Of a DNA stretch of 64,000 nucleotides, positions 1 to 64,000 are shown piece by piece (the first letter of the stretch is position 1; each line of letters starts with the position of its first letter). The stretch is from an uncultured Methanosarcinales archaeon (GTDB lineage: Archaea > Nanobdellota > Nanobdellia > Woesearchaeales > GW2011-AR9), in contig CAZWBB010000002.1 in assembly GCA_964632045.1 (NCBI GenBank), positions 12,907 through 76,906 of the forward strand, in the 5' to 3' direction. The position numbers were made by a program, and so were the translations under genes. The notes beneath the pieces were generated by a model that ran no database searches, had not been told where the DNA came from, and worked only from the letters and a program-made list of their open reading frames with translations.

Positions 1-609
1 CCCACTTTCATCCGGGACGTAAATTATCTGGTAGAAATCGTCTGCCAGTACAGTCTCCATACCTCCTACATCTGGTCTGAATTGGGTGGCAAGTGATTTG
101 TCATTGCTTCTAAAAGCGTATACTTTTTGGCTGCTGGTGACATATATCCACGTCTCACCATTATTATGTTTGAGCAGATCAATATTGGTTTTTCCTTTTC
201 CAATTTCACCCTCTCCAAATACTTTTATTTTCGATAGATTTGGCAAAGAGAATACATTCACTCTCCTTTTTCCTGATTCGGTGACATAGAGCCTGTCAAC
301 TTCCTGATCTACAACAACGCCATTTACAGTTGAAGGAAACGTTATTTTGGGAAGTTCGTTCTCCTGGAAAGGGTATTTCCACACCTCCAGCAGATTATTG
401 TCTTTTGCAGTCACGAATAGTAAAGTCTCATTTAGGTTTGGTGCTTCCCAGATAGCAAGGGAATCTATGTTGACTCCCCTGCCTTGTAGTTCAAATGCTG
501 GGGCGACGGTAATGCTGGTCGAATTGTTGCAGCCAAGTATGAAAAGTAGGGATAATGTCAGAAAGATGGAGAAGGTGAGATTTTTTTGGTATGGGTATTT
601 TGTGTACAT
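1..609 (-). CDS. Secreted beta-propeller lipoprotein, phytase-like (3' end truncated by window edge)
   Basis: Not in ORF track; I translated 203 open codons from ATG at 609 (MYTKYPYQKNLTFSIFLTLSLLFILGC...). It has a lipobox-like LILGC-type signal (FILGC), IDSLAIWE...LLFVTAK resembling the DDPAIW...IGTDK start of beta-propeller phytases, and ETVLADD...IYVPDE resembling EGxVAD...LYxAEE. TATA-like TTTATAAC at 633-640. Confidence 0.6.
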   Translation of the reverse strand, partial: MYTKYPYQKNLTFSIFLTLSLLFILGCNNSTSITVAPAFELQGRGVNIDSLAIWEAPNLNETLLFVTAKDNNLLEVWKYPFQENELPKITFPSTVNGVVVDQEVDRLYVTESGKRRVNVFSLPNLSKIKVFGEGEIGKGKTNIDLLKHNNGETWIYVTSSQKVYAFRSNDKSLATQFRPDVGGMETVLADDFYQIIYVPDESG

Positions 610-632
610 TGAGAGCAGGCTATGAGATAGTG

Positions 633-640
633 GTTATAAA
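633..640 (-). promoter_or_regulatory. Archaeal TATA-like box for the phytase-like gene
   Basis: TTTATAAC on the minus strand about 24 nt upstream of ATG 609. Confidence 0.5.
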
Positions 641-665
641 TCTTATATCCTTTGCTCACATAAAC

Positions 666-673
666 TTTTTAAA
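666..673 (+). promoter_or_regulatory. Archaeal TATA-like box for aglB
   Basis: TTTTTAAA 25-30 nt upstream of the start (GTG 698 / ATG 704). Confidence 0.55.
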
Positions 674-697
674 CAGACCTCAATTCACCTGCAAAAG

Positions 698-3622
698 GTG
701 CTTATGGTGGTTGAGGGAAGTGAAAAGAGAATTGATGAAGAGGATGAAATAGCTATTGATTTTTCTAAGATAAAAAAGAATCTGAGAAGTATTTTTAGTA
801 AAAGGAAAACCGGCCAGGAAGACAAGGGCCACCATTCAGACGAAGATACTAGTTCGGAAGATGATGTTTCAGTTGATATCACAAAAGCTACCTCTTTCGC
901 AAAGGAAAATGCAAAGTGGTTAATCCCTCTTCTATTCATCTTGCTGGCCATTGGAGTATCGACTTACTTCAGGATGATGCCCTCTCATCTGCCGATTACT
1001 GATGGCTGGGCAGAGAATACAGTCTCTGATTTCTATAGGAGCAACATTGTTAATCAAATTAACCAGCAATATCCGCACCTTCCAGAACAAAACCGTAATG
1101 TTCTCGTCCAGAAAGAGTGGGATAAGTTCCTGGAGCAGAATCAGGAACAGATTGACAGGGATATTAGTCAGCTGTCACAACAATATAAGACACAATTCCA
1201 GGATGAGAATGGAGATACATATCTTTTGGCGATTGATCCCTATCTTTGGTGGAGTCAGGCCAGGAATGTTGTCCGGCATGGACATCAGGGTGACAAGTTT
1301 GTTGATGGAGAATCTCGTTTCTCTTTACGTGACGGAAGGCTGGACAAAGGGTCCACTTTTCAATTGCATCCTTATTTTGCTGCTTACCTGTACAAGTTTC
1401 TTCGCATTTTTGACAGAAACATCTCCTTGATGCGAGCTTTGTTTCTGCTGCCAGCCATAATTATTGGCTTGTCGCTTATTCCAGCTTTCTTTATCGGACG
1501 TAGGATAAGCGGGAACGTTGGAGGTCTTTTTGCGGCAGTGTTCCTGGCTATCAACGGTCCACTGTTGAGCAGGACTCCTGCAGGATTTGCTGATACTGAT
1601 CCTTACAACATCCTGATGCCGCTGCTCATCTTCTGGCTTGCATTAGAAGCTTATTGCTCGGAAAAGAACGGCCTTCGATGGCTCTTATCAGCAGCTTCTG
1701 GGTTTCTGGTGGGCGTATATTCTGCCCTCTGGACCTATTCCTATATTTTCTTCTTCGTAATTATCACAATTGTTGGGAGTTTGTTCTTGTCGCTGCTTGT
1801 TACGTTGTACAAGACTAAATTCAAATTCAGTGTGAGCCTGATTAAGAGAATCGGTCTATGGGAAAGCATGTTAATTCTGATAACCTTTTTTGTTAGTTCC
1901 ACAGTTTTTGTCACTGTGTTCAGAGATTTTGCTGCTTTTCAGCGCAGTTTCAGCAGAATCATCCGTTTTACTGCTCTTAAAGAAGTGGGGATAAAAAATA
2001 TTTGGCCTAATGTCCTGACTACCGTCGCAGAGTTTAACACAAGCCCATTTTCTAGTATTGTTGATCAGATGGGCGGAAACCTCTTTTTTGTGATAGCTTT
2101 ATTGGGGGTTGTCATAGCTTTGTTCAGACGTGATAGGAAAGGGAGAAATGATTTTGCCTTTTTTTGTTTCTTAACCGTCTGGTTTGTAGGAAGTGCTTAT
2201 GCTTTTACCAAAGGGATGAGGTTTTCTATTTTGATGGCGCCACCTTTTGCTATCGCTCTTGGTTCGGCTTTTGGCTGGGCTTATGGAAAGCTGAGCCTTT
2301 GGATAAACAAAGGGGTCAAGCTTAATCTGCGTATCAGTCAAGCCCTGGTTATTGGAGTAATGGCCATGTTCTTGATAAGTCCTTTCACAACAGCTGGAGG
2401 GATTGCCAGGAATGAGGTTCCAACCATGAATGATGCCTGGTATGATGCCCTGATTAAGATACGTAATGATGGTACTGATGGGATAATCACAAGTTGGTGG
2501 GACTTTGGCCATTGGTTCCAGTCAATCTCAGAAAGGAGGGTCACTTTTGACGGTGGTGATCAAGGACAAAGGATTCACTGGGTTGGTCGTACTTTGCTTA
2601 CTGATGATGAGGCGCAGGCCGTGGGAATTCTGAGAATGCTCAACTGCGTCCAGGAGACAGCTCCAAAAAAATTGGATGAATTCACGGGGGACAGCTTGAA
2701 GTCGGTCCAGATACTCTACCAAGTTTTTCCGATCTCTGATAGAAGTAATGCATACCAGAAGTACAGAGAACTGGGATTAAGCAAAGAGCAAGCTGCCATT
2801 ATGCTTGATTACACCCACTGTGAGAATCTTATTCCAAATTATTACATCACTTCTGAGGATATGGTAGGTAAAGCAGGGGTGTGGGGTCATTTTGGCAGCT
2901 GGGACTTTGAGAAAGCTACTATGTATCAGACAACAAAGAAACTTCCCCGAGCCGAGGCTGTCGCTTACCTGACTGAAAATTTTGGGCTTACAGAGGAGCA
3001 AGCAGACAGCATTCACAATGAAATTCAAGCTACTAAAGGAGACCGGTGGATTGCTCCCTGGCCTGGATACGGTTCAGGTTTCAAAGGCTGTGAGAAGCTC
3101 TCTGATGAGGATATTCGGTGCGTAAATTTCCTGCAGGGCAAACCTATTTCCATTAGGATAAACCTGAATTCTATGACTGCTGAAGTGGAAGGGAGTCAGG
3201 GTATTGTTCCGGACACGTTGGTATATGCTACTTTGGAGGGTATGCAGAAGAAAGAACTGGAAGGGAAACATCTTGGAATCTCAGCAGTAATTGCACCAGC
3301 TGGAGACAGTTATAAGCTAATGCTGACTGACCCTTTACATGCAGCAGGAACATTTACAAAACTTTTCTTCCTGGAAGGGCATGGCATGAAATGTTTCAGT
3401 AAATTTGACGATCGCAGAGCAATCAATACTGGAAGAATAATCACCTGGAAGGTAGATTATGAATGTCAGCAGGGAAACAATGTTTTCTTCCAGGAACCTG
3501 AAACTGTACCAAGCATAGGAGAATCCAGGGATGAGACTACTGAACCTGAAGATGATCCGACTGGAATGGGGGATGAAACAACGGAACCTGGAGATGGTAC
3601 AACTGAAACTGGTATTCCATAA
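698..3622 (+). CDS. aglB: Oligosaccharyltransferase AglB (STT3 family)
   Basis: DPY motif in the first external loop, DTD, TVAE, multiple TM helices, WWDFG catalytic motif, DK-type motif (EDMVGK). Acidic N- and C-terminal tails. Confidence 0.95.
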   Translation: MLMVVEGSEKRIDEEDEIAIDFSKIKKNLRSIFSKRKTGQEDKGHHSDEDTSSEDDVSVDITKATSFAKENAKWLIPLLFILLAIGVSTYFRMMPSHLPITDGWAENTVSDFYRSNIVNQINQQYPHLPEQNRNVLVQKEWDKFLEQNQEQIDRDISQLSQQYKTQFQDENGDTYLLAIDPYLWWSQARNVVRHGHQGDKFVDGESRFSLRDGRLDKGSTFQLHPYFAAYLYKFLRIFDRNISLMRALFLLPAIIIGLSLIPAFFIGRRISGNVGGLFAAVFLAINGPLLSRTPAGFADTDPYNILMPLLIFWLALEAYCSEKNGLRWLLSAASGFLVGVYSALWTYSYIFFFVIITIVGSLFLSLLVTLYKTKFKFSVSLIKRIGLWESMLILITFFVSSTVFVTVFRDFAAFQRSFSRIIRFTALKEVGIKNIWPNVLTTVAEFNTSPFSSIVDQMGGNLFFVIALLGVVIALFRRDRKGRNDFAFFCFLTVWFVGSAYAFTKGMRFSILMAPPFAIALGSAFGWAYGKLSLWINKGVKLNLRISQALVIGVMAMFLISPFTTAGGIARNEVPTMNDAWYDALIKIRNDGTDGIITSWWDFGHWFQSISERRVTFDGGDQGQRIHWVGRTLLTDDEAQAVGILRMLNCVQETAPKKLDEFTGDSLKSVQILYQVFPISDRSNAYQKYRELGLSKEQAAIMLDYTHCENLIPNYYITSEDMVGKAGVWGHFGSWDFEKATMYQTTKKLPRAEAVAYLTENFGLTEEQADSIHNEIQATKGDRWIAPWPGYGSGFKGCEKLSDEDIRCVNFLQGKPISIRINLNSMTAEVEGSQGIVPDTLVYATLEGMQKKELEGKHLGISAVIAPAGDSYKLMLTDPLHAAGTFTKLFFLEGHGMKCFSKFDDRRAINTGRIITWKVDYECQQGNNVFFQEPETVPSIGESRDETTEPEDDPTGMGDETTEPGDGTTETGIP

Positions 3623-3624
3623 TT

Positions 3625-3632
3625 TTTATAAA
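3625..3632 (+). promoter_or_regulatory. Archaeal TATA-like box
   Basis: TTTATAAA about 28 nt upstream of ATG 3660. Confidence 0.55.
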
Positions 3633-3659
3633 GCAATTTCTTAGTCCCTTTCTGAAAAG

Positions 3660-4313
3660 ATGAGTAATTATGTAATAATACCTGCCCATAATGAAAGTGA
3701 AAATATTGAGCCAGTTATCACAGCTGCAAAGGAACATTGTGCTAATGTTATCGTAGTTGATGATGGTTCCGTGGATGATACTTTAAGGAGAGCAGAAGAG
3801 AGAGGGGCGGTCGTATTGAGGCATACTGTAAACCTGGGCAAAGGGGCTGCTTTGAAAACAGGTTGTGACTATGCTCTAACATTGGGTGCGGATAAGTTGG
3901 TTGTGATGGATGCAGATGGGCAGCACGAGGCAAAGGAGATTCCAAAATTTCTGGAAGCTTTACAGAATAGGGATATTGTTTTTGGATATCGCAAAAAGTC
4001 AAGTTCAATGCCCTTAGTGCTAAGATTTGGAAATGGGTTCATAAATACTGCTATGAATTCCCTGTTTGGCGTTAAGCTAACAGATACACAATGTGGTTAC
4101 CGGGCTTTCACAGCCGATGCTTACAGAAAGGTTCGCTGGTCAGCAAGCGATTATTACATGGAAACAGAAATGATAATAAAGACAGGGAAGAATCATCTCA
4201 AATACGTTGAAATGCCAACTGAGACGATTTACTCTGACCGATACAAAGGAACAACCGTGATTGACGGGATGAAGATTGTTCTAAGCATTGCACTATGGAG
4301 GTTCTTCAAATGA
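3660..4313 (+). CDS. GT2 polyprenol-phosphate glycosyltransferase (DPM1-like)
   Basis: IPAHNE, VVDDGSVD, NLGKGAAL, MDADGQH, DTQCGYRA motifs. Confidence 0.92.
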   Translation: MSNYVIIPAHNESENIEPVITAAKEHCANVIVVDDGSVDDTLRRAEERGAVVLRHTVNLGKGAALKTGCDYALTLGADKLVVMDADGQHEAKEIPKFLEALQNRDIVFGYRKKSSSMPLVLRFGNGFINTAMNSLFGVKLTDTQCGYRAFTADAYRKVRWSASDYYMETEMIIKTGKNHLKYVEMPTETIYSDRYKGTTVIDGMKIVLSIALWRFFK

Positions 4314-4681
4314 GACTTAGCACTACATTTTGGATACAGCTTCTTGGAATGATATTTGGAGCAGGTATGATGTACTTTACTTATGTGAGGTATAAGAGGA
4401 AAGAGCTGAGCAATTTTGAATTGTTATTATGGTTCTCGGGGTGGGTTGCCCTTATCCTGGTGGCGATTATCCCTTCCATCCTTGATTTTGTCATCGAACC
4501 GCTGAATTTTTATCGAAGGCTTGACTTCTTTGTAGTCTTAGGATTTTTTGTTCTGCTACTACTGGGTTTCTATAATTATGGTTTGGTTAAAGGAATGGAG
4601 AAGAAACTGGAGAAGTTCGTTAGACGTGAGGCGATGAGAAGACATAGGGAAGAAGTGGAAAAAGAGCACGAAATACGATGA
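4310..4681 (+). CDS. DUF2304-like small membrane protein
   Basis: 3 TM helices plus a C-terminal helical tail; typical partner of GT2s. ATG 4310 overlaps the GT2 stop (ATGA), so I prefer it to 4295. Confidence 0.75.
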   Translation: MRLSTTFWIQLLGMIFGAGMMYFTYVRYKRKELSNFELLLWFSGWVALILVAIIPSILDFVIEPLNFYRRLDFFVVLGFFVLLLLGFYNYGLVKGMEKKLEKFVRREAMRRHREEVEKEHEIR

Positions 4682-5829
4682 AAATTCTTTTTATTTGCGA
4701 GAATTATCTCCCGCACTATGGTGGGGCGGAGGTGGTATTCAAGAACCTGGCGGAGAATTTCGTAAAGAAGGATCATAAGGTCTCTCTGATCACCCATCGC
4801 CTTAAAGGAACAAGAGAGAAAGAAAATATTGGGGGGGTAAATGTTCATCGAGTAAATTCGTTCTTTTCCCGTTACATCTTTACATTCTTCTCTATACCTA
4901 AAGCACTTAAGTTGGCTCGGCAGCACGATATAGTTCAGACTACCACATTCAACGGTGCTTTTCCTGCCTGGCTGGCGGCAAAGCTTACCGGTAAACCGGT
5001 AGTACTAACCGTTCATGAAGTATGGGTAGGAAAGTGGAAGCAGGTCACCGGCTTCAATTGGTGGAAGAGTATGATGCACGATCTGTTGGAGAGATGCATC
5101 TATATGCTACCATTTGATAAGTATGTGTGCGTTTCGAATGCGACTAGGAAAGATTTGGCCGGGGTTGGCATCTCCGGAGACCGGGCGGTCACCATACACA
5201 ACGGAATGGATTACCAAGTGTGGGATACAGCTAATTTTAAAGAAGAAAGAATAAAAGAGATTCGGACAAGACTGGGATTAAATGAAAAGTTTGTTTATTT
5301 CTCTTGGGGTCGGCCTGGTGCATCGAAAGGATTTGAGTATGTAATCAAGGCTGTGCCCATAATTAAGATGAAGCTGCCAAATTCGCTTTTTCTCTTAATG
5401 TTGGGCTCTGCAAACAAATACAAAAAGAAATATAATCAGTTGATTAGACTCGTTAAAGAATTAAGGTTGGATGACTCCATAAAAATTATTCCATCAGTTC
5501 CATATGGGGAATTGGGAAATTACCTTTCGGCCGTTGACTGCGTAGTGGTCCCTTCCGTAGCTGAGGGTTTTGGCTACACAACTGTAGAGGCAGTGACTAT
5601 GGGAAAACCGGTAGTAGCAAGCGACGCGGGATCTATTCCGGAAGTCATTGGTGGTAGACATCTTCTGTTCAGGAGTAAGGATGTAATTGGGCTTGCTGAT
5701 GGGGTTGTAAAAGCTGCAAAAGGGGAATGTCGTAAAACTGCCATCAAGCGTTTTGACTGGGAGACGAGTGTACAAAGATATTTGGACATATATTTGGATT
5801 TTTTTGGTAATAATTATGTAACTCAATAA
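4678..5829 (+). CDS. GT4 glycosyltransferase
   Basis: GGAE N-terminus, EGFGYTTVEAVTMGKPVVAS C-terminal motif. Confidence 0.93.
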   Translation: MKILFICENYLPHYGGAEVVFKNLAENFVKKDHKVSLITHRLKGTREKENIGGVNVHRVNSFFSRYIFTFFSIPKALKLARQHDIVQTTTFNGAFPAWLAAKLTGKPVVLTVHEVWVGKWKQVTGFNWWKSMMHDLLERCIYMLPFDKYVCVSNATRKDLAGVGISGDRAVTIHNGMDYQVWDTANFKEERIKEIRTRLGLNEKFVYFSWGRPGASKGFEYVIKAVPIIKMKLPNSLFLLMLGSANKYKKKYNQLIRLVKELRLDDSIKIIPSVPYGELGNYLSAVDCVVVPSVAEGFGYTTVEAVTMGKPVVASDAGSIPEVIGGRHLLFRSKDVIGLADGVVKAAKGECRKTAIKRFDWETSVQRYLDIYLDFFGNNYVTQ

Positions 5830-5885
5830 AAAATAGGTAATTAAGTATCATAAACATTATATACCATATTTGGGAATCCTACTTT

Positions 5886-7109
5886 ATGAATGTTCTTTTT
5901 GTATCCGAGTATTATCCTCCAAAGATAATGGGTGGTGGGGAAATTAACTTGTCTCTTCTAGCTAACTCTCTTGCAGCCAAAGGATTAACTGTTTCTGTGC
6001 TTACTTCTTTCCATAAGGGGTTGAACCGTTATGAAATGAAGAAGGGAGTGCATATTTACCGTAGGCTGAAGACGGGGGCACGTGCAGATGGAATAATTGA
6101 TAATCTGAAACGGAGTCTACTTTTTCCTCAATCAGTGGAAAGAGAAGTGAAGAGGCTTAATCAAGAGATCAAGTTTGATCTGGTACATTTCATTGGTACA
6201 AGCGTTATTGCGGCGGCTGGATTGAAGCAAATTCGGAAACCCTTCTGTGCAACCATTGAAAGTTATCCTTCTCTCTGTCCTAAGGGGGATCGGATATATT
6301 TTGGAAAAAGAGAATGCAGATTCATTTGCTCATTTTCCAGGTTCATAGGATGTCAGGCATCATCAACTGAAATAGGTAAGATGAAGAATAAGTGGTATTT
6401 GAAGTATAATCCTTTATTCCTGATGTTTGTATATCAATATTGTCGTAGGCTTAATTGTGCGTTAAAAGAATGTAACTTGATCGCCATAAGTGAATATGTA
6501 AAGAAAGTATTGCGGCAGCATGGTCTTTCCAGTATGGTGGTAGGTAATGCCATCAATGTGGGAAAGTTTCGACCAGATAAGAAGAAAGAGAGGGGGAATA
6601 AGCCGAAGGTAATCTATCTGGGAAGCATAACAAAGTTCAAAGGTCCTCAAATCCTGCTGAATGCAGTCCGTGGAATCGATTGCAGGTGCGACCTGTATGG
6701 GGAGGGAGAGATGAAAGAGGAGCTGCAAGGGATGATTGACAGATTTTGTCTTGATGCAGAGATTCATCCTCCCGTTCCTTATGAAAAAGTGCCTTGCCTA
6801 TACGCTGGAAGCGACATTGTCGTTTTCCCTTCGATATGGCCGGAACCGTTTGGCAGGATTGCTATAGAAGCGATAGCTGCTGGGAAGCCAGTGATTGGCT
6901 CTGCAATAGGGGGAATTAAGGAGACGATAGCTGCTAGTTCGGGTATCCTTGTAGCACCGGGAAATGTTGAAGAGTTAAGAAAGGCAATCATCGCGGCAAA
7001 TGAAGTGGCCCATAAAGATGGTGGGAAGTATGTAGAGCAGAGATATGGTGAGCAGGTAATCACCAAAAAAATAATTGGATTCTATGAGAAAATACTGAAT
7101 AGTGGATAG
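5886..7109 (+). CDS. GT4 glycosyltransferase
   Basis: MGGGE N-terminus, EPFGRIAIEAIAAGKPVI motif, Cys-rich insert (CPKG...C...C...C). Confidence 0.93.
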   Translation: MNVLFVSEYYPPKIMGGGEINLSLLANSLAAKGLTVSVLTSFHKGLNRYEMKKGVHIYRRLKTGARADGIIDNLKRSLLFPQSVEREVKRLNQEIKFDLVHFIGTSVIAAAGLKQIRKPFCATIESYPSLCPKGDRIYFGKRECRFICSFSRFIGCQASSTEIGKMKNKWYLKYNPLFLMFVYQYCRRLNCALKECNLIAISEYVKKVLRQHGLSSMVVGNAINVGKFRPDKKKERGNKPKVIYLGSITKFKGPQILLNAVRGIDCRCDLYGEGEMKEELQGMIDRFCLDAEIHPPVPYEKVPCLYAGSDIVVFPSIWPEPFGRIAIEAIAAGKPVIGSAIGGIKETIAASSGILVAPGNVEELRKAIIAANEVAHKDGGKYVEQRYGEQVITKKIIGFYEKILNSG

Positions 7110-7117
7110 CTCTCCCA

Positions 7118-8572
7118 TTAATCATCCTGTATCTTCATCTTCGGATTTCCGTAGGGGAGTAGTGGATTAAGCAATTGTAATTTCTGGTCCATGTAAGAAA
7201 TATCTTCCTGGCTGAAGTGTTCTTTATAACCTCCCACTATTCCACGTCTCATCTTGTAGCTCTGTCTATCATTTGGATCCACAGCTTGTAGTCGGTGGTC
7301 TCCTTTGAATCTATTTCCTTTCTCCATAGCCAGCATATTCTTGAATGAGCTGTTTTCAACGGCTTTGTCGATGATTTCGTCGCTTATTGATATCCCTAGA
7401 AAATCTACCACTTTCCGTAATTCACGGCTTGGGTCATTGTGCAAATCTTCGTAAGTGATAAAGACAAAATCATCTTTCCTTTTTTGCATCTCGGCAGTCC
7501 AGAGATTCATGAACCCGATTGCCTGCTTGAGTGTGGATTCTTCTCTAATAAAAGAGGAGATGCCTTTCTGATAACGAAAGTTACGTCGTCTAGTCCATTC
7601 AAAGTAGAATGAGGCCATCACATCGCGTGGGTCCCTGGCCAGAAAGATTATTTTCTTGTTCCTGAACTTTCTCTCGATCTCCAGAGATCTTGGTCTTAAC
7701 TTTTTGCTTATTGCAGTTCTGGGGTCGGTAGCAATGTTGGGAAGGGATTTATCTCCAAGAGTTGTCTTGTAAAGATCAAGGTTTAATTTTGTTCCTTTTT
7801 TGAGGGATATGGTCTGAGCCAGCAACATCCTTATCCAAGTTCGTCCACTTTTTGGGAAGGATATTATATATGCATCAGCAATTTTACTGACAGCATAGTG
7901 ATAGGATTTCTGAACCAGTGCGGCGGTTAATATGCGACTGCGAATTTTTCCAATGGTTTTATTGTTGACTGGAGTTGGGTTATCACTATGCCTTCCCCCA
8001 GACTTTTCATTATGTTTTTTGCTTACAGGTTTCCCGCTTGGGATGACCGTAGACTGATATTGCATGATGTGGGTAAGAATCTGTTGCACATTTTCCTCCT
8101 CTTTATTTGATAGTGTATCAATTTTCAAGTCTGGATTTAAAGGCATTTGGTAAGGATTACTTTCAGAAAGTCCGATGTAATTCTCGATTTCTCCCCTCAG
8201 AGCTTTCTTGTACAGCCCTTTTGGGTCTCTCCGGATACATTCTACTAGTGGGGTGTTTATGAACAGTTCGGTGAACTCTGTACCGATAATTGAACGAGCC
8301 ATCTGTCGGTCCTCTGTATAAGGAGAAATGATAGGGACCAGGATGACATCAAATTCAGCTGATTTTTCTTTTGCCATCTCAGCAATCAACTGGTTGTTCT
8401 TTCTAATATCCTCACGAGAGAATCCAAGAGTTGTATGTAATGTTTCCCTAACCACATCACCATCTATAATCGAAACTCTCTTTCCCTGGTTCTCCAGCCT
8501 TTCCTTCACTTGAAGAGCTAAGGTGGTTTTTCCTGAGCCACTGAGGCCCGTGAACCATACTGTTTGGCCTAT
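7118..8572 (-). CDS. APS kinase (CysC)-sulfotransferase fusion; start non-canonical (ATA 8572) or via readthrough
   Basis: The ORF-track start (GTG 8509) omits the in-frame P-loop GQTVWFTGLSGSGKTT at about 8569-8522. DGDVVR and RDPKGLY are CysC motifs. The C-terminal domain has the sulfotransferase PAPS-binding motifs FPKSGRTW, RDPRDVMAS and RRGIVG. Confidence 0.85.
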   Translation of the reverse strand: MGQTVWFTGLSGSGKTTLALQVKERLENQGKRVSIIDGDVVRETLHTTLGFSREDIRKNNQLIAEMAKEKSAEFDVILVPIISPYTEDRQMARSIIGTEFTELFINTPLVECIRRDPKGLYKKALRGEIENYIGLSESNPYQMPLNPDLKIDTLSNKEEENVQQILTHIMQYQSTVIPSGKPVSKKHNEKSGGRHSDNPTPVNNKTIGKIRSRILTAALVQKSYHYAVSKIADAYIISFPKSGRTWIRMLLAQTISLKKGTKLNLDLYKTTLGDKSLPNIATDPRTAISKKLRPRSLEIERKFRNKKIIFLARDPRDVMASFYFEWTRRRNFRYQKGISSFIREESTLKQAIGFMNLWTAEMQKRKDDFVFITYEDLHNDPSRELRKVVDFLGISISDEIIDKAVENSSFKNMLAMEKGNRFKGDHRLQAVDPNDRQSYKMRRGIVGGYKEHFSQEDISYMDQKLQLLNPLLPYGNPKMKIQDD

Positions 8573-8578
8573 CTTATG

Positions 8579-10828
8579 TCACCTCACAAACACTTCTTCT
8601 CCTTTTTTTATCGCTTCCACAATAATCTTTGATATCTCAGGATGCATGAACCACTCTGGTAGGAACTCTCCTTTGTTTAATGTTTCTCTTGCCTGGGTGC
8701 CGCTGATGTGCATCTTTTCAAGTTCCTCTCCCTCCTCTGTTTCCGGCCCATGGATGTATTCTTTCTTCTTGTTTGAATAGAATACATTGCCGAATCTTAC
8801 CGGTTTAATTCCTATCTCTGGGAACTTGTCAAATATCTGGTGGGAGGCATTAGGGTGGTAGTAGTTGCCCACTCCTGTATGGTCTCTCCCCACAATAAAA
8901 TGGCTGCAGCCAAAATTCTTCCGGCAAAGAGCTGTGAAAATTGCTTCTCTTGGCCCAGCATATCTGGAAAAAGTTGAGAAAGTGGCAAATACGACCTTGT
9001 TCTTAGGATAGATATCCTTCACCATTTTCTCATAACTTTGGATGATATACTTTGAATTGAAATCCCCAGATTTTTTCTTGCCGATTATCGGGTGGACGAA
9101 CAGCCCATCACAGTTCTCTTTTTCCATCGCCTGAAGCTGGATGAATTCGTGACCTTTGTGGATAACATTCCTCGTATGGAAACCAACTACTTTTACCCAC
9201 CCTCGGTCTTCAAAAAGTCTTCTTACTTGTTTTGGAGCAAGCTCATATTCTTTGTAGGAGGAATCGTTTCTTTTTAGCAGGTCAATCTTACCTCCTAACA
9301 AAACAGGCTTCATCTCTGTAACCATTTTGACTCCGGGATGGTTTTGATCATTGGTGCAATAGAGTTTGTTGGCCATCTCTGTTTTGTCGAAATGATACCT
9401 GTCTTCAACATGCATGATAGCCATGATTTTGTCATTCTCATCAGTAAGAGCCACATCATCACCAACAGAAACCTTCATCTCCTCGGTAATATCAAGCACT
9501 AAGGGGATGGGCCAGACAATCCCATTGCTTAACCTAAGTTCATCCAACACTCCTTGGAAATCATCTCTACACATAAATCCTTCTAGCGGGCTGAAAGTGC
9601 CGATGGCAATCTGTTCGATATCCATCAGTTGTTCTTTTGTTAACTGGATTTTTGGAAAGCTACCGATCCCTTCCGGTAATGAGCCGATGAACCTGTCTAT
9701 CAGTTTTCCTCCATGGGGTTCGATCAGCGAATCAGATTCAAGATCTTCAGAAAGATAGTTCATATTGTCAATGCCTTGGAGCAGTTTTGAATGTTCAATC
9801 AGCTTGTTCATCATATTTATGCATCTCATGGGATACTTGCCGATGGCGGTCTCTGCTGACAAGATGAGGCCATCCGCTCCATCTAGTATAGTATTGATTA
9901 CGTCGTTAACTTCTGCTCTTGTGGGTTTCTTCTGTTTAATCATAGTCTCAAGAAGATTAGTCGCTACGAAAACGGGTGTTCCACTTTCTTTAGCTTTCTT
10001 GAGGATGATTTTCTGAATGAGGGGTACTTTCTCTACAGGTACTTCCTTACTCAGATCGCCTCGATCTAACAGGATACTATCTGACTTCTTGATAATATTG
10101 TCAATATCCCTGAGCGAATCCCGTGCTTCTACTTTTGAGATGATGTGCATGGCATTATTGGTCACCCTTCTCACTTCATCAATATCTTCTCCTTTTCGGA
10201 CAAAGGATACAGCAATGTGGCCTACTCCTTCGCTCAGACCGATGCGGATGGATTCTTTATCTTTCTCTGAAAGAACAGGAAGCTGGAAGTTGCTCTTTGC
10301 CGCAGACACTATAACTGTTGCTTTTTTATTTCCAAGATTTCCACTGGAGACGATCCTAGCTTGGATATATCCCTCTTTGATTGTGGAAACGTCGGACACT
10401 TTGAATATCAAAGTATCAAAATCTACAAAAATCAGATCACCGGGTTTCAATTGCTGCAAAATTGGGGGGGGCGTTAGACAGATTTTCTCTTTGTTGCCAA
10501 TTATTGGTGTATTGTAAACTCGTACGACATTTCCTTCATCAAACTGAATCTCATTTTTCTCAAGACTACCAGTCCGAATTTGAGACCCTTCAGTGTCGAT
10601 AATGAAAGGTATATTTGCTGCTTTTGCAAGATGGATGAAATGTCTTAAGTCTTCGGTGGAAGAATGGGACATATTTATTCGTACAAAATCAACTCCTTTG
10701 TCCTTGATTTTCTTAATATCAGCTTCAATGCTGGTAGCTGGACCCAGAGTCACAATTATTTTTGGTGTCATTTCACTCTTTTTTTGTCTATTATGACGTA
10801 CCTCACTGCCTACAGTAGGATTTTTCAC
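8579..10828 (-). CDS. Pyruvate kinase (barrel + B domain)-ATP sulfurylase (Sat) fusion; start GTG 10828 or ATG 10771
   Basis: PK motifs KIIVTLGP, RINMSH, SKVE, RGDL, PTRAEVND, LSAETAIGKYP, then Sat motifs PHGGKL, HTRNVIHKGHE, YAGPREA, FIVGRDH, ISGTQAR, in one uninterrupted frame. Confidence 0.92.
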   Translation of the reverse strand: MKNPTVGSEVRHNRQKKSEMTPKIIVTLGPATSIEADIKKIKDKGVDFVRINMSHSSTEDLRHFIHLAKAANIPFIIDTEGSQIRTGSLEKNEIQFDEGNVVRVYNTPIIGNKEKICLTPPPILQQLKPGDLIFVDFDTLIFKVSDVSTIKEGYIQARIVSSGNLGNKKATVIVSAAKSNFQLPVLSEKDKESIRIGLSEGVGHIAVSFVRKGEDIDEVRRVTNNAMHIISKVEARDSLRDIDNIIKKSDSILLDRGDLSKEVPVEKVPLIQKIILKKAKESGTPVFVATNLLETMIKQKKPTRAEVNDVINTILDGADGLILSAETAIGKYPMRCINMMNKLIEHSKLLQGIDNMNYLSEDLESDSLIEPHGGKLIDRFIGSLPEGIGSFPKIQLTKEQLMDIEQIAIGTFSPLEGFMCRDDFQGVLDELRLSNGIVWPIPLVLDITEEMKVSVGDDVALTDENDKIMAIMHVEDRYHFDKTEMANKLYCTNDQNHPGVKMVTEMKPVLLGGKIDLLKRNDSSYKEYELAPKQVRRLFEDRGWVKVVGFHTRNVIHKGHEFIQLQAMEKENCDGLFVHPIIGKKKSGDFNSKYIIQSYEKMVKDIYPKNKVVFATFSTFSRYAGPREAIFTALCRKNFGCSHFIVGRDHTGVGNYYHPNASHQIFDKFPEIGIKPVRFGNVFYSNKKKEYIHGPETEEGEELEKMHISGTQARETLNKGEFLPEWFMHPEISKIIVEAIKKGEEVFVR

Positions 10829-10998
10829 TGTGTCAAGCTGCTTAAAACCTTTTTAAAAACGTTGTGGAAGATAGGTATTGATGAGTAACTCCAAAAATGG
10901 TTTGGATTTCTTCGGCAATGTCAATTAAAGTGTTTAATTGTTTAATAATTAATATAGATGGAGTCTATGTTGTTCATTCTGGACAGCACTTTAGATTG

Positions 10999-11189
10999 GT
11001 ACGTATTAAGTTTCTTTGAGGAAAACATCACCTTGGCCGCTCACTCGGCATTTTCTAAAGTGTTTCCTTTCACGTATAAGAAGACGTGTTTTGGGAGGGA
11101 AAATGCATCTGACCTGCCTCTTACGAATGGCCTAGCTCGTTCGCCATTGGCCCAGGCGGTGTTGTTTTCCCACCCAACTTAATACGTAC
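10999..11189. mobile_element. MITE-like non-autonomous element, 191 bp
   Basis: Perfect 14-bp terminal inverted repeats GTACGTATTAAGTT (10999-11012) / AACTTAATACGTAC (11176-11189), directly flanked by an 8-bp direct repeat TTAGATTG (10991-10998, 11190-11197). No recognisable transposase inside. Confidence 0.8.
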
Positions 11190-11205
11190 TTAGATTGGCA
11201 AAGTA

Positions 11206-11213
11206 TTTAAATC
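11206..11213 (+). promoter_or_regulatory. Archaeal TATA-like box
   Basis: TTTAAATC 24 nt upstream of ATG 11238, the same spacing as other promoters here. Confidence 0.5.
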
Positions 11214-11237
11214 TCGCTCTTAATTGATCCTGATAGC

Positions 11238-11966
11238 ATGTTACCGACAATTAAGCAGATTCGTGAGAGTTCCAAGACACGACGTTAGGGTTATGAATAC
11301 GTTTTAGATTATTTCGCAAATTATATAGTTAGACTATCCTTATTTTTTGGGATTAGTCCAACAGAACTTAGCTTTTTCTGGGTATTTGCCCAATTCTTTT
11401 CATGTCTATTATTTCTTAAAGGAGATTATTATTATTCATTGTTTGGGATAATAATCTTTCAGTTCATGTTTATTGTGGATTTGTCTGATGGAAAACTTTT
11501 TAGATTCAGAAAGTCCGGCAAGACATATCTTAAGCCATTATTCCCAAAATACTTAGACCGTATGGGCCATTTTGTTAACAACCCGTTCCTATTCTTATGT
11601 CTAGGTTTTGGCTTACTTCATCACAGTCAAACAATTTTTTATTTTTCGCTAGTTGCAGCTTTTTTTTATTTATTGAACAAAGCACTCGCGCTGAATCCTT
11701 CCTGGTACAAATCTCAGGAAGAAAGAGAAATGATCTCTTTGTTAGGTAAATTTTCCAGTATTCGGGACGGAAAATCACTAATCAAAAAGTTGATTTTTGA
11801 TTTTATCAGGATTGAACACATGGGTAATCTTTTGTTTCTTTTGATATTATTTAATTTGGCACATTATGCTATTATGGCTTATGCAATTATTCATTCTTTA
11901 GAGTTTTTACGTAAATTAATCTCTCAAGGGGTTATCTTGTTTGAAGAAGACAAGAAGAGAGGATAA
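11238..11966 (+). pseudogene. CDP-alcohol phosphatidyltransferase-like gene interrupted by an in-frame TAG (11286-11288)
   Basis: Frame from ATG 11238 reads MLPTIKQIRESSKTRR*GYEYVLDYFANYIVRLSLFFGISPTELS... and continues into the 11439 ORF. DLSDGKLFR...YLDRMGH is a degenerate DxxDGxxAR...GxxxD motif. Region is visibly AT-rich. Confidence 0.7.
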
Positions 11967-12047
11967 TTTGAATGTAGTTCTATTGGTCGGTTCTCCCTGT
12001 TATCCAGAGAAAAAAACAGATTGTAGTACCATAATTTTTTATAATGG

Positions 12048-12782
12048 GTGCTTTCTATGGGGCATATGCGAGTCCGAAAAGAAGAATTACATCAAATCAA
12101 TAAGATCAAGTACCAAAAGAATGGGATAATTGGGATAATCACTCGCAGATACCTTTCGACAAGGATCAGCTCTTGGTTGGCATCGACCTCAATTACGCCT
12201 AACCAAGTCACTTTTTTCTCTTTGCTCGTAGGATTGACGGGTGTGTGTTTTCTTTCAACGGGTGGAAGAGTAAATCTGGTTATCGCGGGTGTACTCATCT
12301 TCATTTCTAAAATATTTGATGCAGTTGATGGTGAACTTGCCCGCCTCAAGAAGATGGAGACTGCACGGGGAGCATGGCTTGACGGGATCTCAGACCGTTT
12401 CAAGGAGAACCTGATTTTTTTTGGAATTGCGCTGGGTCTGTACAACCAGACTGGTAATGTGGTTGTCTGGTATTACGCTTTTATCGCTATCATCTCCATT
12501 CACATGCTTTCGATAGTCCTGGAACACACGGGGCGGATGGACAAGAAGATTCTGCAGAAAACGCAGGAAGATACCCTATTGGTAAAATTGGCCAGGAAGC
12601 TGGGAATTAAGCCGCAGTTTCTTGCTCTGCAGGCTGATACTTATCTTTTCATTACCTACATAGCAATCATGCTTAACCAGCTGATGTTCATCCTCTGGTT
12701 CTTCATGATTGTGATGAATCTTTACTGGCTTACTATTGTGGTCCTTGTGTATTTAAAAGGAAGTGGGATTGGGGAAAGATGA
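12048..12782 (+). CDS. CDP-alcohol phosphatidyltransferase family protein (start may be ATG 12057 or 12066)
   Basis: ITPNQVT and an intact DAVDGELAR...GAWLDGISD motif; TM helices. Confidence 0.9.
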   Translation: MLSMGHMRVRKEELHQINKIKYQKNGIIGIITRRYLSTRISSWLASTSITPNQVTFFSLLVGLTGVCFLSTGGRVNLVIAGVLIFISKIFDAVDGELARLKKMETARGAWLDGISDRFKENLIFFGIALGLYNQTGNVVVWYYAFIAIISIHMLSIVLEHTGRMDKKILQKTQEDTLLVKLARKLGIKPQFLALQADTYLFITYIAIMLNQLMFILWFFMIVMNLYWLTIVVLVYLKGSGIGER

Positions 12783-12792
12783 TTGAACACAG

Positions 12793-13815
12793 ATGATGGA
12801 TATAAGAATTTTTTATAATGCGGATGTTGAAGAAAGGAAGTATGAAGGTAGGTCGCAAACTTCTTTACTGCTCAAAGAGTTTCTTGAGAAGAAAGGATTC
12901 GTTTTTGTAGATCACCCAGCTAAAGCAGATATTATTAATTTTCATAGCAGCGGGATATTTGATTCATTCAAAGCTGCTAAATTGAAGAAAAAATATGGGG
13001 TTCCAGTAGTGTACTCATTATACTCACTTTCAAAGACAGAGCCATTCAACCATTTCAGGAACCATCTTGCTCAAAGATATTTTCTTAGACCAAGGAAGAC
13101 CAGTTTTGTTCTTAGTTATTCGGCCATATTGCCTCTAAGGTTGAGGGGATTCCGGTTGAATGAACTGGATGCAGTAGTTACCCCTTCCAATTTTGTCAAG
13201 GAAAGGCTGCATAACAATGCTTGTCTGATCCGGATTGGTATTGACACCAAGAAGTTTCGTCCTCTGCCTCGTGATTCTTTAGATGGGGGGAAGAAGCTGA
13301 GGGTAGGGTATTTTGGTCATCCCAGTGCCTATAAAGGGGTTCTTGATTTTGCCCGTGCTACAAGGTTGTTTCCAAAGCATTATGAGAGTCATATTCATAT
13401 ATCCGATACTTCTGTAAAAATGATCAGAAATCTAAAGAAGATTAATCCCAGCTTGCAGGTGCATGGACATATAGAAGACATGGCACATGCCTACAACTGG
13501 ATGGATGTCATCGTTCTTCCATACAGAAGCCATTTGGCAGGAGTAGCCAATCCTCTTGTACTTATTGAGGCAATGGCTTGTGGTAAAGCCATAGTGACTA
13601 CTGATTTTGATTATCTGAAAGAGATTGTAAAAGGTTCTGCGCTTATCATCAAGCCCTACTCTCCTGTGAAAATTGCTAAGGCCGTATCAATATTTGAGGA
13701 TGGGAGCATCAGGCAGAGATTTGGGGAGAGAGCCAGGAAAATAATCCTGGATGAATTTTGCCAGGAAAAGATGTTTGAGGATTACCTCAGTTTGTATAGG
13801 GACCTTACCATATGA
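12793..13815 (+). CDS. GT4 glycosyltransferase
   Basis: YFGHPSAYKG and PLVLIEAMACGKAIV motifs. Confidence 0.88.
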   Translation: MMDIRIFYNADVEERKYEGRSQTSLLLKEFLEKKGFVFVDHPAKADIINFHSSGIFDSFKAAKLKKKYGVPVVYSLYSLSKTEPFNHFRNHLAQRYFLRPRKTSFVLSYSAILPLRLRGFRLNELDAVVTPSNFVKERLHNNACLIRIGIDTKKFRPLPRDSLDGGKKLRVGYFGHPSAYKGVLDFARATRLFPKHYESHIHISDTSVKMIRNLKKINPSLQVHGHIEDMAHAYNWMDVIVLPYRSHLAGVANPLVLIEAMACGKAIVTTDFDYLKEIVKGSALIIKPYSPVKIAKAVSIFEDGSIRQRFGERARKIILDEFCQEKMFEDYLSLYRDLTI

Positions 13816-15296
13816 AATATCTAAATGCTCCTCCAGAGATTATGCAGGTAATATCTTTATTTCACGAGAATAATCTCTCCTACAATCTTTTCAAGTGCGA
13901 ACATATTTTTGCAGGTATGAATAAGAACCTTGATATCTTGTTTGCAAACAGGAAAGATTATGACAAAGCTGCTCTTCTGCTTGAGGGAGCAGGGTTTGTT
14001 CTCTATCTTCCAGAGAAAGTTGAAAAATATAAAGAGATGTATGTCCGCTTTGACCATGGACAGCTAACCAGAATCCATCTGCACAGGGAGATTGCCTGGC
14101 ATGGTCTGAAAGTGATGGATAAAAAGCACATTTTTGCTGGAGCTAAAGAGAAGAGCAAGGGTATCTTTGTCCCTTCAGATGAGGACCAGTTGTTGATTCA
14201 TGTTGCACATGTGATTTTTGAGAACTGGGAAATCAGCGATTACATAAAGAAGTTGATGGTTGGTCTCATGCAAAAGGATCTTGATTGGGATTACATAAGA
14301 AGGAGATTGCAGGAGTACGGATGGAAAGGCGTTTTTTATTATGTGCTAAAGTGCGCTAAGAAAGATCGGCATACTAGGAGAGGGACTTTCTTGCAGTGCT
14401 TTGTTCAAAGGGCCCTGCGAAGTCCTGTCAGCTGGCCCACTTTGTCAAAGAAATTCATTGATATCATTTTACGGAAGATCAGTTTGAGGAGGAAAGGGTG
14501 TTTGATAGCTTTGATTGGAGTCAATGGGAGTGGAAAAACGACGTTGGCAGGAGAAGTCTTGAAATCGTATCATCCACTGACTAAGCATTTTGGTGGGCAA
14601 ACAGGTTACTATTTTGGATGGTATCCCTTTTCATTTATCTCAAAATTGATTTCATCGCTTCTCAGAAAAAGTAACCGTAGGCTCTTTGAAGAGATGAACA
14701 AGGACAAAGAGGGTCAGGAGATGGATTCTACCAGGAAACAAAAGTTTAGTGTATTCCATGAATCAGTTCTATTTTACAATTATTTTGAGTATATGCTTCG
14801 GTTCTTCCTGCAAATTTATCCAAAATTGAGGGCAGGGGGGCTTGTTGTCACAGACAGATATTTCTATGACGTTTACGGACAATATAATTATTCACAGAAG
14901 AGTATTATCATCGGGACATTACTGCGTTTTTTCCCCAGGCCTGATTTTGTTTATGTGCTTGATGCTCCATTGGGGGTCATTTCTGGGAGGGCAAAAGAAC
15001 CAAATGTTTTGGAAAAGAAATGTGAAAGGGGGATAGATGTTGACGAAACTAATGTTGTTCCTGCTGAGAATAGAGTAATCAAGTCTAGAAAATATCTGGT
15101 GGGGCAGAGGAAGAGGTATCTTGAACTGCATGATCGGCTGAACAAAATGGTCGGTGATTCAAAACTGAATACAGAATCAAGATTGACTTTGTATTCAGAA
15201 TTATTAAATACTGATTGTGGTATTGAACATTCGGTAACGACAGTTATTAATTCGAGCTGGAAGTCGCTGGTGCAAAAGAAGAACTGTGGGGGATGA
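13812..15296 (+). CDS. Nucleotidyltransferase-fold + thymidylate-kinase-like P-loop fusion (copy 1)
   Basis: N-terminal KNLDILF...IHLH...PSDEDQLLIHVAH; C-terminal LIGVNGSGKTT, TDRY, PRPDFVYVLDAP. Confidence 0.7.
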   Translation: MKYLNAPPEIMQVISLFHENNLSYNLFKCEHIFAGMNKNLDILFANRKDYDKAALLLEGAGFVLYLPEKVEKYKEMYVRFDHGQLTRIHLHREIAWHGLKVMDKKHIFAGAKEKSKGIFVPSDEDQLLIHVAHVIFENWEISDYIKKLMVGLMQKDLDWDYIRRRLQEYGWKGVFYYVLKCAKKDRHTRRGTFLQCFVQRALRSPVSWPTLSKKFIDIILRKISLRRKGCLIALIGVNGSGKTTLAGEVLKSYHPLTKHFGGQTGYYFGWYPFSFISKLISSLLRKSNRRLFEEMNKDKEGQEMDSTRKQKFSVFHESVLFYNYFEYMLRFFLQIYPKLRAGGLVVTDRYFYDVYGQYNYSQKSIIIGTLLRFFPRPDFVYVLDAPLGVISGRAKEPNVLEKKCERGIDVDETNVVPAENRVIKSRKYLVGQRKRYLELHDRLNKMVGDSKLNTESRLTLYSELLNTDCGIEHSVTTVINSSWKSLVQKKNCGG

Positions 15297-16878
15297 AATG
15301 GATAAAGTAGATGAGTTTTTTTTGGGTGAATGGTCAAAAAGAAAGATTATTGATGGATCCTCTTTTGATGATCTCTTTAAGATCGGGGAAGTGCCCATGG
15401 GGTGGTTCTTTCAAAGAATCTTTGTGCCCCACATTGTCCCCAGATCATTAAATACTTTCGCTGAGATAGAAAAAGGTGATGAACTGAACTTACTACGTAG
15501 GACCAAGCTTGGGTCTACAGCAATCATTATGAAGCATTTTTTCTCATTTAATGAATTCAGGAAAATTAGATTTCTGCGAAAGAGTAGTTCGCGCTGTGAG
15601 GTTTCCCCCCGCGGCAACGTCCTTTTTTTAAGTTACACTAATCATATGCTTTCAGGCGGGAGAATTTTTCGAATACAGAATATTTTGAATGGTCTCATGA
15701 AACAGTCAGGATTGCAACCCGTAGTACTGTTTGCAGATCCTCTATCTAGCAGGGATTACAGGAAATTGGCCGGGTTTTATGCATTATATTGTCACTATGG
15801 AAAGTCTCTTGATAAAAAAGCGAAGATTTCAGCCAGTAGGCTACATAATCAATGGATAAATATCAAAGAGAGCACCAAATCGGATTTGTTCGTTAACAAA
15901 GGCAGGTCTCTCTGGCCATATCTCAAGCCGGCGTTTTCGTTTTTTTTCTCAAAGCAGTTTATTCACTTTCTTATACTGTACTTTGAGATGTCAAAGAAGG
16001 CCCTTGCTGATGGCAATATTAAAGTTGTGGTGACCACTTCACAGAATGGGATATTTGACCGGTGCATAATCGCTGCTGCCCAAGAAGTGGGTGTCCCTGT
16101 ACTAAGATTGCAACACGGGATTGGAGAAGAAATCGTACCACCAAGTAAATATGATAAATATTACAAACTGGTATTCAGTGATGATGTCCGTCAAAAACTT
16201 ATCGCAGCGGGCTGGGAGGAGAATAAGGTGATTGTTGTTGGTCCAACAATATTTGATGGGATCAGTACATATGTTGGCCAAAAGCAGAGAAAGGGTAGAA
16301 ACATATTGATCACAACCTCTCCTTTTGTGGAAACAAGTTTGCTGAGCAGAAAGAGGTATTTTTCTCTCATGGGCTCGTTGTTTAAGGCAATTGGAAGAAT
16401 AAAAGGTGCCAGGTTGATCGTCAAACTTCATCCTGTAGAGACTACCAATAGGGCAATAGATGGTTATCGTCAGATAATGGGAGAAGCTGGAGTAATGGAT
16501 GGGAAGATTGTGCTTGGGAGTTCTCCCAGAAAACAATACTATAGATTAGTACAATGGTGCGATGTTCTGATACATTTCGGCTCTACTACTGCATTGGAAG
16601 CGATGATTATTGATCGACCTACATTGATGATAAATCTGATGGATTGTAATTTCATGACGGGAGCCTTGGCAAACAAGGAATTGGGTGTGTTTGCCACCTA
16701 CAAAGATGATTTGAAAGCGGCAGTGGAAAAAGCATTGTTGGGAGAGGATAAATATCGAAGGAACAGCATTAGGTATGTGCAGAGAAAATGTGGAGTTGTT
16801 GATGGGAAAGCTTATCTAAATGTTGTGAAATTGATCAATGATTTTAAAGAGCACAAGCTCAATGATTCTCTGGCCTAA
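15286..16878 (+). CDS. GT-B-fold surface-carbohydrate transferase (capsule-synthesis / glycerophosphotransferase-like); candidate nonulosonate transferase
   Basis: LQHG, VVGPTIFD, VKLHPVE and STTALEAMIIDRP motifs. Confidence 0.6.
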   Translation: MGDEMDKVDEFFLGEWSKRKIIDGSSFDDLFKIGEVPMGWFFQRIFVPHIVPRSLNTFAEIEKGDELNLLRRTKLGSTAIIMKHFFSFNEFRKIRFLRKSSSRCEVSPRGNVLFLSYTNHMLSGGRIFRIQNILNGLMKQSGLQPVVLFADPLSSRDYRKLAGFYALYCHYGKSLDKKAKISASRLHNQWINIKESTKSDLFVNKGRSLWPYLKPAFSFFFSKQFIHFLILYFEMSKKALADGNIKVVVTTSQNGIFDRCIIAAAQEVGVPVLRLQHGIGEEIVPPSKYDKYYKLVFSDDVRQKLIAAGWEENKVIVVGPTIFDGISTYVGQKQRKGRNILITTSPFVETSLLSRKRYFSLMGSLFKAIGRIKGARLIVKLHPVETTNRAIDGYRQIMGEAGVMDGKIVLGSSPRKQYYRLVQWCDVLIHFGSTTALEAMIIDRPTLMINLMDCNFMTGALANKELGVFATYKDDLKAAVEKALLGEDKYRRNSIRYVQRKCGVVDGKAYLNVVKLINDFKEHKLNDSLA

Positions 16879-16898
16879 TATCTAGTGACATCGGCATT

Positions 16899-18281
16899 TC
16901 AAATATGCTCCCCTTTTTCTTCCAGGAACCGGACATTACTGTAGCGGAGATCTTTATAGTCTGAGATGACCCCTTCATCAAGGGCTTTTTTGATCTCTTG
17001 TATTCCGTCAACCAAGCTGTGATCAGGTTGGAAGCCAAGCGTTTCCCTGATTCTCTTGAAAGATACACGGTAGTTGCGCTTATCCACATCACGATCTTCA
17101 ATAAGTAATGATGCCGTTGGAATCTGCTGCTTCACCAATTCTCCAATTTGGTTGATAGTGTAGTTCTGTACTTCACTTCCCACATTGAAAACATTATTAG
17201 CAACTTTCTCCAACGGGGCTTCTAGAGATAAGATTATTGCTTTTGCCACATCGGCGACGTGGACGTTAGGTCTCCACTGGTCACCTCCAAAGATGGTGAT
17301 CTTACCTTCCTTAACCGCTTTTCCGGTAAGAGTATTAACTACTAAATCAAAACGTGCTCTAGGTGATAAACCATAGACTGTACTTAGCCTTAAAATAGTC
17401 GGAGAAAAATTTTCGTCACTCATCTCCCTGAGGATGTTTTCAGAGTTCAACTTCATCTTTGCATACAACGAAACCGGGTTCACGTGTGATTCTTCATCAA
17501 GAAGTTCTTCCCCTTTGGATGCCCCGTACACGCTGCAGGAAGAAAGGTATACCAAGCGATTGATTTGGTAATGTTTGCAGACTGAAGCTACAAGCATGGT
17601 TGCAAGATAGTTGACATCCTGTGTTGTTTTTGGATCTAGATCGCAAGCGGGGTCTCCTACAAGTTCGGCTAAATGTACTGCTGCATCAACATCTTTGACA
17701 CAGTTGGTCAGAGTTTCCACATGTCGTGTGTCCCCTTTGACGATCTCTAGGTTTGGATCACGAATGTCCTGCAGATGTTCCTTCCCGTAAATAAAAATGT
17801 CGAGTATTCTTACTTTGTATCCTTTTGACAGCAACTTCTTTACTAACACTGAACCAATGTATCCCCCACCTCCGATCACCAGGACTTTGTCTACCGGCTT
17901 GACTTTCAGAGTGCTCCTGGAGAGAAATGATAACCTGTTTACTTCCATCAATGCAAAATCTTGCACAACTTTATCTTTATTCACTATAGGGATACCCAGG
18001 AGCTTCTGTGCTTTGATAAGGTCAATTAGATAATTTTCTTCTGCATCGGTGAAACAGTATATTGGGTGATGGTTCATTATAGAGGATATTTCATCAGAGA
18101 TGTCATTCCCTTTGATGATTCCTCTTCTGATGTCTCCATCAGTGACTACACCAAGCAGTTTTCTATCATCATCTACGACCAGAGCAATTCTTAGCCCGGT
18201 TTTTCCAATGGTACGCATAACTTCTTTTATTGAAGCTTCTTTGTTTACAAGTAATTCATTCAAAGCTATCATTTTGTTCAC
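16899..18281 (-). CDS. CBS-pair + NAD-dependent epimerase/dehydratase (extended SDR) fusion
   Basis: N-terminal CBS (LVVD...GVVTDGDIRR), then GGGGYIG, SSCSVYG, YAKMK. Confidence 0.88.
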   Translation of the reverse strand: MNKMIALNELLVNKEASIKEVMRTIGKTGLRIALVVDDDRKLLGVVTDGDIRRGIIKGNDISDEISSIMNHHPIYCFTDAEENYLIDLIKAQKLLGIPIVNKDKVVQDFALMEVNRLSFLSRSTLKVKPVDKVLVIGGGGYIGSVLVKKLLSKGYKVRILDIFIYGKEHLQDIRDPNLEIVKGDTRHVETLTNCVKDVDAAVHLAELVGDPACDLDPKTTQDVNYLATMLVASVCKHYQINRLVYLSSCSVYGASKGEELLDEESHVNPVSLYAKMKLNSENILREMSDENFSPTILRLSTVYGLSPRARFDLVVNTLTGKAVKEGKITIFGGDQWRPNVHVADVAKAIILSLEAPLEKVANNVFNVGSEVQNYTINQIGELVKQQIPTASLLIEDRDVDKRNYRVSFKRIRETLGFQPDHSLVDGIQEIKKALDEGVISDYKDLRYSNVRFLEEKGEHI

Positions 18282-19863
18282 CTATCTTTTTAAAAAATTC
18301 TTTCACTGATCTGACAACATAATTATATTCCTCAAGATTTATTGCTGCGGACATGGGGAGAGTTAGGACCTTTTTTGATAGATTTTCAGTGATGGGCAAA
18401 TCGTTTTCTTTATAGCCAAATTTTGTCTGGTATAATGTTTTCAGATGCACCGGGTTGAAATAGACTTTTGTCATAATGCCTTTTTCACGCAGGAAATTTT
18501 GCAGAGCATATCTTGTGGCTTGATCCGGTAGGGTGATAGTGTACATCTGATACAGATGTTCATGGGGCGGTGGGGGAAAAGGACACTTTATCTCCCGGCA
18601 TCCAGATAGTTCTTGATTAAGAAACTCTGCCATTTTTTTCCTGATTGCAACAACCCTATCCAATTTATCTAACTGGGAAAAGCCCAGGGCCGCCGAAATT
18701 GTCGACATCCGAAAATTGTAGCCTGCTTCCAGGTAATCGGCATCTTGGGTTGAGGAAAAGTAATCACTATCAGACAGATCGAATCTTCCGTGAGAGCGCA
18801 ATAATTTAATCTTTTCGTATATTCTTTGGTCGTCGGTAACAACAATACCTCCCTCGCCACAGGAAATCACTTTATTCTGGCAGAGGCTAAACATGGCAGC
18901 ATCCCCAAATGTTCCAATTTTCTTTCCGTTGATACTAGCGCCAAGTGATTCAGCTGCATCGTCAAGAAATAACAGGTTATTTTCTACACAGAGTTTCACT
19001 ATCTCCACAGTGTCTCTGGCAGCACAACCGCCATAGTGGACGGGGATGACTGCTTTTGTCCGCGGGCCAATCTTTTTTCTAACATCTTCTACATCCAGTC
19101 CAAATGTATCTGGTTCACATTCAGCAAAAACCGGGATCCCTCCAGCTAAGACTACTGCATTTGCGGTAGCAATGAATGTGAATGAAGGGATTATCACTTC
19201 GTGTCCTTTCACATCACATGCTAGTAGAAGAGTGAGTAAAGCAGATGTTCCTGAACTGAAAGACAATGCATACTTGGTCCCGACCAATTTGATGATCTTC
19301 TTCTCAAATTCATCTATCTCCGGACCAGTTGCCCAAAATGTTCCCCTCTTCAGCACTTCTGTAACAGAGTCGATATCGTGCTGATCTGAGTAAGTTCTGA
19401 AAAGCGGCACTTTCCAGCTATTTGGGCCTATACTTTTTTGTTTCGTAGTAATGTCGGGATTCTCTTCCCTGATTTTTTTTACTACTCTTACTGGTGTTCC
19501 AAAAGCGACTACGTTATCGGGGATATCCTTGTTAACAAAGCTATGGGCGCCAATGATTGAATTTTCGCCGATAGTCACCCCCGGCATTATTGTACTGTGT
19601 GTACCGATGCGGCAATTCCTTTTTAGTGTGATCTTTCCTTTTTTGCAGTCGATGGTACTCTCGCTATAGATGGAACAGTGGCTACCAATCTGCACTTCAT
19701 CTTGGATCTCTACCCCAAATCTAGCATTTATGTAGCAAAGAGCCCCGATGTCAGTCTTCTTACCTAGATTGAGATTTTCTTTTCCTTGCACCATCCAGTT
19801 CCACTTAGTAAGTTTTCCTTCCTCAATTATTGGAGGATTCCAAGCATCAAATCTGTCTTTCAT
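18256..19863 (-). CDS. Hexapeptide-repeat (LbH) acyltransferase + DegT/DnrJ aminotransferase fusion
   Basis: IGTHSTIMPGVTIGENSIIGAHSFVNKD LbH repeats, then a DegT domain with DDAAESLG and the PLP lysine in FSLCQNKVISCGEGG. Confidence 0.9.
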   Translation of the reverse strand: MKDRFDAWNPPIIEEGKLTKWNWMVQGKENLNLGKKTDIGALCYINARFGVEIQDEVQIGSHCSIYSESTIDCKKGKITLKRNCRIGTHSTIMPGVTIGENSIIGAHSFVNKDIPDNVVAFGTPVRVVKKIREENPDITTKQKSIGPNSWKVPLFRTYSDQHDIDSVTEVLKRGTFWATGPEIDEFEKKIIKLVGTKYALSFSSGTSALLTLLLACDVKGHEVIIPSFTFIATANAVVLAGGIPVFAECEPDTFGLDVEDVRKKIGPRTKAVIPVHYGGCAARDTVEIVKLCVENNLLFLDDAAESLGASINGKKIGTFGDAAMFSLCQNKVISCGEGGIVVTDDQRIYEKIKLLRSHGRFDLSDSDYFSSTQDADYLEAGYNFRMSTISAALGFSQLDKLDRVVAIRKKMAEFLNQELSGCREIKCPFPPPPHEHLYQMYTITLPDQATRYALQNFLREKGIMTKVYFNPVHLKTLYQTKFGYKENDLPITENLSKKVLTLPMSAAINLEEYNYVVRSVKEFFKKIGEQNDSFE

Positions 19864-19960
19864 CGTTCTTCCGTCATTTGAATCATTATCATTTTATTAC
19901 GTCTTGGGTTTAATACCCCGTTGCTCTGCTGCGATTGGGATGGTGAATTTTTAGGTATTT

Positions 19961-21823
19961 TCATTTTATTTCTCTCACCGGAGAGAAAGCTTCTGCGAAA
20001 TGGACACCGCTCTCTGATCCCCGCTTCCTGGCGAGTGCTTTGACTATTTCTAATGAACGTGGGTGCGGCAGTTGCCTAATCTCTTGCTTATATAGTTTCA
20101 TGACTTCCAACTTCTTGTCAATGGTATCTGTAATGTCTACAAAGACGAGGGGCACGAATGTATCTAAATGTCTTCCCCATTCCGTTTCTGACAGTGTTTC
20201 ATAAGCAAGAATTTTCTTCACACTGCTTTGCATTGGTCTCATAGCAACTAGTGCGGACTCAAAAACTGATCGGTGGTCTCTATTTAGATCTCCTTTATGA
20301 GGAAGATAGACTTCATCCGGCTCTACTTCGTTGACTACTTTTTTGATTGCGCTATTCAGTTCTTTTTGAGGTACCGTGTCCAATTTGGCAGTAGGATAAT
20401 CCAAGAAGAAAACCTTGCGGATGCCCAAAGATTCTGCAACTCGGTACACTTCTTCTTTTCTTTCTTTTATCGATTCTCTAGACCATTCTGGAAGGTAGGC
20501 TTTAGTGACTACACAAAGGTGTATCTCGTGGCCTTCTTTCACTCTTCGGGCAATTGTTCCTCCACAACCAAGTACTTCATCATCAGGGTGAGGAGCAATC
20601 ACCAGAATTCTTCTAGGTTTTTTTGCATTTGGTTTTTTCTTAGAACTGATCGGTAGGTCATAGGACAGTTGCTTCTGCAACAAATCCAGGTTTGTTTCGA
20701 CCTTGCTTAGGGTATCAGCAATTTTCACGCCAGCGTTACCACCACCATAAGGGTTGACACAGTTCTGTAAAGTTTTTTTAAAATCGGGTGAAAAGGCTTT
20801 TTGTATGGCGGTTGTTATCTCATTATAATCATGATCTACATCAATCACGTTTTGTGCCCTCTCCCGTCCATCCTGTCGTATTCCTATATTCACTACAGGG
20901 AGTCCAAAAGATGAGGTTTCAATGATGGCACAACTTGAATTTCCTACCATTACATCAACATGTTTCAGGAGGCTTAGGAAAATTGAGTGTTCAAGGCTTT
21001 TGAAAAGATGGATTTTGTCTGATTGATTATTGTGTTGTTCTATCACTTCAACGATAGCTCTTCCACCAGCATCTGAGTTGGGGTAAACAACAATTATTTT
21101 TTTTCCAAGGGCAAGTGCTGCCCGCAGAGTTTCCTTCATCTGGTCGGCCGCCTTATCTGGCATTGTTGTGACAGAATGTTGAAGAACAAGAATTGTTGGA
21201 TGTTGCAGTTTGAATCCAAGTTTGTCTTCCAACTGGCTTTTACTAATTATTTCTTCATGTAGTATTGGATCTAGTCCTGGAGCACCAACCACCTGAATTC
21301 TCCAATCGTCTTCCCCCAGCATACGAATTCGTTCTGCGCTCAGTTCTGTTGCTGGGAAGTGGATGTTGGCAAATTTAGTGATGGCGTGTCTAGCTGACTC
21401 ATCAAGACCCCCTTTTGAAACATCTCCCCCATGTATGTGAGCGACGGGAATCCTCATATAAGACGCGGCTATCACTGCAGCTAGTGCTTCTGTCCTGTCT
21501 CCCAAAATCAAAACAAAATCTGGTCTTAGTTCTTCATAACAGCTGCTGAATTCAGTAACACCCTTACCGATGGAACTGGACATGGCGTACGAGGAATCGT
21601 CGTCAATTGGCATGAAAACTTTTTTATCTACATTAAAACCGTCCTGTTCAATTTCTCGATATGTAAGTCCAAACTGTTTATCCAAGTGCATACCTGCCAC
21701 AATGGTCTGAAGTTCCAGCAGCGGGTGCTCTCTAATAGCTTCCATTACCGGCTTAAGTAAACCATATTCTGCTCTTGTTCCAGTTACAACACCGATTCTT
21801 CTCATGATATGTCTCCTTGTCAA
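19961..21823 (-). CDS. neuC: Hydrolysing NDP-sugar 2-epimerase (NeuC/LegG) + PIG-L/LmbE deacetylase fusion
   Basis: VTGTRAEYG, LGDRTE, HIHGGD, GNSS, NIGIRQ; C-terminal APHPDDEVLGCGG...DLNRDH. Confidence 0.9.
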   Translation of the reverse strand: MTRRHIMRRIGVVTGTRAEYGLLKPVMEAIREHPLLELQTIVAGMHLDKQFGLTYREIEQDGFNVDKKVFMPIDDDSSYAMSSSIGKGVTEFSSCYEELRPDFVLILGDRTEALAAVIAASYMRIPVAHIHGGDVSKGGLDESARHAITKFANIHFPATELSAERIRMLGEDDWRIQVVGAPGLDPILHEEIISKSQLEDKLGFKLQHPTILVLQHSVTTMPDKAADQMKETLRAALALGKKIIVVYPNSDAGGRAIVEVIEQHNNQSDKIHLFKSLEHSIFLSLLKHVDVMVGNSSCAIIETSSFGLPVVNIGIRQDGRERAQNVIDVDHDYNEITTAIQKAFSPDFKKTLQNCVNPYGGGNAGVKIADTLSKVETNLDLLQKQLSYDLPISSKKKPNAKKPRRILVIAPHPDDEVLGCGGTIARRVKEGHEIHLCVVTKAYLPEWSRESIKERKEEVYRVAESLGIRKVFFLDYPTAKLDTVPQKELNSAIKKVVNEVEPDEVYLPHKGDLNRDHRSVFESALVAMRPMQSSVKKILAYETLSETEWGRHLDTFVPLVFVDITDTIDKKLEVMKLYKQEIRQLPHPRSLEIVKALARKRGSESGVHFAEAFSPVREIK

Positions 21824-21845
21824 CAGTTACGACTATTTGGGCCTG

Positions 21846-23657
21846 TTAAGAAGAGTCTTCTAACTCGGCCCTCCAAATCCTTAGCTTTTTCCCATTTCTT
21901 TCTATGTAAGCGCCTTTGTAAGGTTTGGATAAAGCTCGTATTTTGTTGTAAATTTGCTCAATGGATTCTTTTTCAAAATCTATTCTATTGCACTCCAGAC
22001 TTGGCTTTTCAAAAACCAAGACATTATTTTCACTCTGAGGAATGCGCTGAGCCTTTCCCAAAGCGATGAGGGGGAAATACTGGACAACCAACTTCTTGCC
22101 AGCTTCAATCACTTTATCATATATGTCCTGAGCATGGTCATTCTTTTCAATTGTAAAATGCTCCTGTCCAATAATATCGCCGTCATCTAACCCTTCGGAT
22201 ACATGGAACAGGGTCAGTCCGGATTTAGTGAAGTTACTAATTACTGAATTGATAATGGGGGCGGGGCCTCGGCCGATTGGCAGAAGAGTGGGATGAAATC
22301 CTATGAATCCGTCACTGGGAAAAGATAAGATCTCTTTGTTAATCACCTGCCGCCAGCCACACATCATAACAAGATCCGGCGTAAGTTGTGAAAGCAACTC
22401 TTTTTCACAATTAATATCTTCTATTTCGTAGACTGGAATACCAAATTCATTCCATTTTCCAACATCAATCCCATCATACATGACCGTTTTTGCTTTTGGA
22501 TTGAGAGTGATGATGGCGCTGATTTCTATCCCCTGCTTCACTGTTTCACTTAATAATTCTTGCCCCAGCTTGTTGGCGGATAGCCAGACTATTTTTTTTG
22601 AATTCTGTGTTTCTCCGATGTGCTCCCACCGCAATAATTGGTCTTTGAGGAGAGGTTTGACGAGCCTTTTCCCAATCAACCAACTAAAATACTTTGGAGG
22701 TAGGCCCGTGCCAGGTCTCTTGATCGTAATTGCTTCCTTTGTAACGATGCTCCCTTCAGGAAAATCATTTTTGGCGACAATACTTTTTCTTATCATTCTG
22801 ATCATGCTTTGTTCAGAATTGTTTGGCTTTTTTTCCGGAATCCCGTGTATTGAATGAATATTACGGATAGAAGTCACCATCTCTCTTAGCTCGTCAGGTT
22901 CTAACGATGCTGCGTGGTCAGGCCCTTTCATCGACTTGTCTAAAGTAAAATGCTTCTCAATACAGACCGCTCCTAAAGAAGCAGCCATTATTGGGACCTG
23001 AAGGCCCATTGTATGGTCTGAATAGCCGATCAAGCAATCTAATTCCTCTTGCATTGTCTTCATCGCTTTTAGGTTCACTTCATTTAATGGGCAGGGATAA
23101 TTGGTTGTACAATGCAACGCAATTACTTTTCTATTTCCAACATTATGGATGGTCTGTAATGCTTCCTTAATTTCCGGTAGCGTTGACATTCCTGTTGCTA
23201 GGATTATTGGTTTACCATAACGTGCAATTGTTTGCAGGAATGGAAGATTGGTCAAATCTCCTGATCCAATCTTATAACAAGGCATCAAATCGTTTAGAAA
23301 TTCAATTGCATCTGCAGTGTGAGGTGTTGACAAAAAAATAATGCCTTTGTAGTCGCAATATTCTTTAAGTTCAGCGAAGTGATGATAGCTGAGTTCTAGT
23401 TTTTTCAGCATTTCTAATTGTGATTCATTGCCCCCAAGATTTCTTTCCTGATATGAAGCCCGAGGAGCCCCTGTCGTGACAAGGTTCTCAGATTTAAATG
23501 TCTGGAATTTGACAGCATCTACTCCTGTCTCAGCAGCCGCATCCACCAGTTTCTTAGCTATTTCTATACTACCGTTGTGATTCACTCCTGCTTCTGCAAT
23601 GATAAAAATCGGTTTTTCTTTACCAACGATCCTATCAGCTATGTTTATTTGTTCCAT
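21846..23657 (-). CDS. neuB: Nonulosonate synthase (NeuB/LegI, with SAF domain) + formyltransferase fusion
   Basis: IAEAGVNHNG, KFQTF, KIGSGD, GYSDHT, EKHFTLD; C-terminal FHPTLLPIGRGPAP...GLDDGD. True start likely ATG 23657 (MEQINI), not 23768. Confidence 0.9.
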   Translation of the reverse strand: MEQINIADRIVGKEKPIFIIAEAGVNHNGSIEIAKKLVDAAAETGVDAVKFQTFKSENLVTTGAPRASYQERNLGGNESQLEMLKKLELSYHHFAELKEYCDYKGIIFLSTPHTADAIEFLNDLMPCYKIGSGDLTNLPFLQTIARYGKPIILATGMSTLPEIKEALQTIHNVGNRKVIALHCTTNYPCPLNEVNLKAMKTMQEELDCLIGYSDHTMGLQVPIMAASLGAVCIEKHFTLDKSMKGPDHAASLEPDELREMVTSIRNIHSIHGIPEKKPNNSEQSMIRMIRKSIVAKNDFPEGSIVTKEAITIKRPGTGLPPKYFSWLIGKRLVKPLLKDQLLRWEHIGETQNSKKIVWLSANKLGQELLSETVKQGIEISAIITLNPKAKTVMYDGIDVGKWNEFGIPVYEIEDINCEKELLSQLTPDLVMMCGWRQVINKEILSFPSDGFIGFHPTLLPIGRGPAPIINSVISNFTKSGLTLFHVSEGLDDGDIIGQEHFTIEKNDHAQDIYDKVIEAGKKLVVQYFPLIALGKAQRIPQSENNVLVFEKPSLECNRIDFEKESIEQIYNKIRALSKPYKGAYIERNGKKLRIWRAELEDSS

Positions 23658-25474
23658 GCCATTCCACCTGTCCCAGCTGTTTCTCTCCTGATCAACAATA
23701 AATCTCCAAAATACATCATGTCTAGCTTGGAATTGTCCATAACTTCTATCGCATCTTGAGCAGAACACACTACTGGGGACCCATGTATGTTTAGAGAAGT
23801 ATTTAATACAGCTCCAATACCAGTTAATTTTTCAAATTCTTTAATCAGGTCGTAGTATTGCGGATTAATCTCTTTCTTGACCATCTGGGGTCTTGCAGTT
23901 AAGTCGGCAGGATGCAATGAAGCTAGAATCTCCTTGCGGCCAAGTGGAGTAGAATCAAAGCCCAGAGTCATGAAAGGAGAATATAGGTTTTTTGGATTGA
24001 CGACATAATCGTTAACCCTTTCATGTAAAATTGAGGGAGTGAAAGGCATCCAGAAATCACGAAACTTAATTTGGCTGTTGATTTTTTGAATTATGTGTGG
24101 ATTTGCTGGATTGGCAAGGATGGACCTATTGCCAAGGGCTCTCGCTCCAAATTCCATTCTGCCCCGGCAAATACCTACCACTTTGCCTTCAACAAGTCTT
24201 TCTGCGATGTATCTGTGGTCAATATTCCTAAGTACCTCGTACCTATCCGCTGCACCCGTTTCCTGCAAAGCGCTAAGTATACTTGCTTCAGTAATATCCG
24301 GACCCAAATATGCGTCGCGCAAAGGTTGAATAGTACTTTTTTCGATGTTATTATCTTCACAATGCTTACTCATCATACGATAGCAAGCTCCCAGAGCATT
24401 GGATTCGTCAGCTGGACTGGCACTAACAAAAAATTCTTCGACTTCAGGCATATTAGAAATTGCCATGTTAAGCTTGATGTTCATAGCGACGCCACCACTG
24501 AAGACAACCCTGCGGATTCCCGTCCTGTTGATTGCATTACGGATCCATTGCACAAAGATTTCTTCAACCATCTTTTGTAGTGCACCTGCAATTCCGTCAA
24601 ATCGACATCCCTCTAACTTTTCTTTAAAGTGAAAGTAAAGGTCACTAGGTTTTTTGTTCCACTGAAATTCAAGGCCCTCCACTTTCATCAGTTCTGAAAA
24701 AACTTCATACGCTCGCTCCAGTTCTTTTACATTTGAATAAGGTGCGAGACCCATCACTTTGTACTCATGTTCAAATGGTTTCATCCCCAAAAGTAAGGTG
24801 ATGTACCGATAGATCCGTGCTATCTGGCAGTTATCGGTCTGGAAAATTCTGGTGATCTTGTTATCTCTGGCTACACTGACCGTAGCGTTGAGACCGTCAC
24901 CAAACCCATCAGCTGTAAGGATTAGGGTATCTGCTCTAAATGGAGAGCTAAAATAAGCATAGTTGCTGTGGCACTCGTGGTGGTCAATGAATTCCACCTT
25001 CTCCGGAGAGATGTTAAGATGACGGGTTGTCGCTACCGTCCGCATCTTTTTTGACAAATTGGGGTCGGAAAAGTTGTTTTCATTCATCAAACTGAAATCA
25101 TAGTCCATCTCTTGAACACCTTTTCTTTCTTCGATTCCTTTGATATGTTCCCATTCATTTACGGGCTTTTTATCAATGAGTAAAGGTTTGAAATACTCAT
25201 GCTGTTCCCTTACATGGTCGTTGATAGAGTATGTGCACATTTTCTTTATTCTGAGCCAGGCCATGTTTGTGTGGAGAGTCGAAAATGCTACTTTGTCTAT
25301 TTGATCTGGAGAGATGCCCGCAAGTTCCAAGCATTTTTCAACTGCTTGTTTTGAGTACCCCGTGTCGTTTTTCTTCCTAGAAAGACGTTCTCTACTGACT
25401 GCAGCGACAATCTTTCCATCTTTCATAATGGCGGCAGTAGAATTATGGCCTTCTTCAATCCCTAATATTATCAT
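23645..25474 (-). CDS. Carbamoyltransferase (NodU/CmcH family)
   Basis: GIEEGHNS, DHHECH, EYKVMGLAPY, SGGVAMN, EFGARALGNRS, KFRDFWMPF, LNTSLN. Confidence 0.92.
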   Translation of the reverse strand: MIILGIEEGHNSTAAIMKDGKIVAAVSRERLSRKKNDTGYSKQAVEKCLELAGISPDQIDKVAFSTLHTNMAWLRIKKMCTYSINDHVREQHEYFKPLLIDKKPVNEWEHIKGIEERKGVQEMDYDFSLMNENNFSDPNLSKKMRTVATTRHLNISPEKVEFIDHHECHSNYAYFSSPFRADTLILTADGFGDGLNATVSVARDNKITRIFQTDNCQIARIYRYITLLLGMKPFEHEYKVMGLAPYSNVKELERAYEVFSELMKVEGLEFQWNKKPSDLYFHFKEKLEGCRFDGIAGALQKMVEEIFVQWIRNAINRTGIRRVVFSGGVAMNIKLNMAISNMPEVEEFFVSASPADESNALGACYRMMSKHCEDNNIEKSTIQPLRDAYLGPDITEASILSALQETGAADRYEVLRNIDHRYIAERLVEGKVVGICRGRMEFGARALGNRSILANPANPHIIQKINSQIKFRDFWMPFTPSILHERVNDYVVNPKNLYSPFMTLGFDSTPLGRKEILASLHPADLTARPQMVKKEINPQYYDLIKEFEKLTGIGAVLNTSLNIHGSPVVCSAQDAIEVMDNSKLDMMYFGDLLLIRRETAGTGGMAWNK

Positions 25475-26825
25475 TTTTTATTACCTCCTCACTATCTAAT
25501 ATATTTGTTTGTTGGTTCTCCAATGGAGATGAACCAGGAGCATTGGTGACACTTGCTATTCTCACACTCTCAGGGAGACTCGATACATACGCCGGCAATT
25601 CATCACTGATCCCTCCTATATCGTAGACTGCTGACCTTAATCTCCACACTCCATTTACCTTTTTCCAAATATGGGGTGATCTAAATTTGTCGATGATTTT
25701 CCAGAATTCCACTTCTGTGATATTCAGGTAATCAAGGAAAAATTTGAAATGTCTGGCGGGAAACTCTCCATCATACCTTTTCACAAGAGAGACCCCTTCT
25801 TCTCGGGAGATGTGATCATCCCTAATCTCATGTGCGGCGTCTGAAGTGGCTCTGGCTATCCCAAACTTGATGAAAGCTAGATAGAAATGGAATCCATCCA
25901 TTTGGTCATCCAGGCTAGCGTATTTGGAATAGGTGCCTTCTGACCTCCCTTCAGGATTAGCTTCAAAGCCAGTATGTTCGGCAGCAAGATAATAATTCTC
26001 CTGAGGTACCCACTTCTTGTAGTAAGAAAACCAGTGGAATTCGATCCCCCTGTTCCGTAAGTCTTCAATATTTGGGGGACGGTAGAAAGTCAAGTCAGAT
26101 TCATCAAAATCATCCCTGGAGAAGTAGTCTGTCTCTTCCAGGCCATATCTTATCAAGTCATCTACTGTAACGCCTTTGAAGTATTGTTCTGTCCAGATTT
26201 CAAGGGGCATACCCCGGAGGTTATACACTCGCGGGTCGCCGCTGTATTCGGCCTCACCATTTTCTCCAAAAAATACTAGTTTGATATCAAACTTCTGGGC
26301 AATGTGAAACGCATAACAGACCTGACCGTAAGTGAATGGCTGCCAGGCATCTCCAATCGCTTCAAAGGCAATTCTAGACAATTTCCGGTGGAAACGTCCG
26401 TTCTGCCAGGCCATCAGATTATTGAAACCTCCAATTTTGAGGAATTGTCTGAAGTTCTTGTACCCAATGTTGGTGTACTCGAATGGAGCCCAGGTGATGG
26501 TAAGCGGATGCATGCCATATTTGTGTTTCAGTTCCCAGGCGACCCGGGCACTGTCCTTTTCCCCGCTTGCTGGAACGACAACATCGAATCTTCCGTCATT
26601 CCTACGATACTTATCACACAACTCCTTCAATTCCTGCTCTCGCTGAGTCCAATTGATAACTTGATCCTTAATGTGAGTGAAATTACAAGCACCGCATACG
26701 CCTTTATCATCCCACCTGATGCGTGGTCTTTGGTTGGAAACAACGCATCTTTTACAAAATTTGATCTCTTTGGGTAAGATTGGCAGCTGTTTATCCAATA
26801 TTTTTTGACTTACCATTATAGACAC
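25455..26825 (-). CDS. N-acetyl sugar amidotransferase (WbuX/PseA/PtmG type)
   Basis: CKRC...CGAC, PP-loop-like SGEKDS, GENGEAEY, YSKYASLDD; precedes nothing else but lies in an operon with HisH/HisF-like partners. Confidence 0.88.
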   Translation of the reverse strand: MSIMVSQKILDKQLPILPKEIKFCKRCVVSNQRPRIRWDDKGVCGACNFTHIKDQVINWTQREQELKELCDKYRRNDGRFDVVVPASGEKDSARVAWELKHKYGMHPLTITWAPFEYTNIGYKNFRQFLKIGGFNNLMAWQNGRFHRKLSRIAFEAIGDAWQPFTYGQVCYAFHIAQKFDIKLVFFGENGEAEYSGDPRVYNLRGMPLEIWTEQYFKGVTVDDLIRYGLEETDYFSRDDFDESDLTFYRPPNIEDLRNRGIEFHWFSYYKKWVPQENYYLAAEHTGFEANPEGRSEGTYSKYASLDDQMDGFHFYLAFIKFGIARATSDAAHEIRDDHISREEGVSLVKRYDGEFPARHFKFFLDYLNITEVEFWKIIDKFRSPHIWKKVNGVWRLRSAVYDIGGISDELPAYVSSLPESVRIASVTNAPGSSPLENQQTNILDSEEVIKNDNIRD

Positions 26826-26885
26826 ACCTCTTTCACTTTCGTGGCATTATCTTGTGTTTTCCCATCCTCTCTTGACACAGTGACG

Positions 26886-27602
26886 CTACACTCCGTTTTG
26901 TTCGCAAAAAACTTTAAGCATACCTAGCCCCACCGGGCCGCTTTTCTCTGGATGGAACTGAGTACCAGTTACGTTTGCTTTTTTCACAACAGCGCAGAAC
27001 TCTTGTTCTCCATATCTACACACTGCCACTGTCTCCTCCTGATTTCTTGGGATGGGAAAAAGGGAATGCACAAAGTAAACATTACTTCCTGGTTCTGTCT
27101 TCTCAAGCAGGTTGCCGGCCCATACACCAAGGGGAGGAGGATTGCTTTTGGAATGCAATTCATTCCAGCCCATATGAGGAATCTTATAGCCTTGGATTAG
27201 GGCTTCGTCCGGTGGTTTGAAGTGGACGACTTTCCCTGGTATCAGGTTAAGGCCTTCATGAGTTCCGAATTCTTCACTCTCAGAGAAGAGCATCTGCATA
27301 CCAAGGCATATTCCAAGTAGTGGCGTCCCGCAACGGATTTTCTCTTTAATCGGCTCCACTAATCCGCGTTGGCGGAGTCCGCTCATCCCATCTTTGAACG
27401 CTCCGATACCAGGTAGGATCAGGCAGCGGGCAGCATAAATCTCTTCAGGGGTAACAATAACCTTGGTTGTTTTCCCGAGTTTCTGGAATGCTTTGCTGAC
27501 GCTCTTTAGATTGTTGATACCGTAATCGATTATGCTAATGTCTGGGAGGCTGCTAGCTAGTGATCTTTCATGATTCTTATCTGTAATTTGGTTATTAATC
27601 AT
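26886..27602 (-). CDS. HisH-like glutamine amidotransferase (WbuY type)
   Basis: IIDYG, PGIGAF, GICLGMQ (catalytic Cys), HMGWN, QFHPEKS. Confidence 0.9.
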   Translation of the reverse strand: MINNQITDKNHERSLASSLPDISIIDYGINNLKSVSKAFQKLGKTTKVIVTPEEIYAARCLILPGIGAFKDGMSGLRQRGLVEPIKEKIRCGTPLLGICLGMQMLFSESEEFGTHEGLNLIPGKVVHFKPPDEALIQGYKIPHMGWNELHSKSNPPPLGVWAGNLLEKTEPGSNVYFVHSLFPIPRNQEETVAVCRYGEQEFCAVVKKANVTGTQFHPEKSGPVGLGMLKVFCEQNGV

Positions 27603-28375
27603 TTTCTAGATGCGATTCCCCTGGTTGATAAGTGGTTCTTTATTTCAGATATTGTGTTCTTGTTGTAATGTAGAAGGGAAGCGATAGCAATGGAGTCCAC
27701 GGAGCATTCTTTCATACACAGGGATATGTCCTCTAAGCAGCCTGCTCCTCCAGAGATAACTATGGGAATCGCGACTGCGGATGCAACCTGGTTGACTATT
27801 TCAAGGTCGAAGCCTTTCTGTGTGCCCTCCTGATCAATTGAGGTTAGAAGTATTTCACCAGCTCCCCTGCGCTCAATCTCTTTAGCCCACTGCACAACGT
27901 CCAAACCGGTCCTTTCTCTTCCATTGTCTGTATAAGCTTCCCACTTGCCATCAGCGACCTTTTTTGCTTCAATTGAAGCGACGATGCACTGCGAACCGAA
28001 CATCTGTGATGCTTCATCAACAAACTCTGGTTTTTTTGTCAGCGCCGTGTTGATGGCAACTTTATCTGCACCTGCTTTGAGGAACTCCCTGATATCGTCC
28101 AGTGTTCTAACTCCTCCACCTACGGTGAAAGGGATGAATATTTTATCTGAAGCCTCATGCACGACATTCAGCAGGTTGTCTCTCCCATAGAGGCTGGCGA
28201 CGATGTCAATATAGATAAGTTCATCTGCCCCTTCCAGGTAGTATTTCTCTGCAAGCATCCCTGGTTTTCCAACAATTCTCAAGCATTCTAGGTGTACACC
28301 TTTGATTACATTAGGTCCTTTGACGTCCAGTCTGGCGATCACCCGTGCTTTTTTCATCTTCAAATGCAGGTCCAA
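27599..28375 (-). CDS. HisF-like cyclase subunit (WbuZ type)
   Basis: ARLDVKGPNVIKG, PFTVGGG, AGADKV, GAGEILLTSID, SGGAG. Confidence 0.9.
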   Translation of the reverse strand: MDLHLKMKKARVIARLDVKGPNVIKGVHLECLRIVGKPGMLAEKYYLEGADELIYIDIVASLYGRDNLLNVVHEASDKIFIPFTVGGGVRTLDDIREFLKAGADKVAINTALTKKPEFVDEASQMFGSQCIVASIEAKKVADGKWEAYTDNGRERTGLDVVQWAKEIERRGAGEILLTSIDQEGTQKGFDLEIVNQVASAVAIPIVISGGAGCLEDISLCMKECSVDSIAIASLLHYNKNTISEIKNHLSTRGIASRK

Positions 28376-29169
28376 CCCCCATCGACCATGAAAGTGGTTC
28401 CCGTTATGTAGGACGCTGCGTCCGAAGCAAGAAAGAGAGCTGCTGCGGCAATCTCATCTGCTTTTCCCATTCTTCTCAAAGGAGTCCTCTGTTCGTAGCT
28501 TTTTACAAAAGTTGGATTTTGATTATCAAAGATACCCCCAGGACAAAGACAATTGACGCGAATACCATACTTCCCATAATACGATGCAGCGTAGCGGGAG
28601 AAGTTTATGGTTCCTCCTTTTACAGCGGCGTATGCTGCCGGGCAGGTCATTTCTGTTCCTGAATAAACTTCAAAATCCGGACCTACAACACCATAAGTTG
28701 AACCAAGGTTAATGATGCTCCCTTTTACATTATGCTCTTTCATAAGTTCAGCCACACGTACTGTGAGGAGACAATAGGAATTCATCTGGGTATTTACATT
28801 CTCCTGCCAGGAAGAAGCTCGGACATTTTCTACTTTATTACCCCAATCGTCAGTGCGGGGATAGGCCGTGTTCACCCAGACATCTATCAGGCCCACATCT
28901 CTGAAAATTGTGTCTAGGCGATTTTTGTATTCTTCTGTTTTTGTGACGTCAAAATGAATAAAAATGATGTTAAGACCTTCCGCCATAGATTCTTGTTGAA
29001 AGCGAGCCCCATTTTCCACTGAAATATCTAAAACTAACACTTTTGCACCAGCTTGAGCAAGGGCTACAGCAGTTTCTTTTCCTAGTAATCCCAAACCTCC
29101 AGCGACTACTGCTACTTTACCATCAAGTCTGAATTTTGTGAGATAATTGTGTCTGACGGTGCCGTTCAT
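28360..29169 (-). CDS. SDR oxidoreductase (PtmA-like)
   Basis: AGGLGLLG, NTAYP, STYG, YAAVK, NCLCPGG. Confidence 0.88.
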   Translation of the reverse strand: MNGTVRHNYLTKFRLDGKVAVVAGGLGLLGKETAVALAQAGAKVLVLDISVENGARFQQESMAEGLNIIFIHFDVTKTEEYKNRLDTIFRDVGLIDVWVNTAYPRTDDWGNKVENVRASSWQENVNTQMNSYCLLTVRVAELMKEHNVKGSIINLGSTYGVVGPDFEVYSGTEMTCPAAYAAVKGGTINFSRYAASYYGKYGIRVNCLCPGGIFDNQNPTFVKSYEQRTPLRRMGKADEIAAAALFLASDAASYITGTTFMVDGGWTCI

Positions 29170-30863
29170 GGTTGAAAAAATCCCCTCTCAGTTAAAAATT
29201 CAATGAATTTGAAATCCAGTTCGTTGTCAATATCTACCGCTGAAATTTGATCCATAATATGGATGGCAGTTTTTTTTGAGGATAATACTGAATCGTTTTT
29301 TTCATCAAGCAGAAACTTGCGGTCGAAGAAATAGATTGAAGCATTAAGGTCATATGTCTTCGGAGCATCCTGTCTCCTGAATACGCCCTCGGCCGGTTTT
29401 TTGGAGACTTCAGCATAACCTTCTTTGTTGAGTTCAACCATGTTGAAATACGGGTTCTTGCGTGCTTCTACTACTGAGAAGAGGACATCGGCTTGTTTCT
29501 CCAAAAAGGTTTTCATACATTTGTTCAGGTCTTCTATTGTTCTCACTGGGCTGGTCACATCAAGATCGATAATAATATCATATGTTTCTCCATACTTTTT
29601 TTCACATGAACGCAAAGCATGCCTAATCACGGGGACTTTTCCGATAGTGTCAGTAGCCAGTTCCACTGGGCGAATGAAGGGCACTTCTGCTCCATGCTTC
29701 AGTGCTGTATCTGCAATTCGGTTAGAATCAGTAGAACAGATGATTCTTTTTGCTTTTCCCCATCTCTTAGCTGTTTCGATCGTAAAAGAAATCAGGGGCT
29801 TACCAGATAACTCTCGGATATTCTTGTCTTTTACTCCTTTGGATCCTCCCCTGGCACAGATGGTGATCAGGATGTTCTTAGGGGCTACCATTGCAGTCTT
29901 TATTACATTTTCATTCACCAGCCCTTGTTCATTCACACTAGATACAATCTTAAAGACATCAAGTGCTTCATCCAGACCATTCATTATTGATTGATTTCCT
30001 AAGTTTGAAAAAAAGTACTTCAGTTGGGAGAGATACATCTCATCCCTCTCAAAGTCAAATTCAATCACTTCCTGGTTGTCAGGCTCCCGTATTATTGTGA
30101 TTTTGTTGGATATAAGGTCTGCAACTATTGTATGGTCCAAGAAATCCAATATGATCTCACGGCGGTTTAATCGGCTATGAAAATCTATATGCAGATTGCA
30201 TCTTGTTCCATTGGCATTGAATAGAACGTCGGCGAAGTCATTAGCATCTACAGTCACATCACTCAATTTCATTGCGTTCACTTTAGTATCTTCTATTTTT
30301 CCCAACAGAAAATGCAGATAGTCGAATTCATGGGACAGTTCCATTATGACCCCTCCCCCCCGACCTTTGTACGCGCTGTAATGTTGCAGATGGTCGATTC
30401 CAGGTCTCCAATCAGGTAGGTATGAGGATGCGTTCACTTTCACGTGAAGTGGCCTGTTCTTCTCCAAGTCCTCCTGCAAGTGTTCTTTCAACCAGCGGAT
30501 AACCGGATGAAACCTAAGGCAGTAAGCAACGTATACTGTTATTCCTTGCTCTTTGACAATCCTGGAAAAATCACTGATTTTTTCCATGGAGTGAGACAGT
30601 GGTTTCTCAATGAACAGATGAATCCCTTTTTTTGCACAGAAAGACGCATATTTGAGATGTTTATCCGTTGGGTTAGTTATGAAAGCGACGTCAGGAGATA
30701 TACTATCAATTTCTTCTAAAGCAAATATCTCCTTAATACCCAGCTGGTTTGGTTCAGCCTTTGGATCGGAGCGGAAAGCGTAGAGATCATAATCAAAGTG
30801 CTGCTGGAGCAGCCTGGCATGTCGTTGTCCGATGGATCCAAGCCCAAAAAACAGGATTTTCAT
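29166..30863 (-). CDS. Gfo/Idh/MocA oxidoreductase + CMP-nonulosonate synthetase (NeuA/LegF) fusion
   Basis: GLGSIG and FIEKP, then ICARGGSKGVKDKN, STD, TSPVR, DIDNELD. Confidence 0.9.
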   Translation of the reverse strand: MKILFFGLGSIGQRHARLLQQHFDYDLYAFRSDPKAEPNQLGIKEIFALEEIDSISPDVAFITNPTDKHLKYASFCAKKGIHLFIEKPLSHSMEKISDFSRIVKEQGITVYVAYCLRFHPVIRWLKEHLQEDLEKNRPLHVKVNASSYLPDWRPGIDHLQHYSAYKGRGGGVIMELSHEFDYLHFLLGKIEDTKVNAMKLSDVTVDANDFADVLFNANGTRCNLHIDFHSRLNRREIILDFLDHTIVADLISNKITIIREPDNQEVIEFDFERDEMYLSQLKYFFSNLGNQSIMNGLDEALDVFKIVSSVNEQGLVNENVIKTAMVAPKNILITICARGGSKGVKDKNIRELSGKPLISFTIETAKRWGKAKRIICSTDSNRIADTALKHGAEVPFIRPVELATDTIGKVPVIRHALRSCEKKYGETYDIIIDLDVTSPVRTIEDLNKCMKTFLEKQADVLFSVVEARKNPYFNMVELNKEGYAEVSKKPAEGVFRRQDAPKTYDLNASIYFFDRKFLLDEKNDSVLSSKKTAIHIMDQISAVDIDNELDFKFIEFLTERGFFQP

Positions 30864-30998
30864 CTAACGGTCCCTCTTTGATGATCGTGAAACATTTTGG
30901 CCATTTTGCATTATCAGCCCTATATAAACGTTGCTAAATTATTTTCTTTTTTGTATGACTGTGATAAATAGAAATGTGTACTGTTCTTGTGCATGGAT

Positions 30999-33842
30999 TT
31001 ATCCACTGAACAACACCCTGAAAAGCAGCTCAATATTTTCATCATCAATCAATTTGTGGATGACGGCTACCCGCTTGTCTGGAAGCAGCAGTTCTTGCCT
31101 ATTTGAATATTTGTCACTCCAGAAATCTTGCTCGTTGTCAGCATAGACGTTGCTCTCATGCTCATGGACAGTACTTCCTCCAAACAGAGGCTTTTTCTGA
31201 TATGCGCTCACAGCGATACTGCTCTTATGGTAGGTATTACCAAGCAAAAAAGCGTTTGATGCATCTTTTACAGCAGTGCTTATGTTATTATTGGTGAAGT
31301 AGTTGCTGGACAGTACAACATTGGTCCTTTCACCAATGCTTACTCCTTTGTCAGAGAAACCTTTAAACTGGTTATCTTTTACCAACAGTGTTGAGCCGCT
31401 CATATCTAGACCATCACCATTATTATCTTCGACTGATCCAACAAAAAACCCATTATCTTTCACTACTCCTTCTGTGTAATCTAAGTCGACCTGATCTGCG
31501 AAATTGTCATAAAATTTGTTACGGACAAGTTCGACTTGAGCATACTTGATGTTTAATCCATCATCAGCGTGATTATTACTGATCTCTGAATCGAACATCC
31601 GGGTATCGCACTGGTGAATTGATAAAGCGCCCAGGAAGTATATGCCCTCGATGAGTTTCTCATTTCCATGGGAGATCTCAAGCCAGTCTATGTTGCAGGA
31701 GTCACCTTTTTCGCCCATGACAGCGAATGTAGCAAAGGGCTTTTTTGGTTCGGAAGCGGTGATGATTACTTTATCATCGGCCAGACCCCGGATGTCCAGC
31801 GGGCTGTAGGAGACGACTGAGACGCCATCACCAAGAAGCAGAGTGGTACCACTTTCTATGATGAAGCGGGAGAAACGAGGTACGATGATGGTTTCTTTTA
31901 CTTCATAAGTTCCAGGCAGCAGAGTGAGTATGTTGTTTTGGAATTTCCACTTCAAATGAGGGTGTTTTGTGCTGAACTGCTCAAAACTCATCTCCTTGTG
32001 ACCAGGATAGTGGTTCTCTCCACTGGCAATCTGAAAATGGATCTCATCTTCTTGAAGAATATTTCCCGTCACGTCATTTCTGACTGAGGTGGACAGGTTG
32101 AGGAGTTGCACATCTTCTTTGTCAGCAAGGTGAACTTCTAAAGAATATACCCTTTTTGTGGGATAGAGAAGTTTGTCCAATCCTGCGGCAAACTGGGTAT
32201 CTTTAAAGAGTCCCACTGGTCTTTCTTTTCCATCGCCCAATGTAATGACATCTGAATTGTGTACTCTGAAACTTGATGAGGAGATGATGTTGCCATATTG
32301 GTCTTTTAGGATAGCATCCACCCGGCCAGAGTAGTTGGATGCAAGAGAAAGGTCCATCCGTTCAATTTTCAGCTGGGAGATAGAATCTGGGAGCAATTCA
32401 ATGTTGATCCTGTTTCTTTCAACAAGCACGTTCAGGTACATCTTAGAATATTCCAGATTCATCTTTAAGACTTTGATGTTGGACTTCACTGCTTTTTTTT
32501 CGTATTCGAGAAGGAAACGGGCATATTTGGAGCTGCGTTCTTTCATTTGATAAGAAACTGCATAGGGTGTGTATCGTGAATATGTACTATCCAGTTCTTT
32601 TGTGAATTCTTCTTTTCCATTCATGATGAAATCATACAATTTCTTATTTCTCGCAAATCTGAACTGGTCATTCCTATTTAGCAGGTAAAACAAAGGGATA
32701 GCTTCTTTGCGGTCAAAGTTCATGAAATGTTCAAAGCCTCCATTTAGCAGCCGTAGCTTTCTAATTTCTTCGTTTAGGGGAGCAAAGGAGAATTTACCGG
32801 TAGATGCACTATAAACCAATCGGGGGTTATCTCCCTCTGCGTCATGGATAAACCCCAATATTCGCCGCATCGCTTCATATGTAGCAATCTGTTCAATATC
32901 AAAATAACTTAACACTTCTTTATCATCACCTCTTTCGATAGCCTGAAATAGGTTCTCCAACCGAAAGAAGAGTGCTTGAGGGTTCAGTGAGGTTTTGGGT
33001 TCTTTGACGCTGCTAAGTTCATAGTCAAAATGGGTTATATGGCCAGCATTGTCTTTTACCAGACCATGGTCGCCACCTTTAGCATGATCAATTAGATATT
33101 CATCGCTGCGCATAAAGATCACACAGCTGGAACACTCATTATTTTCCAGGTAGGCGTTATCCAGAAATTCTTGCAGATAATACAGGCCCTGGGTGACTCC
33201 GTTTATCCTTAATACAACTACATCGTCTCTGATGTCGGGCAGACTGAAGTGCTTTGCCAACAACCTTGTTGTGGTTCCTCGAAGGAAGCGGTCTTCGAAC
33301 AGGATAAGGTTGAATTTTTTCATGTTGCTTATATACTTGCCAGTGGCTTTTACTCGGTAAGACTTTTCCTCATCTCTCCAGTGCGAGTTGCTGTCGCCAT
33401 GCAATTTGACTTCTATATCGTAATTTGTTTGTCCAATCCTTAGCTTGGCCGTTCTCCAGGTATTGGATTCGTCTCTATGCCCTTGAGCCACGAAATTATC
33501 TGAAATTTCTTCAAAATGGGCAAGGTCATTGGCAGAAAATTCCAAATCATATATTGGGAGCTCACCATCAAAGAGATTCCTCTTCAGACGGAAGATATTG
33601 ATCATGTCAAGGCGATCGTAATATCGGTCTACACCGTTGGCAAGCATATACCTGAGATCAAGGTCGGTTCTACTGGCGATGTTGTCTGAGAATGAGTATA
33701 TGGAATTGAAGATAGCATAATACTGGAAATTGGTTGTTGTCAGGAAAAGGATCACAAAAAGAAGGCTCAAGTATGCTTTCTTGTGCTTTATTTGTTTGAC
33801 ATATTTGAAAAATGGTCTGATCAACTTCATTTGTTCCCTCAT
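30999..33842 (-). CDS. Membrane-anchored CotH-kinase-like protein with a C-terminal right-handed beta-helix
   Basis: N-terminal TM; KLHGDSNSHW...KSYRVK and INGVTQGLYYLQE are CotH-like. C-terminal repeats DDGLNIKY / DQVDLDY / DGLDMSGS / DKGVSIGE. Confidence 0.75.
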   Translation of the reverse strand: MREQMKLIRPFFKYVKQIKHKKAYLSLLFVILFLTTTNFQYYAIFNSIYSFSDNIASRTDLDLRYMLANGVDRYYDRLDMINIFRLKRNLFDGELPIYDLEFSANDLAHFEEISDNFVAQGHRDESNTWRTAKLRIGQTNYDIEVKLHGDSNSHWRDEEKSYRVKATGKYISNMKKFNLILFEDRFLRGTTTRLLAKHFSLPDIRDDVVVLRINGVTQGLYYLQEFLDNAYLENNECSSCVIFMRSDEYLIDHAKGGDHGLVKDNAGHITHFDYELSSVKEPKTSLNPQALFFRLENLFQAIERGDDKEVLSYFDIEQIATYEAMRRILGFIHDAEGDNPRLVYSASTGKFSFAPLNEEIRKLRLLNGGFEHFMNFDRKEAIPLFYLLNRNDQFRFARNKKLYDFIMNGKEEFTKELDSTYSRYTPYAVSYQMKERSSKYARFLLEYEKKAVKSNIKVLKMNLEYSKMYLNVLVERNRINIELLPDSISQLKIERMDLSLASNYSGRVDAILKDQYGNIISSSSFRVHNSDVITLGDGKERPVGLFKDTQFAAGLDKLLYPTKRVYSLEVHLADKEDVQLLNLSTSVRNDVTGNILQEDEIHFQIASGENHYPGHKEMSFEQFSTKHPHLKWKFQNNILTLLPGTYEVKETIIVPRFSRFIIESGTTLLLGDGVSVVSYSPLDIRGLADDKVIITASEPKKPFATFAVMGEKGDSCNIDWLEISHGNEKLIEGIYFLGALSIHQCDTRMFDSEISNNHADDGLNIKYAQVELVRNKFYDNFADQVDLDYTEGVVKDNGFFVGSVEDNNGDGLDMSGSTLLVKDNQFKGFSDKGVSIGERTNVVLSSNYFTNNNISTAVKDASNAFLLGNTYHKSSIAVSAYQKKPLFGGSTVHEHESNVYADNEQDFWSDKYSNRQELLLPDKRVAVIHKLIDDENIELLFRVLFSG

Positions 33843-33879
33843 TTCTCGTGAGTGATGTGGAGATAAATTGAAAAAAAGC

Positions 33880-34563
33880 TTAATCTCCCAGCTGGCCTGT
33901 GAAAGAAAACATGTTTACTCTACTCACTCCTTTTATTTGCTTCAGTTCTTTCATCAGTTCGTTTTCTTTGCCTCGTTTCATTTTCAGCTCAATTGTAACC
34001 TCGTTTCCGTCATCTGTGGAAAGCATGTTTCTTACTTTGTGTTTCTTGCAGTATCGGTTCAAGATCCTGTCAAAAGTAGCATTCTCCGTTCTTTCTTCAA
34101 ATTTCAATATGAGCATAAATGGGGGACTGAGAGCTAGTTTCTTGCAGAGAACGATGAGTAACAGGCCAATGACTATAGAAGATATTATTGAGAGCTTGTA
34201 AAGCTGAACTCCATTTACAATACCTACGGAAATCGACCAAAAAAGGAAAGTGATGTCCTTAGGGTCTTTGATGGCGCTTCTAAAGCGCACGATGGACAAT
34301 GCTCCAATCATCCCCAGAGACAAAGCAAGGTTGCGACTTATTCCAAGCATGATGACTGCTACGACCATGGAGACGATAATCAATGTCACATTGAATTCTC
34401 GGGAGTAGAGTACCCCGGCATAGGTTTTACGGTAGACAAGGAAAATGAAAAGTGCCGTCAGAAATGTTATGAAAAGGCACAGCAAGATGTCCTGGGTTGT
34501 CAGACTGCTCCTTGTTAGAGAGTTGATCCCTTCCAGGAAATCATTCACAGTGAATTTTTGCAT
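33880..34563 (-). CDS. DUF4956 membrane protein
   Basis: NLALSLGMIGALSIVRFRSAIKDPKD signature, TM helices, C-terminal ACT-like soluble domain. Confidence 0.88.
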   Translation of the reverse strand: MQKFTVNDFLEGINSLTRSSLTTQDILLCLFITFLTALFIFLVYRKTYAGVLYSREFNVTLIIVSMVVAVIMLGISRNLALSLGMIGALSIVRFRSAIKDPKDITFLFWSISVGIVNGVQLYKLSIISSIVIGLLLIVLCKKLALSPPFMLILKFEERTENATFDRILNRYCKKHKVRNMLSTDDGNEVTIELKMKRGKENELMKELKQIKGVSRVNMFSFTGQLGD

Positions 34564-34611
34564 TTTTCAATCCCTCCTTTGTATATCTTGCAGTACTGAC
34601 TCTCCCTGGTC

Positions 34612-35310
34612 CTATGCGGCATATGAATCGCCTCCTGTCTCGATCCTAGAGAGACAGTATTTGCTGATAGCGCTTCTGGTCGAAGTCACAATCCCCAGCG
34701 CATCTTTTATCCAATCAGGAAGATAATCATTATATTTTACTTCCATGATCACAAGACCTGCTTTTAATATGCTTTTTGGATTGATGGGTTTGCGGAAAAT
34801 GTCAAAGTTACTTATATCGCTGGACAATTCCTGATCAAAAGTTATCCTTATCCGGTTGATGTCGTAAGTGAAGGCTTTTCTAAGGTAATCTACCATGACG
34901 ACCGGCCTGAATGGGTCCCTCTTGAAGTCGCAGTAGATTTTGTTGAGAATCTTGTTGTTGTATTTCAAAAGGGGATCAGCATCACCGTTGATTACGCTGA
35001 GTGCATCCTCTCTGGAGATGATTGCTGTTTCTTTGTTGATTTTTTCTTTAACTTTATTTTTTATTTCGAACTTCACTTTCTGGTCGTCTACAGAGTAGAT
35101 CCTTAACCTATATTTTTTTCTCCGACCTACTCCATACATCTTTTCATAGAAAGCCTTATCATGAAGAGTATCAAAGTAGAGACTTCGTACATGGTAGCAG
35201 CCATTTTGTGAGTACTTATCTGGGGGCAGAAGTGAATCAAGGACATTTACCAATAGTCGATACTCGGGTTGTGAAATATAATATTTTAGTTCGTTACGTA
35301 ATACTTCCAT
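34612..35310 (-). CDS. VTC-domain (polyphosphate-polymerase-like, TTM/CYTH fold) protein
   Basis: RNELKY, RSLYFDT, RKKYRLRIY, FEIK, RITFD, MEVKY, SKY. Confidence 0.88.
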   Translation of the reverse strand: MEVLRNELKYYISQPEYRLLVNVLDSLLPPDKYSQNGCYHVRSLYFDTLHDKAFYEKMYGVGRRKKYRLRIYSVDDQKVKFEIKNKVKEKINKETAIISREDALSVINGDADPLLKYNNKILNKIYCDFKRDPFRPVVMVDYLRKAFTYDINRIRITFDQELSSDISNFDIFRKPINPKSILKAGLVIMEVKYNDYLPDWIKDALGIVTSTRSAISKYCLSRIETGGDSYAA

Positions 35311-35451
35311 TTTATACTATGAATGTCAGCGTACAATTATTGTGTTTCAAAATTGTAGTCTGAAATTTGTAGCTTGAGGTCACCAAACAGCACAGTTTAG
35401 TGCTTATATATTTTATGGAGGTTTAGTTCTGTTTGTTATGGTTTCAATAGT

Positions 35452-35459
35452 TTTAAATA
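35452..35459 (+). promoter_or_regulatory. Archaeal TATA-like box
   Basis: TTTAAATA about 22 nt upstream of ATG 35482. Confidence 0.5.
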
Positions 35460-35481
35460 ATTTCTAGAGTTACGTCGTTGG

Positions 35482-36672
35482 ATGCATATTGTTCTCATTG
35501 TATCGGCACTCCAGCCTAGCAACAAGGAATCGCTTGCTATCACTACTCTCAACTTTGCTCGTAAGTTAATACAGGGCGGTCATGAAGTGACAATCGTATC
35601 CCGCAATAAGTGGGGTCTTCCTGCTTGTGAAAAGAAGGAAGGTATTACTTTCCTGCGCACAAAAAGAATTGGCAGGTCTGCTGTATTCAACAAGCTTCTA
35701 GCTTTTCCTTGGGCGATAAGAAAGCTTGCTAAGAGGAGTAAAATTGATGTGATTCACGGCTTCAGTGCGGCACCGCTCTTGGTATTGAGGAGCCTTTTGG
35801 CAGCGAAGTTGTTTGTTCCAAATGCCTCTATTGTACACAGCCTGAAATCTTATCCTATCAAGAGAGACGTATCAGTGAAAAGTGGGAGCAAGCTGTGGAG
35901 CAGGCTTGGAGATATTTCATACCGGTTGTTAAATCATGTTGATGCTGTCACTGTCCCAACACGAATCTTTGCAGAAAAGTTGTGTCAGAAGAGAGTGAAG
36001 AGAGAAAAAGTACATCTGGTAAGGTCGCACATAGATTTGAGTAAGTTTTTTCCCCAGCAGAAAGAAGGGCTTAGGCAGAAACATGGTTATTCTGGGAAAA
36101 AGATTGTTTTTAATTATGGGGCAATGTGGGAGATTAAAGGGACAGACTGCCTGATAAAGAGCATTCCTTATGTTATCAAAGAGCATCCAGATACACTGTT
36201 TGTATTTGCTCCCAGGAACTTCGCCCAGGCAAAGCAAAAGTACTTTCCTTTGCTTCAGGAGTTGGGGGTCAGTGAATATGTTCATTTCATTGAAGAAGAT
36301 ATCCCTATCGAGGAATATGTCAACATGGCTGATGTTGTAGCTATCCCTTATCCACATTTAGAAGGAACAGAAGGGAACCCTTCCTGCCTCCTTGAGGCGA
36401 TCGCTTGTGGCACCCCCGTCGTGACCACTTCCATCGCTGAAATAATGGAGGTCTTTGCGGGATGTGCTTTGTTGGTTGAACCGAACGATCCTAAGGCTCT
36501 TGCCCAAGCCGTAAATGTGGTTCTGAGTTGTGAAAGAATGGGGGGGGGAGAGGATCCAAAAAGCGACGGGGTTTGTGTTGAGAAACTTGTAAGTAACGGG
36601 TTGGAGATGGTTGGAGAATATGGTGTAGGTAAAATTACTGATAAGTGTCTGGCAATCTATCGGAGAGTATGA
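35482..36672 (+). CDS. GT4 glycosyltransferase
   Basis: NYGAMWEIKG and EGNPSCLLEAIACGTPVV motifs. Confidence 0.9.
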   Translation: MHIVLIVSALQPSNKESLAITTLNFARKLIQGGHEVTIVSRNKWGLPACEKKEGITFLRTKRIGRSAVFNKLLAFPWAIRKLAKRSKIDVIHGFSAAPLLVLRSLLAAKLFVPNASIVHSLKSYPIKRDVSVKSGSKLWSRLGDISYRLLNHVDAVTVPTRIFAEKLCQKRVKREKVHLVRSHIDLSKFFPQQKEGLRQKHGYSGKKIVFNYGAMWEIKGTDCLIKSIPYVIKEHPDTLFVFAPRNFAQAKQKYFPLLQELGVSEYVHFIEEDIPIEEYVNMADVVAIPYPHLEGTEGNPSCLLEAIACGTPVVTTSIAEIMEVFAGCALLVEPNDPKALAQAVNVVLSCERMGGGEDPKSDGVCVEKLVSNGLEMVGEYGVGKITDKCLAIYRRV

Positions 36673-36725
36673 TGTATTGTCAAATCTTTAAGTGTTTCTA
36701 TACTGTTCTAGAGAAGAATAAAATA

Positions 36726-36733
36726 TTTAAATA
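36726..36733 (+). promoter_or_regulatory. Archaeal TATA-like box
   Basis: TTTAAATA about 30 nt upstream of ATG 36764. Confidence 0.5.
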
Positions 36734-36763
36734 AACGACCTTTCACAAGAGGGGAGTTTTTTA

Positions 36764-37450
36764 ATGGAAAATACTAAGCATAAGGTGACGGTGGTAATAC
36801 CTGCATTCAATGAGGAAGAGGTTATCGGTGAGACTATTGAAAGGGTGAAACCATTTTGTGATGATATCATTGTTGCCTTGGCAAAACGGTCCAGCGATGG
36901 TACTGCGGATGTTGCCCGTTCTTATGGTGTCAGAGTCATCAGAGATCATGGGAAAGGGAAAGGGGATGGGATGAGGTGTGCAATAAGCTGTATTACGGAA
37001 GGAATTATCGTGTTCATTGATGCTGATGGTTCCCATATTCCGGAAGATATCCCAAAAATTGTCCAGCCTCTTCAGGAAGGAAAAGCTGAGATGGTAATTG
37101 CCTCCCGATTCTTGGGAGGATCAGAGGAGTTGCATGGGGATTTTGAGAAATTCCTCAGGATGTTCTTTTCGATGTGTATTGCGCAGATCATCAACTGGAG
37201 ATTTAAGACTGCAATAATGGACACACAAAATGGCTTTCGGGCAATAAGGGCGGATGTGGCCAGGAAATTGCCGTTAAAGTCTAAGCATACTGAAGTTGAG
37301 ACTGAGATGGACATGAAGTGCTTCCAGAGGGGATACAGGATATTGGAGGTGCCTAGTATGGAACTGTCAAGAGCAGCAGGTGCTTCTAACATTTCTTTAT
37401 GGAAGCATGGCTGGCGTTATGCTTGGACCGTGTTTGAGAATTTATTTTAA
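36764..37450 (+). CDS. GT2 polyprenol-phosphate glycosyltransferase (DPM1-like)
   Basis: IPAFNEE, SSDGT, GKGDG, IDADGSH, ASRF, DTQNGFRA. Confidence 0.9.
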   Translation: MENTKHKVTVVIPAFNEEEVIGETIERVKPFCDDIIVALAKRSSDGTADVARSYGVRVIRDHGKGKGDGMRCAISCITEGIIVFIDADGSHIPEDIPKIVQPLQEGKAEMVIASRFLGGSEELHGDFEKFLRMFFSMCIAQIINWRFKTAIMDTQNGFRAIRADVARKLPLKSKHTEVETEMDMKCFQRGYRILEVPSMELSRAAGASNISLWKHGWRYAWTVFENLF

Positions 37451-37457
37451 TGTGACA

Positions 37458-38834
37458 ATGAAAGTCTTAATATTGAATCCACCTACAGAGGATGTGCGCT
37501 TTAGTAGGGATGGGAGATGCCAGAGCGAGGAAAATACATGGCTGGATACCTTCCCCCCGACTACTTTTGCCAGCATAGCTGGTGTGGTAAGGGAAAAATA
37601 TCCCATCAAAGTGATTGATTGTATGGGAGATAAGATTTCTTTTGATAAGTGTATGAGGATGGTCGAGTTCTTTCAGCCGAATTTTACCATAATCAATACT
37701 TCCACTCCAACGATAGTGAACGACATGAATGTCGCTCAGGCTATCAAAGATAGGACCGGGTCTAAGATTATAAGTTATGGGGAACATATCACTGCCCGGT
37801 ATGAGAAGATGATAGAAGAGTTTCCCCAATTGGATTTTGCGGTTCTGGGTGAACCTGAAACTCCTATTATGAGCATACTATCCGGTAAATCTGAAGTGAA
37901 AGGTGTTGCTACGAGAGATTTTTGTGGTGGGATCTGGCAGGAACCGGACCTGGATAAACTCCCTTTCCCCGCTTATGATCTATTACCGGCCTACCAATAT
38001 CCTATGACTGGAGAGAAATGGACTTTTATGAGGAGCGGCAGGGGATGTCCTTATCGTTGCACATATTGTGTAATGTCAATGATGTCAAACCGGAATGTCC
38101 GATATCATTCTGTTGATTATATGATAAAGCAGATAAACTGGCTGGTGCATGATCTGGACATAAAGTTATATATGTTCTGGGATGAATTGTCAACTTTTGA
38201 TAAGCAGAGGATGTTGGACCTTTGCCAGAAGATGATTAATACGGGCTTGCATAAGAAGTGTAAGTGGTTCTGTACTACTCGGGTGGATTGTTTTGATGAT
38301 GAGCTTGCCAAATGGATGAGTGCTGCTGGGTGCAGGATGATCAGTTTTGGTGTTGAGTCTGGTTCGCAGGAAGTGTTGAACAGGAATAAGAAAGGTATTA
38401 GAATTGAGCAGTCGATCAATGCGGTCAAGTCTGCGAAAAAGTATGGCCTGAAGACAATCGGCCATTTTGTTGTTGGCTTACCAGGGTCAACCCCCGAATC
38501 AGAGAAGGAGACGATCAGGCTATCAAAAAAGCTTAAGCTGAATTTTGCGCAGTTTTATGTGGCAACTCCCTTTCCAGGAAGTGAGTTCTACAAAGATGCT
38601 GTCAAAGAAGGCTGGTTTGTCAATAAAGGGTGGGACAAAGTTGAACAAGGGACCGTTGCTGTATCCTATCCGGGTTTTTCTGCGGAAGACATCAAAAGGT
38701 GGAAAGACAAGGCCTACGTTAATTTCTATTTCAGGCCGTACGCTGTTTACTCTTTACTCACTAACATTTCATTGCAGAGATTATTAAGTGTCCCAAAGTA
38801 TGTCATAAATTTCTTTGGTTGGATGAAAAAATGA
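37458..38834 (+). CDS. B12-binding radical SAM protein
   Basis: MKVLILNPP N-terminus, B12-binding-like region, GRGCPYRCTYC (CxxxCxxC), FGVESG. Start ATG 37458 preferred to 37380. Confidence 0.88.
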   Translation: MKVLILNPPTEDVRFSRDGRCQSEENTWLDTFPPTTFASIAGVVREKYPIKVIDCMGDKISFDKCMRMVEFFQPNFTIINTSTPTIVNDMNVAQAIKDRTGSKIISYGEHITARYEKMIEEFPQLDFAVLGEPETPIMSILSGKSEVKGVATRDFCGGIWQEPDLDKLPFPAYDLLPAYQYPMTGEKWTFMRSGRGCPYRCTYCVMSMMSNRNVRYHSVDYMIKQINWLVHDLDIKLYMFWDELSTFDKQRMLDLCQKMINTGLHKKCKWFCTTRVDCFDDELAKWMSAAGCRMISFGVESGSQEVLNRNKKGIRIEQSINAVKSAKKYGLKTIGHFVVGLPGSTPESEKETIRLSKKLKLNFAQFYVATPFPGSEFYKDAVKEGWFVNKGWDKVEQGTVAVSYPGFSAEDIKRWKDKAYVNFYFRPYAVYSLLTNISLQRLLSVPKYVINFFGWMKK

Positions 38835-39529
38835 CTGACTTGATTGAGGAGCATTTCGATTGCATTGCTAAAGAGTATGATAGTTATAAAAAGAAGAATT
38901 GGTACTATTACTCCTGGCTCAAGAAGCTTTATGGAGATCTGATTCCAGATGCGAGCAAGGTGAATATCTTGGAGATTGGATGTGGTACGGGAGATATTCT
39001 GGCTTCACTCAATCCTTTGCAGGGTGTAGGGGTAGACGTAAGTGCAAAGATGATAGAGATTGCGAAAGAGAAGCATGGAAATAGTCCTAATCTTGAATTC
39101 TTCAAAATGGCTGCCGAGGATCTCACGCTCAAGCAGAAATTTGATTATATCATTTTGGTGGATGTGATTGAGCATCTGCGGAGTGTAGAAGATACGGTAA
39201 GGGCGTTACGCAAAATCTCGGGGGAAGGTACAAGGATAATCATATCCATGGCCAATCCCTTTTGGGAGCCTTTGCTGCTCGTTGCAGAAAAACTGAAGTT
39301 GAAGATGCCCGAAGGCGAACATTACAGGATCGAATATGAAGAGTTGAAAAGGATTTTGAAAAAGAACGGATTTCGGATCCGCTTTCGAGGTCACAGATTA
39401 TTGGTCCCAAAGAAAGTTGTATTCAGTGATGCAGTTAATCAATCATTCTACAAAATCCCTTTCATCCGTAAGATGGGCCTGGTGGAGTTTATGGCTATCC
39501 AAAGGGATGTTACTGGAGAAAATGGATGA
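38831..39529 (+). CDS. Class I SAM-dependent methyltransferase
   Basis: LEIGCGTG, GVDVS, DVIEHL; ATG overlaps the upstream stop (ATGA). Confidence 0.88.
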   Translation: MTDLIEEHFDCIAKEYDSYKKKNWYYYSWLKKLYGDLIPDASKVNILEIGCGTGDILASLNPLQGVGVDVSAKMIEIAKEKHGNSPNLEFFKMAAEDLTLKQKFDYIILVDVIEHLRSVEDTVRALRKISGEGTRIIISMANPFWEPLLLVAEKLKLKMPEGEHYRIEYEELKRILKKNGFRIRFRGHRLLVPKKVVFSDAVNQSFYKIPFIRKMGLVEFMAIQRDVTGENG

Positions 39530-39544
39530 GTAGCATTAGTCCTG

Positions 39545-41518
39545 GTGAAAATAAACATGAACATTAGGAAAGTATTTTTGGTAATTTGTTTTTTGTTACT
39601 GTTGTTGATCAGGTTGGTATACCTAGATGCAGACCCTTCTTTTGTAAAGAGAGTGGGAGATCTGGCTGATGAGGGAGTGTGGGCTCACAATGCCAGAAAT
39701 TTTGTTCTATTTGGTCAGCCTATTATTGATGACTTCACCCAACCCCTCTTTGCCGTTCCGCTAAATACTCTATCTCACATTTTTTCCTTTAAGCTCTTCG
39801 GAGTGGGTTTGGCCCAGGCCAGAATCACTTCTGTTCTTGCCGGATGGCTGACATTGGTGTTCCTATTTGTTTTCCTTTCCAAAGCCTGGAACAGGAAAGC
39901 AGCTATAATCTGTGTATTAATTTTGGGATTGAACAATGCTTTTTTTACCTATAACCGGCTGGCAATAAATGTTTCCTTACTTAGCTTGTTCCTCTTGTTG
40001 AGTTTTATTTGTTGGCACAAAGGCAGAGATAATCGTTTTTTCTTTCTGCTGTCAGGAATATGTTTTGGTCTTGCTGTCCTTTCTAAGGTAACTGCAATAT
40101 ATTCTGGACTAGCTTTTCTGCTTTTGTGGTTGTTTGAATACGTAAGGAAAGAGATCAAGCTACGGAACATATTTTTATTCTGTTTCGCAGCACCGATTCC
40201 GATTATACCTTATTTGTTGTATCTCCATAAGAACTGGGGGTTGATATCAATCAACTTCAATGCATTGAGTAATTATGGTATCTTACACAAAGTAATCCCC
40301 AATTTTTTTCGGTTATTGGCGAACAATTTTTTTGGGCTACCTACGGTCTGGATCCTGATAGTCTTAACCGTCCTTTTCTTGATCAAGAAGAATAGGTTTG
40401 ATGTAAAATCTCTTGATTTTGTCAGTATGATGTCAATAAGCTGGCTGTTTGGCATATTGGTTTCGCTCATTTTCAGCGACCTTCACGATAGAAGATTCTT
40501 CAGTCTGGTCATCCCGTTGGCTATTTTGAGCACAAAACTGATACTGGAGAGAGATGCAATCGACTTCACTTTGGTATTTAGCAGATTTAAACAGAAGATT
40601 GCGAGAATACGGTTCTGGGGAAAACTGATGTACGCATTACTTCTGTCCGTACCCGTGGTTAGCCTAGTTATCCCTATCACAACTCTGGCTTCCGGCCAAT
40701 CGATTGAAAAATATGGGGGGATTAATGGAATAGCAATAACTCTGTTTTTTGGAACAGCGATGTCAATACTGTTTTTATTTTATCTGTTCAAAAACGATTC
40801 GCAAGGAAGATTTATCCATTTTCTCATTCTGTCTAATGTCTTATTGCTTATGGTCATACCTGCATTGACTTTAGTACGAAATTTCTCTACACACCTGGCA
40901 ATCATCACTTCTACGATGGACAAAGAACTGTTTTATATGTTTACTTTTGCTTTAGTTCTGATGTTAATCATGTTCTTCTATTTATTCTCTACTTTTGTGA
41001 AAAGAGAATTATTGGTTATAGGGCCTCATTTGATCTTTCTGATTGCAGTTTTCTATTTTATAGTTACTATCTCACTCATCGGATTGACTTTAGTTGCTCC
41101 TTCATACAGCGTCATTGAAGAATCCCATTCTCTTGATCTGATAATAGGACCTGACCGGTATCTAGCTAGTTCTGCTCCACATTACCTGTCCATGGAGAGT
41201 AGGTATTTCCCTGTTTTTCTGGCAAAGGACAGATACGTACCGATTAACCGGAATTTTGATAAGAATAAGATCAACTATGTAACAACCAGAGAAACAGTTA
41301 ATGGCAGACCAGTCTCTGGAAAACCTTATGTGGATCCAGAAGATTTCCAGAATGTTAAGCTGGTGAAAAGAATTAAATTGTTCCCATACCCATTTACCGA
41401 CAAATATCGGAAGACCATGCTACTTTTCAGCGTGGAGGGATACGGGGGGAACGTTCCTTCAGGAAGGAAAAACACGATTTTCAGCAGTAAGTATTCTGTA
41501 TTTAGTGATGAAAGATGA
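39545..41518 (+). CDS. GT-C membrane glycosyltransferase (ArnT/PMT-like)
   Basis: DEGVWAHNAR in the first loop, ARITS, LAVLSK, many TM helices. Confidence 0.78.
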   Translation: MKINMNIRKVFLVICFLLLLLIRLVYLDADPSFVKRVGDLADEGVWAHNARNFVLFGQPIIDDFTQPLFAVPLNTLSHIFSFKLFGVGLAQARITSVLAGWLTLVFLFVFLSKAWNRKAAIICVLILGLNNAFFTYNRLAINVSLLSLFLLLSFICWHKGRDNRFFFLLSGICFGLAVLSKVTAIYSGLAFLLLWLFEYVRKEIKLRNIFLFCFAAPIPIIPYLLYLHKNWGLISINFNALSNYGILHKVIPNFFRLLANNFFGLPTVWILIVLTVLFLIKKNRFDVKSLDFVSMMSISWLFGILVSLIFSDLHDRRFFSLVIPLAILSTKLILERDAIDFTLVFSRFKQKIARIRFWGKLMYALLLSVPVVSLVIPITTLASGQSIEKYGGINGIAITLFFGTAMSILFLFYLFKNDSQGRFIHFLILSNVLLLMVIPALTLVRNFSTHLAIITSTMDKELFYMFTFALVLMLIMFFYLFSTFVKRELLVIGPHLIFLIAVFYFIVTISLIGLTLVAPSYSVIEESHSLDLIIGPDRYLASSAPHYLSMESRYFPVFLAKDRYVPINRNFDKNKINYVTTRETVNGRPVSGKPYVDPEDFQNVKLVKRIKLFPYPFTDKYRKTMLLFSVEGYGGNVPSGRKNTIFSSKYSVFSDER

Positions 41519-41521
41519 TAG

Positions 41522-42835
41522 TCATTGCCAGTTGCGAAGGAGGTGAGTTGTGACAAACTCAACGGTTGTTGTAGAATCCTTTTTTTCATCAGTTGATTTA
41601 AGTTCCAGTGAATAATCAAATTTTCTGAATATCTTCATTTGCCTTTCTAGTTCGTTCACTGATTCTTCTGGTCGTCTGTTGTGAAGGATTTCGGGAGAGT
41701 TGTACAGGAAAATTGATATTGAAGGTTTTGGGAAGAGGGACAAAAAGATTCGCTTGAGCCAAAAAGGAGCATTCTCCATCAGGATAATGTCAGAGCAGTA
41801 GCGGTCTGTGATTACAATATTTCTATGAAACCTTTTAGGTAGGATGCGGAAGATATAGCGTAAGTACAGGTCCAAGGTAAATATGGGAGCGGCGAGTGTG
41901 TACAGCAGTTTCCTTCTGTTACTTTTACCCTTTTTTTTCCGTTCATCTTTCTTTCTTTCTAGTCCTTCTCCCCGTAAGCCGTCGCGTATTTTCTCTCTTC
42001 TTTTGTATTTCCGGCCAATTACAGTGATGGGTAAGATGTGGTCCCTTCCCCGACCGGTGTAGATGATGTGCGTTTTTCTCCCACTCTTGACCAGATGGCT
42101 GTTCAACGCATTTACCATCGTAGATTTTCCAGCTCCGTCTGGTCCCACGATACTAATCAGGGGGCCTAGATCAAAAGGATTCTTCCTTTGTCTCATCCAA
42201 CGGAAGAAGAGTGGAATGAAAATAAACAGGCGTCCACGTTTAAGAATGTATCTAGTTAGAATTGGGTACGGTTTTATTTTTGAGTATTCATTATTCCTGA
42301 CGGCGATCATCAGATCTTTGGCTGTTCTGTTATTGAATATTTTTGTAAGCTTTTTGTAGACAACTTTCTCATCAACTTTTAGTGAAGACAAGATCTTTTG
42401 GTATTTAGGTTTGAAGAACCTCTTGCCTAAGATAGAATGGACAAGGAGCATGACATAAGTGTCATTGTCTGAGGGGACATAGAAAAATTCTTTCTTGGTC
42501 CTATTGGTTAGGATGCATTCACCAAGGTAACGCATATCATTCCAGTGAACTCCTCCCACCTGGATGTCAAAACTGACTTTTTCCAAGTTGACAAGGGTGA
42601 AGTATGCTTTGTGTGTCAGCGAGAACTGCTGTGTTCTTTGAGTGAATCCCATTCCATTAAGAATCTTGTCAACTTCAGGCAAATCTTCTTTGGCAATCAA
42701 AGTGTCCATGCTTTCAATGTCTTCAGGAATTCCTTCCCTAAGGAGGAATTCATAGTTCCGCAAGATGCAATATTGAATTCCTTGTTTGTTGAATTCTGTA
42801 AGCACTTGTCTAATGAATTCAATTCTTTGTGTCAT
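41522..42835 (-). CDS. Nucleotidyltransferase-fold + thymidylate-kinase-like P-loop fusion (copy 2)
   Basis: YCILRNY...SMDTLI...FDIQ...PSDNDTYVMLLVH; IVGPDGAGKST, TDRY, PKPSISIFL. Confidence 0.72.
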   Translation of the reverse strand: MTQRIEFIRQVLTEFNKQGIQYCILRNYEFLLREGIPEDIESMDTLIAKEDLPEVDKILNGMGFTQRTQQFSLTHKAYFTLVNLEKVSFDIQVGGVHWNDMRYLGECILTNRTKKEFFYVPSDNDTYVMLLVHSILGKRFFKPKYQKILSSLKVDEKVVYKKLTKIFNNRTAKDLMIAVRNNEYSKIKPYPILTRYILKRGRLFIFIPLFFRWMRQRKNPFDLGPLISIVGPDGAGKSTMVNALNSHLVKSGRKTHIIYTGRGRDHILPITVIGRKYKRREKIRDGLRGEGLERKKDERKKKGKSNRRKLLYTLAAPIFTLDLYLRYIFRILPKRFHRNIVITDRYCSDIILMENAPFWLKRIFLSLFPKPSISIFLYNSPEILHNRRPEESVNELERQMKIFRKFDYSLELKSTDEKKDSTTTVEFVTTHLLRNWQ

Positions 42836-43338
42836 TTTCTCTGGTGGTTTGCAGTCTGTATAAAAGGTTTGTTAAGCCGTGAGTTGAAATGTTTTTTCAA
42901 CAATACTATTCCCATATAGAACAATACTGCAGGGATCAGGATATAATAAGATTGTTCCGGCCAGACCAAGCTAAGGCCGATCCTCTGGGTTGAGAATGGA
43001 TAAAGCCACCTGATACCGCTGGGTTGCAAGTGGCGTAGCAGGCTGTCAGCGATGAAATGGGAGAGTGTACCAAGATTCAGGAGCAAGACGACTTTTTTAT
43101 AATCATATCTGAATAATGGGGCTACAATAAGCGTCAGCAAGAAAAGGACGAAAGGGATGTGCGAGGCCTTGAACAGTGAAAGATTGAGATCAGGTAAGGG
43201 GATGAGCAAGCGTAGCAGGACCAGTTTGGGAAGTATGTCTGGAAGCAATGTTCCAAGAAGCACAAGACTGCCTTTGCGGATGCTGAACAACTCTATCAGC
43301 ACCAGACCGATTACTACATGAGTGAGCCAGTCAGGCAC
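42832..43338 (-). CDS. Membrane metal-dependent hydrolase (YdjM-like)
   Basis: TH, LPDI, SHFIAD, LYPF motifs with TM helices. Confidence 0.75.
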   Translation of the reverse strand: MPDWLTHVVIGLVLIELFSIRKGSLVLLGTLLPDILPKLVLLRLLIPLPDLNLSLFKASHIPFVLFLLTLIVAPLFRYDYKKVVLLLNLGTLSHFIADSLLRHLQPSGIRWLYPFSTQRIGLSLVWPEQSYYILIPAVLFYMGIVLLKKHFNSRLNKPFIQTANHQRK

Positions 43339-43768
43339 TTTCGATTCCCCTCCTGGTTATTTTCCATTCTTTCAGGAAACATGCCAGGACAAAGATACCC
43401 GCCAAAAAAGAAAGGATGTAGATGACATAATTATAATCATAATTGTGTACTGCTAATGCTTGGATATGGCCTTCCTTTTTTACAACTCCATGCACACCAA
43501 TCTCTCCAAACCGTGGAGGCTCATGTTCTTTCTGGTAATGGACGGAAATCTTTTGTTTATTGTAGATGATAGAGAAACCTTCTTCTGATGGTTCCCCATA
43601 AGGGGCCAGGAATGTCTTTATAACACCATCTAGTTTCTCTGGCTGCTGAGAGAATTTTTTGGTGAAAAATTTTTTTGTTTCTGTCCCGGACTGGAAATGA
43701 AGAAGAGTGAGGACAAAAAGGCAGATCACTAGTATGTACCAAATCCTCTTGAGCGTTTTTGTGTTCAT
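43331..43768 (-). CDS. Hypothetical membrane protein (2 TM flanking a small beta-rich domain)
   Basis: Operonic overlap with both neighbours; hydrophobic N- and C-terminal segments. Confidence 0.65.
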   Translation of the reverse strand: MNTKTLKRIWYILVICLFVLTLLHFQSGTETKKFFTKKFSQQPEKLDGVIKTFLAPYGEPSEEGFSIIYNKQKISVHYQKEHEPPRFGEIGVHGVVKKEGHIQALAVHNYDYNYVIYILSFLAGIFVLACFLKEWKITRRGIESA

Positions 43769-43786
43769 GGTCCAAATTTATTTATC

Positions 43787-45268
43787 CTATCTAGCAAGCT
43801 TTAAATAATGTTTAATCTCTCTGTAATCCACCACTTTCAGTATTGATACTAACAAAAAGTATACTATCCCGGCGATCAGTGCAGAGATGGATATCTCTAG
43901 CCAGGTGTTAAGATGAAGTGATTTCTCAACAAGCCAGAGCATCCCTAGGAAAGCCAAGGCTGGAAACAGCAGCGTCAACCATTCTTTGATGGGAAATTTT
44001 GATCCAATGTAACCCGTGGCTTTATAGGTGGATGTAATCAGCATAATTAAGTAGCTGATGGAGGTAGAAAAGGCTGCTCCGAGGATTCCAAAACGGGGAA
44101 TGAGTAGGAGATTGAGCAGAACGTTGAAAAGTGCAGCGGATAGAATAATTGCTGTGACTGTTTTTGGTTTGCCAATTCCTGCGATTAAGTTGTTGTTTAC
44201 TGCAGCAACTACATAGAATGTTACTCCCACCAACAGGATCTGAAAAGCCGGAGTCCCTGAAGAATAGTTTGACCCAAACAGGGTGGAGATAAGGAACTTA
44301 GCAAAGAATATTGCTGTGACCATTATGGGGATGATCGTCACGAAAACGTACCGGTGCAGTAAATTCAGTCCTTGGGAAAGCCTTTTCTTCTCATTCTTTG
44401 CCCATAATTCAGAGGACATGGGAAAAAGGATGGAACTGAGGGCCCTGCTGAAAAAGAGAAATATCAATGCAGAGGGCAGGACGACATTGTAGACGCCCAC
44501 TTCGGTGAGGGTACCAAAATAGGTGAGGATCAATGTATCAATGTATCCAATAATCTTCCCTCCTACTGATGTTGCAAATACAGGAATCCCAAAAGTGAAC
44601 ATTTTTTTTGTAATTCCTGAGAAATTGTTTACTTTGTACTTGAAGAACCTGAACTTGCGTAGAACAAAAGGTAGGTATATGAGAAATAGGAGTGGGCATA
44701 CAAGAGCGTAAGCGAATACTGGTGCAAATACAGTGTACCCTAAGTAGAAAAAGAGCAAAAGCAGCAGGAGGACGATAAGGTTCTTTAACAATTCAACAGA
44801 GGAGAACAAGACCATCAATTGTAAGCCCTGGAAGATTTGCCTGGCCAGGATGAAGAGGATACTGAACAGAACATAAACTATGAGAATCTTAAGGATGATT
44901 GATGCTAGGGGGCTATCAAAGTAGTGTTGGCCAAGATATCTTGAAAAGATGAAAAAGAATGCTCCAAAGATCAATGAACTTCCGAATTGGAACAAGAATG
45001 CTGAGGTGATGGCTGTCTTTATTTCATTATACTTTTTTTGAACTTTGAATTCGGGGATGTATTTGGCTAAAGCCTGTCCCAGTCCAAGATCTCTGAAGAA
45101 CAGGAAGAAAATTACGAAAGTAAACACTGCAAAGAACAACCCATACTCCTCCGGAGACATGTTCCTTGCAAGCACAATTCTTGTTAGGTAAGCTACTACG
45201 GATGCCAGAACACTTATAATTAAAGTAATGCCTGCTCCTCTGACAGCTCTTCTGAAATATTTGGACAT
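43787..45268 (-). CDS. Flippase (Wzx/MOP-family polysaccharide exporter)
   Basis: About 12-14 TM, EEYGLF, DLGLGQAL, YIDTLIL, EVGVYN, GILGAAFST. Confidence 0.9.
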   Translation of the reverse strand: MSKYFRRAVRGAGITLIISVLASVVAYLTRIVLARNMSPEEYGLFFAVFTFVIFFLFFRDLGLGQALAKYIPEFKVQKKYNEIKTAITSAFLFQFGSSLIFGAFFFIFSRYLGQHYFDSPLASIILKILIVYVLFSILFILARQIFQGLQLMVLFSSVELLKNLIVLLLLLLFFYLGYTVFAPVFAYALVCPLLFLIYLPFVLRKFRFFKYKVNNFSGITKKMFTFGIPVFATSVGGKIIGYIDTLILTYFGTLTEVGVYNVVLPSALIFLFFSRALSSILFPMSSELWAKNEKKRLSQGLNLLHRYVFVTIIPIMVTAIFFAKFLISTLFGSNYSSGTPAFQILLVGVTFYVVAAVNNNLIAGIGKPKTVTAIILSAALFNVLLNLLLIPRFGILGAAFSTSISYLIMLITSTYKATGYIGSKFPIKEWLTLLFPALAFLGMLWLVEKSLHLNTWLEISISALIAGIVYFLLVSILKVVDYREIKHYLKLAR

Positions 45269-45364
45269 ATGGAGATTTCTCGATAATTCTGCTTTTAAAA
45301 TTAATGCAATACAGATATTCTTCCATCCGTGGATAGAACTCTCTTATATTGACGAATACAAAAA

Positions 45365-45372
45365 TTTATATA
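45365..45372 (+). promoter_or_regulatory. Archaeal TATA-like box
   Basis: TTTATATA 23 nt upstream of ATG 45396. Confidence 0.55.
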
Positions 45373-45395
45373 GTAGGCACTGCAGGAATCAACCC

Positions 45396-46508
45396 ATGAT
45401 AAAGATACCCGTTGGGGCGCCATATTTTGACGAAGAAGAGGTACAGCAGGCAACAGGAGTGATGAGATCTGGTTGGATTGCGCGGGGCAAAGAGGTTGGG
45501 TTGTTTGAAGAGGGATTATCTCGTTACCTGGGAGTCAAACAGGTTGTAACTGTGAACTCAGGGACCGCTGCATTGGAAGTTGCCTTGAGAGCATTAGGAA
45601 TCAAGGGTAAAGAGGTCATTACAACCGCCACGTCCTGTTCCCCAACAGCGAATGCAATCATCCATTCGGGTAACAGGCCAGTGATGGTAGATGTTTCTAT
45701 GAAGGATTATAACATTGATGTTGAGCAGATTGGAAAAGCGATTACTCCCGCTACTGGAGCAATACTTCCAGTACACATATATGGTCGGCCGGCGGAGATG
45801 GACAAGATTTTGCAGTTGGCTGATACGCATGAATTACCTGTTGTGGAGGATTGCGCTCAGTCAATGGGAGCAAAATTTAAGGGAAAACTGACTGGGACAT
45901 TCGGTAAAGCTGGCTGTTTCTCTTTGAATATTAACAAAATCATCACTACGGGGGAAGGGGGTTTTATCGCTACAAATGATGATGAAGTGGCAGAAAATAT
46001 TAAGATCATCCGTAACTATGGCCGGGACCCTTCAGGGTCAGACTACTGTTATACTCTCTTTGGACACAATTTCAAGTTCACCAATCTTCAGGCTGCTATC
46101 GGACTGGCTCAGCTAGAGAAGATAAGTGATCTGATAAAAGCAAGACGTGAAAATGTGAGCTTCATGTGTGGCCTTCTGCGTGAGGTTGAGGGGATTGTCC
46201 TGCCTGGCGAGACTGAGAATGAATTTGCGGTTTTCTTCAGCTTTACTGTACTGCTGAGGAACCCGGGGATACGTGATCGATTGAAAGAATTCTTGGAAAA
46301 TAAATGTATAGAAGTTCGTACCATGTTCCGGCCGATGTGTGATCAACCTTATTATAAGCGATTGTATGGAGAAAGACAGATTCCTCTTCCAAACGCTGAA
46401 TTCCTTGGAGAAAATGGGCTATATGTGGGTTGCTACCCAGGTATGAACAGAGAGCAGATGGAACATATTGCAGTAAGTATAAAGGGGGGATTAAATGCCA
46501 TTAGGTAA
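45396..46508 (+). CDS. DegT/DnrJ/EryC1/StrS aminotransferase
   Basis: NSGTAAL, EDCAQSMG, FSLNINKIITTGEGG. Start ATG 45396; the 45228 extension overlaps the divergent flippase. Confidence 0.9.
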   Translation: MIKIPVGAPYFDEEEVQQATGVMRSGWIARGKEVGLFEEGLSRYLGVKQVVTVNSGTAALEVALRALGIKGKEVITTATSCSPTANAIIHSGNRPVMVDVSMKDYNIDVEQIGKAITPATGAILPVHIYGRPAEMDKILQLADTHELPVVEDCAQSMGAKFKGKLTGTFGKAGCFSLNINKIITTGEGGFIATNDDEVAENIKIIRNYGRDPSGSDYCYTLFGHNFKFTNLQAAIGLAQLEKISDLIKARRENVSFMCGLLREVEGIVLPGETENEFAVFFSFTVLLRNPGIRDRLKEFLENKCIEVRTMFRPMCDQPYYKRLYGERQIPLPNAEFLGENGLYVGCYPGMNREQMEHIAVSIKGGLNAIR

Positions 46509-47310
46509 AAGTGTTGAATGTGGGGATATCGGGAAGGATGATGGAACAAAGGCGGGTGACTCGGCTGAGGTTGAGAAGATTAATTTAAGCGTTGTCACAG
46601 CGACCTACAATGAGCGGGAGAACATTCTAATTCTAATCACAGAGTTGAATCGCATCTTTCAAGAGAATGGCATTCTGGGAGAGGTTGTGGTTGTTGATGA
46701 CAGCTCTCCTGACGGGACTTCCGATGTCGTTCTTGAGATGAAGAGGAAATTTCCTAACACCGTACTCGTTAAGCGTCCGGGAAGATTGGGTATTGGCAGT
46801 GCTTACAAAGATGGTATCAAAGCTTCCCGTGGAGAAGTAGTCACTTTGATGGATGCTGATTTCAGCCAACCGCCAAGTTCTTTGGCCGAGATGTACAAAG
46901 TTACCCGGCAGGGAAAGATAGGTTGGGGTAGCAGATATTACAATAATGTGAAATTTGAATCGGATCTTGCCCACCGGATTGGTACGAAACTTCTCAATAA
47001 GTGGATCTCTTTGTGGCTAAGGACAGAGATAAATGACCACACTCTTGGTTATTTCGCCATTAGAAGGGAGCACTTGGACAAAATAATGGAGTGTGCAGCG
47101 AGAAAGAAGATTTATCCTTTCAGCAATATTCTTTATGGTCTCCCCATTGCTGCAGTCGCTTTCAAGCTGGGACTTACTATCGTAGAAGTTGACGCACCTT
47201 ATCAAGAGAGGAAATTCGGGGAGTCAAAGATTGGTTTTTTCAGCGGTGTTTCAGTTGTAGGACATGATATGATTTACACGTTGGCTCTTCATGCAAGACT
47301 GCGCCGCTAG
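46495..47310 (+). CDS. GT2 polyprenol-phosphate glycosyltransferase (DPM1-like)
   Basis: ATYNERENI, VDDSSPDGT, GIGSAY, MDADFS, GSRY. Confidence 0.88.
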   Translation: MPLGKSVECGDIGKDDGTKAGDSAEVEKINLSVVTATYNERENILILITELNRIFQENGILGEVVVVDDSSPDGTSDVVLEMKRKFPNTVLVKRPGRLGIGSAYKDGIKASRGEVVTLMDADFSQPPSSLAEMYKVTRQGKIGWGSRYYNNVKFESDLAHRIGTKLLNKWISLWLRTEINDHTLGYFAIRREHLDKIMECAARKKIYPFSNILYGLPIAAVAFKLGLTIVEVDAPYQERKFGESKIGFFSGVSVVGHDMIYTLALHARLRR

Positions 47311-47360
47311 GGAGAGTATCGTATGAAATAGTGTTTCCAAGTTGGGAATAGAAGAACAGA

Positions 47361-48077
47361 ATGGATGTAGAAAAGTTCTATGATGGGCTCTGGAGTTCGG
47401 ACCCAGAAGCTGACAAAGATAGAGAGTTGCAGAGAATGCGCTCAGAAGCGATAGGTTTCTCTTACCAGCTGATTCCTACAGATAAGAAGATCTTGGAGGT
47501 AGGTTGCGGCGCTGGTTTCCAGACGATGCAGCTGGCCGGAATAGGCAATTCAGTAGTGGCCATCGACTTTTCTGAACAGAGCGTTAGGCGTACTGGTGAG
47601 GCGTTGAAAATTCACCGAATTGATAATGTGAAAACAATGAAATGCAATGCAGAGTCAATGCAATTTGAAGACAACATTTTTGATGTGATTTACATAAATT
47701 CTGTACTGATGCATGTGAGACATGAAAAAGTGCTTTGTGAGTGTTCTAGGGTGCTGAAGAAAGGGGGAAAAGTCATTATTGTCGAACCACTTGCGTATAA
47801 TTTCCTTCTGCCGTACCGCCTCTTATTCTCAGATTACCAGAAGACAGGGCCGAGATATATGACTCTGGGTAAGTTTAGGAAGTATCAATATTTTTTTTCG
47901 GAGATGAAGCACCGTGAATTTTACTTTTTCTCTATCCTGCTACTGCCTCTTTTTAAGCAAAAGGGAATGATCAGCAGATTGTGTGTCTTAGTAAAGTCAC
48001 TTGATAGGTATATTCTGAGTAAGTGCAGTTTTTTGAGGAATTTTTCCTGGATTGCAGTTGTTGAATATAGGAAGTAG
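47361..48077 (+). CDS. Class I SAM-dependent methyltransferase
   Basis: LEVGCGAG, AIDFS, CNAESMQF...FD, LKKGG. Confidence 0.88.
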   Translation: MDVEKFYDGLWSSDPEADKDRELQRMRSEAIGFSYQLIPTDKKILEVGCGAGFQTMQLAGIGNSVVAIDFSEQSVRRTGEALKIHRIDNVKTMKCNAESMQFEDNIFDVIYINSVLMHVRHEKVLCECSRVLKKGGKVIIVEPLAYNFLLPYRLLFSDYQKTGPRYMTLGKFRKYQYFFSEMKHREFYFFSILLLPLFKQKGMISRLCVLVKSLDRYILSKCSFLRNFSWIAVVEYRK

Positions 48078-48144
48078 ATGCCACTGTCCCATTTTTTGCA
48101 GATTCATAAAATCTATAAATGACAACAATTAACTGCGACTGCTG

Positions 48145-49311
48145 ATGAAAATAAAATTAATGGAAGATAGTATAACTGAAGAGGAGATTAATGCTGTCAA
48201 CGAATGTATGCGTTCCGGTCAGTATACACAATGGGACAAAGTGGATGAATTTGAGCGTGAAGTGGCAAAATGGAATGGTTCTAAGTATGGGGTGATGGTA
48301 AACAGTGGTAGCAGTGCTAATCTACTGATGGTTGACATCCTGAAAAAGAAATTTGGGTTAAGAAGCGGAGATGAAGTATTAGTTCCAGCTGTCACCTGGC
48401 CGACAACAGTTTTTCCGCTGATTCAGAATGATTTGGTTCCTGTATTCTGTGATGTGGATAAGAGTTTTAATATTTGTATCGATTCAATGCGCAGGGTTCT
48501 CAATGAGAAGACAAAAGCGGTTTTCATTGTCCATTTGCTTGGGCAGAGTGCAGACATCACTGAAATCAAACATTTTTGTTCCGAGAATGGGTTGGTAATG
48601 ATAGAGGATTGTTGTGAAAGCATGGGTGCGAGGCATAATGGGACTAAAATTGGTAATTTTGGGGTCATGGGGAGTTTCAGTTTCTATTTTGGGCATCACA
48701 TGACCACTATTGAGGGGGGTATGATTGTCACAGACGATTTTGAAACTTATGACCTCCTCAAGTCTATTCGCTCACATGGCTGGGTGAAAAGGACAGCCCG
48801 GGAGGAGAAGTATCAGAACCTACCAAATCGTAATTTTATATTTGATGTGACTGGGTACAACCTACGCAGCACAGACATGAATGCTTCCATTGGTCTGATT
48901 CAACTGAAGAAGCTTGACCAATGGATAGAGATTAGAAAGAGGAACCATCAACATTTTTTAAAGGGAATTGAAAATATTGGATTGACATCCCAGAAAGTTA
49001 ATTTTAGTGAGACCAGTTCTTTTTGTCTGCCTGTTCTTTTCAGGAGCAAAGGAGAGAGAGACTTTGTTCTCAGAAATCTTTCCGCTAAGGGGGTGGAAAC
49101 TAGACCTATTGTGGCGGGGAACCTTCTGAAGCAGCCAGTTTTCCAAGCAATGCAGGTGAAAGCAGACCAAACTCCAATGGCTGACAGGATAGATGAATAT
49201 GGGATTTATCTGCCAAATAATCAGTATGTAACACCTGAGAAAGTTGATTTTATGATACATTGCATCAGGGAGTTGTTGGTAGAATTGCAGAATCCATTCG
49301 ATGGTCACTAA
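48145..49311 (+). CDS. colD: ColD/RfbH-type PLP-dependent NDP-4-keto-6-deoxyhexose 3-dehydratase
   Basis: DegT fold (VNSGSSANL, EDCCES) with His in place of the PLP Lys (FSFYFGHHMTTIEGG); adjacent to gmd. Confidence 0.75.
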   Translation: MKIKLMEDSITEEEINAVNECMRSGQYTQWDKVDEFEREVAKWNGSKYGVMVNSGSSANLLMVDILKKKFGLRSGDEVLVPAVTWPTTVFPLIQNDLVPVFCDVDKSFNICIDSMRRVLNEKTKAVFIVHLLGQSADITEIKHFCSENGLVMIEDCCESMGARHNGTKIGNFGVMGSFSFYFGHHMTTIEGGMIVTDDFETYDLLKSIRSHGWVKRTAREEKYQNLPNRNFIFDVTGYNLRSTDMNASIGLIQLKKLDQWIEIRKRNHQHFLKGIENIGLTSQKVNFSETSSFCLPVLFRSKGERDFVLRNLSAKGVETRPIVAGNLLKQPVFQAMQVKADQTPMADRIDEYGIYLPNNQYVTPEKVDFMIHCIRELLVELQNPFDGH

Positions 49312-49331
49312 GCGAATACTCAGAGAAACGG

Positions 49332-50384
49332 TTATCTATCTTTCTTATAATGCAATGATAATGGTTGATCGTGATCTGGATGCTGATGCGCATCCCAGGG
49401 GAACATCTCGCCCTGTTGCACCCTCTTCCACTTTTCCAGGTCATCACGTACCATCATCTTGACTAGTTCTTTGAAAGTCACTGTTGGCTGCCATCCCAGT
49501 TGTTGTTTGGCCTTGCTGCAATCCCCCAGTAAGATATTTACTTCGGCAGGGCGCATAAATCGCTCGTCAACTACGACGTAATCTTCGTAGTTCAGGCCAA
49601 CTTCTTCAAAAGCGAGTTGTACGAATTCCCGGACAGAATGTGTCTCACCAGTTGCTAAGATATAATCATCTGGTTTATCCTGTTGCAGCATCATCCACAT
49701 CCCTATTACATAATCGGGAGCGAAACCCCAATCCCTCTTTGCATCAAGATTTCCCAAAACTAACTTATCTTGCATCCCCAACTTTATCCGGGCAACTGAA
49801 TTTGATATTTTGCGGGTAACAAATTCTAGTCCGCGTAACGGACTTTCATGATTGAAAAGTATTCCAGAGCAGGTGAAAAGCTCATGTGCTTCCCGGTAAT
49901 TCACAGTAATCCAGTGTCCATACACTTTAGCTGCGGCATAAGGGCTTTTTGGGTAGAATGGTGTTTTCTCTGTCTGGGGCATCTCTTGTACTTCTCCAAA
50001 CATCTCACTTGAAGAAGCTTGGTAAAATTTTGTATTAGGAGAGATCATATGAAGGGTGTTGATCACCCTGGTGACCCCTAATCCTGTAACTTCTCCCGCG
50101 CCGATGGGCTGGTCGAAGGAAGCGCCGACAAAACTCTGAGCAGCCAGGTTATAGAACTCATGTGGATTTGTCTTTTGGAAGAGATTGATGATTGAACTTT
50201 GATCCATCAGGTCGAAGGAAATTAGTTTGACTTTATCCAATACGTTTAGGTGCTGCAACCGCCAGAAATTAGGGGTGCTGAGTCTTCTGTATGTACCGTA
50301 TACTTTATAGCCTTTGTCCAAAAGAAGTTTGGCGAGATAAGCTCCATCCTGTCCAGTAATGCCGGTAATCACCGCTGTTTTCAT
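49332..50384 (-). CDS. gmd: GDP-mannose 4,6-dehydratase
   Basis: [47 protein letters not shown]. Confidence 0.97.
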
Positions 50385-50449
50385 AATAACCGTGTCTGGC
50401 AGGAAAATCGTTTAAATAACTTCTGGAACTGAGAACTGTTTCATCATAT

Positions 50450-51625
50450 CTAGGAATAAGAATTCCATGAGCTGTTCTCTTCAGGATGAGCGCAGCTAGG
50501 CGAGATGTTCTCCTGATGGATATTCCTGATAGAATCAACAACCTGCTTGATTTCACTCTCGCTAAGATGACTGGATGAAGGCAGATATAATCCTCTTCTT
50601 TCTAACTGGTCAGAAATAGGGAAGAGGCGACCAGCATCTGGGAGCCGGGACTTTTCATCAAGTCTGGCCAATTGTTTATGCATTCCGATAAAGAAGGTCC
50701 TTGTGTCAATTCCTTTCTTGAGCAACTCTTCACGTAGCCGGGGCATATCCATGCTGAACTTCTCTTCATCAATAAGAATCCCATACATCCAGTAGACATT
50801 TTTTGCCCATTCTTTTTCAGGGGGGGTAGTTATGCCGGGGACGGGCCGTAACAGTTCGTTGTATAACTGAGCATTGCGGCGTCTTGCTTCAACAAGTTCG
50901 TCAATCTTTTCCAGTTGCGCCAAACCAATCGCCGCTTGCATATTTGTCAGACGATAATTGTAACCTAGTTCTTTATGCAAGAATCTTGGCTGGCCAAAAA
51001 AGTGGTTCCTCAATTTTCTGGCTCGTTCTGCCCAATGATCATTGTTCGTCACCACTATCCCACCTTCTCCTGTGGTAATGATTTTGTTTGCATAGAAACT
51101 GAAGCAGGCAATATCACCCAGGCTGCCAGCCATCCTTCCTTTGTATTCTGCTCCATGTGCTTCAGCGGCATCTTCAATGACAAATAAATTGTATCTCCTG
51201 GCTATATCACTCACTTTGTCCATGTCCACGGGGTGGCCATAGGTGTGAACAATCATGATCGCTTTTGTTTTTTGGGTGATTTTCTCTTCGATCTTGCTCA
51301 CGTCCATATTCCAGGTATCAAGCTCGGAATCTACCAGTATGGGCGTGGCTCCGGCGTAGATCACAGCATTGCAGGAGGCAATCATGGTAAAAGTAGGAAT
51401 GATCACTTCATCTCCTTCACCTATCCCCATAGCTTCAATGGCCAGATGAAGAGCAGTCGTTCCATTGGAACAGCTAATACCATGTTTCACTCCGCAATAT
51501 GCACTGAACTTGTCTTCGAATTCTTTGATAAACTTGCCAGCGGAAGAAATCCAGCCGGTCTTAACTGCTTCAGTCACGTATTTAAGTTCGTTCCCTTGCA
51601 ATGTAGGTTCACAAACTGGAATCAT
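50450..51625 (-). CDS. per: GDP-perosamine-synthase-like DegT aminotransferase
   Basis: GWISSAG, NGTTALHLA, EDAAEAHG, FSFYANKIITTGEGG, GYNYRLTN; next to gmd. Confidence 0.8.
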   Translation of the reverse strand: MIPVCEPTLQGNELKYVTEAVKTGWISSAGKFIKEFEDKFSAYCGVKHGISCSNGTTALHLAIEAMGIGEGDEVIIPTFTMIASCNAVIYAGATPILVDSELDTWNMDVSKIEEKITQKTKAIMIVHTYGHPVDMDKVSDIARRYNLFVIEDAAEAHGAEYKGRMAGSLGDIACFSFYANKIITTGEGGIVVTNNDHWAERARKLRNHFFGQPRFLHKELGYNYRLTNMQAAIGLAQLEKIDELVEARRRNAQLYNELLRPVPGITTPPEKEWAKNVYWMYGILIDEEKFSMDMPRLREELLKKGIDTRTFFIGMHKQLARLDEKSRLPDAGRLFPISDQLERRGLYLPSSSHLSESEIKQVVDSIRNIHQENISPSCAHPEENSSWNSYS

Positions 51626-52082
51626 TGTGCACCGGTTCTGTTTTTTCTTTCTCTAGAAATCTTTTCTCTCTTTCCCTTCCCCTGTATGGGCCTTGTTTCA
51701 ACTCGATAAGTTTCGCTTCCTCAAGAAAGGTGAAGCTGTGCCCTGTATTTAGGACGATAACATCGCCTTCTTCTAAAGTCACTTCTGAGACTCTGGCATC
51801 ATCTTCTCTCTCGTCAAATAGGTCTATCTTCACTTTTCCAGATATCAGATAAAAGAATTCCTGTACTGGGAGGTTTTTAAGTTCGGGGAACGGGAGATGG
51901 ACATGGGGCTTTACCATGTCTCCTTGCTGCCTGCTATGAATTGCTACCTGGAGAGGGAAATCCTCCGGTGTAACAAAGAGCATTTTTTCAGGAGAAGAGT
52001 CGAGTTCTTGCAGTGCCCTGGCCCTAACTATGATGGCTAGAATTTTGTTGTTATGGATGACCTTCTCTATAGGCGACTGCAT
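51609..52082 (-). CDS. Cupin-fold sugar-modifying protein (hypothetical)
   Basis: PHVH...QEFFYLISG...L(N)TGHSF...ELKQGPY cupin-like motifs. Start ATG 52082 follows a TATA-like TTTTATAC. Confidence 0.65.
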   Translation of the reverse strand: MQSPIEKVIHNNKILAIIVRARALQELDSSPEKMLFVTPEDFPLQVAIHSRQQGDMVKPHVHLPFPELKNLPVQEFFYLISGKVKIDLFDEREDDARVSEVTLEEGDVIVLNTGHSFTFLEEAKLIELKQGPYRGREREKRFLEKEKTEPVHNDSSL

Positions 52083-52207
52083 AATTACAAGTATGCGGGA
52101 GCAGTATAAAAATGTTATGCATTCATGGCTGCACTGAAACAATATCGCTGGCTCCCTCCCCAAGCGCTATGTTGTACATGCGCACCGAAGACCCTCTCGA
52201 AGAGGGG

Positions 52208-53656
52208 CTAGTTCTTGATGGGTATGTTTGTATCATGCTTAGGAGTCTCATCTTTGTCAGTTTGACTAAGCATGTTTTTTATATTAGAAAAGATCCTTTG
52301 GGCAGCTAATTTTGGTGAAATGTACTTGAACATGTAGGGGATATTCGTCGGTTGGCTGAGGGCCAAATGCATGTACTCTCTTAGTACAAAGCGTGGAAAA
52401 TTGAATCCTTTTAAACCATCGGGAACATATACTCTTTTACCTTTAGAATAATGTGTTGGGAGTAGACCGTCAGTTATCTCTCCACTTTCAACCAATTCAT
52501 CATAAACAGGCGTACCAGGTAATGGTTGGAAATTACTTAGAAAGAAAAAGTTGAATTTGCATTTCCGTATAAGCTTAACTGTCTTTTGAATATCCTCCTC
52601 TGTCTCGCCAGGATATCCGATAATAAATAATCCGTGTACTTTTAGCCCGGTTTTTCTTATTTCTTTCACTTTCTGCGGAATGATCGACGGGTCAAGGTCT
52701 TTCCTCATTCTTTTAAGTACGTCTACAGAACCACTTTCTGGGGCGACACACACATATTCCCATCCAGCTTTTTTCATCAGTCGTATCAATTCTATATCAG
52801 TCCGCTGTATCCGAACTCCTCCGGGTGTTCCAAATTGCAGATCTTTTAGGTTCAAGTCTATCACAGATTGGCAGAACTCTTTGGCATAATCAATATGAAA
52901 CGTGAAATTGTCGTCAATGATGTTGATGAATCGTATTCCCTTGTCATAGTACAGGTGTTTAATCCACCTCATCATGTATTCTACTGAGTGTTTTCTAATA
53001 ATTTTGCCATTGATTAAAGGTCCTGAACAAAATGCACAACGGTAAGGACAACCGCGAGTTACCCAGATGGGAGCGTTCATTTCATTTTCAGTATAAAATC
53101 TGTATCCTTGTGCGATACACTCTTGGAGGCCAATTGCGTCGTAATCAGGGATATTAATTTTGTCTAAATCCGGTTCTCTTTCCAATTCGTTCAGAGATAG
53201 GTTGTCCTCGTCAGAACGGTACCCTAAACCCATAACCTTAGGCCAGTCTGGTTCGTCCCTTTGCAGTTCCTCAAGGAAAGTCGGGAATGACAATTCGGAC
53301 TCTCCCCGAAAAATGAAATCTACGCAACTGTTCTTCATCACAGAAGCGGGGTATGAGGTAACATGACATCCCCCCATTACTGTAATGATTTTTTCATTGA
53401 TTCTTTTGGTCTCTTTTAAAACCTGAAGACATTCTTTGAATACTGGGGACCAGCAGGAAACACCAACGATGTCTGGGTCCAATCTTCGAATTTTTTCTTC
53501 AAATTCTGGTGATTTTGCATCAATCCCTAATAGAGAACAGTTGATAATGCTAATATCGTGTTTTGTGTTGTCAAGGTTACTTTTCAAATAGGCAAGGGAG
53601 ATGGGAATTGTATAGTTAGTATCAAACCCATTTGGCCAGACCAATACTATTTTCAT
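52208..53656 (-). CDS. B12-binding radical SAM protein
   Basis: PISLAYL, VMGGCH, RGESE, TRGCPYRCAFC, DDNF, APESGS. Confidence 0.88.
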   Translation of the reverse strand: MKIVLVWPNGFDTNYTIPISLAYLKSNLDNTKHDISIINCSLLGIDAKSPEFEEKIRRLDPDIVGVSCWSPVFKECLQVLKETKRINEKIITVMGGCHVTSYPASVMKNSCVDFIFRGESELSFPTFLEELQRDEPDWPKVMGLGYRSDEDNLSLNELEREPDLDKINIPDYDAIGLQECIAQGYRFYTENEMNAPIWVTRGCPYRCAFCSGPLINGKIIRKHSVEYMMRWIKHLYYDKGIRFINIIDDNFTFHIDYAKEFCQSVIDLNLKDLQFGTPGGVRIQRTDIELIRLMKKAGWEYVCVAPESGSVDVLKRMRKDLDPSIIPQKVKEIRKTGLKVHGLFIIGYPGETEEDIQKTVKLIRKCKFNFFFLSNFQPLPGTPVYDELVESGEITDGLLPTHYSKGKRVYVPDGLKGFNFPRFVLREYMHLALSQPTNIPYMFKYISPKLAAQRIFSNIKNMLSQTDKDETPKHDTNIPIKN

Positions 53657-53728
53657 TTTATCACCAGCGGAAATCCTATTTAATATAAGTATTTCGGTTC
53701 ATTTTGGTAACGGTAGTCCTTGATGCTG

Positions 53729-55447
53729 TTAGTTCCGGATAGTCCAATATAGGACCAAAGGGACGGTGGCGAGAGCGAATAGCAGATCGATGTATAAGAT
53801 CAGAAGTCCAAACAAATTAAGCAGTTTCGCCGGGCCTTCTGGTCTATAATGGTCTACGGCCATCTCGGGGTATTTCCAGCCTACTGGGCATCCCCAGAAT
53901 GAGTGGCTGCGGTCGATAATTGCATAGACTTCCGAAGGGATTTCGATTGATCCAGCATGGATCGCAAAGTGATGTTCAACATTCACCTCACCCACTTTTT
54001 GAGTACCTTTCTTGAAGTATGAACTTACCTGTTCGCCGACATCAAAAATCCTCTTGAAATCTTCAGGTTTCCACCCGCAGTTGGTATCGGGGATGCATTC
54101 AACATAATAGAAAGGGACATTTGTGGTCTGGGCTTGGGTTTTCCCAATCTCGCTTAGCAAGGCAAGGAATCCGTCACCTTGTACATAATGCTTATCATGG
54201 AACACCCAGGCATGTACTCCATTGAATATTCTGGGATCAATGGCTACAATTGCATTGTCGGGGATGTTTTCACGTGTGAATTCTCTTAATACCAAAGTAA
54301 TTGAGTCTCCTCTGGATTCCATGACATCTTTTATTACGAAGATGCTAGATACGGATGCAATAATCAATAGTAAAGGTATAAGATGTTTGACTCTCAACTT
54401 TGAAAAGTATCTGCAGCCTTGCACTATCCCTTCTCCAGCAAGTAAGCTGAGGACAATCGGGATAGCCAGATGGTGTTGTGTCCCCCCGACTTTCCCACCC
54501 AGATAGATGGCCCCCAGTAGGGGAGGCAGGACGAAAGCAGCAAATATATACTTGTCTTTCCTGAAGAGGAAAAGTCCACCAAATAGTCCAAAGATTAGAA
54601 GTACGGTGTCTTTGTACAATAACAAAGGAATAACCTGCCGTAGGAAACTTTTGAATCTGGGGAAATTCCAGTTCTGACTACTGACTCCTCCAATGGGATA
54701 TTTGCCTATGCTCAAGATCGAGGAAAAATAGTAATCGGTAGTCCCTTCTTCAGTATAAGTGAAATAGTTATAGATAAGCACAGGAGAGGTGACCAGCACA
54801 AAAACTAGAAAGCAGGTCAGTATTATCTTTAGTGGTTTCTTACGGAAAGTGACGGCCCCCTGTTGTTGCAGGAAAATTGAGTTCTCCCGCCAGCCATGGA
54901 GAAAGAGGACCGGAATGTAACATACGCCGAAAATTAGGACGAGGGGCTGAGCCAGGGCGCCCAGAGCTAGGAACAAAGATGAAGGGACCAGGTTAATTAG
55001 ATTTCTTTTGAGAGCCCGTGCGAAGAAGAGCATACTCATAGCAGCGAAGAAAAAGGCAGTCATATCCATCTCGACAAGACGGGTGATTGCAAATCCGGAT
55101 ACTGCAAAGAGGAAAGCAGAAAGCAAAGCACTTTTTTTTGATGTGAATATCTGCCTGCTGATTAAGAAGATGACCAGGGAGGTGAGTGAACCAAACACAA
55201 TTGAAGGGAGTCTTGCCGATATGGCGGTGATACCACCCATTAACCAATATCCTACATCGGCCAAATATGCAAATAGGGGGGACTGTATGTGTGTACCCAG
55301 GATACCAGAGCCCAAAATATTGAATGGAACCAGAGAATAAAGCATCTCATCGGTACCAATATCCGTGTAATGGGCGGCAATGGTCCGTAGGACCAGCCCT
55401 AGGGCCAGGATGAGAGTAAGATAAATACCTTTTTTTGTTAGTTTCAT
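53729..55447 (-). CDS. GT-C membrane glycosyltransferase (ArnT/PMT-like)
   Basis: TDEMLY, SARLPS, EMD, many TM helices, soluble C-terminal domain. ATG 55447 overlaps the upstream stop (ATGA). Confidence 0.78.
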   Translation of the reverse strand: MKLTKKGIYLTLILALGLVLRTIAAHYTDIGTDEMLYSLVPFNILGSGILGTHIQSPLFAYLADVGYWLMGGITAISARLPSIVFGSLTSLVIFLISRQIFTSKKSALLSAFLFAVSGFAITRLVEMDMTAFFFAAMSMLFFARALKRNLINLVPSSLFLALGALAQPLVLIFGVCYIPVLFLHGWRENSIFLQQQGAVTFRKKPLKIILTCFLVFVLVTSPVLIYNYFTYTEEGTTDYYFSSILSIGKYPIGGVSSQNWNFPRFKSFLRQVIPLLLYKDTVLLIFGLFGGLFLFRKDKYIFAAFVLPPLLGAIYLGGKVGGTQHHLAIPIVLSLLAGEGIVQGCRYFSKLRVKHLIPLLLIIASVSSIFVIKDVMESRGDSITLVLREFTRENIPDNAIVAIDPRIFNGVHAWVFHDKHYVQGDGFLALLSEIGKTQAQTTNVPFYYVECIPDTNCGWKPEDFKRIFDVGEQVSSYFKKGTQKVGEVNVEHHFAIHAGSIEIPSEVYAIIDRSHSFWGCPVGWKYPEMAVDHYRPEGPAKLLNLFGLLILYIDLLFALATVPLVLYWTIRN

Positions 55448-55698
55448 GATTTGAACGTGCAAATATACCGCCCATCAGAGAAAGCTATCTGTCCTCCTGC
55501 GCCCAGGCAACAATTGTTCACTTCCCTGAATTTGGTGCAGTACTGCTCACCTTGTGTTTCACATTTCTCTTGTATACAATTCTGGTATCCCTCATTTCCT
55601 AGATTTTTTAATGCTTGGAAACTGAAAAATACCATCAGAACAATCAGTAGATACAAAATCACTACAAGCGCTTTCTGGCTAATGGATAGTCGTTTCAT
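55444..55698 (-). CDS. Small single-TM protein with a 6-Cys C-terminal domain
   Basis: Operonic coupling on both sides; TM helix then C-x4-C-x7-C-x8-CC-x15-C. Confidence 0.65.
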   Translation of the reverse strand: MKRLSISQKALVVILYLLIVLMVFFSFQALKNLGNEGYQNCIQEKCETQGEQYCTKFREVNNCCLGAGGQIAFSDGRYICTFKS

Positions 55699-55705
55699 TT
55701 TCGAA

Positions 55706-57661
55706 TTATGCTACTTTGAGTATAGCAAAGAGTCCTTCTTTTTGGTAAGCCACACTGAACAATCCCGAGGAGGATATTTCGTTATATCTCTGTGTGAGCA
55801 AATTGCTTGTTTCATTATCCCCATACCTCTTCCTAAGCTGTCGATGGTCCATGGATGGATTTATGACCAGATATTCATAGCCCCTATTCCTCAGAAAAGA
55901 GTGAAGTTCAACCACATTTTTGGTAAGATATTCCTTCCTGAAGTCGAGTTCCTCCTGGCACCAGTTGCAACCATACCTGCCCAGTCCAACTACAATTTTT
56001 GGTCTAGGGGTGTATAGGAAAACTTTTGCATTCAAAGGGAGGGTGTTGAAGCCTACTGCAATTTCATAGGCTTCCTGTATGCTGCCAAAAGCGCTTGATG
56101 TGGGCCAAATCGCCGTGTTAAGTTCATATTTCTGTTGTGCTGATGTTAATATGACTCCGAAGAGGATGAGAGCGACCACCACGAACTGAATTGGCTTTAA
56201 TTTCCGAAAAAATCTTTTGATGAAAAAGAAACCTTCGGTGGCGATCAAAGATACGGGTATGGCAAGTAACATCCAAGTTCTGAAAGCTCCTCTGGCCACC
56301 GATATTGGGAATGTCATTCCATTAACTCCCCAAAATGTAAATATCAGCCAAAACAAAGTAACACAGAGCCAGGTGTTCTTCTTTTCCGCTATGGAGGATT
56401 TGTATTTCCATAGCACAAAGACAAATCCGATCGTAGTCAAGATTGATATGACTACCCCTATTCCAATTGGGTTGTTTATCATGTTCTGACCATGAGCCAC
56501 AAAGAATTCTTCAATTGTATAAGCGCGGGAAGCAGTACCACCAGGATTTACCAAGGCCCTGAGGAAACCAATTAATTTGCTACCTGCAGGGGTACTTACA
56601 GAATTAACTGCAGCACTCACGGTTGCAGCAGTCTTTGCAGGAGTTGTATGATAATAATTTAGTATCGTATCGATCTTATGTTTGTAGAGTATTGTACCAA
56701 ACCAGACAAATGAAACAGCAAAACCTCCCAGCAGGGCTGCAACATGATCTTTGAGAACCTGTCGGTGGGTAACTGAAGCCACTATGATATATATGATAAG
56801 CAAGCTTGTCAGCTTGATCGGCTGGGAAATATTCTGGCTGACCCAGATACTTGCCACCATCAGCATTGCTAGCCAGGTCCATCTCCTATCCTTCTTGATC
56901 ATTTCAAAGGCATACATTGTTGGGAAAAAGAGGGTTATGACCAGAGAATGAGCCCAGATGAAATGGCTAAGATAGCAGGGAATTGCTGCCAAGACAAATG
57001 TTGCAAAGAGCGCTTTGTTAGTATTTTTCATGAACCGTCTGGCAAACAGAAAGAAAAAAAGGAATCCAAGTGAGATTATCAAAGCATTAAAGAATTTCAT
57101 GGTCCAGGTAAGATTGGGTGACGTCTGGTGTAAGATTCCTATTAGAACATCGTAGGCGGGAGGATATGGATCCATGTATGAAAGCACGGCGTCAATCTCT
57201 TTTACGTCTTTTAGAGGGGGATCATAGGCTGTTTTCTCTAAGGAAACATACTTTATCCCTTCTGAATGTCCCCAAGGGTCCTCGTTCTCGAGGTAGGGAT
57301 AACTAAAAGCCCCTTTTGTGTAGATGTAGAGAGAAAGGAGAGAGATGAGCAAGACAACAATGATGACCAGATTAGTTTTTGTAAGTCTGGGAGTTGGAAT
57401 GGTTACATCACCTTTCTTTATCGCCTTTGCTGCTTGATATATCGGAAAAGCTAAGGTGACAAAGAGTAGGATTTTCCAGTCCAATGGTATGTGCAGAAAA
57501 TTTAGTAGAATCAGCAGTATTGGCATAATTCCAAAACCGACAGCAAGGCGAACTAAGTTTCTCAGCATGAAATTCTTGGGCAATGTCACCAAATAGGCAG
57601 CAGTGAAACCTAAGCTCCACATATAGACAAAGAACAAGAATATTGTCGTTATGCTAGTCAT
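55706..57661 (-). CDS. Large polytopic membrane protein, probable GT-C
   Basis: More than 12 TM; EDPWGH and YPPAYD loop motifs; own TATA-like TTTAAATA at 57689-57696. Confidence 0.6.
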   Translation of the reverse strand: MTSITTIFLFFVYMWSLGFTAAYLVTLPKNFMLRNLVRLAVGFGIMPILLILLNFLHIPLDWKILLFVTLAFPIYQAAKAIKKGDVTIPTPRLTKTNLVIIVVLLISLLSLYIYTKGAFSYPYLENEDPWGHSEGIKYVSLEKTAYDPPLKDVKEIDAVLSYMDPYPPAYDVLIGILHQTSPNLTWTMKFFNALIISLGFLFFFLFARRFMKNTNKALFATFVLAAIPCYLSHFIWAHSLVITLFFPTMYAFEMIKKDRRWTWLAMLMVASIWVSQNISQPIKLTSLLIIYIIVASVTHRQVLKDHVAALLGGFAVSFVWFGTILYKHKIDTILNYYHTTPAKTAATVSAAVNSVSTPAGSKLIGFLRALVNPGGTASRAYTIEEFFVAHGQNMINNPIGIGVVISILTTIGFVFVLWKYKSSIAEKKNTWLCVTLFWLIFTFWGVNGMTFPISVARGAFRTWMLLAIPVSLIATEGFFFIKRFFRKLKPIQFVVVALILFGVILTSAQQKYELNTAIWPTSSAFGSIQEAYEIAVGFNTLPLNAKVFLYTPRPKIVVGLGRYGCNWCQEELDFRKEYLTKNVVELHSFLRNRGYEYLVINPSMDHRQLRKRYGDNETSNLLTQRYNEISSSGLFSVAYQKEGLFAILKVA

Positions 57662-57698
57662 AGGTAAAGAACATGAAGTTAACCTCACTATTTAAAGT

Positions 57699-59171
57699 TT
57701 ATCTAACTGCATAATAATATAGTGCCAATTCTGGATATTGCTGGGCTGAAATTAACCTGTATTGATCATTCAAAAGTTCTCTGTAATAATCCGTGGTCTT
57801 AATGTTACGTGAGGAGATCAGCCAAAAGGAGTTCTCCTGCTCTACTGTTCTGAAAAGTTTTTTCTCGTCGATCGTCCTGAATTTCCTGTTTTCCATCCAA
57901 GTCAGGTTGATGTGACTAAACTCACTCCCCAATGGTCGGTTCTCTTCATCATAAGATTTCTCTTGGTAATATGTGAAAAGTCTGAGATTGGAACCAGATC
58001 TATCAAAGAGGACAAGAGTCCCTGGCGGAGAGTTGTCCTGGATGTGGCTGACGGCTTCTTCCCAGGGAGCTTTTGTGGTTTTGTCATAGTACACATGCAA
58101 AGTCAAAGAATTAAATAAAATGATGATCAGCATGATGGCAATTGTTGATTTTCTTGAGTTGACCATAGTGATAACTTTAGCACTTACAATATAAACAAAG
58201 AGAACAATGAAAAATGAGTGTCTGATGAAAGAGAAAGAACGTAGTGTTGTTGGTAGGATACAAAGATGGCCGATTCCTGCAAAGAGTAGCAAAGTCAGAG
58301 TGCCACAAATAATTTTATTGTTGGATATTCTGATATTTTTCAGTATGAAGAAGCATAGAATTGCAATTATCAGTAGTAAGGTCAAGGGGAATATCCAGAA
58401 AAGCACTCCCAGGTTTGCTAGGAAAGCTGGAATCCCTCTGAGAAGAAATCCTTCTTGCAGCAGGGGGTGTCTCAGCAGGGCTTGGATATAGAGAATTCGT
58501 ATTCCTGGGATGAAAAGAATAATGACAATAGCAATTGAGAGCAGATACTCTTTAGCAATATGCCGATTCTTTACATAGATCCAAAAGAAATGTAATACTA
58601 TCAGAAAGACGGCCATGTATCCCACGTAGAGCGTGAGAGCTGTTACTAGTGTATATGCAGCAAAATACCATTTTCTGGGGGTTGGCTCTTTTGCATTATG
58701 GCAGAATTGGAGCAGTAGGAGAGATGATAGAAGCACTAGGAAGCCGAATAGGGCAAATGGTCGTGCTTCCTGAGCGTAGACAATCTGTAGCATTGTTGTG
58801 GCTAGGAAAAATGCACTTAGCAGTCCAATTTTGGTATTGAACAATTTCTTCCCAAGAAAGAAGATGAGGATTATGGATCCAAGATCGAAAAGAGTGGACA
58901 ACAGGCGGATAGAAAATTCTGAGTCCCCAAAGAGATCAACCCATTTCCATAAGAGCAAGAAGTAACCAGCAGGAGTGAGTTCAATTTCAATTACATCTGT
59001 GATAATCGATGAGAATGTTGCTTTTGTCACATGCGTAAGAGAGATGATTTCATCAGTCCATAATGATTCTTCCGCCAGGTCGTGGAGGCGCAGACCGGCT
59101 CCGAGAATAATTATGACTGACACCAATAAGAATATTTTTCTTTTATGCATAATTTCATCTCTCTTTGTCAT
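57699..59171 (-). CDS. GT-C (GT39/PMT-like) membrane glycosyltransferase
   Basis: ESLWTDE, SEFSIRLLS, YAQEARPFA motifs. Confidence 0.85.
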   Translation of the reverse strand: MTKRDEIMHKRKIFLLVSVIIILGAGLRLHDLAEESLWTDEIISLTHVTKATFSSIITDVIEIELTPAGYFLLLWKWVDLFGDSEFSIRLLSTLFDLGSIILIFFLGKKLFNTKIGLLSAFFLATTMLQIVYAQEARPFALFGFLVLLSSLLLLQFCHNAKEPTPRKWYFAAYTLVTALTLYVGYMAVFLIVLHFFWIYVKNRHIAKEYLLSIAIVIILFIPGIRILYIQALLRHPLLQEGFLLRGIPAFLANLGVLFWIFPLTLLLIIAILCFFILKNIRISNNKIICGTLTLLLFAGIGHLCILPTTLRSFSFIRHSFFIVLFVYIVSAKVITMVNSRKSTIAIMLIIILFNSLTLHVYYDKTTKAPWEEAVSHIQDNSPPGTLVLFDRSGSNLRLFTYYQEKSYDEENRPLGSEFSHINLTWMENRKFRTIDEKKLFRTVEQENSFWLISSRNIKTTDYYRELLNDQYRLISAQQYPELALYYYAVR

Positions 59172-59998
59172 CAGATACTGCGGAGGAAATCTTTTGTTGA
59201 AATCATTTTCTTCCCTTCCACCCTGAAAGAGCGAACATCTTCTCTGTTGGGCATACTGGCTACGGTAGCATTTTCTTCTTCCTGTTTATAAGCAATTATG
59301 TCCTGATCAGCGTAATCATCAATGAACTCGTTGAGCATCCTCCCAAAGCACTTTGCAATCATGTAATGCAGTCGATAAGCAGTGCAATTCTGGTTGTATC
59401 TGAATCTCTTCTGAAAGATAATGTCTCCAGTATCCAGGCCAGCCTCCATGAAGTGTATTGTTATACCAAACTGCTCTTCGTTATTCTGTAAATACCAGAA
59501 ATATTGGGCTGCTCCCCGATATTCGGGCAAGTAGGACCCATGGGCATTGATTAGTTTGTTGCCCAGCATTTCAAATACTTTCTTCTTCAGTATCTGTGCA
59601 ACTATGCAAAGAACATAATCTGGGCGCAGGGTATTGATCTCTTCCAGGAAAGTTGGATTACTTAAGTCATTTGTCCTGATGACCGGAATGTTATACTTTG
59701 TTGCAAGTTCGGAGATGGAAGACGCTTTTCCTTGCTTGTATCTCCGGCTTCGAAGTATTTTGTGGGTTGAGAGCAGTAGGTTATACAGTTTTGATTCAAT
59801 AATCTTGTATGCAAAGAAACCGTATGAGGATCTCTTTATCAGTTTACGGGCCACTTTCAATTGATCAAGCGTGGAGTCTCCTCTCAACTGGCTGGCTATT
59901 ACAACTGCTTTGATCTTATGGTGGTGCTTCTGGAGGATCTCACGTGTGGCTACCACTGAAGCCATAGTATTTTGCGTAAATATTATGAATTCACCCAT
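59171..59998 (-). CDS. 10-formyl-THF-dependent (sugar) N-formyltransferase
   Basis: NAHGSYLPEYRG, GITIHFM, GLDTGD. Confidence 0.88.
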   Translation of the reverse strand: MGEFIIFTQNTMASVVATREILQKHHHKIKAVVIASQLRGDSTLDQLKVARKLIKRSSYGFFAYKIIESKLYNLLLSTHKILRSRRYKQGKASSISELATKYNIPVIRTNDLSNPTFLEEINTLRPDYVLCIVAQILKKKVFEMLGNKLINAHGSYLPEYRGAAQYFWYLQNNEEQFGITIHFMEAGLDTGDIIFQKRFRYNQNCTAYRLHYMIAKCFGRMLNEFIDDYADQDIIAYKQEEENATVASMPNREDVRSFRVEGKKMISTKDFLRSI

Positions 59999-60016
59999 TA
60001 TTGACCATCCAAAAAA

Positions 60017-60778
60017 TCAGCTTTTCAGCCGCAGCTTGATAATGCCTTTCAGATACAGCATGCCAAACTTAAACAACCCATACAGGCTATCTGCTGTCTT
60101 AGACTCGCCTGCTCTTCTGTCGATGAAAGAGTAGGGGACTTCCTTGATGCGATGTCCTTTCTTGCCTGCTTTGTATAAGAACTCAATACAATATTCACCG
60201 TAACCGGAGGATGTCTGCAGACGGATCTGCTGCAGGACGTCTCTTCTGGCTGCTACAAAGCCGCTGTCATAATCCAGCACTTTAAAGTTGAGAGCAATAT
60301 TTGCTACAAGATTGATGAACCTGCTGGAGGCGACTCTAAGCAGCGGTCTCTTATCCTTTCCTCCTTTTACGTAGCGGGAGCCGACAACAACGGGATATCT
60401 TTGCAGTTCATGTAGCATACGGGGAATAAGTTCAGGGGGCATCGAGCAGTCAGCATCCATCCAGACGACGTGCTTTCCCCGCGCTTCGTCAATCCCCCTT
60501 TGGATCGCTGTTACCAGTCTTTTTTCTTCCATCCTGCGGATCACTTTCACATCGGGTTGCTTAAGATCCTCAGCGATTTTCCAGGTCAGATCAGGACTGT
60601 CATCATCGACGACTATGATCTCTCTGGAATAATCACGAAGGGCCTGCTGGTTCCTTCTGATAAGACTGGTGATGTTACTGGATTCATTAAAAGTAGGCAG
60701 TACAACGGAGACGTCAATGTTTTTTTTTCCATCTGCGTCATTTTCTGCTACGTTCTCATTTACGTCTGACATTATCAA
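60017..60778 (-). CDS. GT2 polyprenol-phosphate glycosyltransferase (DPM1/ArnC-like)
   Basis: LPTFNE, VDDDSPD, WMDADCS, GSRY, DYDSGF. Confidence 0.9.
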   Translation of the reverse strand: MIMSDVNENVAENDADGKKNIDVSVVLPTFNESSNITSLIRRNQQALRDYSREIIVVDDDSPDLTWKIAEDLKQPDVKVIRRMEEKRLVTAIQRGIDEARGKHVVWMDADCSMPPELIPRMLHELQRYPVVVGSRYVKGGKDKRPLLRVASSRFINLVANIALNFKVLDYDSGFVAARRDVLQQIRLQTSSGYGEYCIEFLYKAGKKGHRIKEVPYSFIDRRAGESKTADSLYGLFKFGMLYLKGIIKLRLKS

Positions 60779-60845
60779 CTCAGGCTAACATAGTCTTTTT
60801 ATATAATTTTTGGAAGAGAGGTAAACAGATTCCAATTCCACTAAA

Positions 60846-60853
60846 TTTTTAAA
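60846..60853 (+). promoter_or_regulatory. Archaeal TATA-like box
   Basis: TTTTTAAA 25 nt upstream of ATG 60879. Confidence 0.55.
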
Positions 60854-60878
60854 TCAACAATCTGCTGCAGTAGCCTGA

Positions 60879-61592
60879 ATGAACTTTCCAAAAATTTCCC
60901 AAAAAGGAATATTCTTTTTCATACTATTTGTTACCTTAGTTTTAGTTGGAAAAAAAATAAATTTTTCACCGGTGGTCGGAGCAGATAGCCAGTTCTTTAC
61001 CCTATTTCAGTTTTTTGGTCCGGTGGCAGGAGCTTTCCTGGGACCGGTTGTGGGGATCGTCTCAGTGCTCTTCGCGCAGCTGGCTGATTTCTTTATTGTA
61101 GGAAAAGAGTGGCAGCTGATAAATGTCATACGGCTGCTGCCCATGCTCTTCGCGGCATACTATTTTGGTAGTAAAAAGAAATATCTCGGAGCGATTATCC
61201 CGATCATCTGCATGGCTCTTTTCATCGCCCATCCTGTGGGTAGGGAAGCCTGGTTCTTCTCTTTGTATTGGTTTATCCCAATCTTTGGTAAAGTCCTGCC
61301 AGACAAAGCACCTGGGAAATTGATCTTCCGTAGTTTAGGGGCGACTTTCACTGCCCACGCCATCGGCAGTACGATCTGGCTGTATACTGTGCCAATGCCG
61401 GCGACAGCTTGGGCGGCCTTGATACCGATTGTCCTGTATGAAAGAGTGCTGTTTGCAGCAGGGATCGCTGTTTCGTATGTTGTGATGAACACAGTGTTGG
61501 ATAAAGTTGCTCAGAAAGTGTCGATTCCGCTGTCTGCGGTTCGTATTGATAAGAGATATGTTCTTTCAAGGAGAATGCTGAAAACTAGGTAA
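60879..61592 (+). CDS. Polytopic membrane protein resembling an ECF-transporter S-component
   Basis: About 6-7 TM; TLFQFFGPVAGAFLGPVVG resembles the S-component helix 1-2 pattern. Confidence 0.5.
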   Translation: MNFPKISQKGIFFFILFVTLVLVGKKINFSPVVGADSQFFTLFQFFGPVAGAFLGPVVGIVSVLFAQLADFFIVGKEWQLINVIRLLPMLFAAYYFGSKKKYLGAIIPIICMALFIAHPVGREAWFFSLYWFIPIFGKVLPDKAPGKLIFRSLGATFTAHAIGSTIWLYTVPMPATAWAALIPIVLYERVLFAAGIAVSYVVMNTVLDKVAQKVSIPLSAVRIDKRYVLSRRMLKTR

Positions 61593-61650
61593 ACTGACTT
61601 TCATCTCCACCCCCTTCAATGAGTACTGGCCAGTAGAAACTTACGAAACA

Positions 61651-61658
61651 TTTATAAA
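61651..61658 (+). promoter_or_regulatory. Archaeal TATA-like box with purine-rich BRE-like sequence upstream
   Basis: CGAAACA-TTTATAAA, 22 nt upstream of ATG 61681. Confidence 0.55.
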
Positions 61659-61680
61659 TCACAGTGTCTCTAACCATCCA

Positions 61681-62310
61681 ATGGAAAGTGAACGGATATT
61701 ATTGGAGGGAATTTGTTCCCAGGTTGATGATAAGTTGGATAATGGTGAATTAGTCGATACTACATCTTTATCTGATTATGTGAGTGGGTTAGAATTGGCT
61801 TACAGGGATTTTGCCCAGGATTATATTACTTTGGCAAATGGTTATCATGGTAAGCTGCAAGATCTGAAAGCTTCTGGCAAGAAAGAGTTGATTCGCGGCA
61901 TCAGTGATATGAGCTTAGGCAGAGTTTTTTGGAATACTCTTTTTGGTGGAGTTGCAGGAGGAGCAGTTGGGCAAGACCCTTATAATGCAACAGCAGGAGC
62001 GATAGTAGGAGCATCTCTTACAGTAGCGGATGAAGTGACAAGATCGGGGTTGAATTTAACTTATGCTTTTTGGGGTGTGATTCTTGGATCCTTGATAGGT
62101 GATGCTTATCTTGGGGCCTATGTTGGGGCAGGAATTGGTGGTGGGCTTGGCTTAGCAAAAGGAGTTGCAGACGTAATGAAAAACAAGAGGAAAGGCAACA
62201 AAATGTTGGCTCAGTCTAAAATAACTCAATTAGAGTTAGATTTTAAAACACGTAGAAATAATCTTATTGAGGGAACACTTCCAAAGTTATTGGGCGATGG
62301 TAGTGATTGA
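61681..62310 (+). CDS. Hypothetical glycine-zipper membrane protein
   Basis: GGVAGGAVG, GAIVGA, GAYVGAGIGGGLG repeats between helical segments. Confidence 0.7.
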   Translation: MESERILLEGICSQVDDKLDNGELVDTTSLSDYVSGLELAYRDFAQDYITLANGYHGKLQDLKASGKKELIRGISDMSLGRVFWNTLFGGVAGGAVGQDPYNATAGAIVGASLTVADEVTRSGLNLTYAFWGVILGSLIGDAYLGAYVGAGIGGGLGLAKGVADVMKNKRKGNKMLAQSKITQLELDFKTRRNNLIEGTLPKLLGDGSD

Positions 62311-62382
62311 AGTCTTAAAGTACAATTATTTCTTCCTGACTTTCAAGAAAACTTAACTAATGTACTCAAATCTGATGTTTTC

Positions 62383-63609
62383 TCATCTAATGGACCCCAA
62401 CCATTTTCTTGCTTCCCCAACCATAAAGATTGAACCGGTGATTAGGATAAGATCATCCTCACTGGCTTCTTTGAGAGCCCTTTTCACGGCTTTCACCACA
62501 TTCCTTTCAACAATTTTTGTTTCTGCATCCATCGCTTCACTTAACAGTTGGGGGTCCATACCCCGGTACTTCGCCTGTGTGATGATGGCAATATCAGAGA
62601 TAAGAGAAAGCATCTTTGCCATCTTTTGGTAATCCTTATTATCTGCAATACCCAAAACAAGTATCAGACGATGATAATCTGATTCTCGCAGAGAGCTGAC
62701 CAACTGCTCAACCGCAGGGGGGTTATGGGCACAATCTAACAGAACTGTGGGCTGGCTCTGAATAATCTCAAAACGGCCAGGCCACTTGACTGAGGCAAGC
62801 CCTTCTCTGATCGCCTTCTTGGATACTTTGAAGCCTTTCTTCCGCAGAACTTCCATCACATCTACTGCTACAGCGGCATTTGCTTTTTGGAATTTTCCTT
62901 GGAGAGATGTTTTTATCTTATCCTCATTCTCAAAATTATTCTCAGAAACATTAACCAAAATTGCACATCTCTTCTGGCAGGTTTCCTCAAAAAAACTCAA
63001 AACATCTGTATCTCTCTCTGCTGTCACCAGAACACAATCTTTCTTGATGATACCTGCTTTTTCTCTGGCGATAGAGATTAAATCCTGGCCCAGGACATGT
63101 GTGTGTTCCAGTCCGATGTTTGTAATCACGCAAACCTCTGGTTTGACTAAGTTAGTGGCGTCCAGTCTTCCTCCTAAGCCCACTTCCACTACTACAAAAT
63201 CTACTTTTTTCTTCTTGAAGTGGAGAAAGGCGAGAGCAGTGATGAACTCAAAATGAGTAACGATAATCCCCTCCTTTTTCAGACACTCAGCGTGTTTTCG
63301 GACTTCCTTGAAGCAAGAGTACAATTCTTTCAGAGAGATCTCTTTGCCATCAATCATCATCCTTTCAGTCAGTCGCATCAGGTGGGGGGATGTGTACATC
63401 CCTGTTTTGTAGCCAGCTTTCTGTAGAATGGAAGAGCACATCGCTGTTACTGAACCTTTACCATTAGTCCCGGCAACATGGATGGTCTTGTAGGTATACT
63501 GCGGATTTCCCAGCCTGGTGAGAAGTTGCCTTACATTTGTCAGACCTAGTTTCATGCCAAAATGTTCTAGTTTCTTCAGGTAGGCAAGTACTTGTTGGTA
63601 GTCCCCCAT
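62383..63609 (-). CDS. folC: Folylpolyglutamate synthase / dihydrofolate synthase
   Basis: HVAGTNGKGS, YTSPHL, THFE, EVGLGGRLDATN, EKAGI, WPGRFE, LDCAHN. Confidence 0.96.
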   Translation of the reverse strand: MGDYQQVLAYLKKLEHFGMKLGLTNVRQLLTRLGNPQYTYKTIHVAGTNGKGSVTAMCSSILQKAGYKTGMYTSPHLMRLTERMMIDGKEISLKELYSCFKEVRKHAECLKKEGIIVTHFEFITALAFLHFKKKKVDFVVVEVGLGGRLDATNLVKPEVCVITNIGLEHTHVLGQDLISIAREKAGIIKKDCVLVTAERDTDVLSFFEETCQKRCAILVNVSENNFENEDKIKTSLQGKFQKANAAVAVDVMEVLRKKGFKVSKKAIREGLASVKWPGRFEIIQSQPTVLLDCAHNPPAVEQLVSSLRESDYHRLILVLGIADNKDYQKMAKMLSLISDIAIITQAKYRGMDPQLLSEAMDAETKIVERNVVKAVKRALKEASEDDLILITGSIFMVGEARKWLGSIR

Positions 63610-63705
63610 ATATTCTAATATCTAAAACCAGTATTTAATTTTTATCCACCTAAATGACTTAAAGAATCATAAACCTTTTAAGTTGAATCAGAGCTTTGGA
63701 AAGAG

Positions 63706-64000
63706 ATGGCTGAGCAGAAGCATTCCATAAAAGAGGAGCTGCGCAGGAAAATAATTATGCGGCGGAAGGAGATGCATTGTGGAGAAGCTGAGGGTAAGAG
63801 CAAGGCCATAGTCGCTCACTTGGTTTCCTTTGAACCATTCCGAAAAGCTGAACATAGATTATTCTATTCTTCAAAAGGCAATGAGGTCTGTCTTAGAGAA
63901 ATAATTGCCCACTCCCTGGAAAAAAAAGGAACTGTCCTTCTGCCGACATTAAATCAGGAAAAATTGGACATCTATTCCATTAGTGACCTGAAAGAAGATT
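63706..64000 (+). CDS. 5-formyltetrahydrofolate cyclo-ligase (partial, runs off window)
   Basis: Not in ORF track; open frame MAEQKHSIKEELRRKIIMRRK...SKAI...F...YSSKGNEV...VLLP matches the N-terminus of the family; divergent from folC. Confidence 0.8.
   Translation, partial: MAEQKHSIKEELRRKIIMRRKEMHCGEAEGKSKAIVAHLVSFEPFRKAEHRLFYSSKGNEVCLREIIAHSLEKKGTVLLPTLNQEKLDIYSISDLKED

What the first reader, a model, noticed from the sequence alone, without database searches (positions are those of the whole stretch)
8507..8590. APS kinase gene has no canonical start and is in frame with PK-Sat across one TGA
Seen on the minus strand: ...TTT GTG AGG TGA CAT AAG ATA GGC CAA ACA GTA TGG TTC ACG GGC CTC AGT GGC TCA GGA AAA ACC (FVR*HKIGQTVWFTGLSGSGKT). 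The essential P-loop lies between the TGA (8581-8579) and the first GTG (8509), with no in-frame ATG/GTG/TTG before it. Option 1: initiation at ATA (8572), 6 nt after an SD-like GAGGTGA, similar to RBS spacing elsewhere here. Option 2: UGA readthrough gives a roughly 1200-aa PK-Sat-CysC-sulfotransferase polyprotein; the spacing resembles known Sat-CysC fusions. Option 3: a recent ATG->ATA change or nonsense mutation.
Basis: partly seen in the sequence, partly recalled or inferred. Interest (0 to 1): 0.65.

Follow-up and report, generated by a model that had tools for sequence, protein, structure and literature searches.

The report
APS kinase gene starting at ATA
In a small uncultivated (Woesearchaeota/DPANN) archaeon, the APS-kinase/sulfotransferase gene has ATA where its relatives have the ATG start, six bases after the normal stop of the upstream gene. 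It is a real single-lineage start-codon change and there is no evidence of a designed read-through polyprotein.

Summary
On the minus strand, PK-Sat ends at TGA (8581-8579). In the same frame, with no ATG/GTG/TTG before the P-loop, comes an intact APS kinase-sulfotransferase ORF.

- **Not an assembly error:** two other assemblies from other samples, which differ elsewhere by 1-2 SNPs, carry the identical junction.
- **TGA is the ordinary stop of PK-Sat:** same-family relatives also end ...GEEVFVR-TGA.
- **ATA (8572-8570) sits where relatives start:** 12 of 14 short-N-terminus CysC homologues begin M-G-x-V-x-W; the window reads I-G-Q-T-V-W.
- **The junction is a normal one for this genome:** GAGGTGA lies 6 nt upstream, a typical SD spacing here, and about a dozen other gene pairs use the same "stop inside GGTGA, then ATG" layout.
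- **No sign of decay in CysC:** it deviates at 1 of 38 conserved columns, the median for homologues.

Best reading (about 0.5): near-cognate AUA initiation, helped by the SD and by ribosomes terminating on PK-Sat.

Rivals:
- very recent start loss, with a second CysC elsewhere in the genome;
- UGA-C read-through giving a 1,216-aa fusion. The linker length would be normal, but this layout recurs in none of 400 class genomes and no stimulatory RNA structure was found.

The parts
8579..10771 (-). PK-Sat gene (truncated pyruvate-kinase barrel + PUA_2 + ATP sulfurylase), 730 aa from ATG 10771, including its stop TGA 8581-8579
   Evidence: Pfam and NCBIfam hits. The 730-aa product is a called gene in another assembly (P0101). 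Relatives start similarly (MAKKTEIIVTLGP etc.).
8579..8581 (-). TGA, the natural stop codon of PK-Sat, followed by C
   Evidence: Same-family PK-Sat genes end at the same place...GEEVFVR-TGA in G004 and G010, with the last 21 nt identical in G010. C at +4 is the least used context after stops in this genome: 94 of 687 TGA stops, 13.7% against 21.4% C in the genome.
8579..8585 (-). GAGGTGA, a Shine-Dalgarno-like motif that contains the PK-Sat stop codon
   Evidence: GAGG/GGTGA motifs are enriched 4-8 nt upstream of starts in this genome. About a dozen gene pairs have the upstream TGA inside GGTGA and an ATG 1-7 nt later, e.g. C26 gaaggTGAataagATG. The same codons (GTG AGG TGA) also end PK-Sat in G010, where no gene follows, so the motif is partly a by-product of coding.
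8570..8572 (-). ATA, the proposed start codon of CysC-sulfotransferase, 6 nt after the stop
   Evidence: It aligns with the ATG of relatives' CysC: MGKVVWFTG (G010), MTKILWFTG (G015), MGVVIWFTG (L021). Twelve of 14 short-N-terminus homologues have M at -5 from W, mostly followed by G as here.
8525..8548 (-). P-loop GLSGSGKT of APS kinase, upstream of the first canonical start
   Evidence: Translation; APS_kinase profile matched from position 2.
8507..8509 (-). GTG used by gene callers as the start (463-aa product lacking the P-loop)
   Evidence: the ORF listing; called genes P0121/P0240 of 463 aa. No SD motif can be seen upstream in the sequence.
8117..8569 (-). APS kinase (CysC) domain
   Evidence: PF01583 1.3e-48 and TIGR00455 5.2e-51. 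It deviates at 1 of 38 columns that are >=90% conserved, which equals the median of 207 homologues.
7181..7876 (-). Sulfotransferase domain (PKSGRTW and RDPRDV PAPS-binding motifs)
   Evidence: PF00685 7.5e-30. Stand-alone homologues of 270-275 aa at up to 60% identity.
7118..8572 (-). Whole CysC-sulfotransferase ORF from ATA to TAA (484 aa)

Best explanation
These are two separate genes at a tightly coupled operon junction, not a broken fusion. PK-Sat terminates at its ordinary TGA. The CysC-sulfotransferase gene begins 6 nt later at AUA, which descends from the family's ATG start (M-G-x-V-x-W) through a G->A change. That change is present in all three available, near-identical assemblies of this lineage.

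Shown:
- the sequence itself;
- its presence in three assemblies;
- the positional homology of ATA with relatives' ATG;
- the ancestral position of the stop;
- SD use and spacing in this genome;
- the intactness of both domains.

Inferred:
- the initiator tRNA pairs with AUA as a near-cognate codon;
- it is held in place by the 7-nt GAGGUGA motif 6 nt upstream;
- it is fed by ribosomes that have just terminated on PK-Sat (termination-reinitiation);
- this yields a separate protein of about 55 kDa at a lower level than an AUG would give;
- a minor amount of UGA-C read-through fusion may be made alongside.
For: - **Junction:** confirmed and identical in L016 and L022, which carry other SNPs.
- **Stop position:** same-family PK-Sat genes stop at the same residue, EEVFVR*.
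- **Start position:** relatives' CysC start with ATG exactly at the ATA position, followed by Gly. In L021 the layout is TAA + 7 nt + ATG GGA.
- **SD use:** SD motifs are enriched 4-8 nt before starts, and GAGGTGA/AGGTGA at 6 nt is a modal spacing. Recurrent TGA-in-GGTGA junctions are followed by ATG.
- **Accessibility:** the region around the SD and ATA is predicted unpaired.
- **No decay:** the CysC domain deviates at 1 of 38 conserved columns, the median for homologues. The ST motifs are intact.
- **Literature:**
  - termination-reinitiation works in archaea at very short distances only (PMC10666635);
  - AUA initiates at about 1-2% of AUG in E. coli (10.1101/063800);
  - about 30% of putative alternative initiation sites in H. 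volcanii Ribo-seq were near-cognate codons (PMC7261190).
Against: - There is no expression, N-terminal or Ribo-seq evidence.
- Established archaeal start codons are AUG, GUG and UUG only (PMC7531240).
- The ATA is seen in one near-clonal lineage only. No relative shares it, so conservation cannot argue for function.
- The other SD+ATA candidates in this genome all have a nearby ATG, so there is no sign that this organism uses ATA starts generally.
- The GAGGTGA motif is also present at the end of PK-Sat in G010, where no gene follows, so it was not necessarily selected as an SD.
- A second CysC with an ATG start exists on contig C5, so loss of this one might be tolerated.
Confidence: 0.5

Rival explanations
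1. Very recent start-codon loss, making this a nascent pseudogene. ATG->ATA silenced the CysC-sulfotransferase gene, or at least its kinase domain, and too little time has passed for further lesions. PAPS would be supplied by the second CysC on contig C5. At most a P-loop-less product from GTG 8509 or an internal ATG would be made.
For: - No canonical start precedes the P-loop.
- The ATA is confined to one near-clonal lineage: three assemblies differ by at most 2 SNPs in 3-5.6 kb.
- A second CysC with an ATG start lies in another sulfotransferase cluster at C5:35883-36476.
- CysC next to PK-Sat is decaying in a relative: it is truncated to 110 aa in L021.
- Other close relatives have replaced it with an AAA_33-type kinase.
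Against: - The 484 codons are open, with full-length domain matches, and conserved-column deviations are no higher than in homologues.
- The ATA keeps an ideal SD and spacing.
- GTG 8509 has no SD, and starting there would delete the P-loop and first strand.
- The allele appears in samples from different projects.
Confidence: 0.28
2. UGA read-through is the main route. A near-cognate tRNA decodes UGA-C at 8581-8579, and the ribosome continues into CysC-ST. The product is a 1,216-aa PK-Sat-CysC-sulfotransferase enzyme, an evolutionary intermediate on the way to the single-ORF PK-Sat-CysC fusions common in DPANN and CPR.
For: - The two ORFs are in frame, with only two codons between TGA and ATA.
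- The resulting linker (10 residues from EVF to W) falls in the mode (10-13) of 113 natural fusions, and is colinear with NCBIfam bifunctional model PRK05537.
- Fused and split states interchanged at least 7 times (at least 4 forced by supported branches) in the PK-Sat tree, and the window's 100%-supported clade holds 5 split and 3 fused members.
- C at +4 is the least-used stop context here. From my own knowledge, UGA-C is the weakest termination signal in E. coli and in eukaryotes.
Against: - Being in frame has a 1-in-3 chance expectation.
- No stimulatory structure downstream (z = -0.43) and no Rfam element.
- No tRNA-Sec or UCA suppressor was found, although the MAG is incomplete.
- TGA is the commonest genuine stop, and 94 other long ORFs end in TGA-C.
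- Among 400 other genomes of the class, none has Sat and CysC joined across an in-frame stop.
- The stop is at the ancestral PK-Sat terminus.
Confidence: 0.15
3. Sequencing or assembly error: the true sequence has ATG at 8572-8570, or a sense codon at 8581-8579.
Against: Three assemblies (the window's contig, JGI 3300009374 and ENA ERZ23499040) have different contig ends and different SNPs, yet share the identical junction.
Confidence: 0.04

Closest known systems
Genes with near-cognate start codons behind a strong SD (bacterial infC AUU; NCBI table 11 lists ATA/ATT/ATC/CTG; E. coli AUA about 1-2% of AUG, 10.1101/063800)
   Same: An essential N-terminal motif lies upstream of any canonical start. 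A near-cognate codon sits at the orthologous Met position, with a strong SD at normal spacing.
   Different: The host is an archaeon, where only AUG/GUG/UUG are established starts (PMC7531240). The ATA is not conserved in any other species, so no selective or regulatory role can be inferred.
Translational coupling by termination-reinitiation at overlapping or closely spaced gene pairs in Haloferax volcanii and E. coli (PMC6728339, PMC10666635)
   Same: The genes are co-directional, with the stop 6 nt before the restart codon and the SD inside the 3' end of the upstream gene. The encoded enzymes act consecutively in one pathway.
   Different: The restart codon is AUA, not AUG/GUG. Typical coupled pairs overlap by 4 or 1 nt. 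Nothing has been tested for this organism.
Single-ORF PK-Sat-CysC fusion proteins of DPANN archaea and CPR bacteria (about 905-950 aa; e.g. Ca. Woesearchaeota SI075_bin52, 933 aa, L025/P0001; P0032, 913 aa)
   Same: Same domain order and a comparable Sat-CysC linker length. The window's PK-Sat falls in a clade that contains such fusions.
   Different: The window has a TGA between Sat and CysC, at the position where split relatives stop. Its CysC carries an extra C-terminal sulfotransferase, a combination found only once more, at 28% identity (P0161).
Bifunctional sulfate adenylyltransferase/adenylylsulfate kinase (NCBIfam NF004040, PRK05537)
   Same: Sat followed directly by CysC, colinear with the model: Sat to position 388, CysC from position 393.
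   Different: Both halves score far below the model's whole-protein cut-off (295 and 154 bits against 669), and they are not one ORF.

Membership tests
Gene with a non-canonical (near-cognate) start codon | Conserved, functionally required residues are encoded upstream of the first ATG/GTG/TTG | tested here: met
   The P-loop (8548-8525) lies upstream of GTG 8509, and the APS_kinase profile is matched from position 2.
Gene with a non-canonical (near-cognate) start codon | The near-cognate codon aligns with the start Met of orthologues | tested here: met
   ATA is at -5 from W, as is the ATG in 12 of 14 short-N-terminus homologues and in G010, G015 and L021.
Gene with a non-canonical (near-cognate) start codon | Ribosome-binding site at the spacing used by the organism | tested here: met
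   GAGGTGA + 6 nt. Genome-wide enrichment of GAGG/GGTGA at 4-8 nt, and analogous junctions with ATG.
Gene with a non-canonical (near-cognate) start codon | The non-canonical codon is conserved across related species | tested here: not met
   It occurs only in three near-identical assemblies. No same-genus genome is held, all relatives examined have ATG or a fusion, and the metagenome scan found no further relatives.
Gene with a non-canonical (near-cognate) start codon | Direct evidence of initiation (N-terminal peptide, Ribo-seq initiation peak) | not testable with these tools
Programmed stop-codon read-through / recoding | In-frame downstream ORF that encodes a functional domain | tested here: met
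   484 open codons with CysC and ST domains.
Programmed stop-codon read-through / recoding | Stop codon and frame conserved in relatives | tested here: not met
   Among 400 other class genomes, none has a Sat-to-CysC match across an in-frame stop. Relatives are either fused without a stop or split out of frame.
Programmed stop-codon read-through / recoding | Stimulatory RNA element (hairpin, pseudoknot or SECIS) downstream | tested here: not met
   Fold z-score -0.43, and no Rfam match at E<=1 on the gene.
Programmed stop-codon read-through / recoding | Dedicated decoding machinery (tRNA-Sec or suppressor tRNA), or reassigned code | tested here: inconclusive
   None was found by ARAGORN, but the MAG is 89% complete with an incomplete tRNA set. 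The code is standard.
Single-ORF PK-Sat-CysC fusion | One uninterrupted reading frame across Sat and CysC | tested here: not met
   TGA at 8581-8579 in three assemblies.
Single-ORF PK-Sat-CysC fusion | Domain order and linker length | tested here: met
   10 residues from EVF to W, against a mode of 10-13 in 113 fusions.
Termination-reinitiation coupled gene pair | Co-directional genes that overlap or are separated by a very short distance | tested here: met
   +6 nt between the stop and ATA. In H. volcanii, +13 nt already costs 40-60% of coupling.
Termination-reinitiation coupled gene pair | Canonical restart codon | tested here: not met
   ATA.
Pseudogene | Disabling lesions or relaxed constraint in the gene body | tested here: not met
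   No frameshift or internal stop. It deviates at 1 of 38 conserved columns, the median of 207 homologues.

The most novel reading that the evidence does not exclude
The locus may be a living intermediate of gene fusion. The downstream gene has already lost its start codon, and the upstream UGA-C stop is leaky. CysC-sulfotransferase would then be made mainly as a 1,216-aa PK-Sat-CysC-sulfotransferase read-through protein. That would be a four-domain, self-contained 'sulfate to sulfated glycan' enzyme in a DPANN archaeon. It would show how the PK-Sat-CysC fusions common in DPANN and CPR arise.
Probability: 0.13. Interest if true: 0.6.

Novelty: new member of a known kind. Interest (0 to 1): 0.3.

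Why it matters
- **Annotation:** public gene calls start this gene at GTG 8509 and so cut off the ATP-binding P-loop. The product should be read from 8572.
- **Biology:** if AUA initiation is real, it adds a case of SD-backed, near-cognate initiation at a coupled junction in an archaeal group (DPANN) where nothing is known experimentally about start-codon choice.
- **Evolution:** the locus sits between the split and fused states of a gene pair (PK-Sat and CysC) that has switched state repeatedly in DPANN and CPR. That makes it a convenient natural construct for testing how such switches pass through viable intermediates.
- **Caveat:** as it stands this is a single-lineage point change with no expression evidence, so the claim is modest.

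Tried and rejected
- **Alternative genetic code (TGA as sense):** rejected. TGA ends 687 of 1601 long ORFs, and coding density is normal under table 11.
- **Selenocysteine:** rejected.
  - No tRNA-Sec was found.
  - No hairpin lies downstream.
  - The codon falls in a non-conserved linker.
- **Nonsense mutation in an ancestral fusion:** disfavoured, because same-family PK-Sat genes stop at the same residue. The tree cannot exclude a fused ancestor, since the window's clade is mixed.
- **Start in another frame with a frameshift:**
  - The only nearby canonical start is GTG at 8582-8580, which overlaps the stop (GTGA) and opens a 2-codon ORF ending at TAA 8576-8574.
  - I saw no slippery sequence by eye. 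This is not a computed test.
- **Genome-wide use of ATA starts:** I searched SD + 3-9 nt + codon + long ORF. ATA candidates are no more frequent than background codons once nearby ATGs are considered, and all inspected candidates have an ATG a few codons on.
- **Closer relatives carrying the CysC-ST fusion:**
  - The metagenome scan found only a 28%-identity hit.
  - The protein search found one other CysC+ST protein, at 28% identity.
  - No same-genus genome is held.
- **16S anti-SD:** the MAG has no SSU rRNA, so SD use was inferred from motif enrichment instead.
Full report
**1. The observation.**
- On the minus strand the window reads ...GAA GAA GTG TTT GTG AGG TGA CAT AAG ATA GGC CAA ACA GTA TGG TTC ACG GGC CTC AGT GGC TCA GGA AAA ACC....
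- Translation of 10900-7118 gives one frame with a single internal stop.
- Upstream is a 730-aa protein with a pyruvate-kinase barrel, a PUA_2 domain and ATP sulfurylase.
- Downstream is a full-length APS kinase (Pfam profile 2-152 of 152) followed by a Sulfotransfer_1 domain.
- The ORF listing puts the first canonical start of the downstream ORF at GTG 8509, after the P-loop GLSGSGKT at 8548-8525.
- The only table-11 alternative start in between is ATA at 8572-8570.

**2. Real sequence or artefact?**
- The genome (2.2 Mb, 79 contigs, 89% complete) uses the standard code. TGA is the commonest stop of long ORFs, at 687 of 1601.
- A 19.7-kb contig of JGI metagenome 3300009374 (L016) covers the junction, as does a 3.06-kb scaffold of ENA ERZ23499040 (L022). 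They have different contig ends.
- They differ from the window by 1 SNP (in 5,628 b) and 2 SNPs (in 3,060 b).
- At GTGAGGTGACATAAGATAGGC they are identical to the window.
- An assembly error is therefore unlikely. The three are, however, one near-clonal lineage.

**3. Who is it?**
- The window carries an STT3/AglB oligosaccharyltransferase and many glycosyltransferases.
- A same-family genome (G010) is PCXY01000005.1, 'Candidatus Woesearchaeota archaeon CG10_..._45_16'. Other close hits are named Woesearchaeota or Pacearchaeota.
- Relatives have genomes of 0.5-1.7 Mb.
- This is a DPANN archaeon. The two genes lie in a surface-glycan locus, so the likely role is PAPS supply and glycan sulfation.

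**4. What the relatives show.**
- Stop position:
  - Same-family PK-Sat genes end at the same place as the window: ...GEEVFVR-TGA in G004 and G010.
  - In G010 the last 21 nt (GAAGAAGTGTTTGTGAGGTGA) are identical to the window, although no gene follows there.
  - Other relatives end one or two residues later: KE*, RE*, KN*, K*, Q*, KG*.
  - The TGA is thus the ordinary PK-Sat stop, not a fresh nonsense mutation.
- Start position:
  - CysC genes of relatives start with ATG five codons before the conserved Trp.
  - Examples are MGKVVWFTG (G010), MTKILWFTG (G015) and MGVVIWFTG (Pacearchaeota L021). In L021 the layout is PK-Sat TAA + 7 nt + ATG.
  - Among database homologues with a short N-terminus, 12 of 14 start at exactly -5, mostly as M-G.
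  - The window reads I-G-Q-T-V-W-F-T-G, so ATA occupies the ancestral ATG position and is followed by the same Gly.
- Fused forms:
  - Single-ORF PK-Sat-CysC proteins (about 905-950 aa) are common in DPANN and CPR. One is in the window's own clade (L025/P0001, 933 aa).
  - In a quick ML tree of 61 PK-Sat sequences, the window falls in a 100%-supported clade of five split and three fused members.
  - The fused/split state changes at least seven times, at least four of them forced by supported branches.
  - Some fusions keep an internal 'MG.VIW', a relic of a former start.
- Uniqueness of the layout:
  - In 400 other genomes of the class, no genome has Sat and CysC joined across an in-frame stop.
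  - Four are fused without a stop. The rest are split out of frame or placed elsewhere.

**5. The junction as a translation signal.**
- GAGG, AGGT, GGTG and GGTGA are enriched 4-8 nt upstream of predicted starts in this genome. For AGGTGA and GAGGTGA the modal gaps are 4 and 6 nt.
- The window has GAGGTGA + 6 nt + ATA.
- About a dozen other gene pairs place the upstream gene's TGA inside GGTGA, with the next gene's ATG 1-7 nt later. Examples are C26 gaaggTGAataagATG and C25 agaggTGAggggATG.
- The window junction is the same architecture, with ATA in place of ATG.
- The RNA around it shows no special structure (z = -0.43) and the SD/ATA stretch is predicted unpaired. No Rfam family matches.
- C at +4 is the least used context after all three stops: TGA-C is 13.7% of TGA stops against 21.4% C in the genome. 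That fits a weak termination context, but 94 other long ORFs share it.

**6. Is the gene decaying?**
- The 484 codons from ATA are open.
- The CysC domain deviates at one of 38 columns that are >=90% conserved among 207 homologues. That equals the median for those homologues.
- The sulfotransferase keeps its PKSGRTW and RDPRDV motifs.
- So the gene is either still translated or the start change is very recent.
- A second CysC with an ATG start lies in another sulfotransferase cluster on contig C5, so loss could be tolerated.
- Relatives show turnover at this position:
  - L021 has a truncated CysC.
  - P0114, P0115 and G004 carry an AAA_33-type kinase after PK-Sat instead.

**7. Is ATA a general start codon here?**
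- A scan of SD + 3-9 nt + codon + long ORF found ATA candidates at a rate like TTG and GTG and slightly above background.
- Every inspected candidate has an ATG a few codons downstream, which explains it.
- No unusual initiator-like or suppressor tRNA was found, but the tRNA set is incomplete.
- The CysC case is therefore a singleton in this genome.

**8. Mechanism.**
- Best reading, about 0.5: AUA initiation at a coupled junction.
  - In H. volcanii and E. coli, reinitiation by terminating ribosomes works only over very short distances; +13 nt already costs 40-60% (PMC10666635). Here the distance is +6 nt.
  - AUA supports about 1-2% of AUG-level initiation in E. coli (10.1101/063800).
  - In H. 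volcanii Ribo-seq, about 30% of putative alternative initiation sites were near-cognate codons, though unvalidated (PMC7261190).
  - Established archaeal starts are AUG, GUG and UUG (PMC7531240).
- Rivals:
  - recent start loss (0.28);
  - read-through of UGA-C giving a 1,216-aa four-domain protein whose 10-residue linker is normal for natural fusions (0.15);
  - sequencing or assembly error (0.04).
- AUA initiation and read-through could both contribute at the per-cent level. Nothing here separates them.

**9. Earlier notes of this scan.**
- Notes on the same genome call it a DPANN archaeon and describe the PK-Sat and CysC-ST fusions. My results agree.
- Notes on other genomes report SD-backed AUA, CUG or ACG starts at coupled junctions in several uncultivated archaeal groups.
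- Those are unchecked leads. They raise the prior for AUA initiation slightly.
- They differ from this case, because there the odd codon was conserved across relatives and here it is not.

**10. Verdict.**
- The ATA-start / ATG->ATA reading is supported. The nonsense-mutation and error readings are not.
- The polyprotein reading is possible but unsupported.
- This is a new member of a known kind (a near-cognate start at a coupled junction, or a just-lost start). Interest is modest, with a practical annotation correction: start at 8572, not 8509.

Noticed in passing
window 8574-8582 (minus strand): A two-codon mini-ORF, GTG ACA TAA, starts in a GTGA overlap with the PK-Sat stop and ends 1 nt before the ATA. 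It could act as a relay for terminating ribosomes, or it could be chance.
   Followed up: no
window 7118-8572: The CysC + sulfotransferase fusion is rare. In the 5.8-billion-protein search, only one other protein with both domains appeared (P0161, 478 aa, 28% identity). The nearest CysC relatives are fused to a CysQ-like Inositol_P domain, and the nearest sulfotransferases stand alone at 270-275 aa.
   Followed up: partly
G000 contig C5:35093-37240: There is a second sulfation cluster. It holds a stand-alone CysC (197 aa, ATG start, unusual P-loop GLPCSGKS) flanked by two paralogous sulfotransferase-like genes (..LLSTQRSGSHLL..). A short run of N is masked nearby, at about 38.2 kb.
   Followed up: partly
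L017 5705-6271; L018 5753-6304; L005 2262-2828: In the closest split relatives, PK-Sat is followed, often with an ATGA overlap, by a 183-192-aa AAA_33/Zeta_toxin-like P-loop kinase instead of CysC. After that come a methyltransferase, a sulfotransferase and a CysQ-like gene. This may be a non-orthologous APS kinase.
   Followed up: no
L021 5716-6048 (Ca. Pacearchaeota GCA_018221305.1): The CysC directly after PK-Sat has a normal ATG and P-loop, but it diverges after GFSRED and ends at 110 aa. It looks like a truncated or decaying copy.
   Followed up: no
P0001-P0120, tree: A truncated pyruvate-kinase barrel fused to ATP sulfurylase is widespread in both CPR bacteria and DPANN archaea. CysC is gained or lost as a third domain at least 7 times in 61 sequences. 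There are also larger variants: P0011 (1680 aa, with PHP and phosphodiesterase domains) and P0116 (NTP_transferase-PK-Sat).
   Followed up: partly
whole genome G000: C is under-represented at +4 after all three stop codons (9-14% against 21% in the genome). This suggests that stop-context selection resembles that known for eRF1 and RF2.
   Followed up: no
window 10840-10860 (minus strand): A TTTTTAAAAA stretch lies about 80 nt upstream of the PK-Sat ATG and is a possible TATA box for the two-gene operon.
   Followed up: no

Follow-up and report, generated by a model that had tools for sequence, protein, structure and literature searches.

Does a single gene of this archaeon make a protein that both activates sulfate and transfers it to a sugar, and if so, how is that protein translated? 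In the window, which here means the whole 64,000-nucleotide stretch of DNA that was analysed, an APS kinase (CysC) domain, a low-complexity linker and a SULT-like sulfotransferase (ST) with PAPS-binding motifs follow one another in one frame. A sequence-only reading had described this arrangement, and all three elements were found again by Pfam, NCBIfam and motif position. The kinase part matched PF01583 (APS_kinase; E 1.3e-48, 165.3 bits against a cut-off of 21.1, residues 4-154 of the frame read from 8578), NCBIfam TIGR00455 (apsK; 172.2 bits against a cut-off of 138.7) and PDB entry 2yvu at E 7.9e-39. The transferase part matched PF00685 (Sulfotransfer_1; E 7.5e-30, 104.6 bits against a cut-off of 22, residues 235-466 of the same frame). 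The features discussed below are collected in Table 1.

Table 1. Positions of the fusion frame, its motifs and the neighbouring genes in the window.
Feature	Position	Strand	Remarks
CysC-linker-sulfotransferase frame	7118..8572	(-)	484 codons from ATA plus stop; ORF listing with table-11 starts
GAGGTGA, Shine-Dalgarno (SD)-like heptamer	8579..8585	(-)	includes the PK-Sat stop TGA (8579-8581)
ATA start candidate	8570..8572	(-)	sole table-11 start that retains the P-loop; 6 nt past the SD-like motif
GTG, first canonical start	8507..8509	(-)	downstream of the P-loop
APS kinase (CysC) domain	8072..8569	(-)	residues 2-167; PF01583, TIGR00455, PDB 2yvu
Kinase P-loop GLSGSGKT	8525..8548	(-)	identical to the relatives' motif; upstream of the first ATG/GTG/TTG
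DIRKN replacing canonical DRxEN	8396..8410	(-)	APS-binding Arg replaced by Ile; alignments
Low-complexity linker	7961..8059	(-)	residues 172-204, YQSTVIPSGKPVSKKHNEK...PVNN
SULT-like sulfotransferase domain	7121..7960	(-)	residues 205-484; PF00685
5'-phosphosulfate-binding loop PKSGRTW	7835..7855	(-)	K37/G39/T41 invariant in alignment A1; in A3 G39/T41 invariant, K37 near-invariant
TDPR where the family has its catalytic His	7718..7729	(-)	in the model, directly after the strand formed by domain residues 76-78
3'-phosphate-binding motif RDPRDVMAS	7610..7636	(-)	R109 and S117 invariant in 96 homologues
RRGIVGGYK (RKGxxGxxK type)	7223-7249	(-)	part of the PAPS-binding set
PK-PUA_2-ATP sulfurylase (PK-Sat) gene	8579..10828	(-)	pyruvate-kinase barrel, 749 aa; upstream of the fusion; the genome's only Sat
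AglB/STT3	698-3622		GT2, DUF2304 and two GT4 genes come next
GT2, DUF2304, GT4a, GT4b	3660..7109	(+)	Pfam; convergent on ST
CDP-alcohol transferase, GT4c, NTP_transf_5/TMK-like genes	12048..15296	(+)	adjoin ST directly in syntenic genomes

The start of the frame had been placed at 8572. The frame is open from there, but the codon at this position is ATA, and the ORF with a canonical start begins at GTG 8509 (7118-8509, 463 aa), leaving out the P-loop. No ATG, GTG or TTG was found in the sequence of the frame between the upstream TGA and GTG 8509. The frame lies in register with that of PK-Sat, a single TGA standing between the two, and judged from the sequence a product with both domains requires an AUA start at 8572 or readthrough of the TGA. 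In the systems studied to date, AUA initiates translation weakly. The sequence-only reading had missed both the non-canonical start and its register with the upstream TGA. An assembly error at the TGA was ruled out by an ENA contig from a second assembly, in which the TGA/ATA junction is identical and 2 of 3060 bases differ, with the reservation that the two may not come from wholly independent samples.

Loss of the start codon, with translation from GTG 8509, would leave the stretch GQTVWFTGLSGSGK out of the product. The cell would then make a P-loop-less kinase remnant joined to a working ST supplied with PAPS by a second CysC on contig C5, and the fusion would be a decaying by-product of cassette insertion. 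We consider this unlikely. It agrees with the absence of ATG, GTG and TTG ahead of the P-loop, with the public gene calls, which chose the 463-aa form, with the C5 gene, whose product is a canonical CysC (DREEN) encoded among ST-like genes, and with the orthologous STs of other genomes, which stand alone. However, the 21 codons from ATA to GTG 8509 are a near-perfect match to the family consensus, P-loop included, and contain no stop or frameshift, a state that a very recent loss would also leave; the remainder of the kinase domain is intact. Moreover, the 7-nt SD-like motif is well spaced from the ATA, while no such motif was seen in the sequence directly upstream of GTG 8509. Same-frame gene junctions elsewhere in the genome resemble GAGGTAAnnnnnATG, and the placing of GAGGTGA ahead of the ATA is like that at other operon junctions there. 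In a genome scan, ATG was by far the most frequent codon 6-11 nt past such SD-like motifs (107 cases); no clear second ATA start was found in the genome, the scan behind strong SD motifs being too noisy. The ATA may have arisen recently by mutation of an ATG, in which case less of the kinase part, or none, would be made.

Partial readthrough of the UGA would instead give a PK-PUA-Sat-CysC-ST polypeptide of about 1236 residues alongside the shorter PK-Sat, that is, an enzyme complete from sulfate to sulfated product. Such a polypeptide would be in keeping with the continuous frame across one TGA, with the in-frame PK-Sat-CysC fusions of the related genomes G037 (913 aa) and G024 (at least 870 aa), the former having a junction of exactly the length of that in the window (VFV plus 9 residues, then W), and with the C that follows the stop, UGA-C being a leaky context in the organisms studied. 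Nevertheless we regard readthrough as very unlikely. TGA is the commonest stop of the genome (651 of 1504 long ORFs), in-frame ORF pairs are split by TGA in 30 cases, by TAG in 35 and by TAA in 29, with no excess of TGA, and aragorn detected no selenocysteine or suppressor tRNA among the 20 tRNAs that it recovered from the incomplete assembly. No unusual structure that could promote readthrough was found in the RNA flanking the stop (z 0.02), and the SD-like motif overlying the stop indicates a two-gene junction. Genome-wide recoding of TGA, including as selenocysteine, was ruled out by the codon usage, the split pairs and the tRNA search. Sat and the kinase are not in one polypeptide here, as the TGA that separates their frames is a normal stop in this genome.

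The kinase domain has the IDGDVVR (DGDxxR) motif and the lid RDPKGLYKKA, both of which align with the motifs of 2yvu and 4bzq. The arginine of DRxEN, which presumably contacts APS as in the P. chrysogenum and human enzymes, is absent together with the RR that follows it, and the motif reads DIRKNNQL. This departure had been raised earlier as a caveat and was located in the domain. Of the 133 proteins with a CysC domain that were retrieved, 59 have the pattern D-[I/V/L]-x-x-N, among them fusions with Sat, CysQ and PK. By this sequence comparison DIRKN characterises a large subfamily of CysC, whose members are joined or linked to Sat, CysQ, PK and STs, and is no gene-specific defect. In four relatives that carry ST genes (G002, G010, G015 and G024) the variant CysC was the only APS-kinase homologue found with the window query, which suggests that the subfamily is active. 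A literature search found no assay of any APS kinase without this arginine, nor of a TDPR sulfotransferase without the histidine.

The ST domain gave a high-scoring AlphaFold model (pLDDT 93.4, pTM 0.91), whose best Foldseek matches were SULT1E1 and SULT2 enzymes and whose VIA-align Z was 19.7 against mSULT3A1 (7v1o) and 19.6 against 2z5f. Residues G39, T41, R109, S117 and R238 are invariant in the 96 homologues aligned. The column of the catalytic histidine contains His in 81 of the 96; in the window's clade it contains Pro, within a TDPR common to the ten members. A shift of one residue in this gapped stretch would put the Asp of TDPR at the His position. The sequence-only reading had not noticed the missing histidine. 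In a quick tree with SH-aLRT support the window ST nested among nine standalone STs in a supported clade, and the other CysC/ST fusions fell far outside it.

It had also been proposed that PAPS is handed directly from CysC to the ST, and this part of the earlier interpretation was not upheld: the join occurs in one lineage only, the linker is predicted to be disordered, the domains are not confidently placed and the genome has a second, canonical CysC. In the full-length AlphaFold model, linker residues 179-204 had pLDDT below 50 and no secondary structure, and the placement of CysC relative to ST was not confident (pTM 0.55). Standalone ST orthologues start at the linker end. The full-length fold was built from alignment A4 only; alignments A2 and A5 were discarded, as the P-loops of the two domains had attracted each other and were misaligned. 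Since A4 holds only 18 close sequences, the absence of a predicted interface is weak evidence. No hydrophobic segment of membrane-helix length was found in the fusion. On the model, the fusion would provide proximity and a fixed stoichiometry and no structured channel, a property we favour slightly, as part of the explanation developed below.

The fusion has been seen in one population only. None like it was found in 40 related genomes, and a metagenome scan with the linker-spanning segment returned standalone ST only. The PK-Sat and CysC cassette occurs in G002 as separate genes with an ATGA overlap and in L021/L022, together with ST, as three separate genes. A PK-Sat and CysC cassette would have inserted upstream of an ST already fixed in a conserved glycan-assembly cluster, and the CysC frame would then have extended through the spacer into the ST gene. 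The explanation to which we incline, with somewhat more confidence than doubt, is a young, lineage-restricted gene fusion that joined a sulfate-activation cassette to a cluster-resident ST and works via the AUA start.

The surroundings of the gene bear on the acceptor. The fusion had been assigned to an AglB locus beside PK-Sat, and AglB, GT2, DUF2304 and two GT4 genes were confirmed there. Synteny at 48-66% identity was found with L020, L017 (in genome G015) and L028, in which GT4b is followed by the convergent ST and then by the CDP-alcohol transferase, GT4c and NTP5/TMK genes; GT2-DUF2304-GT4a is kept in L020 as well, and DUF2304-GT4a in L028. The ST of these three is a standalone protein of about 270 aa, with no CysC or PK-Sat there. 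It is this conserved gene order in three other genomes that links the ST to a glycan, and by that evidence glycan sulfation by the ST of the fusion is plausible. The earlier proposal of a sulfated glycan in an AglB locus thus gained support for the glycan but not for N-glycan specificity, as the cluster in L020 lacks a neighbouring AglB (no STT3 gene was present on its 11.7-kb contig, the closest syntenic one) and the fold is nearest to small-molecule cytosolic SULTs.

A non-glycan acceptor, such as a small metabolite, a lipid head group or the polyol-phosphate unit of the adjacent CDP-alcohol transferase genes, seems to us quite unlikely. It would suit the structural neighbours, with Z 18-20 for the cytosolic small-molecule SULTs and 9-13 for heparan-sulfate and mycobacterial glycolipid STs, and the context in L021/L022, where the ST, CysC and PK-Sat trio lies among ribosomal-protein genes and not in a glycan cluster; unrelated CysC/ST fusions adjoin genes typical of secondary metabolism. 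Yet the acceptor is not predictable from fold similarity, the ST is held between glycosyltransferase genes in four genomes, and the fifth context, L023, is a sugar cluster too.

PAPS in this genome is probably used for sulfation and not for sulfur assimilation, since at 89% completeness it has one Sat and no match to sulfite reductase (NIR_SIR). No SulP match and no full PAPS reductase were found in the same assembly, the PAPS_reduct match being partial only. The canonical CysC on C5 could supply PAPS as well, which makes the fused kinase dispensable in principle.

For the young fusion with its AUA start, the following working can be put forward. PK-Sat would make APS, and the CysC domain, as a member of the DI(R/K)xN subfamily, would phosphorylate it to PAPS. 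The tethered soluble SULT-like domain would then transfer sulfate to a sugar in the glycan that the adjacent GT2/GT4 genes assemble, on the cytoplasmic side and on a lipid-linked or nucleotide-activated precursor. In this ST clade the acidic residue of TDPR probably replaces the missing catalytic histidine. Initiation at AUA 8572 would be directed by the SD-like motif and coupled to PK-Sat termination at the UGA 6 nt upstream. A bolder combination, meant for small archaea and candidate-phyla bacteria, is possible but doubtful as a whole: that APS kinases without the arginine work, that the TDPR clade without the histidine, using an acidic base, comprises the first identified archaeal glycan sulfotransferases, and that an in-frame AUA start following a UGA keeps the kinase-transferase scarce relative to PK-Sat, through weak reinitiation or readthrough.

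Archaeal surface proteins are known to carry sulfated glycans, and for their sulfation a genetic link only (Agl7) has been reported, in Haloferax (PMC3892788). No archaeal sulfotransferase is known to have been demonstrated to function, and a 2024 review states this explicitly for candidates from Pacearchaeota and Woesearchaeota (PMC11625862). The locus supplies a concrete candidate for cloning, a predicted soluble ST that keeps its place within a glycan cluster across at least four genomes and is tied here to a PAPS supply. Two large groups, the APS kinases without the arginine and the SULT-like enzymes without the histidine, may have been annotated by homology with their catalytic differences unnoticed, and the public 463-aa gene calls remove the kinase P-loop. 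The fusion itself brings little mechanistic news, because STs are known users of PAPS, the tether is predicted to be disordered and the join is found in one lineage. Our literature search found no study of APS kinase-sulfotransferase fusions or of DPANN sulfotransferases.

Among known systems, the bifunctional PAPS synthases (human PAPSS1/2, 1x6v; Aquifex aeolicus, 2gks) likewise combine consecutive sulfation enzymes in one gene, and their kinases are homologous to that of the window (E 4e-31 to 1x6v and 4.5e-29 to 2gks). In contrast to them, the window kinase belongs to the subfamily lacking the DRxEN arginine and, barring readthrough of the TGA, has the PAPS-consuming enzyme as its fusion partner in place of Sat; the relatives with PK-Sat-CysC in one frame resemble PAPS synthases. 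Cytosolic SULT1/2/3 enzymes (1aqu, 3f3y, 7v1o) share the fold of the ST (Z 19.7, rmsd 3.6 over 237 residues, Foldseek TM about 0.62), its PAPS-binding motifs, its solubility and its size of about 270 residues, whereas the window ST is only about 20% identical to them, has the clade-specific TDPR for the catalytic histidine, is fused to a kinase and lies in a glycan cluster. The same APS_kinase and Sulfotransfer_1 pair occurs in metagenome fusions, namely P0145 (422 aa), P0169/P0045 (about 479 aa) and P0151 (445 aa, in reversed order), of which P0169 is located in a sugar-nucleotide cluster. These proteins share 28-38% identity with the window protein but have STs outside its clade, different neighbours and, where checked, a canonical kinase (DRTTH in P0045); compared by sequence, they are independent fusion events. 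P0026, with a precomputed Sulfotransfer_2 match, gave APS_kinase alone in a Pfam scan at E 1e-6 and was not counted as a further fusion. In Haloferax volcanii, Agl7-dependent sulfation of a dolichol-phosphate-bound hexose takes place at the lipid-linked stage of N-glycosylation (PMC3892788); in the working suggested here sulfate would likewise be added within an archaeal glycosylation pathway, on a lipid-linked or a nucleotide-activated precursor. The Hfx. volcanii control genome had no Sulfotransfer_1 match, so the Agl7 system is probably not homologous to the window ST, as judged by profile search. In the cyanobacterial toxin clusters, CyrN/CyrJ and SxtO/SxtN, a dedicated APS kinase and a sulfotransferase with small-molecule acceptors give the consuming enzyme a private PAPS supply beside it, as in the window, but these systems are bacterial and encode the two enzymes in separate genes.

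The minus-strand frame ending at 7118 was free of stops back to the TGA at 8579-8581, the stop codon of the upstream pyruvate-kinase/ATP-sulfurylase gene (PK-Sat). The sequence-only reading of a CysC-linker-sulfotransferase (ST) fusion in an AglB locus was borne out by Pfam domains and gene neighbourhood, since the domains, the linker, PK-Sat and the AglB and glycosyltransferase (GT) neighbours were all present. The kinase part passed the NCBI curated apsK model (172.2 bits, cut-off 138.7), and its nearest solved structures were archaeal and bacterial APS kinases (2yvu, E 7.9e-39). In the full-length AlphaFold model both domains were well folded, linker residues 179-204 lacked secondary structure (pLDDT below 50), and the two domains were placed relative to each other without confidence (pTM 0.55). 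Because this model was built on 18 sequences, the missing domain interface is weak evidence. Farther along the locus, the hydrophobic orf175 may be part of the sulfation cassette, e.g. as a membrane component; a homologue (34% identity) lies in related genome G002, about 1.5 kb beyond the ST of its PK-Sat/CysC/ST group.

Features of the fusion locus and of a second sulfation locus in the source genome
Feature	Position	Strand	Basis or content
PK-Sat gene	8579-10828	-	Pyruvate-kinase barrel, PUA_2, ATP sulfurylase (Pfam)
APS_kinase domain	fusion frame	-	Pfam, E 1.3e-48
Kinase P-loop GLSGSGKT	8525-8548	-
DIRKN site	8396-8410	-
Inter-domain linker	7961-8059 (residues 172-204)	-	33 residues, Ser/Pro/Lys/Asn/Gly-rich
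Sulfotransfer_1 domain	fusion frame	-	Pfam, E 7.5e-30
AglB, GT2, DUF2304, two GT4 genes	opposite side from PK-Sat, convergent on fusion		Pfam
orf175	11439-11966	+	No Pfam match
Second sulfation locus	contig C5, ~31000-38500 (L026:4067-12420)		GT4, Sulfotransfer_1 protein (311 aa), Sulfotransfer_3-like/CysC group, GT2, GT4; UDP-glucose dehydrogenase and epimerase on the upstream side
CysC of second locus	contig C5		197 aa, DREEN, between two short Sulfotransfer_3-like genes (272, 255 aa)

The CysC frame is the same as that of PK-Sat and follows directly after its stop. The start previously placed at 8572 is an ATA codon. If only ATG, GTG and TTG are admitted as starts, the ORF shrinks to 463 codons from GTG 8509, as in the public gene calls, and this form is without the kinase P-loop; one alternative is that the kinase part of the fusion is no longer made. 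The 21 codons from ATA 8572 to GTG 8509 closely match the CysC family consensus. The junction reads ...GTG AGG TGA CAT AAG ATA GGC..., the ATA lying 6 nt 3' of GAGGTGA. Tight gene junctions elsewhere in the genome have the form GAGGTAA-nnnnn-ATG, with a strong excess of ATG 6-11 nt 3' of GAGGTAA-like motifs. The fusion junction shares this form, with ATA standing in the place of ATG. We propose that translation of the fusion would begin by an SD-directed start at AUA 8572, possibly a mutated AUG, coupled to PK-Sat termination. Alternatively, UGA 8579-8581 could be read through by some ribosomes, as the in-frame PK-Sat-CysC protein of related genome G037 has a junction of exactly equal length (VFV, 9 residues, W). 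Against readthrough, more long ORFs of the genome end in TGA (651 of 1504) than in either other stop; where a single stop separates two ORFs of one frame, TGA shows no excess (30 TGA, 35 TAG, 29 TAA); and neither a suppressor nor a Sec tRNA turned up, with only 20 tRNAs found in the incomplete assembly. RNA structure around the junction showed nothing unusual (z 0.02). An assembly slip as the source of the TGA was ruled out by an identical junction in an ENA contig differing at 2 of 3060 bases.

The gene order GT4b, convergent ST, CDP-alcohol transferase, GT4c and NTP_transf_5/TMK-like is kept in three other genomes, represented by L020 (a Logan contig), L017 (genome G015) and L028 (a JGI contig), with ST proteins 60, 56 and 54% identical to that of the window and neighbouring proteins 38-69% identical. 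DUF2304 and GT4a are kept too in L020 and L028, as is GT2 in L020. All three carry ST on its own, as a gene of about 270 codons, and lack both CysC and PK-Sat at the ST locus. The cassette of PK-Sat and CysC is independent in relatives: two genes with an ATGA overlap in G002, where ST lies 1.1 kb downstream, a single in-frame protein in G037 and G024 (913 and at least 870 residues), and, with ST, three separate genes in L021/L022. In a quick maximum-likelihood tree the window ST fell inside a supported clade (SH-aLRT 95) whose nine remaining members are all standalone, and none of 40 related genomes carried a CysC-ST fusion like that of the window. Together, the standalone ST in syntenic loci, the independent cassette and the ST clade indicate that the fusion is of recent origin by cassette insertion: the cassette would have landed upstream of an ST gene already in place, with the two frames joining across the spacer. 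The trio in L021:7063-11212 and L022:7382-11151 (a Nanoarchaeia-labelled genome) lies among ribosomal-protein and pseudouridine-synthase genes and outside any glycan cluster.

Both parts of the fusion depart from their family motifs. DIRKN in place of DRxEN had been read correctly; D-[I/V/L]-x-x-N, often followed by a basic residue, with exceptions, occurred in 59 of the 133 CysC-bearing proteins fetched (members among P0012-P0044 and P0127-P0250), which marks it as a subfamily trait and not a peculiarity of the window gene. These Arg-less proteins are standalone CysC or, often, fusions (CysC-CysQ, Sat-CysC, PK-CysC and PK-Sat-CysC), and in the alignment retain the P-loop, DGDxxR, ISPY and the KGLYKKA lid. 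Going by source names, they belong mostly to small archaea and candidate-phyla bacteria. In G002, G010, G015 and G024, all with ST genes, the variant was the sole APS-kinase homologue matched by this query, which argues that the subfamily is active; we know of no assay of it. The ST domain was modelled as a high-confidence fold (pLDDT 93.4, pTM 0.91) nearest to cytosolic SULTs (Z 19.7 to 7v1o; Foldseek TM ~0.62 to SULT1E1), whereas heparan-sulfate, tyrosylprotein and mycobacterial sulfotransferases scored lower (Z 9-13). Its two PAPS-binding motifs, noted earlier, have key residues invariant or nearly so across 96 homologues. The family's catalytic His column holds His in 81 of the 96, while the window's clade (n=10) has a strictly conserved TDPR in its place, usually followed by xGNY (TDPRTAIS in the window); the loop after it is the lowest-confidence region of the model. 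Since some other sulfotransferases use an acidic catalytic base, e.g. Glu in heparan-sulfate 3-OST and NST, Asp283 would be a reasonable candidate for this role.

The genome (89% complete) has a single ATP sulfurylase, that of PK-Sat, a partial PAPS_reduct match only, and no match for sulfite reductase or a SulP transporter, which suggests that sulfate is activated for sulfation and not for sulfur assimilation. No hydrophobic stretch long enough for a membrane helix was found anywhere in the fusion protein, which agrees with a cytoplasmic enzyme whose acceptor would be a lipid-linked or nucleotide-activated sugar. The sulfate acceptor in Haloferax is dolichol-phosphate-bound hexose (PMC3892788). 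Of the proposed sulfated N-glycan made by direct PAPS hand-off, glycan sulfation is plausible from the conserved gene order; N-glycan specificity and direct hand-off found no support. Contig C5 carries a canonical CysC with three ST-like genes around it, as well as glycosyltransferases and UDP-glucose dehydrogenase, and this CysC is a second possible PAPS source beside the fused kinase. Sulfated surface sugars seem to be a major investment of this archaeon. Midway through the C5 locus, L026:6063-8048 encodes a 661-aa protein in which a GT2 glycosyltransferase and a radical SAM/SPASM domain are joined; contig C5 also has a weak STT3 paralogue, at C5:15020-16081. Four Inositol_P-family genes, one on the window's own contig, 2.7 kb past the window end (C2, 79626-80366), and the others on three other contigs, are candidates for a PAP phosphatase clearing the sulfation by-product; in relatives this domain is fused to CysC.

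No paper on APS kinase-sulfotransferase fusions was found in the literature, and a 2024 review describes archaeal sulfotransferases, DPANN candidates included, as still uncharacterised (PMC11625862). The Haloferax Agl7 system is probably unrelated to the window ST, as the Haloferax control genome had no Sulfotransfer_1 match. Other proteins with APS_kinase and Sulfotransfer_1 domains are P0145, P0169/P0045 and, in reversed order, P0151, whose gene (L025:396-2537, from a bacterial metagenome-assembled genome) comes immediately after MbtH-like and NusG-like ones. Their low identity to the window fusion (28-38%), distant positions in the ST tree and different neighbours (AMP-binding and radical SAM enzymes, a CMP-sugar cluster, or MbtH and NusG) indicate that this architecture has arisen several times. 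The main interest of the window gene lies in points absent from the sequence-only reading: its in-frame TGA/ATA junction, its apparently recent fusion by cassette insertion, and the pairing of a His-less ST clade with an Arg-less kinase subfamily.

What the first reader, a model, noticed from the sequence alone, without database searches (positions are those of the whole stretch)
8579..10828. Pyruvate kinase fused to ATP sulfurylase: a possible self-fuelling PAPS supply for glycan sulfation
Seen: one ORF has a PK catalytic core (about 10771-9760; RINMSH, SKVE, RGD, AT, SAE residues kept; no C-terminal regulatory domain) joined to a complete Sat (about 9727-8582). Its monovalent-cation signature is non-canonical (DTEGSQIR versus DTKGPEIR or DLQGPKIR). 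Established: Sat and APS kinase each consume ATP, Sat is thermodynamically unfavourable, and APS kinase releases ADP, which is PK's substrate. Inference: the PK domain regenerates ATP locally from PEP to drive PAPS synthesis for the adjacent sulfotransferase. I know of no characterised enzyme with this architecture.
Basis: partly seen in the sequence, partly recalled or inferred. Interest (0 to 1): 0.85.

Follow-up and report, generated by a model that had tools for sequence, protein, structure and literature searches.

The report
Pyruvate kinase fused to ATP sulfurylase
One intact gene in this small archaeon joins a pyruvate-kinase catalytic core to the enzyme that activates sulfate; it belongs to a large, widespread family on which I found no published study, and it probably uses phosphoenolpyruvate to recycle ADP to ATP while the cell makes PAPS, the sulfate donor for sulfating surface sugars.

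Summary
ORF 8579-10828(-), probably starting at ATG 10771 (730 aa), carries a PK barrel without the C-terminal domain, then a PUA_2 and an ATP-sulfurylase domain. It is not a chimera: at least 584 species genomes from DPANN archaea, CPR bacteria and many bacterial phyla carry the same design.

The PK part belongs to a nearly monophyletic clade that lacks the C domain. Its signature is D[TS]EGxQ / DRGDLS[KR] / ATNLLE, and all PEP-, metal- and nucleotide-binding residues are invariant. This clade occurs fused or adjacent to Sat, to APS kinase, or to both, so it behaves as a module of PAPS synthesis. APS kinase is present in 47 of 51 carrier genomes, so PK does not replace it. A canonical PK coexists in 16 of 51, so it is not merely the housekeeping PK.

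In this genome the fusion is the only Sat and the only full PK barrel. It serves two sulfotransferase clusters.

The best reading is a PEP-driven ADP scavenger and ATP regenerator for PAPS synthesis (confidence about 0.6). This matches in vitro cascades, which make almost no PAPS without PK/PEP. I found no paper on the family. The mechanism remains inference. The tool that finds sequencing runs was closed, so no read-level check was possible.

The parts
8579..10771 (-). PK-Sat fusion gene, 730 aa from ATG 10771. The longest ORF extends to GTG 10828. Stop codon TGA at 8579-8581.
   Evidence: (P0002 is 100% identical and 730 aa)
9821..10762 (-). Pyruvate kinase A+B (barrel plus lid) domain, residues 23-336 of the 749-codon ORF. 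It has no C-terminal (PK_C) domain. Signature: DTEGSQIR, DRGDLSKE, ATNLLETM.
9725..9820 (-). Linker of about 32 residues between PK and PUA_2. It has lower conservation and lower pLDDT (64-66).
9272..9724 (-). PUA-like N-terminal domain of ATP sulfurylase (PF14306).
8615..9250 (-). ATP-sulfurylase catalytic domain (PF01747). It carries HTRNVIHKGH in place of QTRNxxHxxH and GRDHTG in place of GRDHAG.
7118..8572 (-). APS kinase-sulfotransferase fusion gene. APSK lies at about 8117-8572 and includes the P-loop GLSGSGKT. Sulfotransfer_1 lies at about 7181-7876. The only start placed before the P-loop is ATA at 8570-8572, 6 nt after the SD-like GAGGTGA (8579-8585). The gene is in frame with the PK-Sat gene across its TGA.
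698..7109 (+). Glycan-assembly genes facing the sulfation genes: AglB/STT3 oligosaccharyltransferase (698-3622), GT2 (3660-4313), DUF2304 (4295-4681) and two GT4 genes (4678-5829, 5886-7109).
12048..23768 (.). Rest of the glycan cluster: CDP-alcohol phosphatidyltransferase (12048-12782, also found next to the fusion in close relatives), a GT4, nucleotidyltransferase/kinase-like genes, and nonulosonic-acid-type sugar genes (CBS-epimerase, acetyltransferase-DegT, 2-epimerase-PIG-L, NeuB-formyltransferase).

Best explanation
The gene encodes a two-enzyme protein that belongs to PAPS synthesis for glycan sulfation. The C-terminal half is a working homo-oligomeric-type ATP sulfurylase (ATP + sulfate -> APS + PPi). 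The N-terminal half is a pyruvate kinase stripped of its allosteric/tetramerisation domain (PEP + ADP -> pyruvate + ATP).

APS kinase is encoded next door and again on contig C5. It converts APS + ATP to PAPS + ADP. The PK module removes that ADP and returns ATP. This has two effects. It keeps both ATP-consuming steps supplied, and it prevents the dead-end APS kinase-ADP-APS complex, so the unfavourable sulfurylase step is pulled forward through fast APS consumption. PAPS then feeds the sulfotransferase fused to APS kinase in the window and three sulfotransferase-like genes on contig C5. These decorate a surface or N-linked glycan; AglB and glycosyltransferases lie alongside.

Shown here: the domains, the conserved residues, the family's distribution and the gene neighbourhoods. 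Inferred: the catalytic activities, the ADP/ATP hand-over and the sulfated product.
For: (1) Domains score far above their cut-offs. The AF2 model is confident (pLDDT 89.8, pTM 0.83). The two halves superpose on solved Sat (8a8d, TM to target 0.92) and on PK structures.
(2) PK residues are invariant in 121 fusion proteins. They include the counterparts of rabbit-muscle R72/N74/S76, D112/T113, R119, K206, K269/E271, D295, T327 and E363, that is, the PEP, Mg and nucleotide-phosphate ligands.
(3) The PK domain belongs to a nearly monophyletic clade without the C domain. In that clade stand-alone, Sat-fused, APSK-fused and Sat-APSK-fused forms interleave.
(4) The contexts agree. In 43 loci with full flanks, 40 have APSK and/or a sulfotransferase within 6 kb. 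APSK is fused in 20 loci and lies directly downstream in 15. Stand-alone short PKs sit directly before APSK (L087, L089) or before Sat (L088, L099, L100). A PK-APSK fusion without Sat occurs on 17 contigs. ADP is a product of APSK only, so the PK-APSK pairing fits ADP recycling.
(5) APSK is present in 47 of 51 carrier genomes.
(6) The own genome has enolases for PEP supply, one Sat only, no full CysH/CysD, and two APSK and at least four sulfotransferase-like genes.
(7) There is an in vitro precedent. PAPS synthesis by PAPSS1 yields almost no PAPS and accumulates ADP unless PK/PEP is coupled, because of the APSK-ADP-APS dead-end complex (PMC9885120).
Against: No activity data exist for any member. 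The clade carries invariant changes next to the active site: K114E, P116S, E117Q, A292D, G296S, V/I297K/R and Q328N in canonical PK terms (my own numbering). These could alter the cation requirement or the substrate. Position 117 is neither the Glu of K+-dependent PKs nor the Lys of K+-independent PKs. The fusion partner is Sat, which releases PPi and not ADP, so fusion to Sat specifically is not explained by ADP recycling alone. The linked Sats also carry changes in the motifs reported to contact sulfate (Q->H, A->T), which hints at co-adaptation I cannot interpret. PK recovers only one of the two ATP used per PAPS.
Confidence: 0.6

Rival explanations
1. The PK-like domain keeps PEP chemistry but has a changed partner substrate or a direct energy-coupling role. 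It might phosphorylate another nucleotide of the PAPS cycle (AMP, PAP, APS or an NDP other than ADP). Or it might hand ATP directly to a co-evolved sulfurylase site, making the protein an obligately PEP-dependent sulfate-activating enzyme.
For: The clade has invariant, clade-specific substitutions around the active site. All PK-linked Sats, fused or split, carry HTRN / GRDH[T/S/A]G in place of QTRN / GRDHAG, whereas the nearest unlinked Sats carry Q/A. The fusion is most often to Sat, which does not make ADP. The AF2 pTM of 0.83 suggests a defined inter-domain arrangement.
Against: All residues that bind the nucleotide phosphates in canonical PK (R119, K206, N74) are kept. APSK is present in 47 of 51 carrier genomes and is often fused to the same protein, so PK does not replace APSK. 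PK-APSK fusions without Sat exist, so the coupling is not specific to Sat. One stand-alone Sat with the H/T signature (L101) has no PK in the 6.3 kb fetched around it.
Confidence: 0.17
2. It is simply the organism's glycolytic pyruvate kinase that happens to be fused to Sat (a Rosetta-stone fusion for co-expression), with no special role in sulfation.
For: The own genome has no canonical PK with a C domain, only this barrel and two weak PK-like ORFs. In all, 35 of 51 carrier genomes lack a PK_C hit. The genome has enolase and PpsA/PPDK-like genes.
Against: A canonical PK coexists with the fusion in 16 of 51 genomes, including most of the large ones. The fusion is patchy among close relatives (6 of 24 same-family genomes), as expected for an accessory gene. 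The clade is found almost only beside Sat, APSK or sulfotransferase genes. Loss of the allosteric domain fits a dedicated enzyme better than a flux-controlling one.
Confidence: 0.1
3. The PK domain is non-catalytic. It would act as a sensor of PEP or energy charge, or as an oligomerisation scaffold regulating Sat, as the APS-kinase-like domain does in fungal ATP sulfurylase.
For: There is a precedent for a degenerate kinase domain serving as an allosteric module in fungal Sat (own knowledge; structures 1i2d, 1m8p appear). Loss of PK_C removes the usual tetramer interface.
Against: Every catalytic residue is invariant across 121 sequences sharing only 56-73% identity and across the wider clade. 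Pseudo-enzymes normally lose such residues.
Confidence: 0.05
4. It is an assembly or gene-calling artefact: two separate genes joined by a chimeric contig or a missed stop or frameshift.
For: None found.
Against: There is one uninterrupted frame. The architecture is colinear in more than 100 database proteins and at least 584 species genomes from unrelated studies.
Confidence: 0.01

Closest known systems
Bifunctional PAPS synthases (Sat-APS kinase fusions: Aquifex aeolicus 2gks, metazoan PAPSS1/2; NCBIfam NF004040)
   Same: Both use a homo-oligomeric-type ATP sulfurylase joined in one chain to another enzyme of PAPS synthesis. Many relatives of the window protein are PK-Sat-APSK triple fusions. 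The window's Sat/APSK junction is colinear with those triple fusions apart from one TGA.
   Different: An extra N-terminal pyruvate kinase module is present, and I found no described PAPS synthase with one. In the window APSK is a separate reading frame fused to a sulfotransferase. NF004040 scores 295 bits against a cut-off of 669.
Stand-alone ATP sulfurylase Sat of Methanothermococcus thermolithotrophicus (PDB 8a8d) and Thermus thermophilus (1v47)
   Same: These are the best sequence and fold matches for residues 368-738 (326 and 275 bits, TM to target 0.92). They share the PUA-like plus catalytic domain layout and the HxxH motif.
   Different: The window's Sat has HTRN in place of QTRN and GRDHTG in place of GRDHAG, and it carries the PK module.
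Canonical pyruvate kinase (e.g. Geobacillus stearothermophilus 2e28, E. coli PykF 1pky)
   Same: It has the A-domain barrel and B-domain lid, and all catalytic, Mg and nucleotide-phosphate ligands (205 bits).
   Different: It has no C-terminal allosteric/tetramerisation domain. The cation-site motif DTEGSQIR fits neither the K+-dependent (E117) nor the K+-independent (K117) class. It also has DRGDLSKE for ARGDLGVE and ATNLLE for ATQMLE. It scores just under the TIGR01064 equivalog cut-off.
CysDN, the GTPase-coupled sulfate adenylyltransferase of E. coli (own knowledge), and engineered PK/PEP-coupled PAPS cascades (PMC9885120)
   Same: These are functional analogues: an auxiliary energy-releasing reaction is coupled to the unfavourable activation of sulfate. 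The engineered cascade uses exactly PK + PEP to remove ADP and restore ATP.
   Different: CysDN is unrelated in sequence and uses GTP hydrolysis on the sulfurylase itself. The PK/PEP cascade is a laboratory mixture of separate enzymes, not a natural fusion.

Membership tests
Pyruvate kinase (EC 2.7.1.40; PF00224 + PF02887; TIGR01064) | A-domain TIM barrel with inserted B (lid) domain | tested here: met
   PF00224 scores 257.9 bits over profile positions 5-327 of 328. The fold matches PK structures.
Pyruvate kinase (EC 2.7.1.40; PF00224 + PF02887; TIGR01064) | Catalytic and ligand residues: R72, N74, S76, D112, T113, R119, K206, K269, E271, D295, T327, E363 (rabbit-muscle numbering, own knowledge) | tested here: met
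   The alignment to 2e28 and 1pky finds every counterpart. All are invariant in 121 family members: R50, N52, S54, D78, T79, R85, K169, K232, E234, D258, T290, E326.
Pyruvate kinase (EC 2.7.1.40; PF00224 + PF02887; TIGR01064) | C-terminal domain (PK_C), which carries the tetramer interface and the allosteric site | tested here: not met
   No PF02887 hit. The PUA_2 domain of Sat follows after a linker of about 32 residues.
Pyruvate kinase (EC 2.7.1.40; PF00224 + PF02887; TIGR01064) | Monovalent-cation class residue: Glu117 (K+-dependent) or Lys117 (K+-independent) | tested here: not met
   The residue is Gln (DTEGSQIR) and is invariant in 121 of 121 sequences. The same holds across the wider clade.
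Pyruvate kinase (EC 2.7.1.40; PF00224 + PF02887; TIGR01064) | Score over the curated equivalog cut-off | tested here: not met
   TIGR01064 scores 300.8 bits against a cut-off of 306.4. NF004491 scores 302 against 432.
Pyruvate kinase (EC 2.7.1.40; PF00224 + PF02887; TIGR01064) | PEP + ADP -> pyruvate + ATP activity | not testable with these tools
   This needs an enzyme assay.
Homo-oligomeric ATP sulfurylase Sat (PF14306 + PF01747; TIGR00339, NF003166) | PUA-like plus catalytic domain, with a score over the curated cut-offs | tested here: met
   NF003166 scores 427.2 (cut-off 387) and TIGR00339 scores 361.9 (cut-off 322.95). The match to 8a8d is 326 bits with TM 0.92.
Homo-oligomeric ATP sulfurylase Sat (PF14306 + PF01747; TIGR00339, NF003166) | Active-site motifs QxRN, HxxH and GRDHAG | tested here: inconclusive
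   HxxH is present as HKGH. QxRN reads HTRN and GRDHAG reads GRDHTG. The same changes occur in all PK-linked Sats examined. Their effect on the anion site is unknown.
Bifunctional Sat/APS kinase PAPS synthase (NF004040) | Sat and APS kinase in one polypeptide | tested here: not met
   A TGA at 8579-8581 ends the Sat frame. APSK follows in the same frame but as a separate gene fused to a sulfotransferase. NF004040 scores 295 against a cut-off of 669. Many relatives do meet this feature.
PK-Sat fusion family (no published description found; Pfam architecture PK + PUA_2 + ATP-sulfurylase) | Colinear three-domain architecture with the PK signature D[TS]EGxQ / DRGDLS[KR] / ATNLLE and the Sat signature HTRN | tested here: met
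   The window protein shares 56-73% identity over 97% of its length with 120 such proteins. Signatures were checked.
PK-Sat fusion family (no published description found; Pfam architecture PK + PUA_2 + ATP-sulfurylase) | Neighbourhood of APS kinase and/or PAPS-type sulfotransferase | tested here: met
   The window has an APSK-sulfotransferase gene directly downstream. Across the family, 40 of 43 full-flank loci have such a neighbour.

The most novel reading that the evidence does not exclude
PEP-driven sulfate activation may be a third natural strategy for forcing the uphill ATP sulfurylase reaction, beside CysN GTPase coupling and pyrophosphatase/APS-kinase pull. On this reading, the PK clade without the C domain and the H/T-type Sat have co-evolved into an obligately coupled complex. 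That complex would be fused or split, with or without APSK. Adenine nucleotide would be used almost catalytically and handed between sites. The unusual cation-site residues (E114/Q117 plus a new Lys/Arg in DRGDLS[KR]) would make the PK independent of free K+ or responsive to the sulfurylase.
Probability: 0.2. Interest if true: 0.8.

Novelty: new variant of a known kind. Interest (0 to 1): 0.6.

Why it matters
PAPS is the universal sulfate donor. Making it costs two ATP, and the first step is strongly unfavourable. Two natural solutions are described: GTP hydrolysis (CysDN), and product removal by pyrophosphatase and APS kinase.

A natural sulfate-activating enzyme with a built-in PEP-driven ATP regenerator would add a third solution. 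It would mirror what enzymologists do by hand when they couple PK/PEP to PAPS cascades. It could also give biotechnology a ready-made, compact PAPS generator.

The family is common in DPANN archaea and CPR bacteria. These organisms have small genomes, and many of the carrier genomes examined have no other pyruvate kinase. The family therefore also bears on how such cells budget energy for decorating their surfaces. It occurs in at least one cultured bacterium too, which makes the idea directly testable.

Tried and rejected
(1) Chimera or frameshift at the junction: rejected because the same architecture recurs.

(2) 'PK replaces a missing APS kinase', the bold reading in earlier scan notes: rejected as a general rule. 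Of 51 carrier genomes, 47 have a strong PF01583 hit, and APSK is often fused to or directly downstream of the fusion. The own genome has two APSK genes.

(3) UGA read-through giving a PK-Sat-APSK-sulfotransferase giant: considered, because the frames are continuous and the junction is colinear with triple fusions. I judge it less likely than separate initiation. ATA 8570-8572 sits exactly where relatives' APSK genes start (MGxVxWFTG), and it follows a GAGGTGA Shine-Dalgarno-like site by 6 nt. Long ORFs under table 11 show no sign of TGA recoding. This remains unresolved without reads.

(4) Proteins of 600-710 aa that seemed to lack Sat motifs were checked for new fusion partners. They are fusions whose Sat match ends at about profile position 120 of 212, most likely truncated gene calls at contig ends.

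(5) My first iterative profile searches of the neighbourhoods drifted through multidomain proteins. I redid them at domain level.

(6) Three literature searches for the architecture found no paper describing it; a fourth found only the in vitro PK/PEP cascade. The Nitrospinota paper does not mention it.

(7) Distances in the AF2 model, for example whether the new Lys261 reaches the K+ site, could not be measured because coordinates are not exposed.

Full report
**1. The observation**

The minus-strand ORF 8579..10828 is open for 749 codons.
- Pfam places a pyruvate kinase barrel at residues 23-336 (257.9 bits, essentially the whole 328-position profile). A PUA_2 domain lies at 369-519 and an ATP-sulfurylase domain at 527-738. 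There is no PK_C.
- NCBIfam puts the C-terminal half over the curated cut-offs for sulfate adenylyltransferase (NF003166 at 427 against 387; TIGR00339 at 362 against 323).
- The N-terminal half scores just under the pyruvate kinase equivalog cut-off (TIGR01064 at 300.8 against 306.4), as expected for a PK without its last domain.
- The identical database protein and all homologues start at the Met encoded by ATG 10771, so the gene is most likely 8579-10771, 730 aa.

**2. It is not an artefact and not unique**

A search of 5.8 billion proteins returned 120 listed hits, all with the same three Pfam domains, at 56-73% identity over 97% of the length. Some carry an added C-terminal APS kinase and reach about 920-940 aa.

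The loci come from:
- Woese-, Pace- and Nanoarchaeia.
- Many Patescibacteria/CPR.
- Chloroflexota, Acidobacteriota, Planctomycetota, Omnitrophota, NC10, Gemmatimonadota, Latescibacterota, Myxococcota and Bacteroidota.

The junction is colinear in an alignment of 102 sequences.

**3. The PK half**

Alignment to solved PKs (2e28, 1pky) and a 121-sequence family alignment show that every PEP, Mg2+ and nucleotide-phosphate ligand is present and invariant. In the numbering of the 749-codon ORF these are R50, N52, S54, D78, T79, R85, K169 (lid domain), K232, E234, D258, T290 and E326.

The family also has its own invariant changes beside the active site:
- DTEGSQIR for DTKGPEIR. Position 117 is Gln, neither the Glu of K+-dependent PKs nor the Lys of K+-independent PKs.
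- DRGDLSKE for ARGDLGVE.
- ATNLLE for ATQMLE.
- L(A/S)AETA for LSGETA.

An exhaustive HMMER search with the PK domain against 1.84 billion cluster representatives showed that the top hits, about 110, nearly all carry this signature. Canonical PKs of 470-480 aa (DTKGPE or DLQGPK, ARGDLGVE, ATQML) appear only from about 215 bits downward.

On a tree of 142 PK domains the signature needs only two changes, so the clade is nearly monophyletic. Within it, stand-alone short PKs (324-376 aa) and fused forms interleave, with at least 10 switches forced by well-supported branches. Fusion and fission have therefore happened repeatedly.

**4. What the clade keeps company with**

I ran domain-level iterative profile searches on the 83 fetched loci. 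Among 43 loci with at least 4.5 kb on both sides:
- 33 have a PAPS-type sulfotransferase, 28 an APS kinase and 11 a CysQ-like phosphatase.
- 40 have APSK and/or a sulfotransferase.
- Across all 83 loci, APSK is fused to the same protein in 20 and lies directly downstream on the same strand in 15.

Close relatives (70-72% identity) show this order: CDP-alcohol transferase, PK-Sat, small P-loop kinase, sulfotransferase, CysQ-like phosphatase.

Stand-alone members of the PK clade sit directly in front of APS kinase (L087, L089). A 533-aa PK-APSK fusion without Sat, seen on 17 contigs, lies beside two sulfotransferases (L090, L091). A sister group of short PKs (DxxGAEIR, DRGDLGAE) sits directly in front of a separate Sat, followed by APSK in L099 and L100 (L088, L099, L100).

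The module thus pairs with Sat, with APSK, or with both, fused or split. It behaves as a component of PAPS synthesis as a whole.

**5. Two whole-genome tests**

- PF01583 (APS kinase) gives a strong hit in 47 of 51 fusion-carrying genomes. The four exceptions are small MAGs. The PK-like domain is therefore not a substitute for APS kinase.
- PF02887 (PK_C, marking a canonical PK) is present in 16 of 51, mostly the larger genomes. So the fusion is a dedicated paralogue where a housekeeping PK exists. In most DPANN/CPR carriers it is the only PK.

Among the window's own relatives the genomes are 0.7-1.7 Mb; one of them is the record behind L017, a Woesearchaeota MAG. The fusion occurs in 6 of 24 same-family genomes, a patchy, accessory distribution.

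**6. This genome**

- The fusion is the only Sat and the only full-length PK barrel.
- Two weak PK-like ORFs of 299 and 346 aa match only parts of the profile.
- Enolase (two copies) and two PEP-utilising enzymes (787 and 914 aa) are present, so PEP is available.
- Only a 46-residue fragment matches PAPS_reduct, so there is no sign of assimilatory reduction. PAPS is made for sulfation.
- There are two APS kinases. One lies next to the fusion. The other is a 197-aa CysC on contig C5, flanked by three sulfotransferase-like genes and glycosyltransferases.
- A CysQ-like gene lies on the same contig, 2.7 kb beyond the window's end.

The PK-Sat protein must therefore supply APS to both clusters. Around it in the window are AglB/STT3, GT2, GT4 and nonulosonic-acid-type sugar genes. 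The likely product is a sulfated surface or N-linked glycan; this is inference.

**7. Mechanism**

The most economical reading runs as follows. Sat makes APS. APS kinase makes PAPS + ADP. PK converts ADP + PEP to ATP + pyruvate.

Besides saving ATP, this removes ADP. In characterised APS kinases ADP traps the enzyme in a dead-end enzyme-ADP-APS complex. A published cascade with human PAPSS1 made almost no PAPS and accumulated ADP unless PK/PEP was coupled (PMC9885120). Faster APS consumption in turn pulls the unfavourable sulfurylase equilibrium.

The fusion does not deal with PPi, and it recovers only one of the two ATP spent, so 'self-fuelling' is too strong. I put this reading at about 0.6.

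**8. What keeps the rivals alive**

The active-site-adjacent substitutions in PK are invariant. Every PK-linked Sat, fused or split, has HTRN / GRDH[T/S/A]G, where the nearest unlinked Sats (P0497, P0504) have QTRN / GRDHAG. By my recollection of the yeast enzyme, these positions contact the sulfate group.

Three of four stand-alone H/T-type Sats looked up have a short PK in the locus: directly upstream in two, and as a Phosphodiest-PK fusion downstream in one. The fourth has none in the 6.3 kb seen.

This hints at co-adaptation of the two active sites, which simple ADP recycling does not require. An altered acceptor or direct coupling therefore cannot be excluded (about 0.17). The other rivals are a merely housekeeping PK (about 0.1), a non-catalytic regulatory domain (about 0.05) and an artefact (about 0.01). 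The co-occurrence data, the residue invariance and the recurrence respectively argue against them.

**9. Structure**

AlphaFold2 with a 102-sequence alignment gives a confident model (mean pLDDT 89.8, pTM 0.83), with a lower-confidence linker at about residues 330-350 of the 730-aa protein. In a Foldseek search of the PDB, no entry covers both halves: TM normalised by the query is at most 0.49, and Sat and PK structures match separately. No solved structure has this architecture.

**10. Literature and novelty**

Three full-text searches for the architecture found no paper describing a PK-Sat or PK-APSK protein; a fourth found only the in vitro PK/PEP cascade. Public records call these proteins 'sulfate adenylyltransferase' or 'pyruvate kinase'.

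Earlier notes of this scan reached the same reading on other genomes. They are not independent evidence, and I re-tested the claims I use.

I file the gene as a new variant of a known kind: a multifunctional sulfate-activating enzyme. The window's gene is one more member of a large family on which I found no publication.

**11. A cultured handle**

[Flexibacter] sp. ATCC 35103 carries a 925-aa PK-Sat-APSK (49% identity). Overlapping stops and starts suggest it is translationally coupled to a 290-aa ORF and to the terminal module of an NRPS with a thioesterase domain. The strain is the described producer of the monobactam SQ 28,332 (PMC9248904). Monobactams carry an N-sulfonate (own knowledge). 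That this locus is the monobactam cluster is inference. It offers a direct genetic and biochemical test.

**12. The neighbouring gene**

The APSK-sulfotransferase frame continues the PK-Sat frame across a single TGA (8579-8581). The 23 codons before the first canonical start (GTG 8509) encode the essential P-loop. The junction EEVFVR*HKIGQTVWFTGLSGSGKTT is colinear with triple fusions.

ATA 8570-8572 sits exactly where separate APSK genes of relatives begin (MGKVVWFTG...), and it follows GAGGTGA by 6 nt. The most likely explanations are initiation at ATA, or an ATG that reads ATA through mutation or sequencing error. Read-through is the alternative. Either way, the stand-alone CysC on C5 gives the genome a second APS kinase.

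Noticed in passing
window 8509-8585 (minus strand): The APS kinase-sulfotransferase gene has no ATG/GTG/TTG before its P-loop. It is in frame with PK-Sat across one TGA. ATA 8570-8572 follows an SD-like GAGGTGA by 6 nt and aligns with the start Met of relatives' APSK genes. The junction is colinear with PK-Sat-APSK triple fusions.
   Followed up: partly
window 16899-23768: The sugar-biosynthesis genes here are unusually often fused: CBS + NAD-epimerase (16899-18281), hexapeptide acetyltransferase + DegT aminotransferase (18256-19863), UDP-GlcNAc 2-epimerase + PIG-L deacetylase (19961-21823), and NeuB + formyltransferase (21846-23768). This suggests a modified nonulosonic acid pathway.
   Followed up: no
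own genome, contig C5:31000-39500 (locus L096 3000-11500): There is a second sulfation cluster. It has three sulfotransferase-like genes (311, 272 and 255 aa) around a canonical 197-aa APS kinase, a GT2-radical SAM/SPASM fusion (661 aa), and further GT2 and GT4 genes. It has no Sat of its own, so it depends on the window's PK-Sat.
   Followed up: partly
own genome as a whole: At 2.2 Mb the assembly is about twice the size of its same-family relatives (0.7-1.5 Mb). It has two enolase genes, one with an in-frame TAA. The cause could be a mixed bin, a duplication or a genuinely large genome.
   Followed up: no
own genome C42:13833-14732 and C12:29939-30979 (L097 1334-2233, L098 1440-2480): Two ORFs of 299 and 346 aa match only parts of the PK barrel profile (52.7 and 40.6 bits) and nothing else in Pfam. 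They are PK-like TIM-barrel proteins of unknown role.
   Followed up: partly
L088 1766-5007, L099 1501-2925, L100 1580-2968 and 5670-7094, L102 5471-9161: In DPANN-type loci the short PK, Sat and usually APSK are separate genes, and no PAPS-type sulfotransferase is visible. There, genes of the alkaline-phosphatase-superfamily family PF01663 (Phosphodiest) lie directly beside the PK. In L102 one of them is fused to a PK (786 aa). Their role in this pathway is unknown.
   Followed up: no
L077 1-8772 ([Flexibacter] sp. ATCC 35103): An NRPS terminal module (C-A-T-TE) is followed by a 290-aa ORF without Pfam hits and by a PK-Sat-APSK triple fusion (925 aa), with overlapping stops and starts. The strain is a described monobactam producer, so this may be a dedicated PAPS supply for N-sulfonation.
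   Followed up: partly
window 11439-11966 (+): A 175-aa ORF between the PK-Sat gene and the CDP-alcohol phosphatidyltransferase has no Pfam match.
   Followed up: no
P0141 (478 aa, metagenomic): A member of the same PK clade is fused to a CBS domain in place of Sat or APSK.
   Followed up: no
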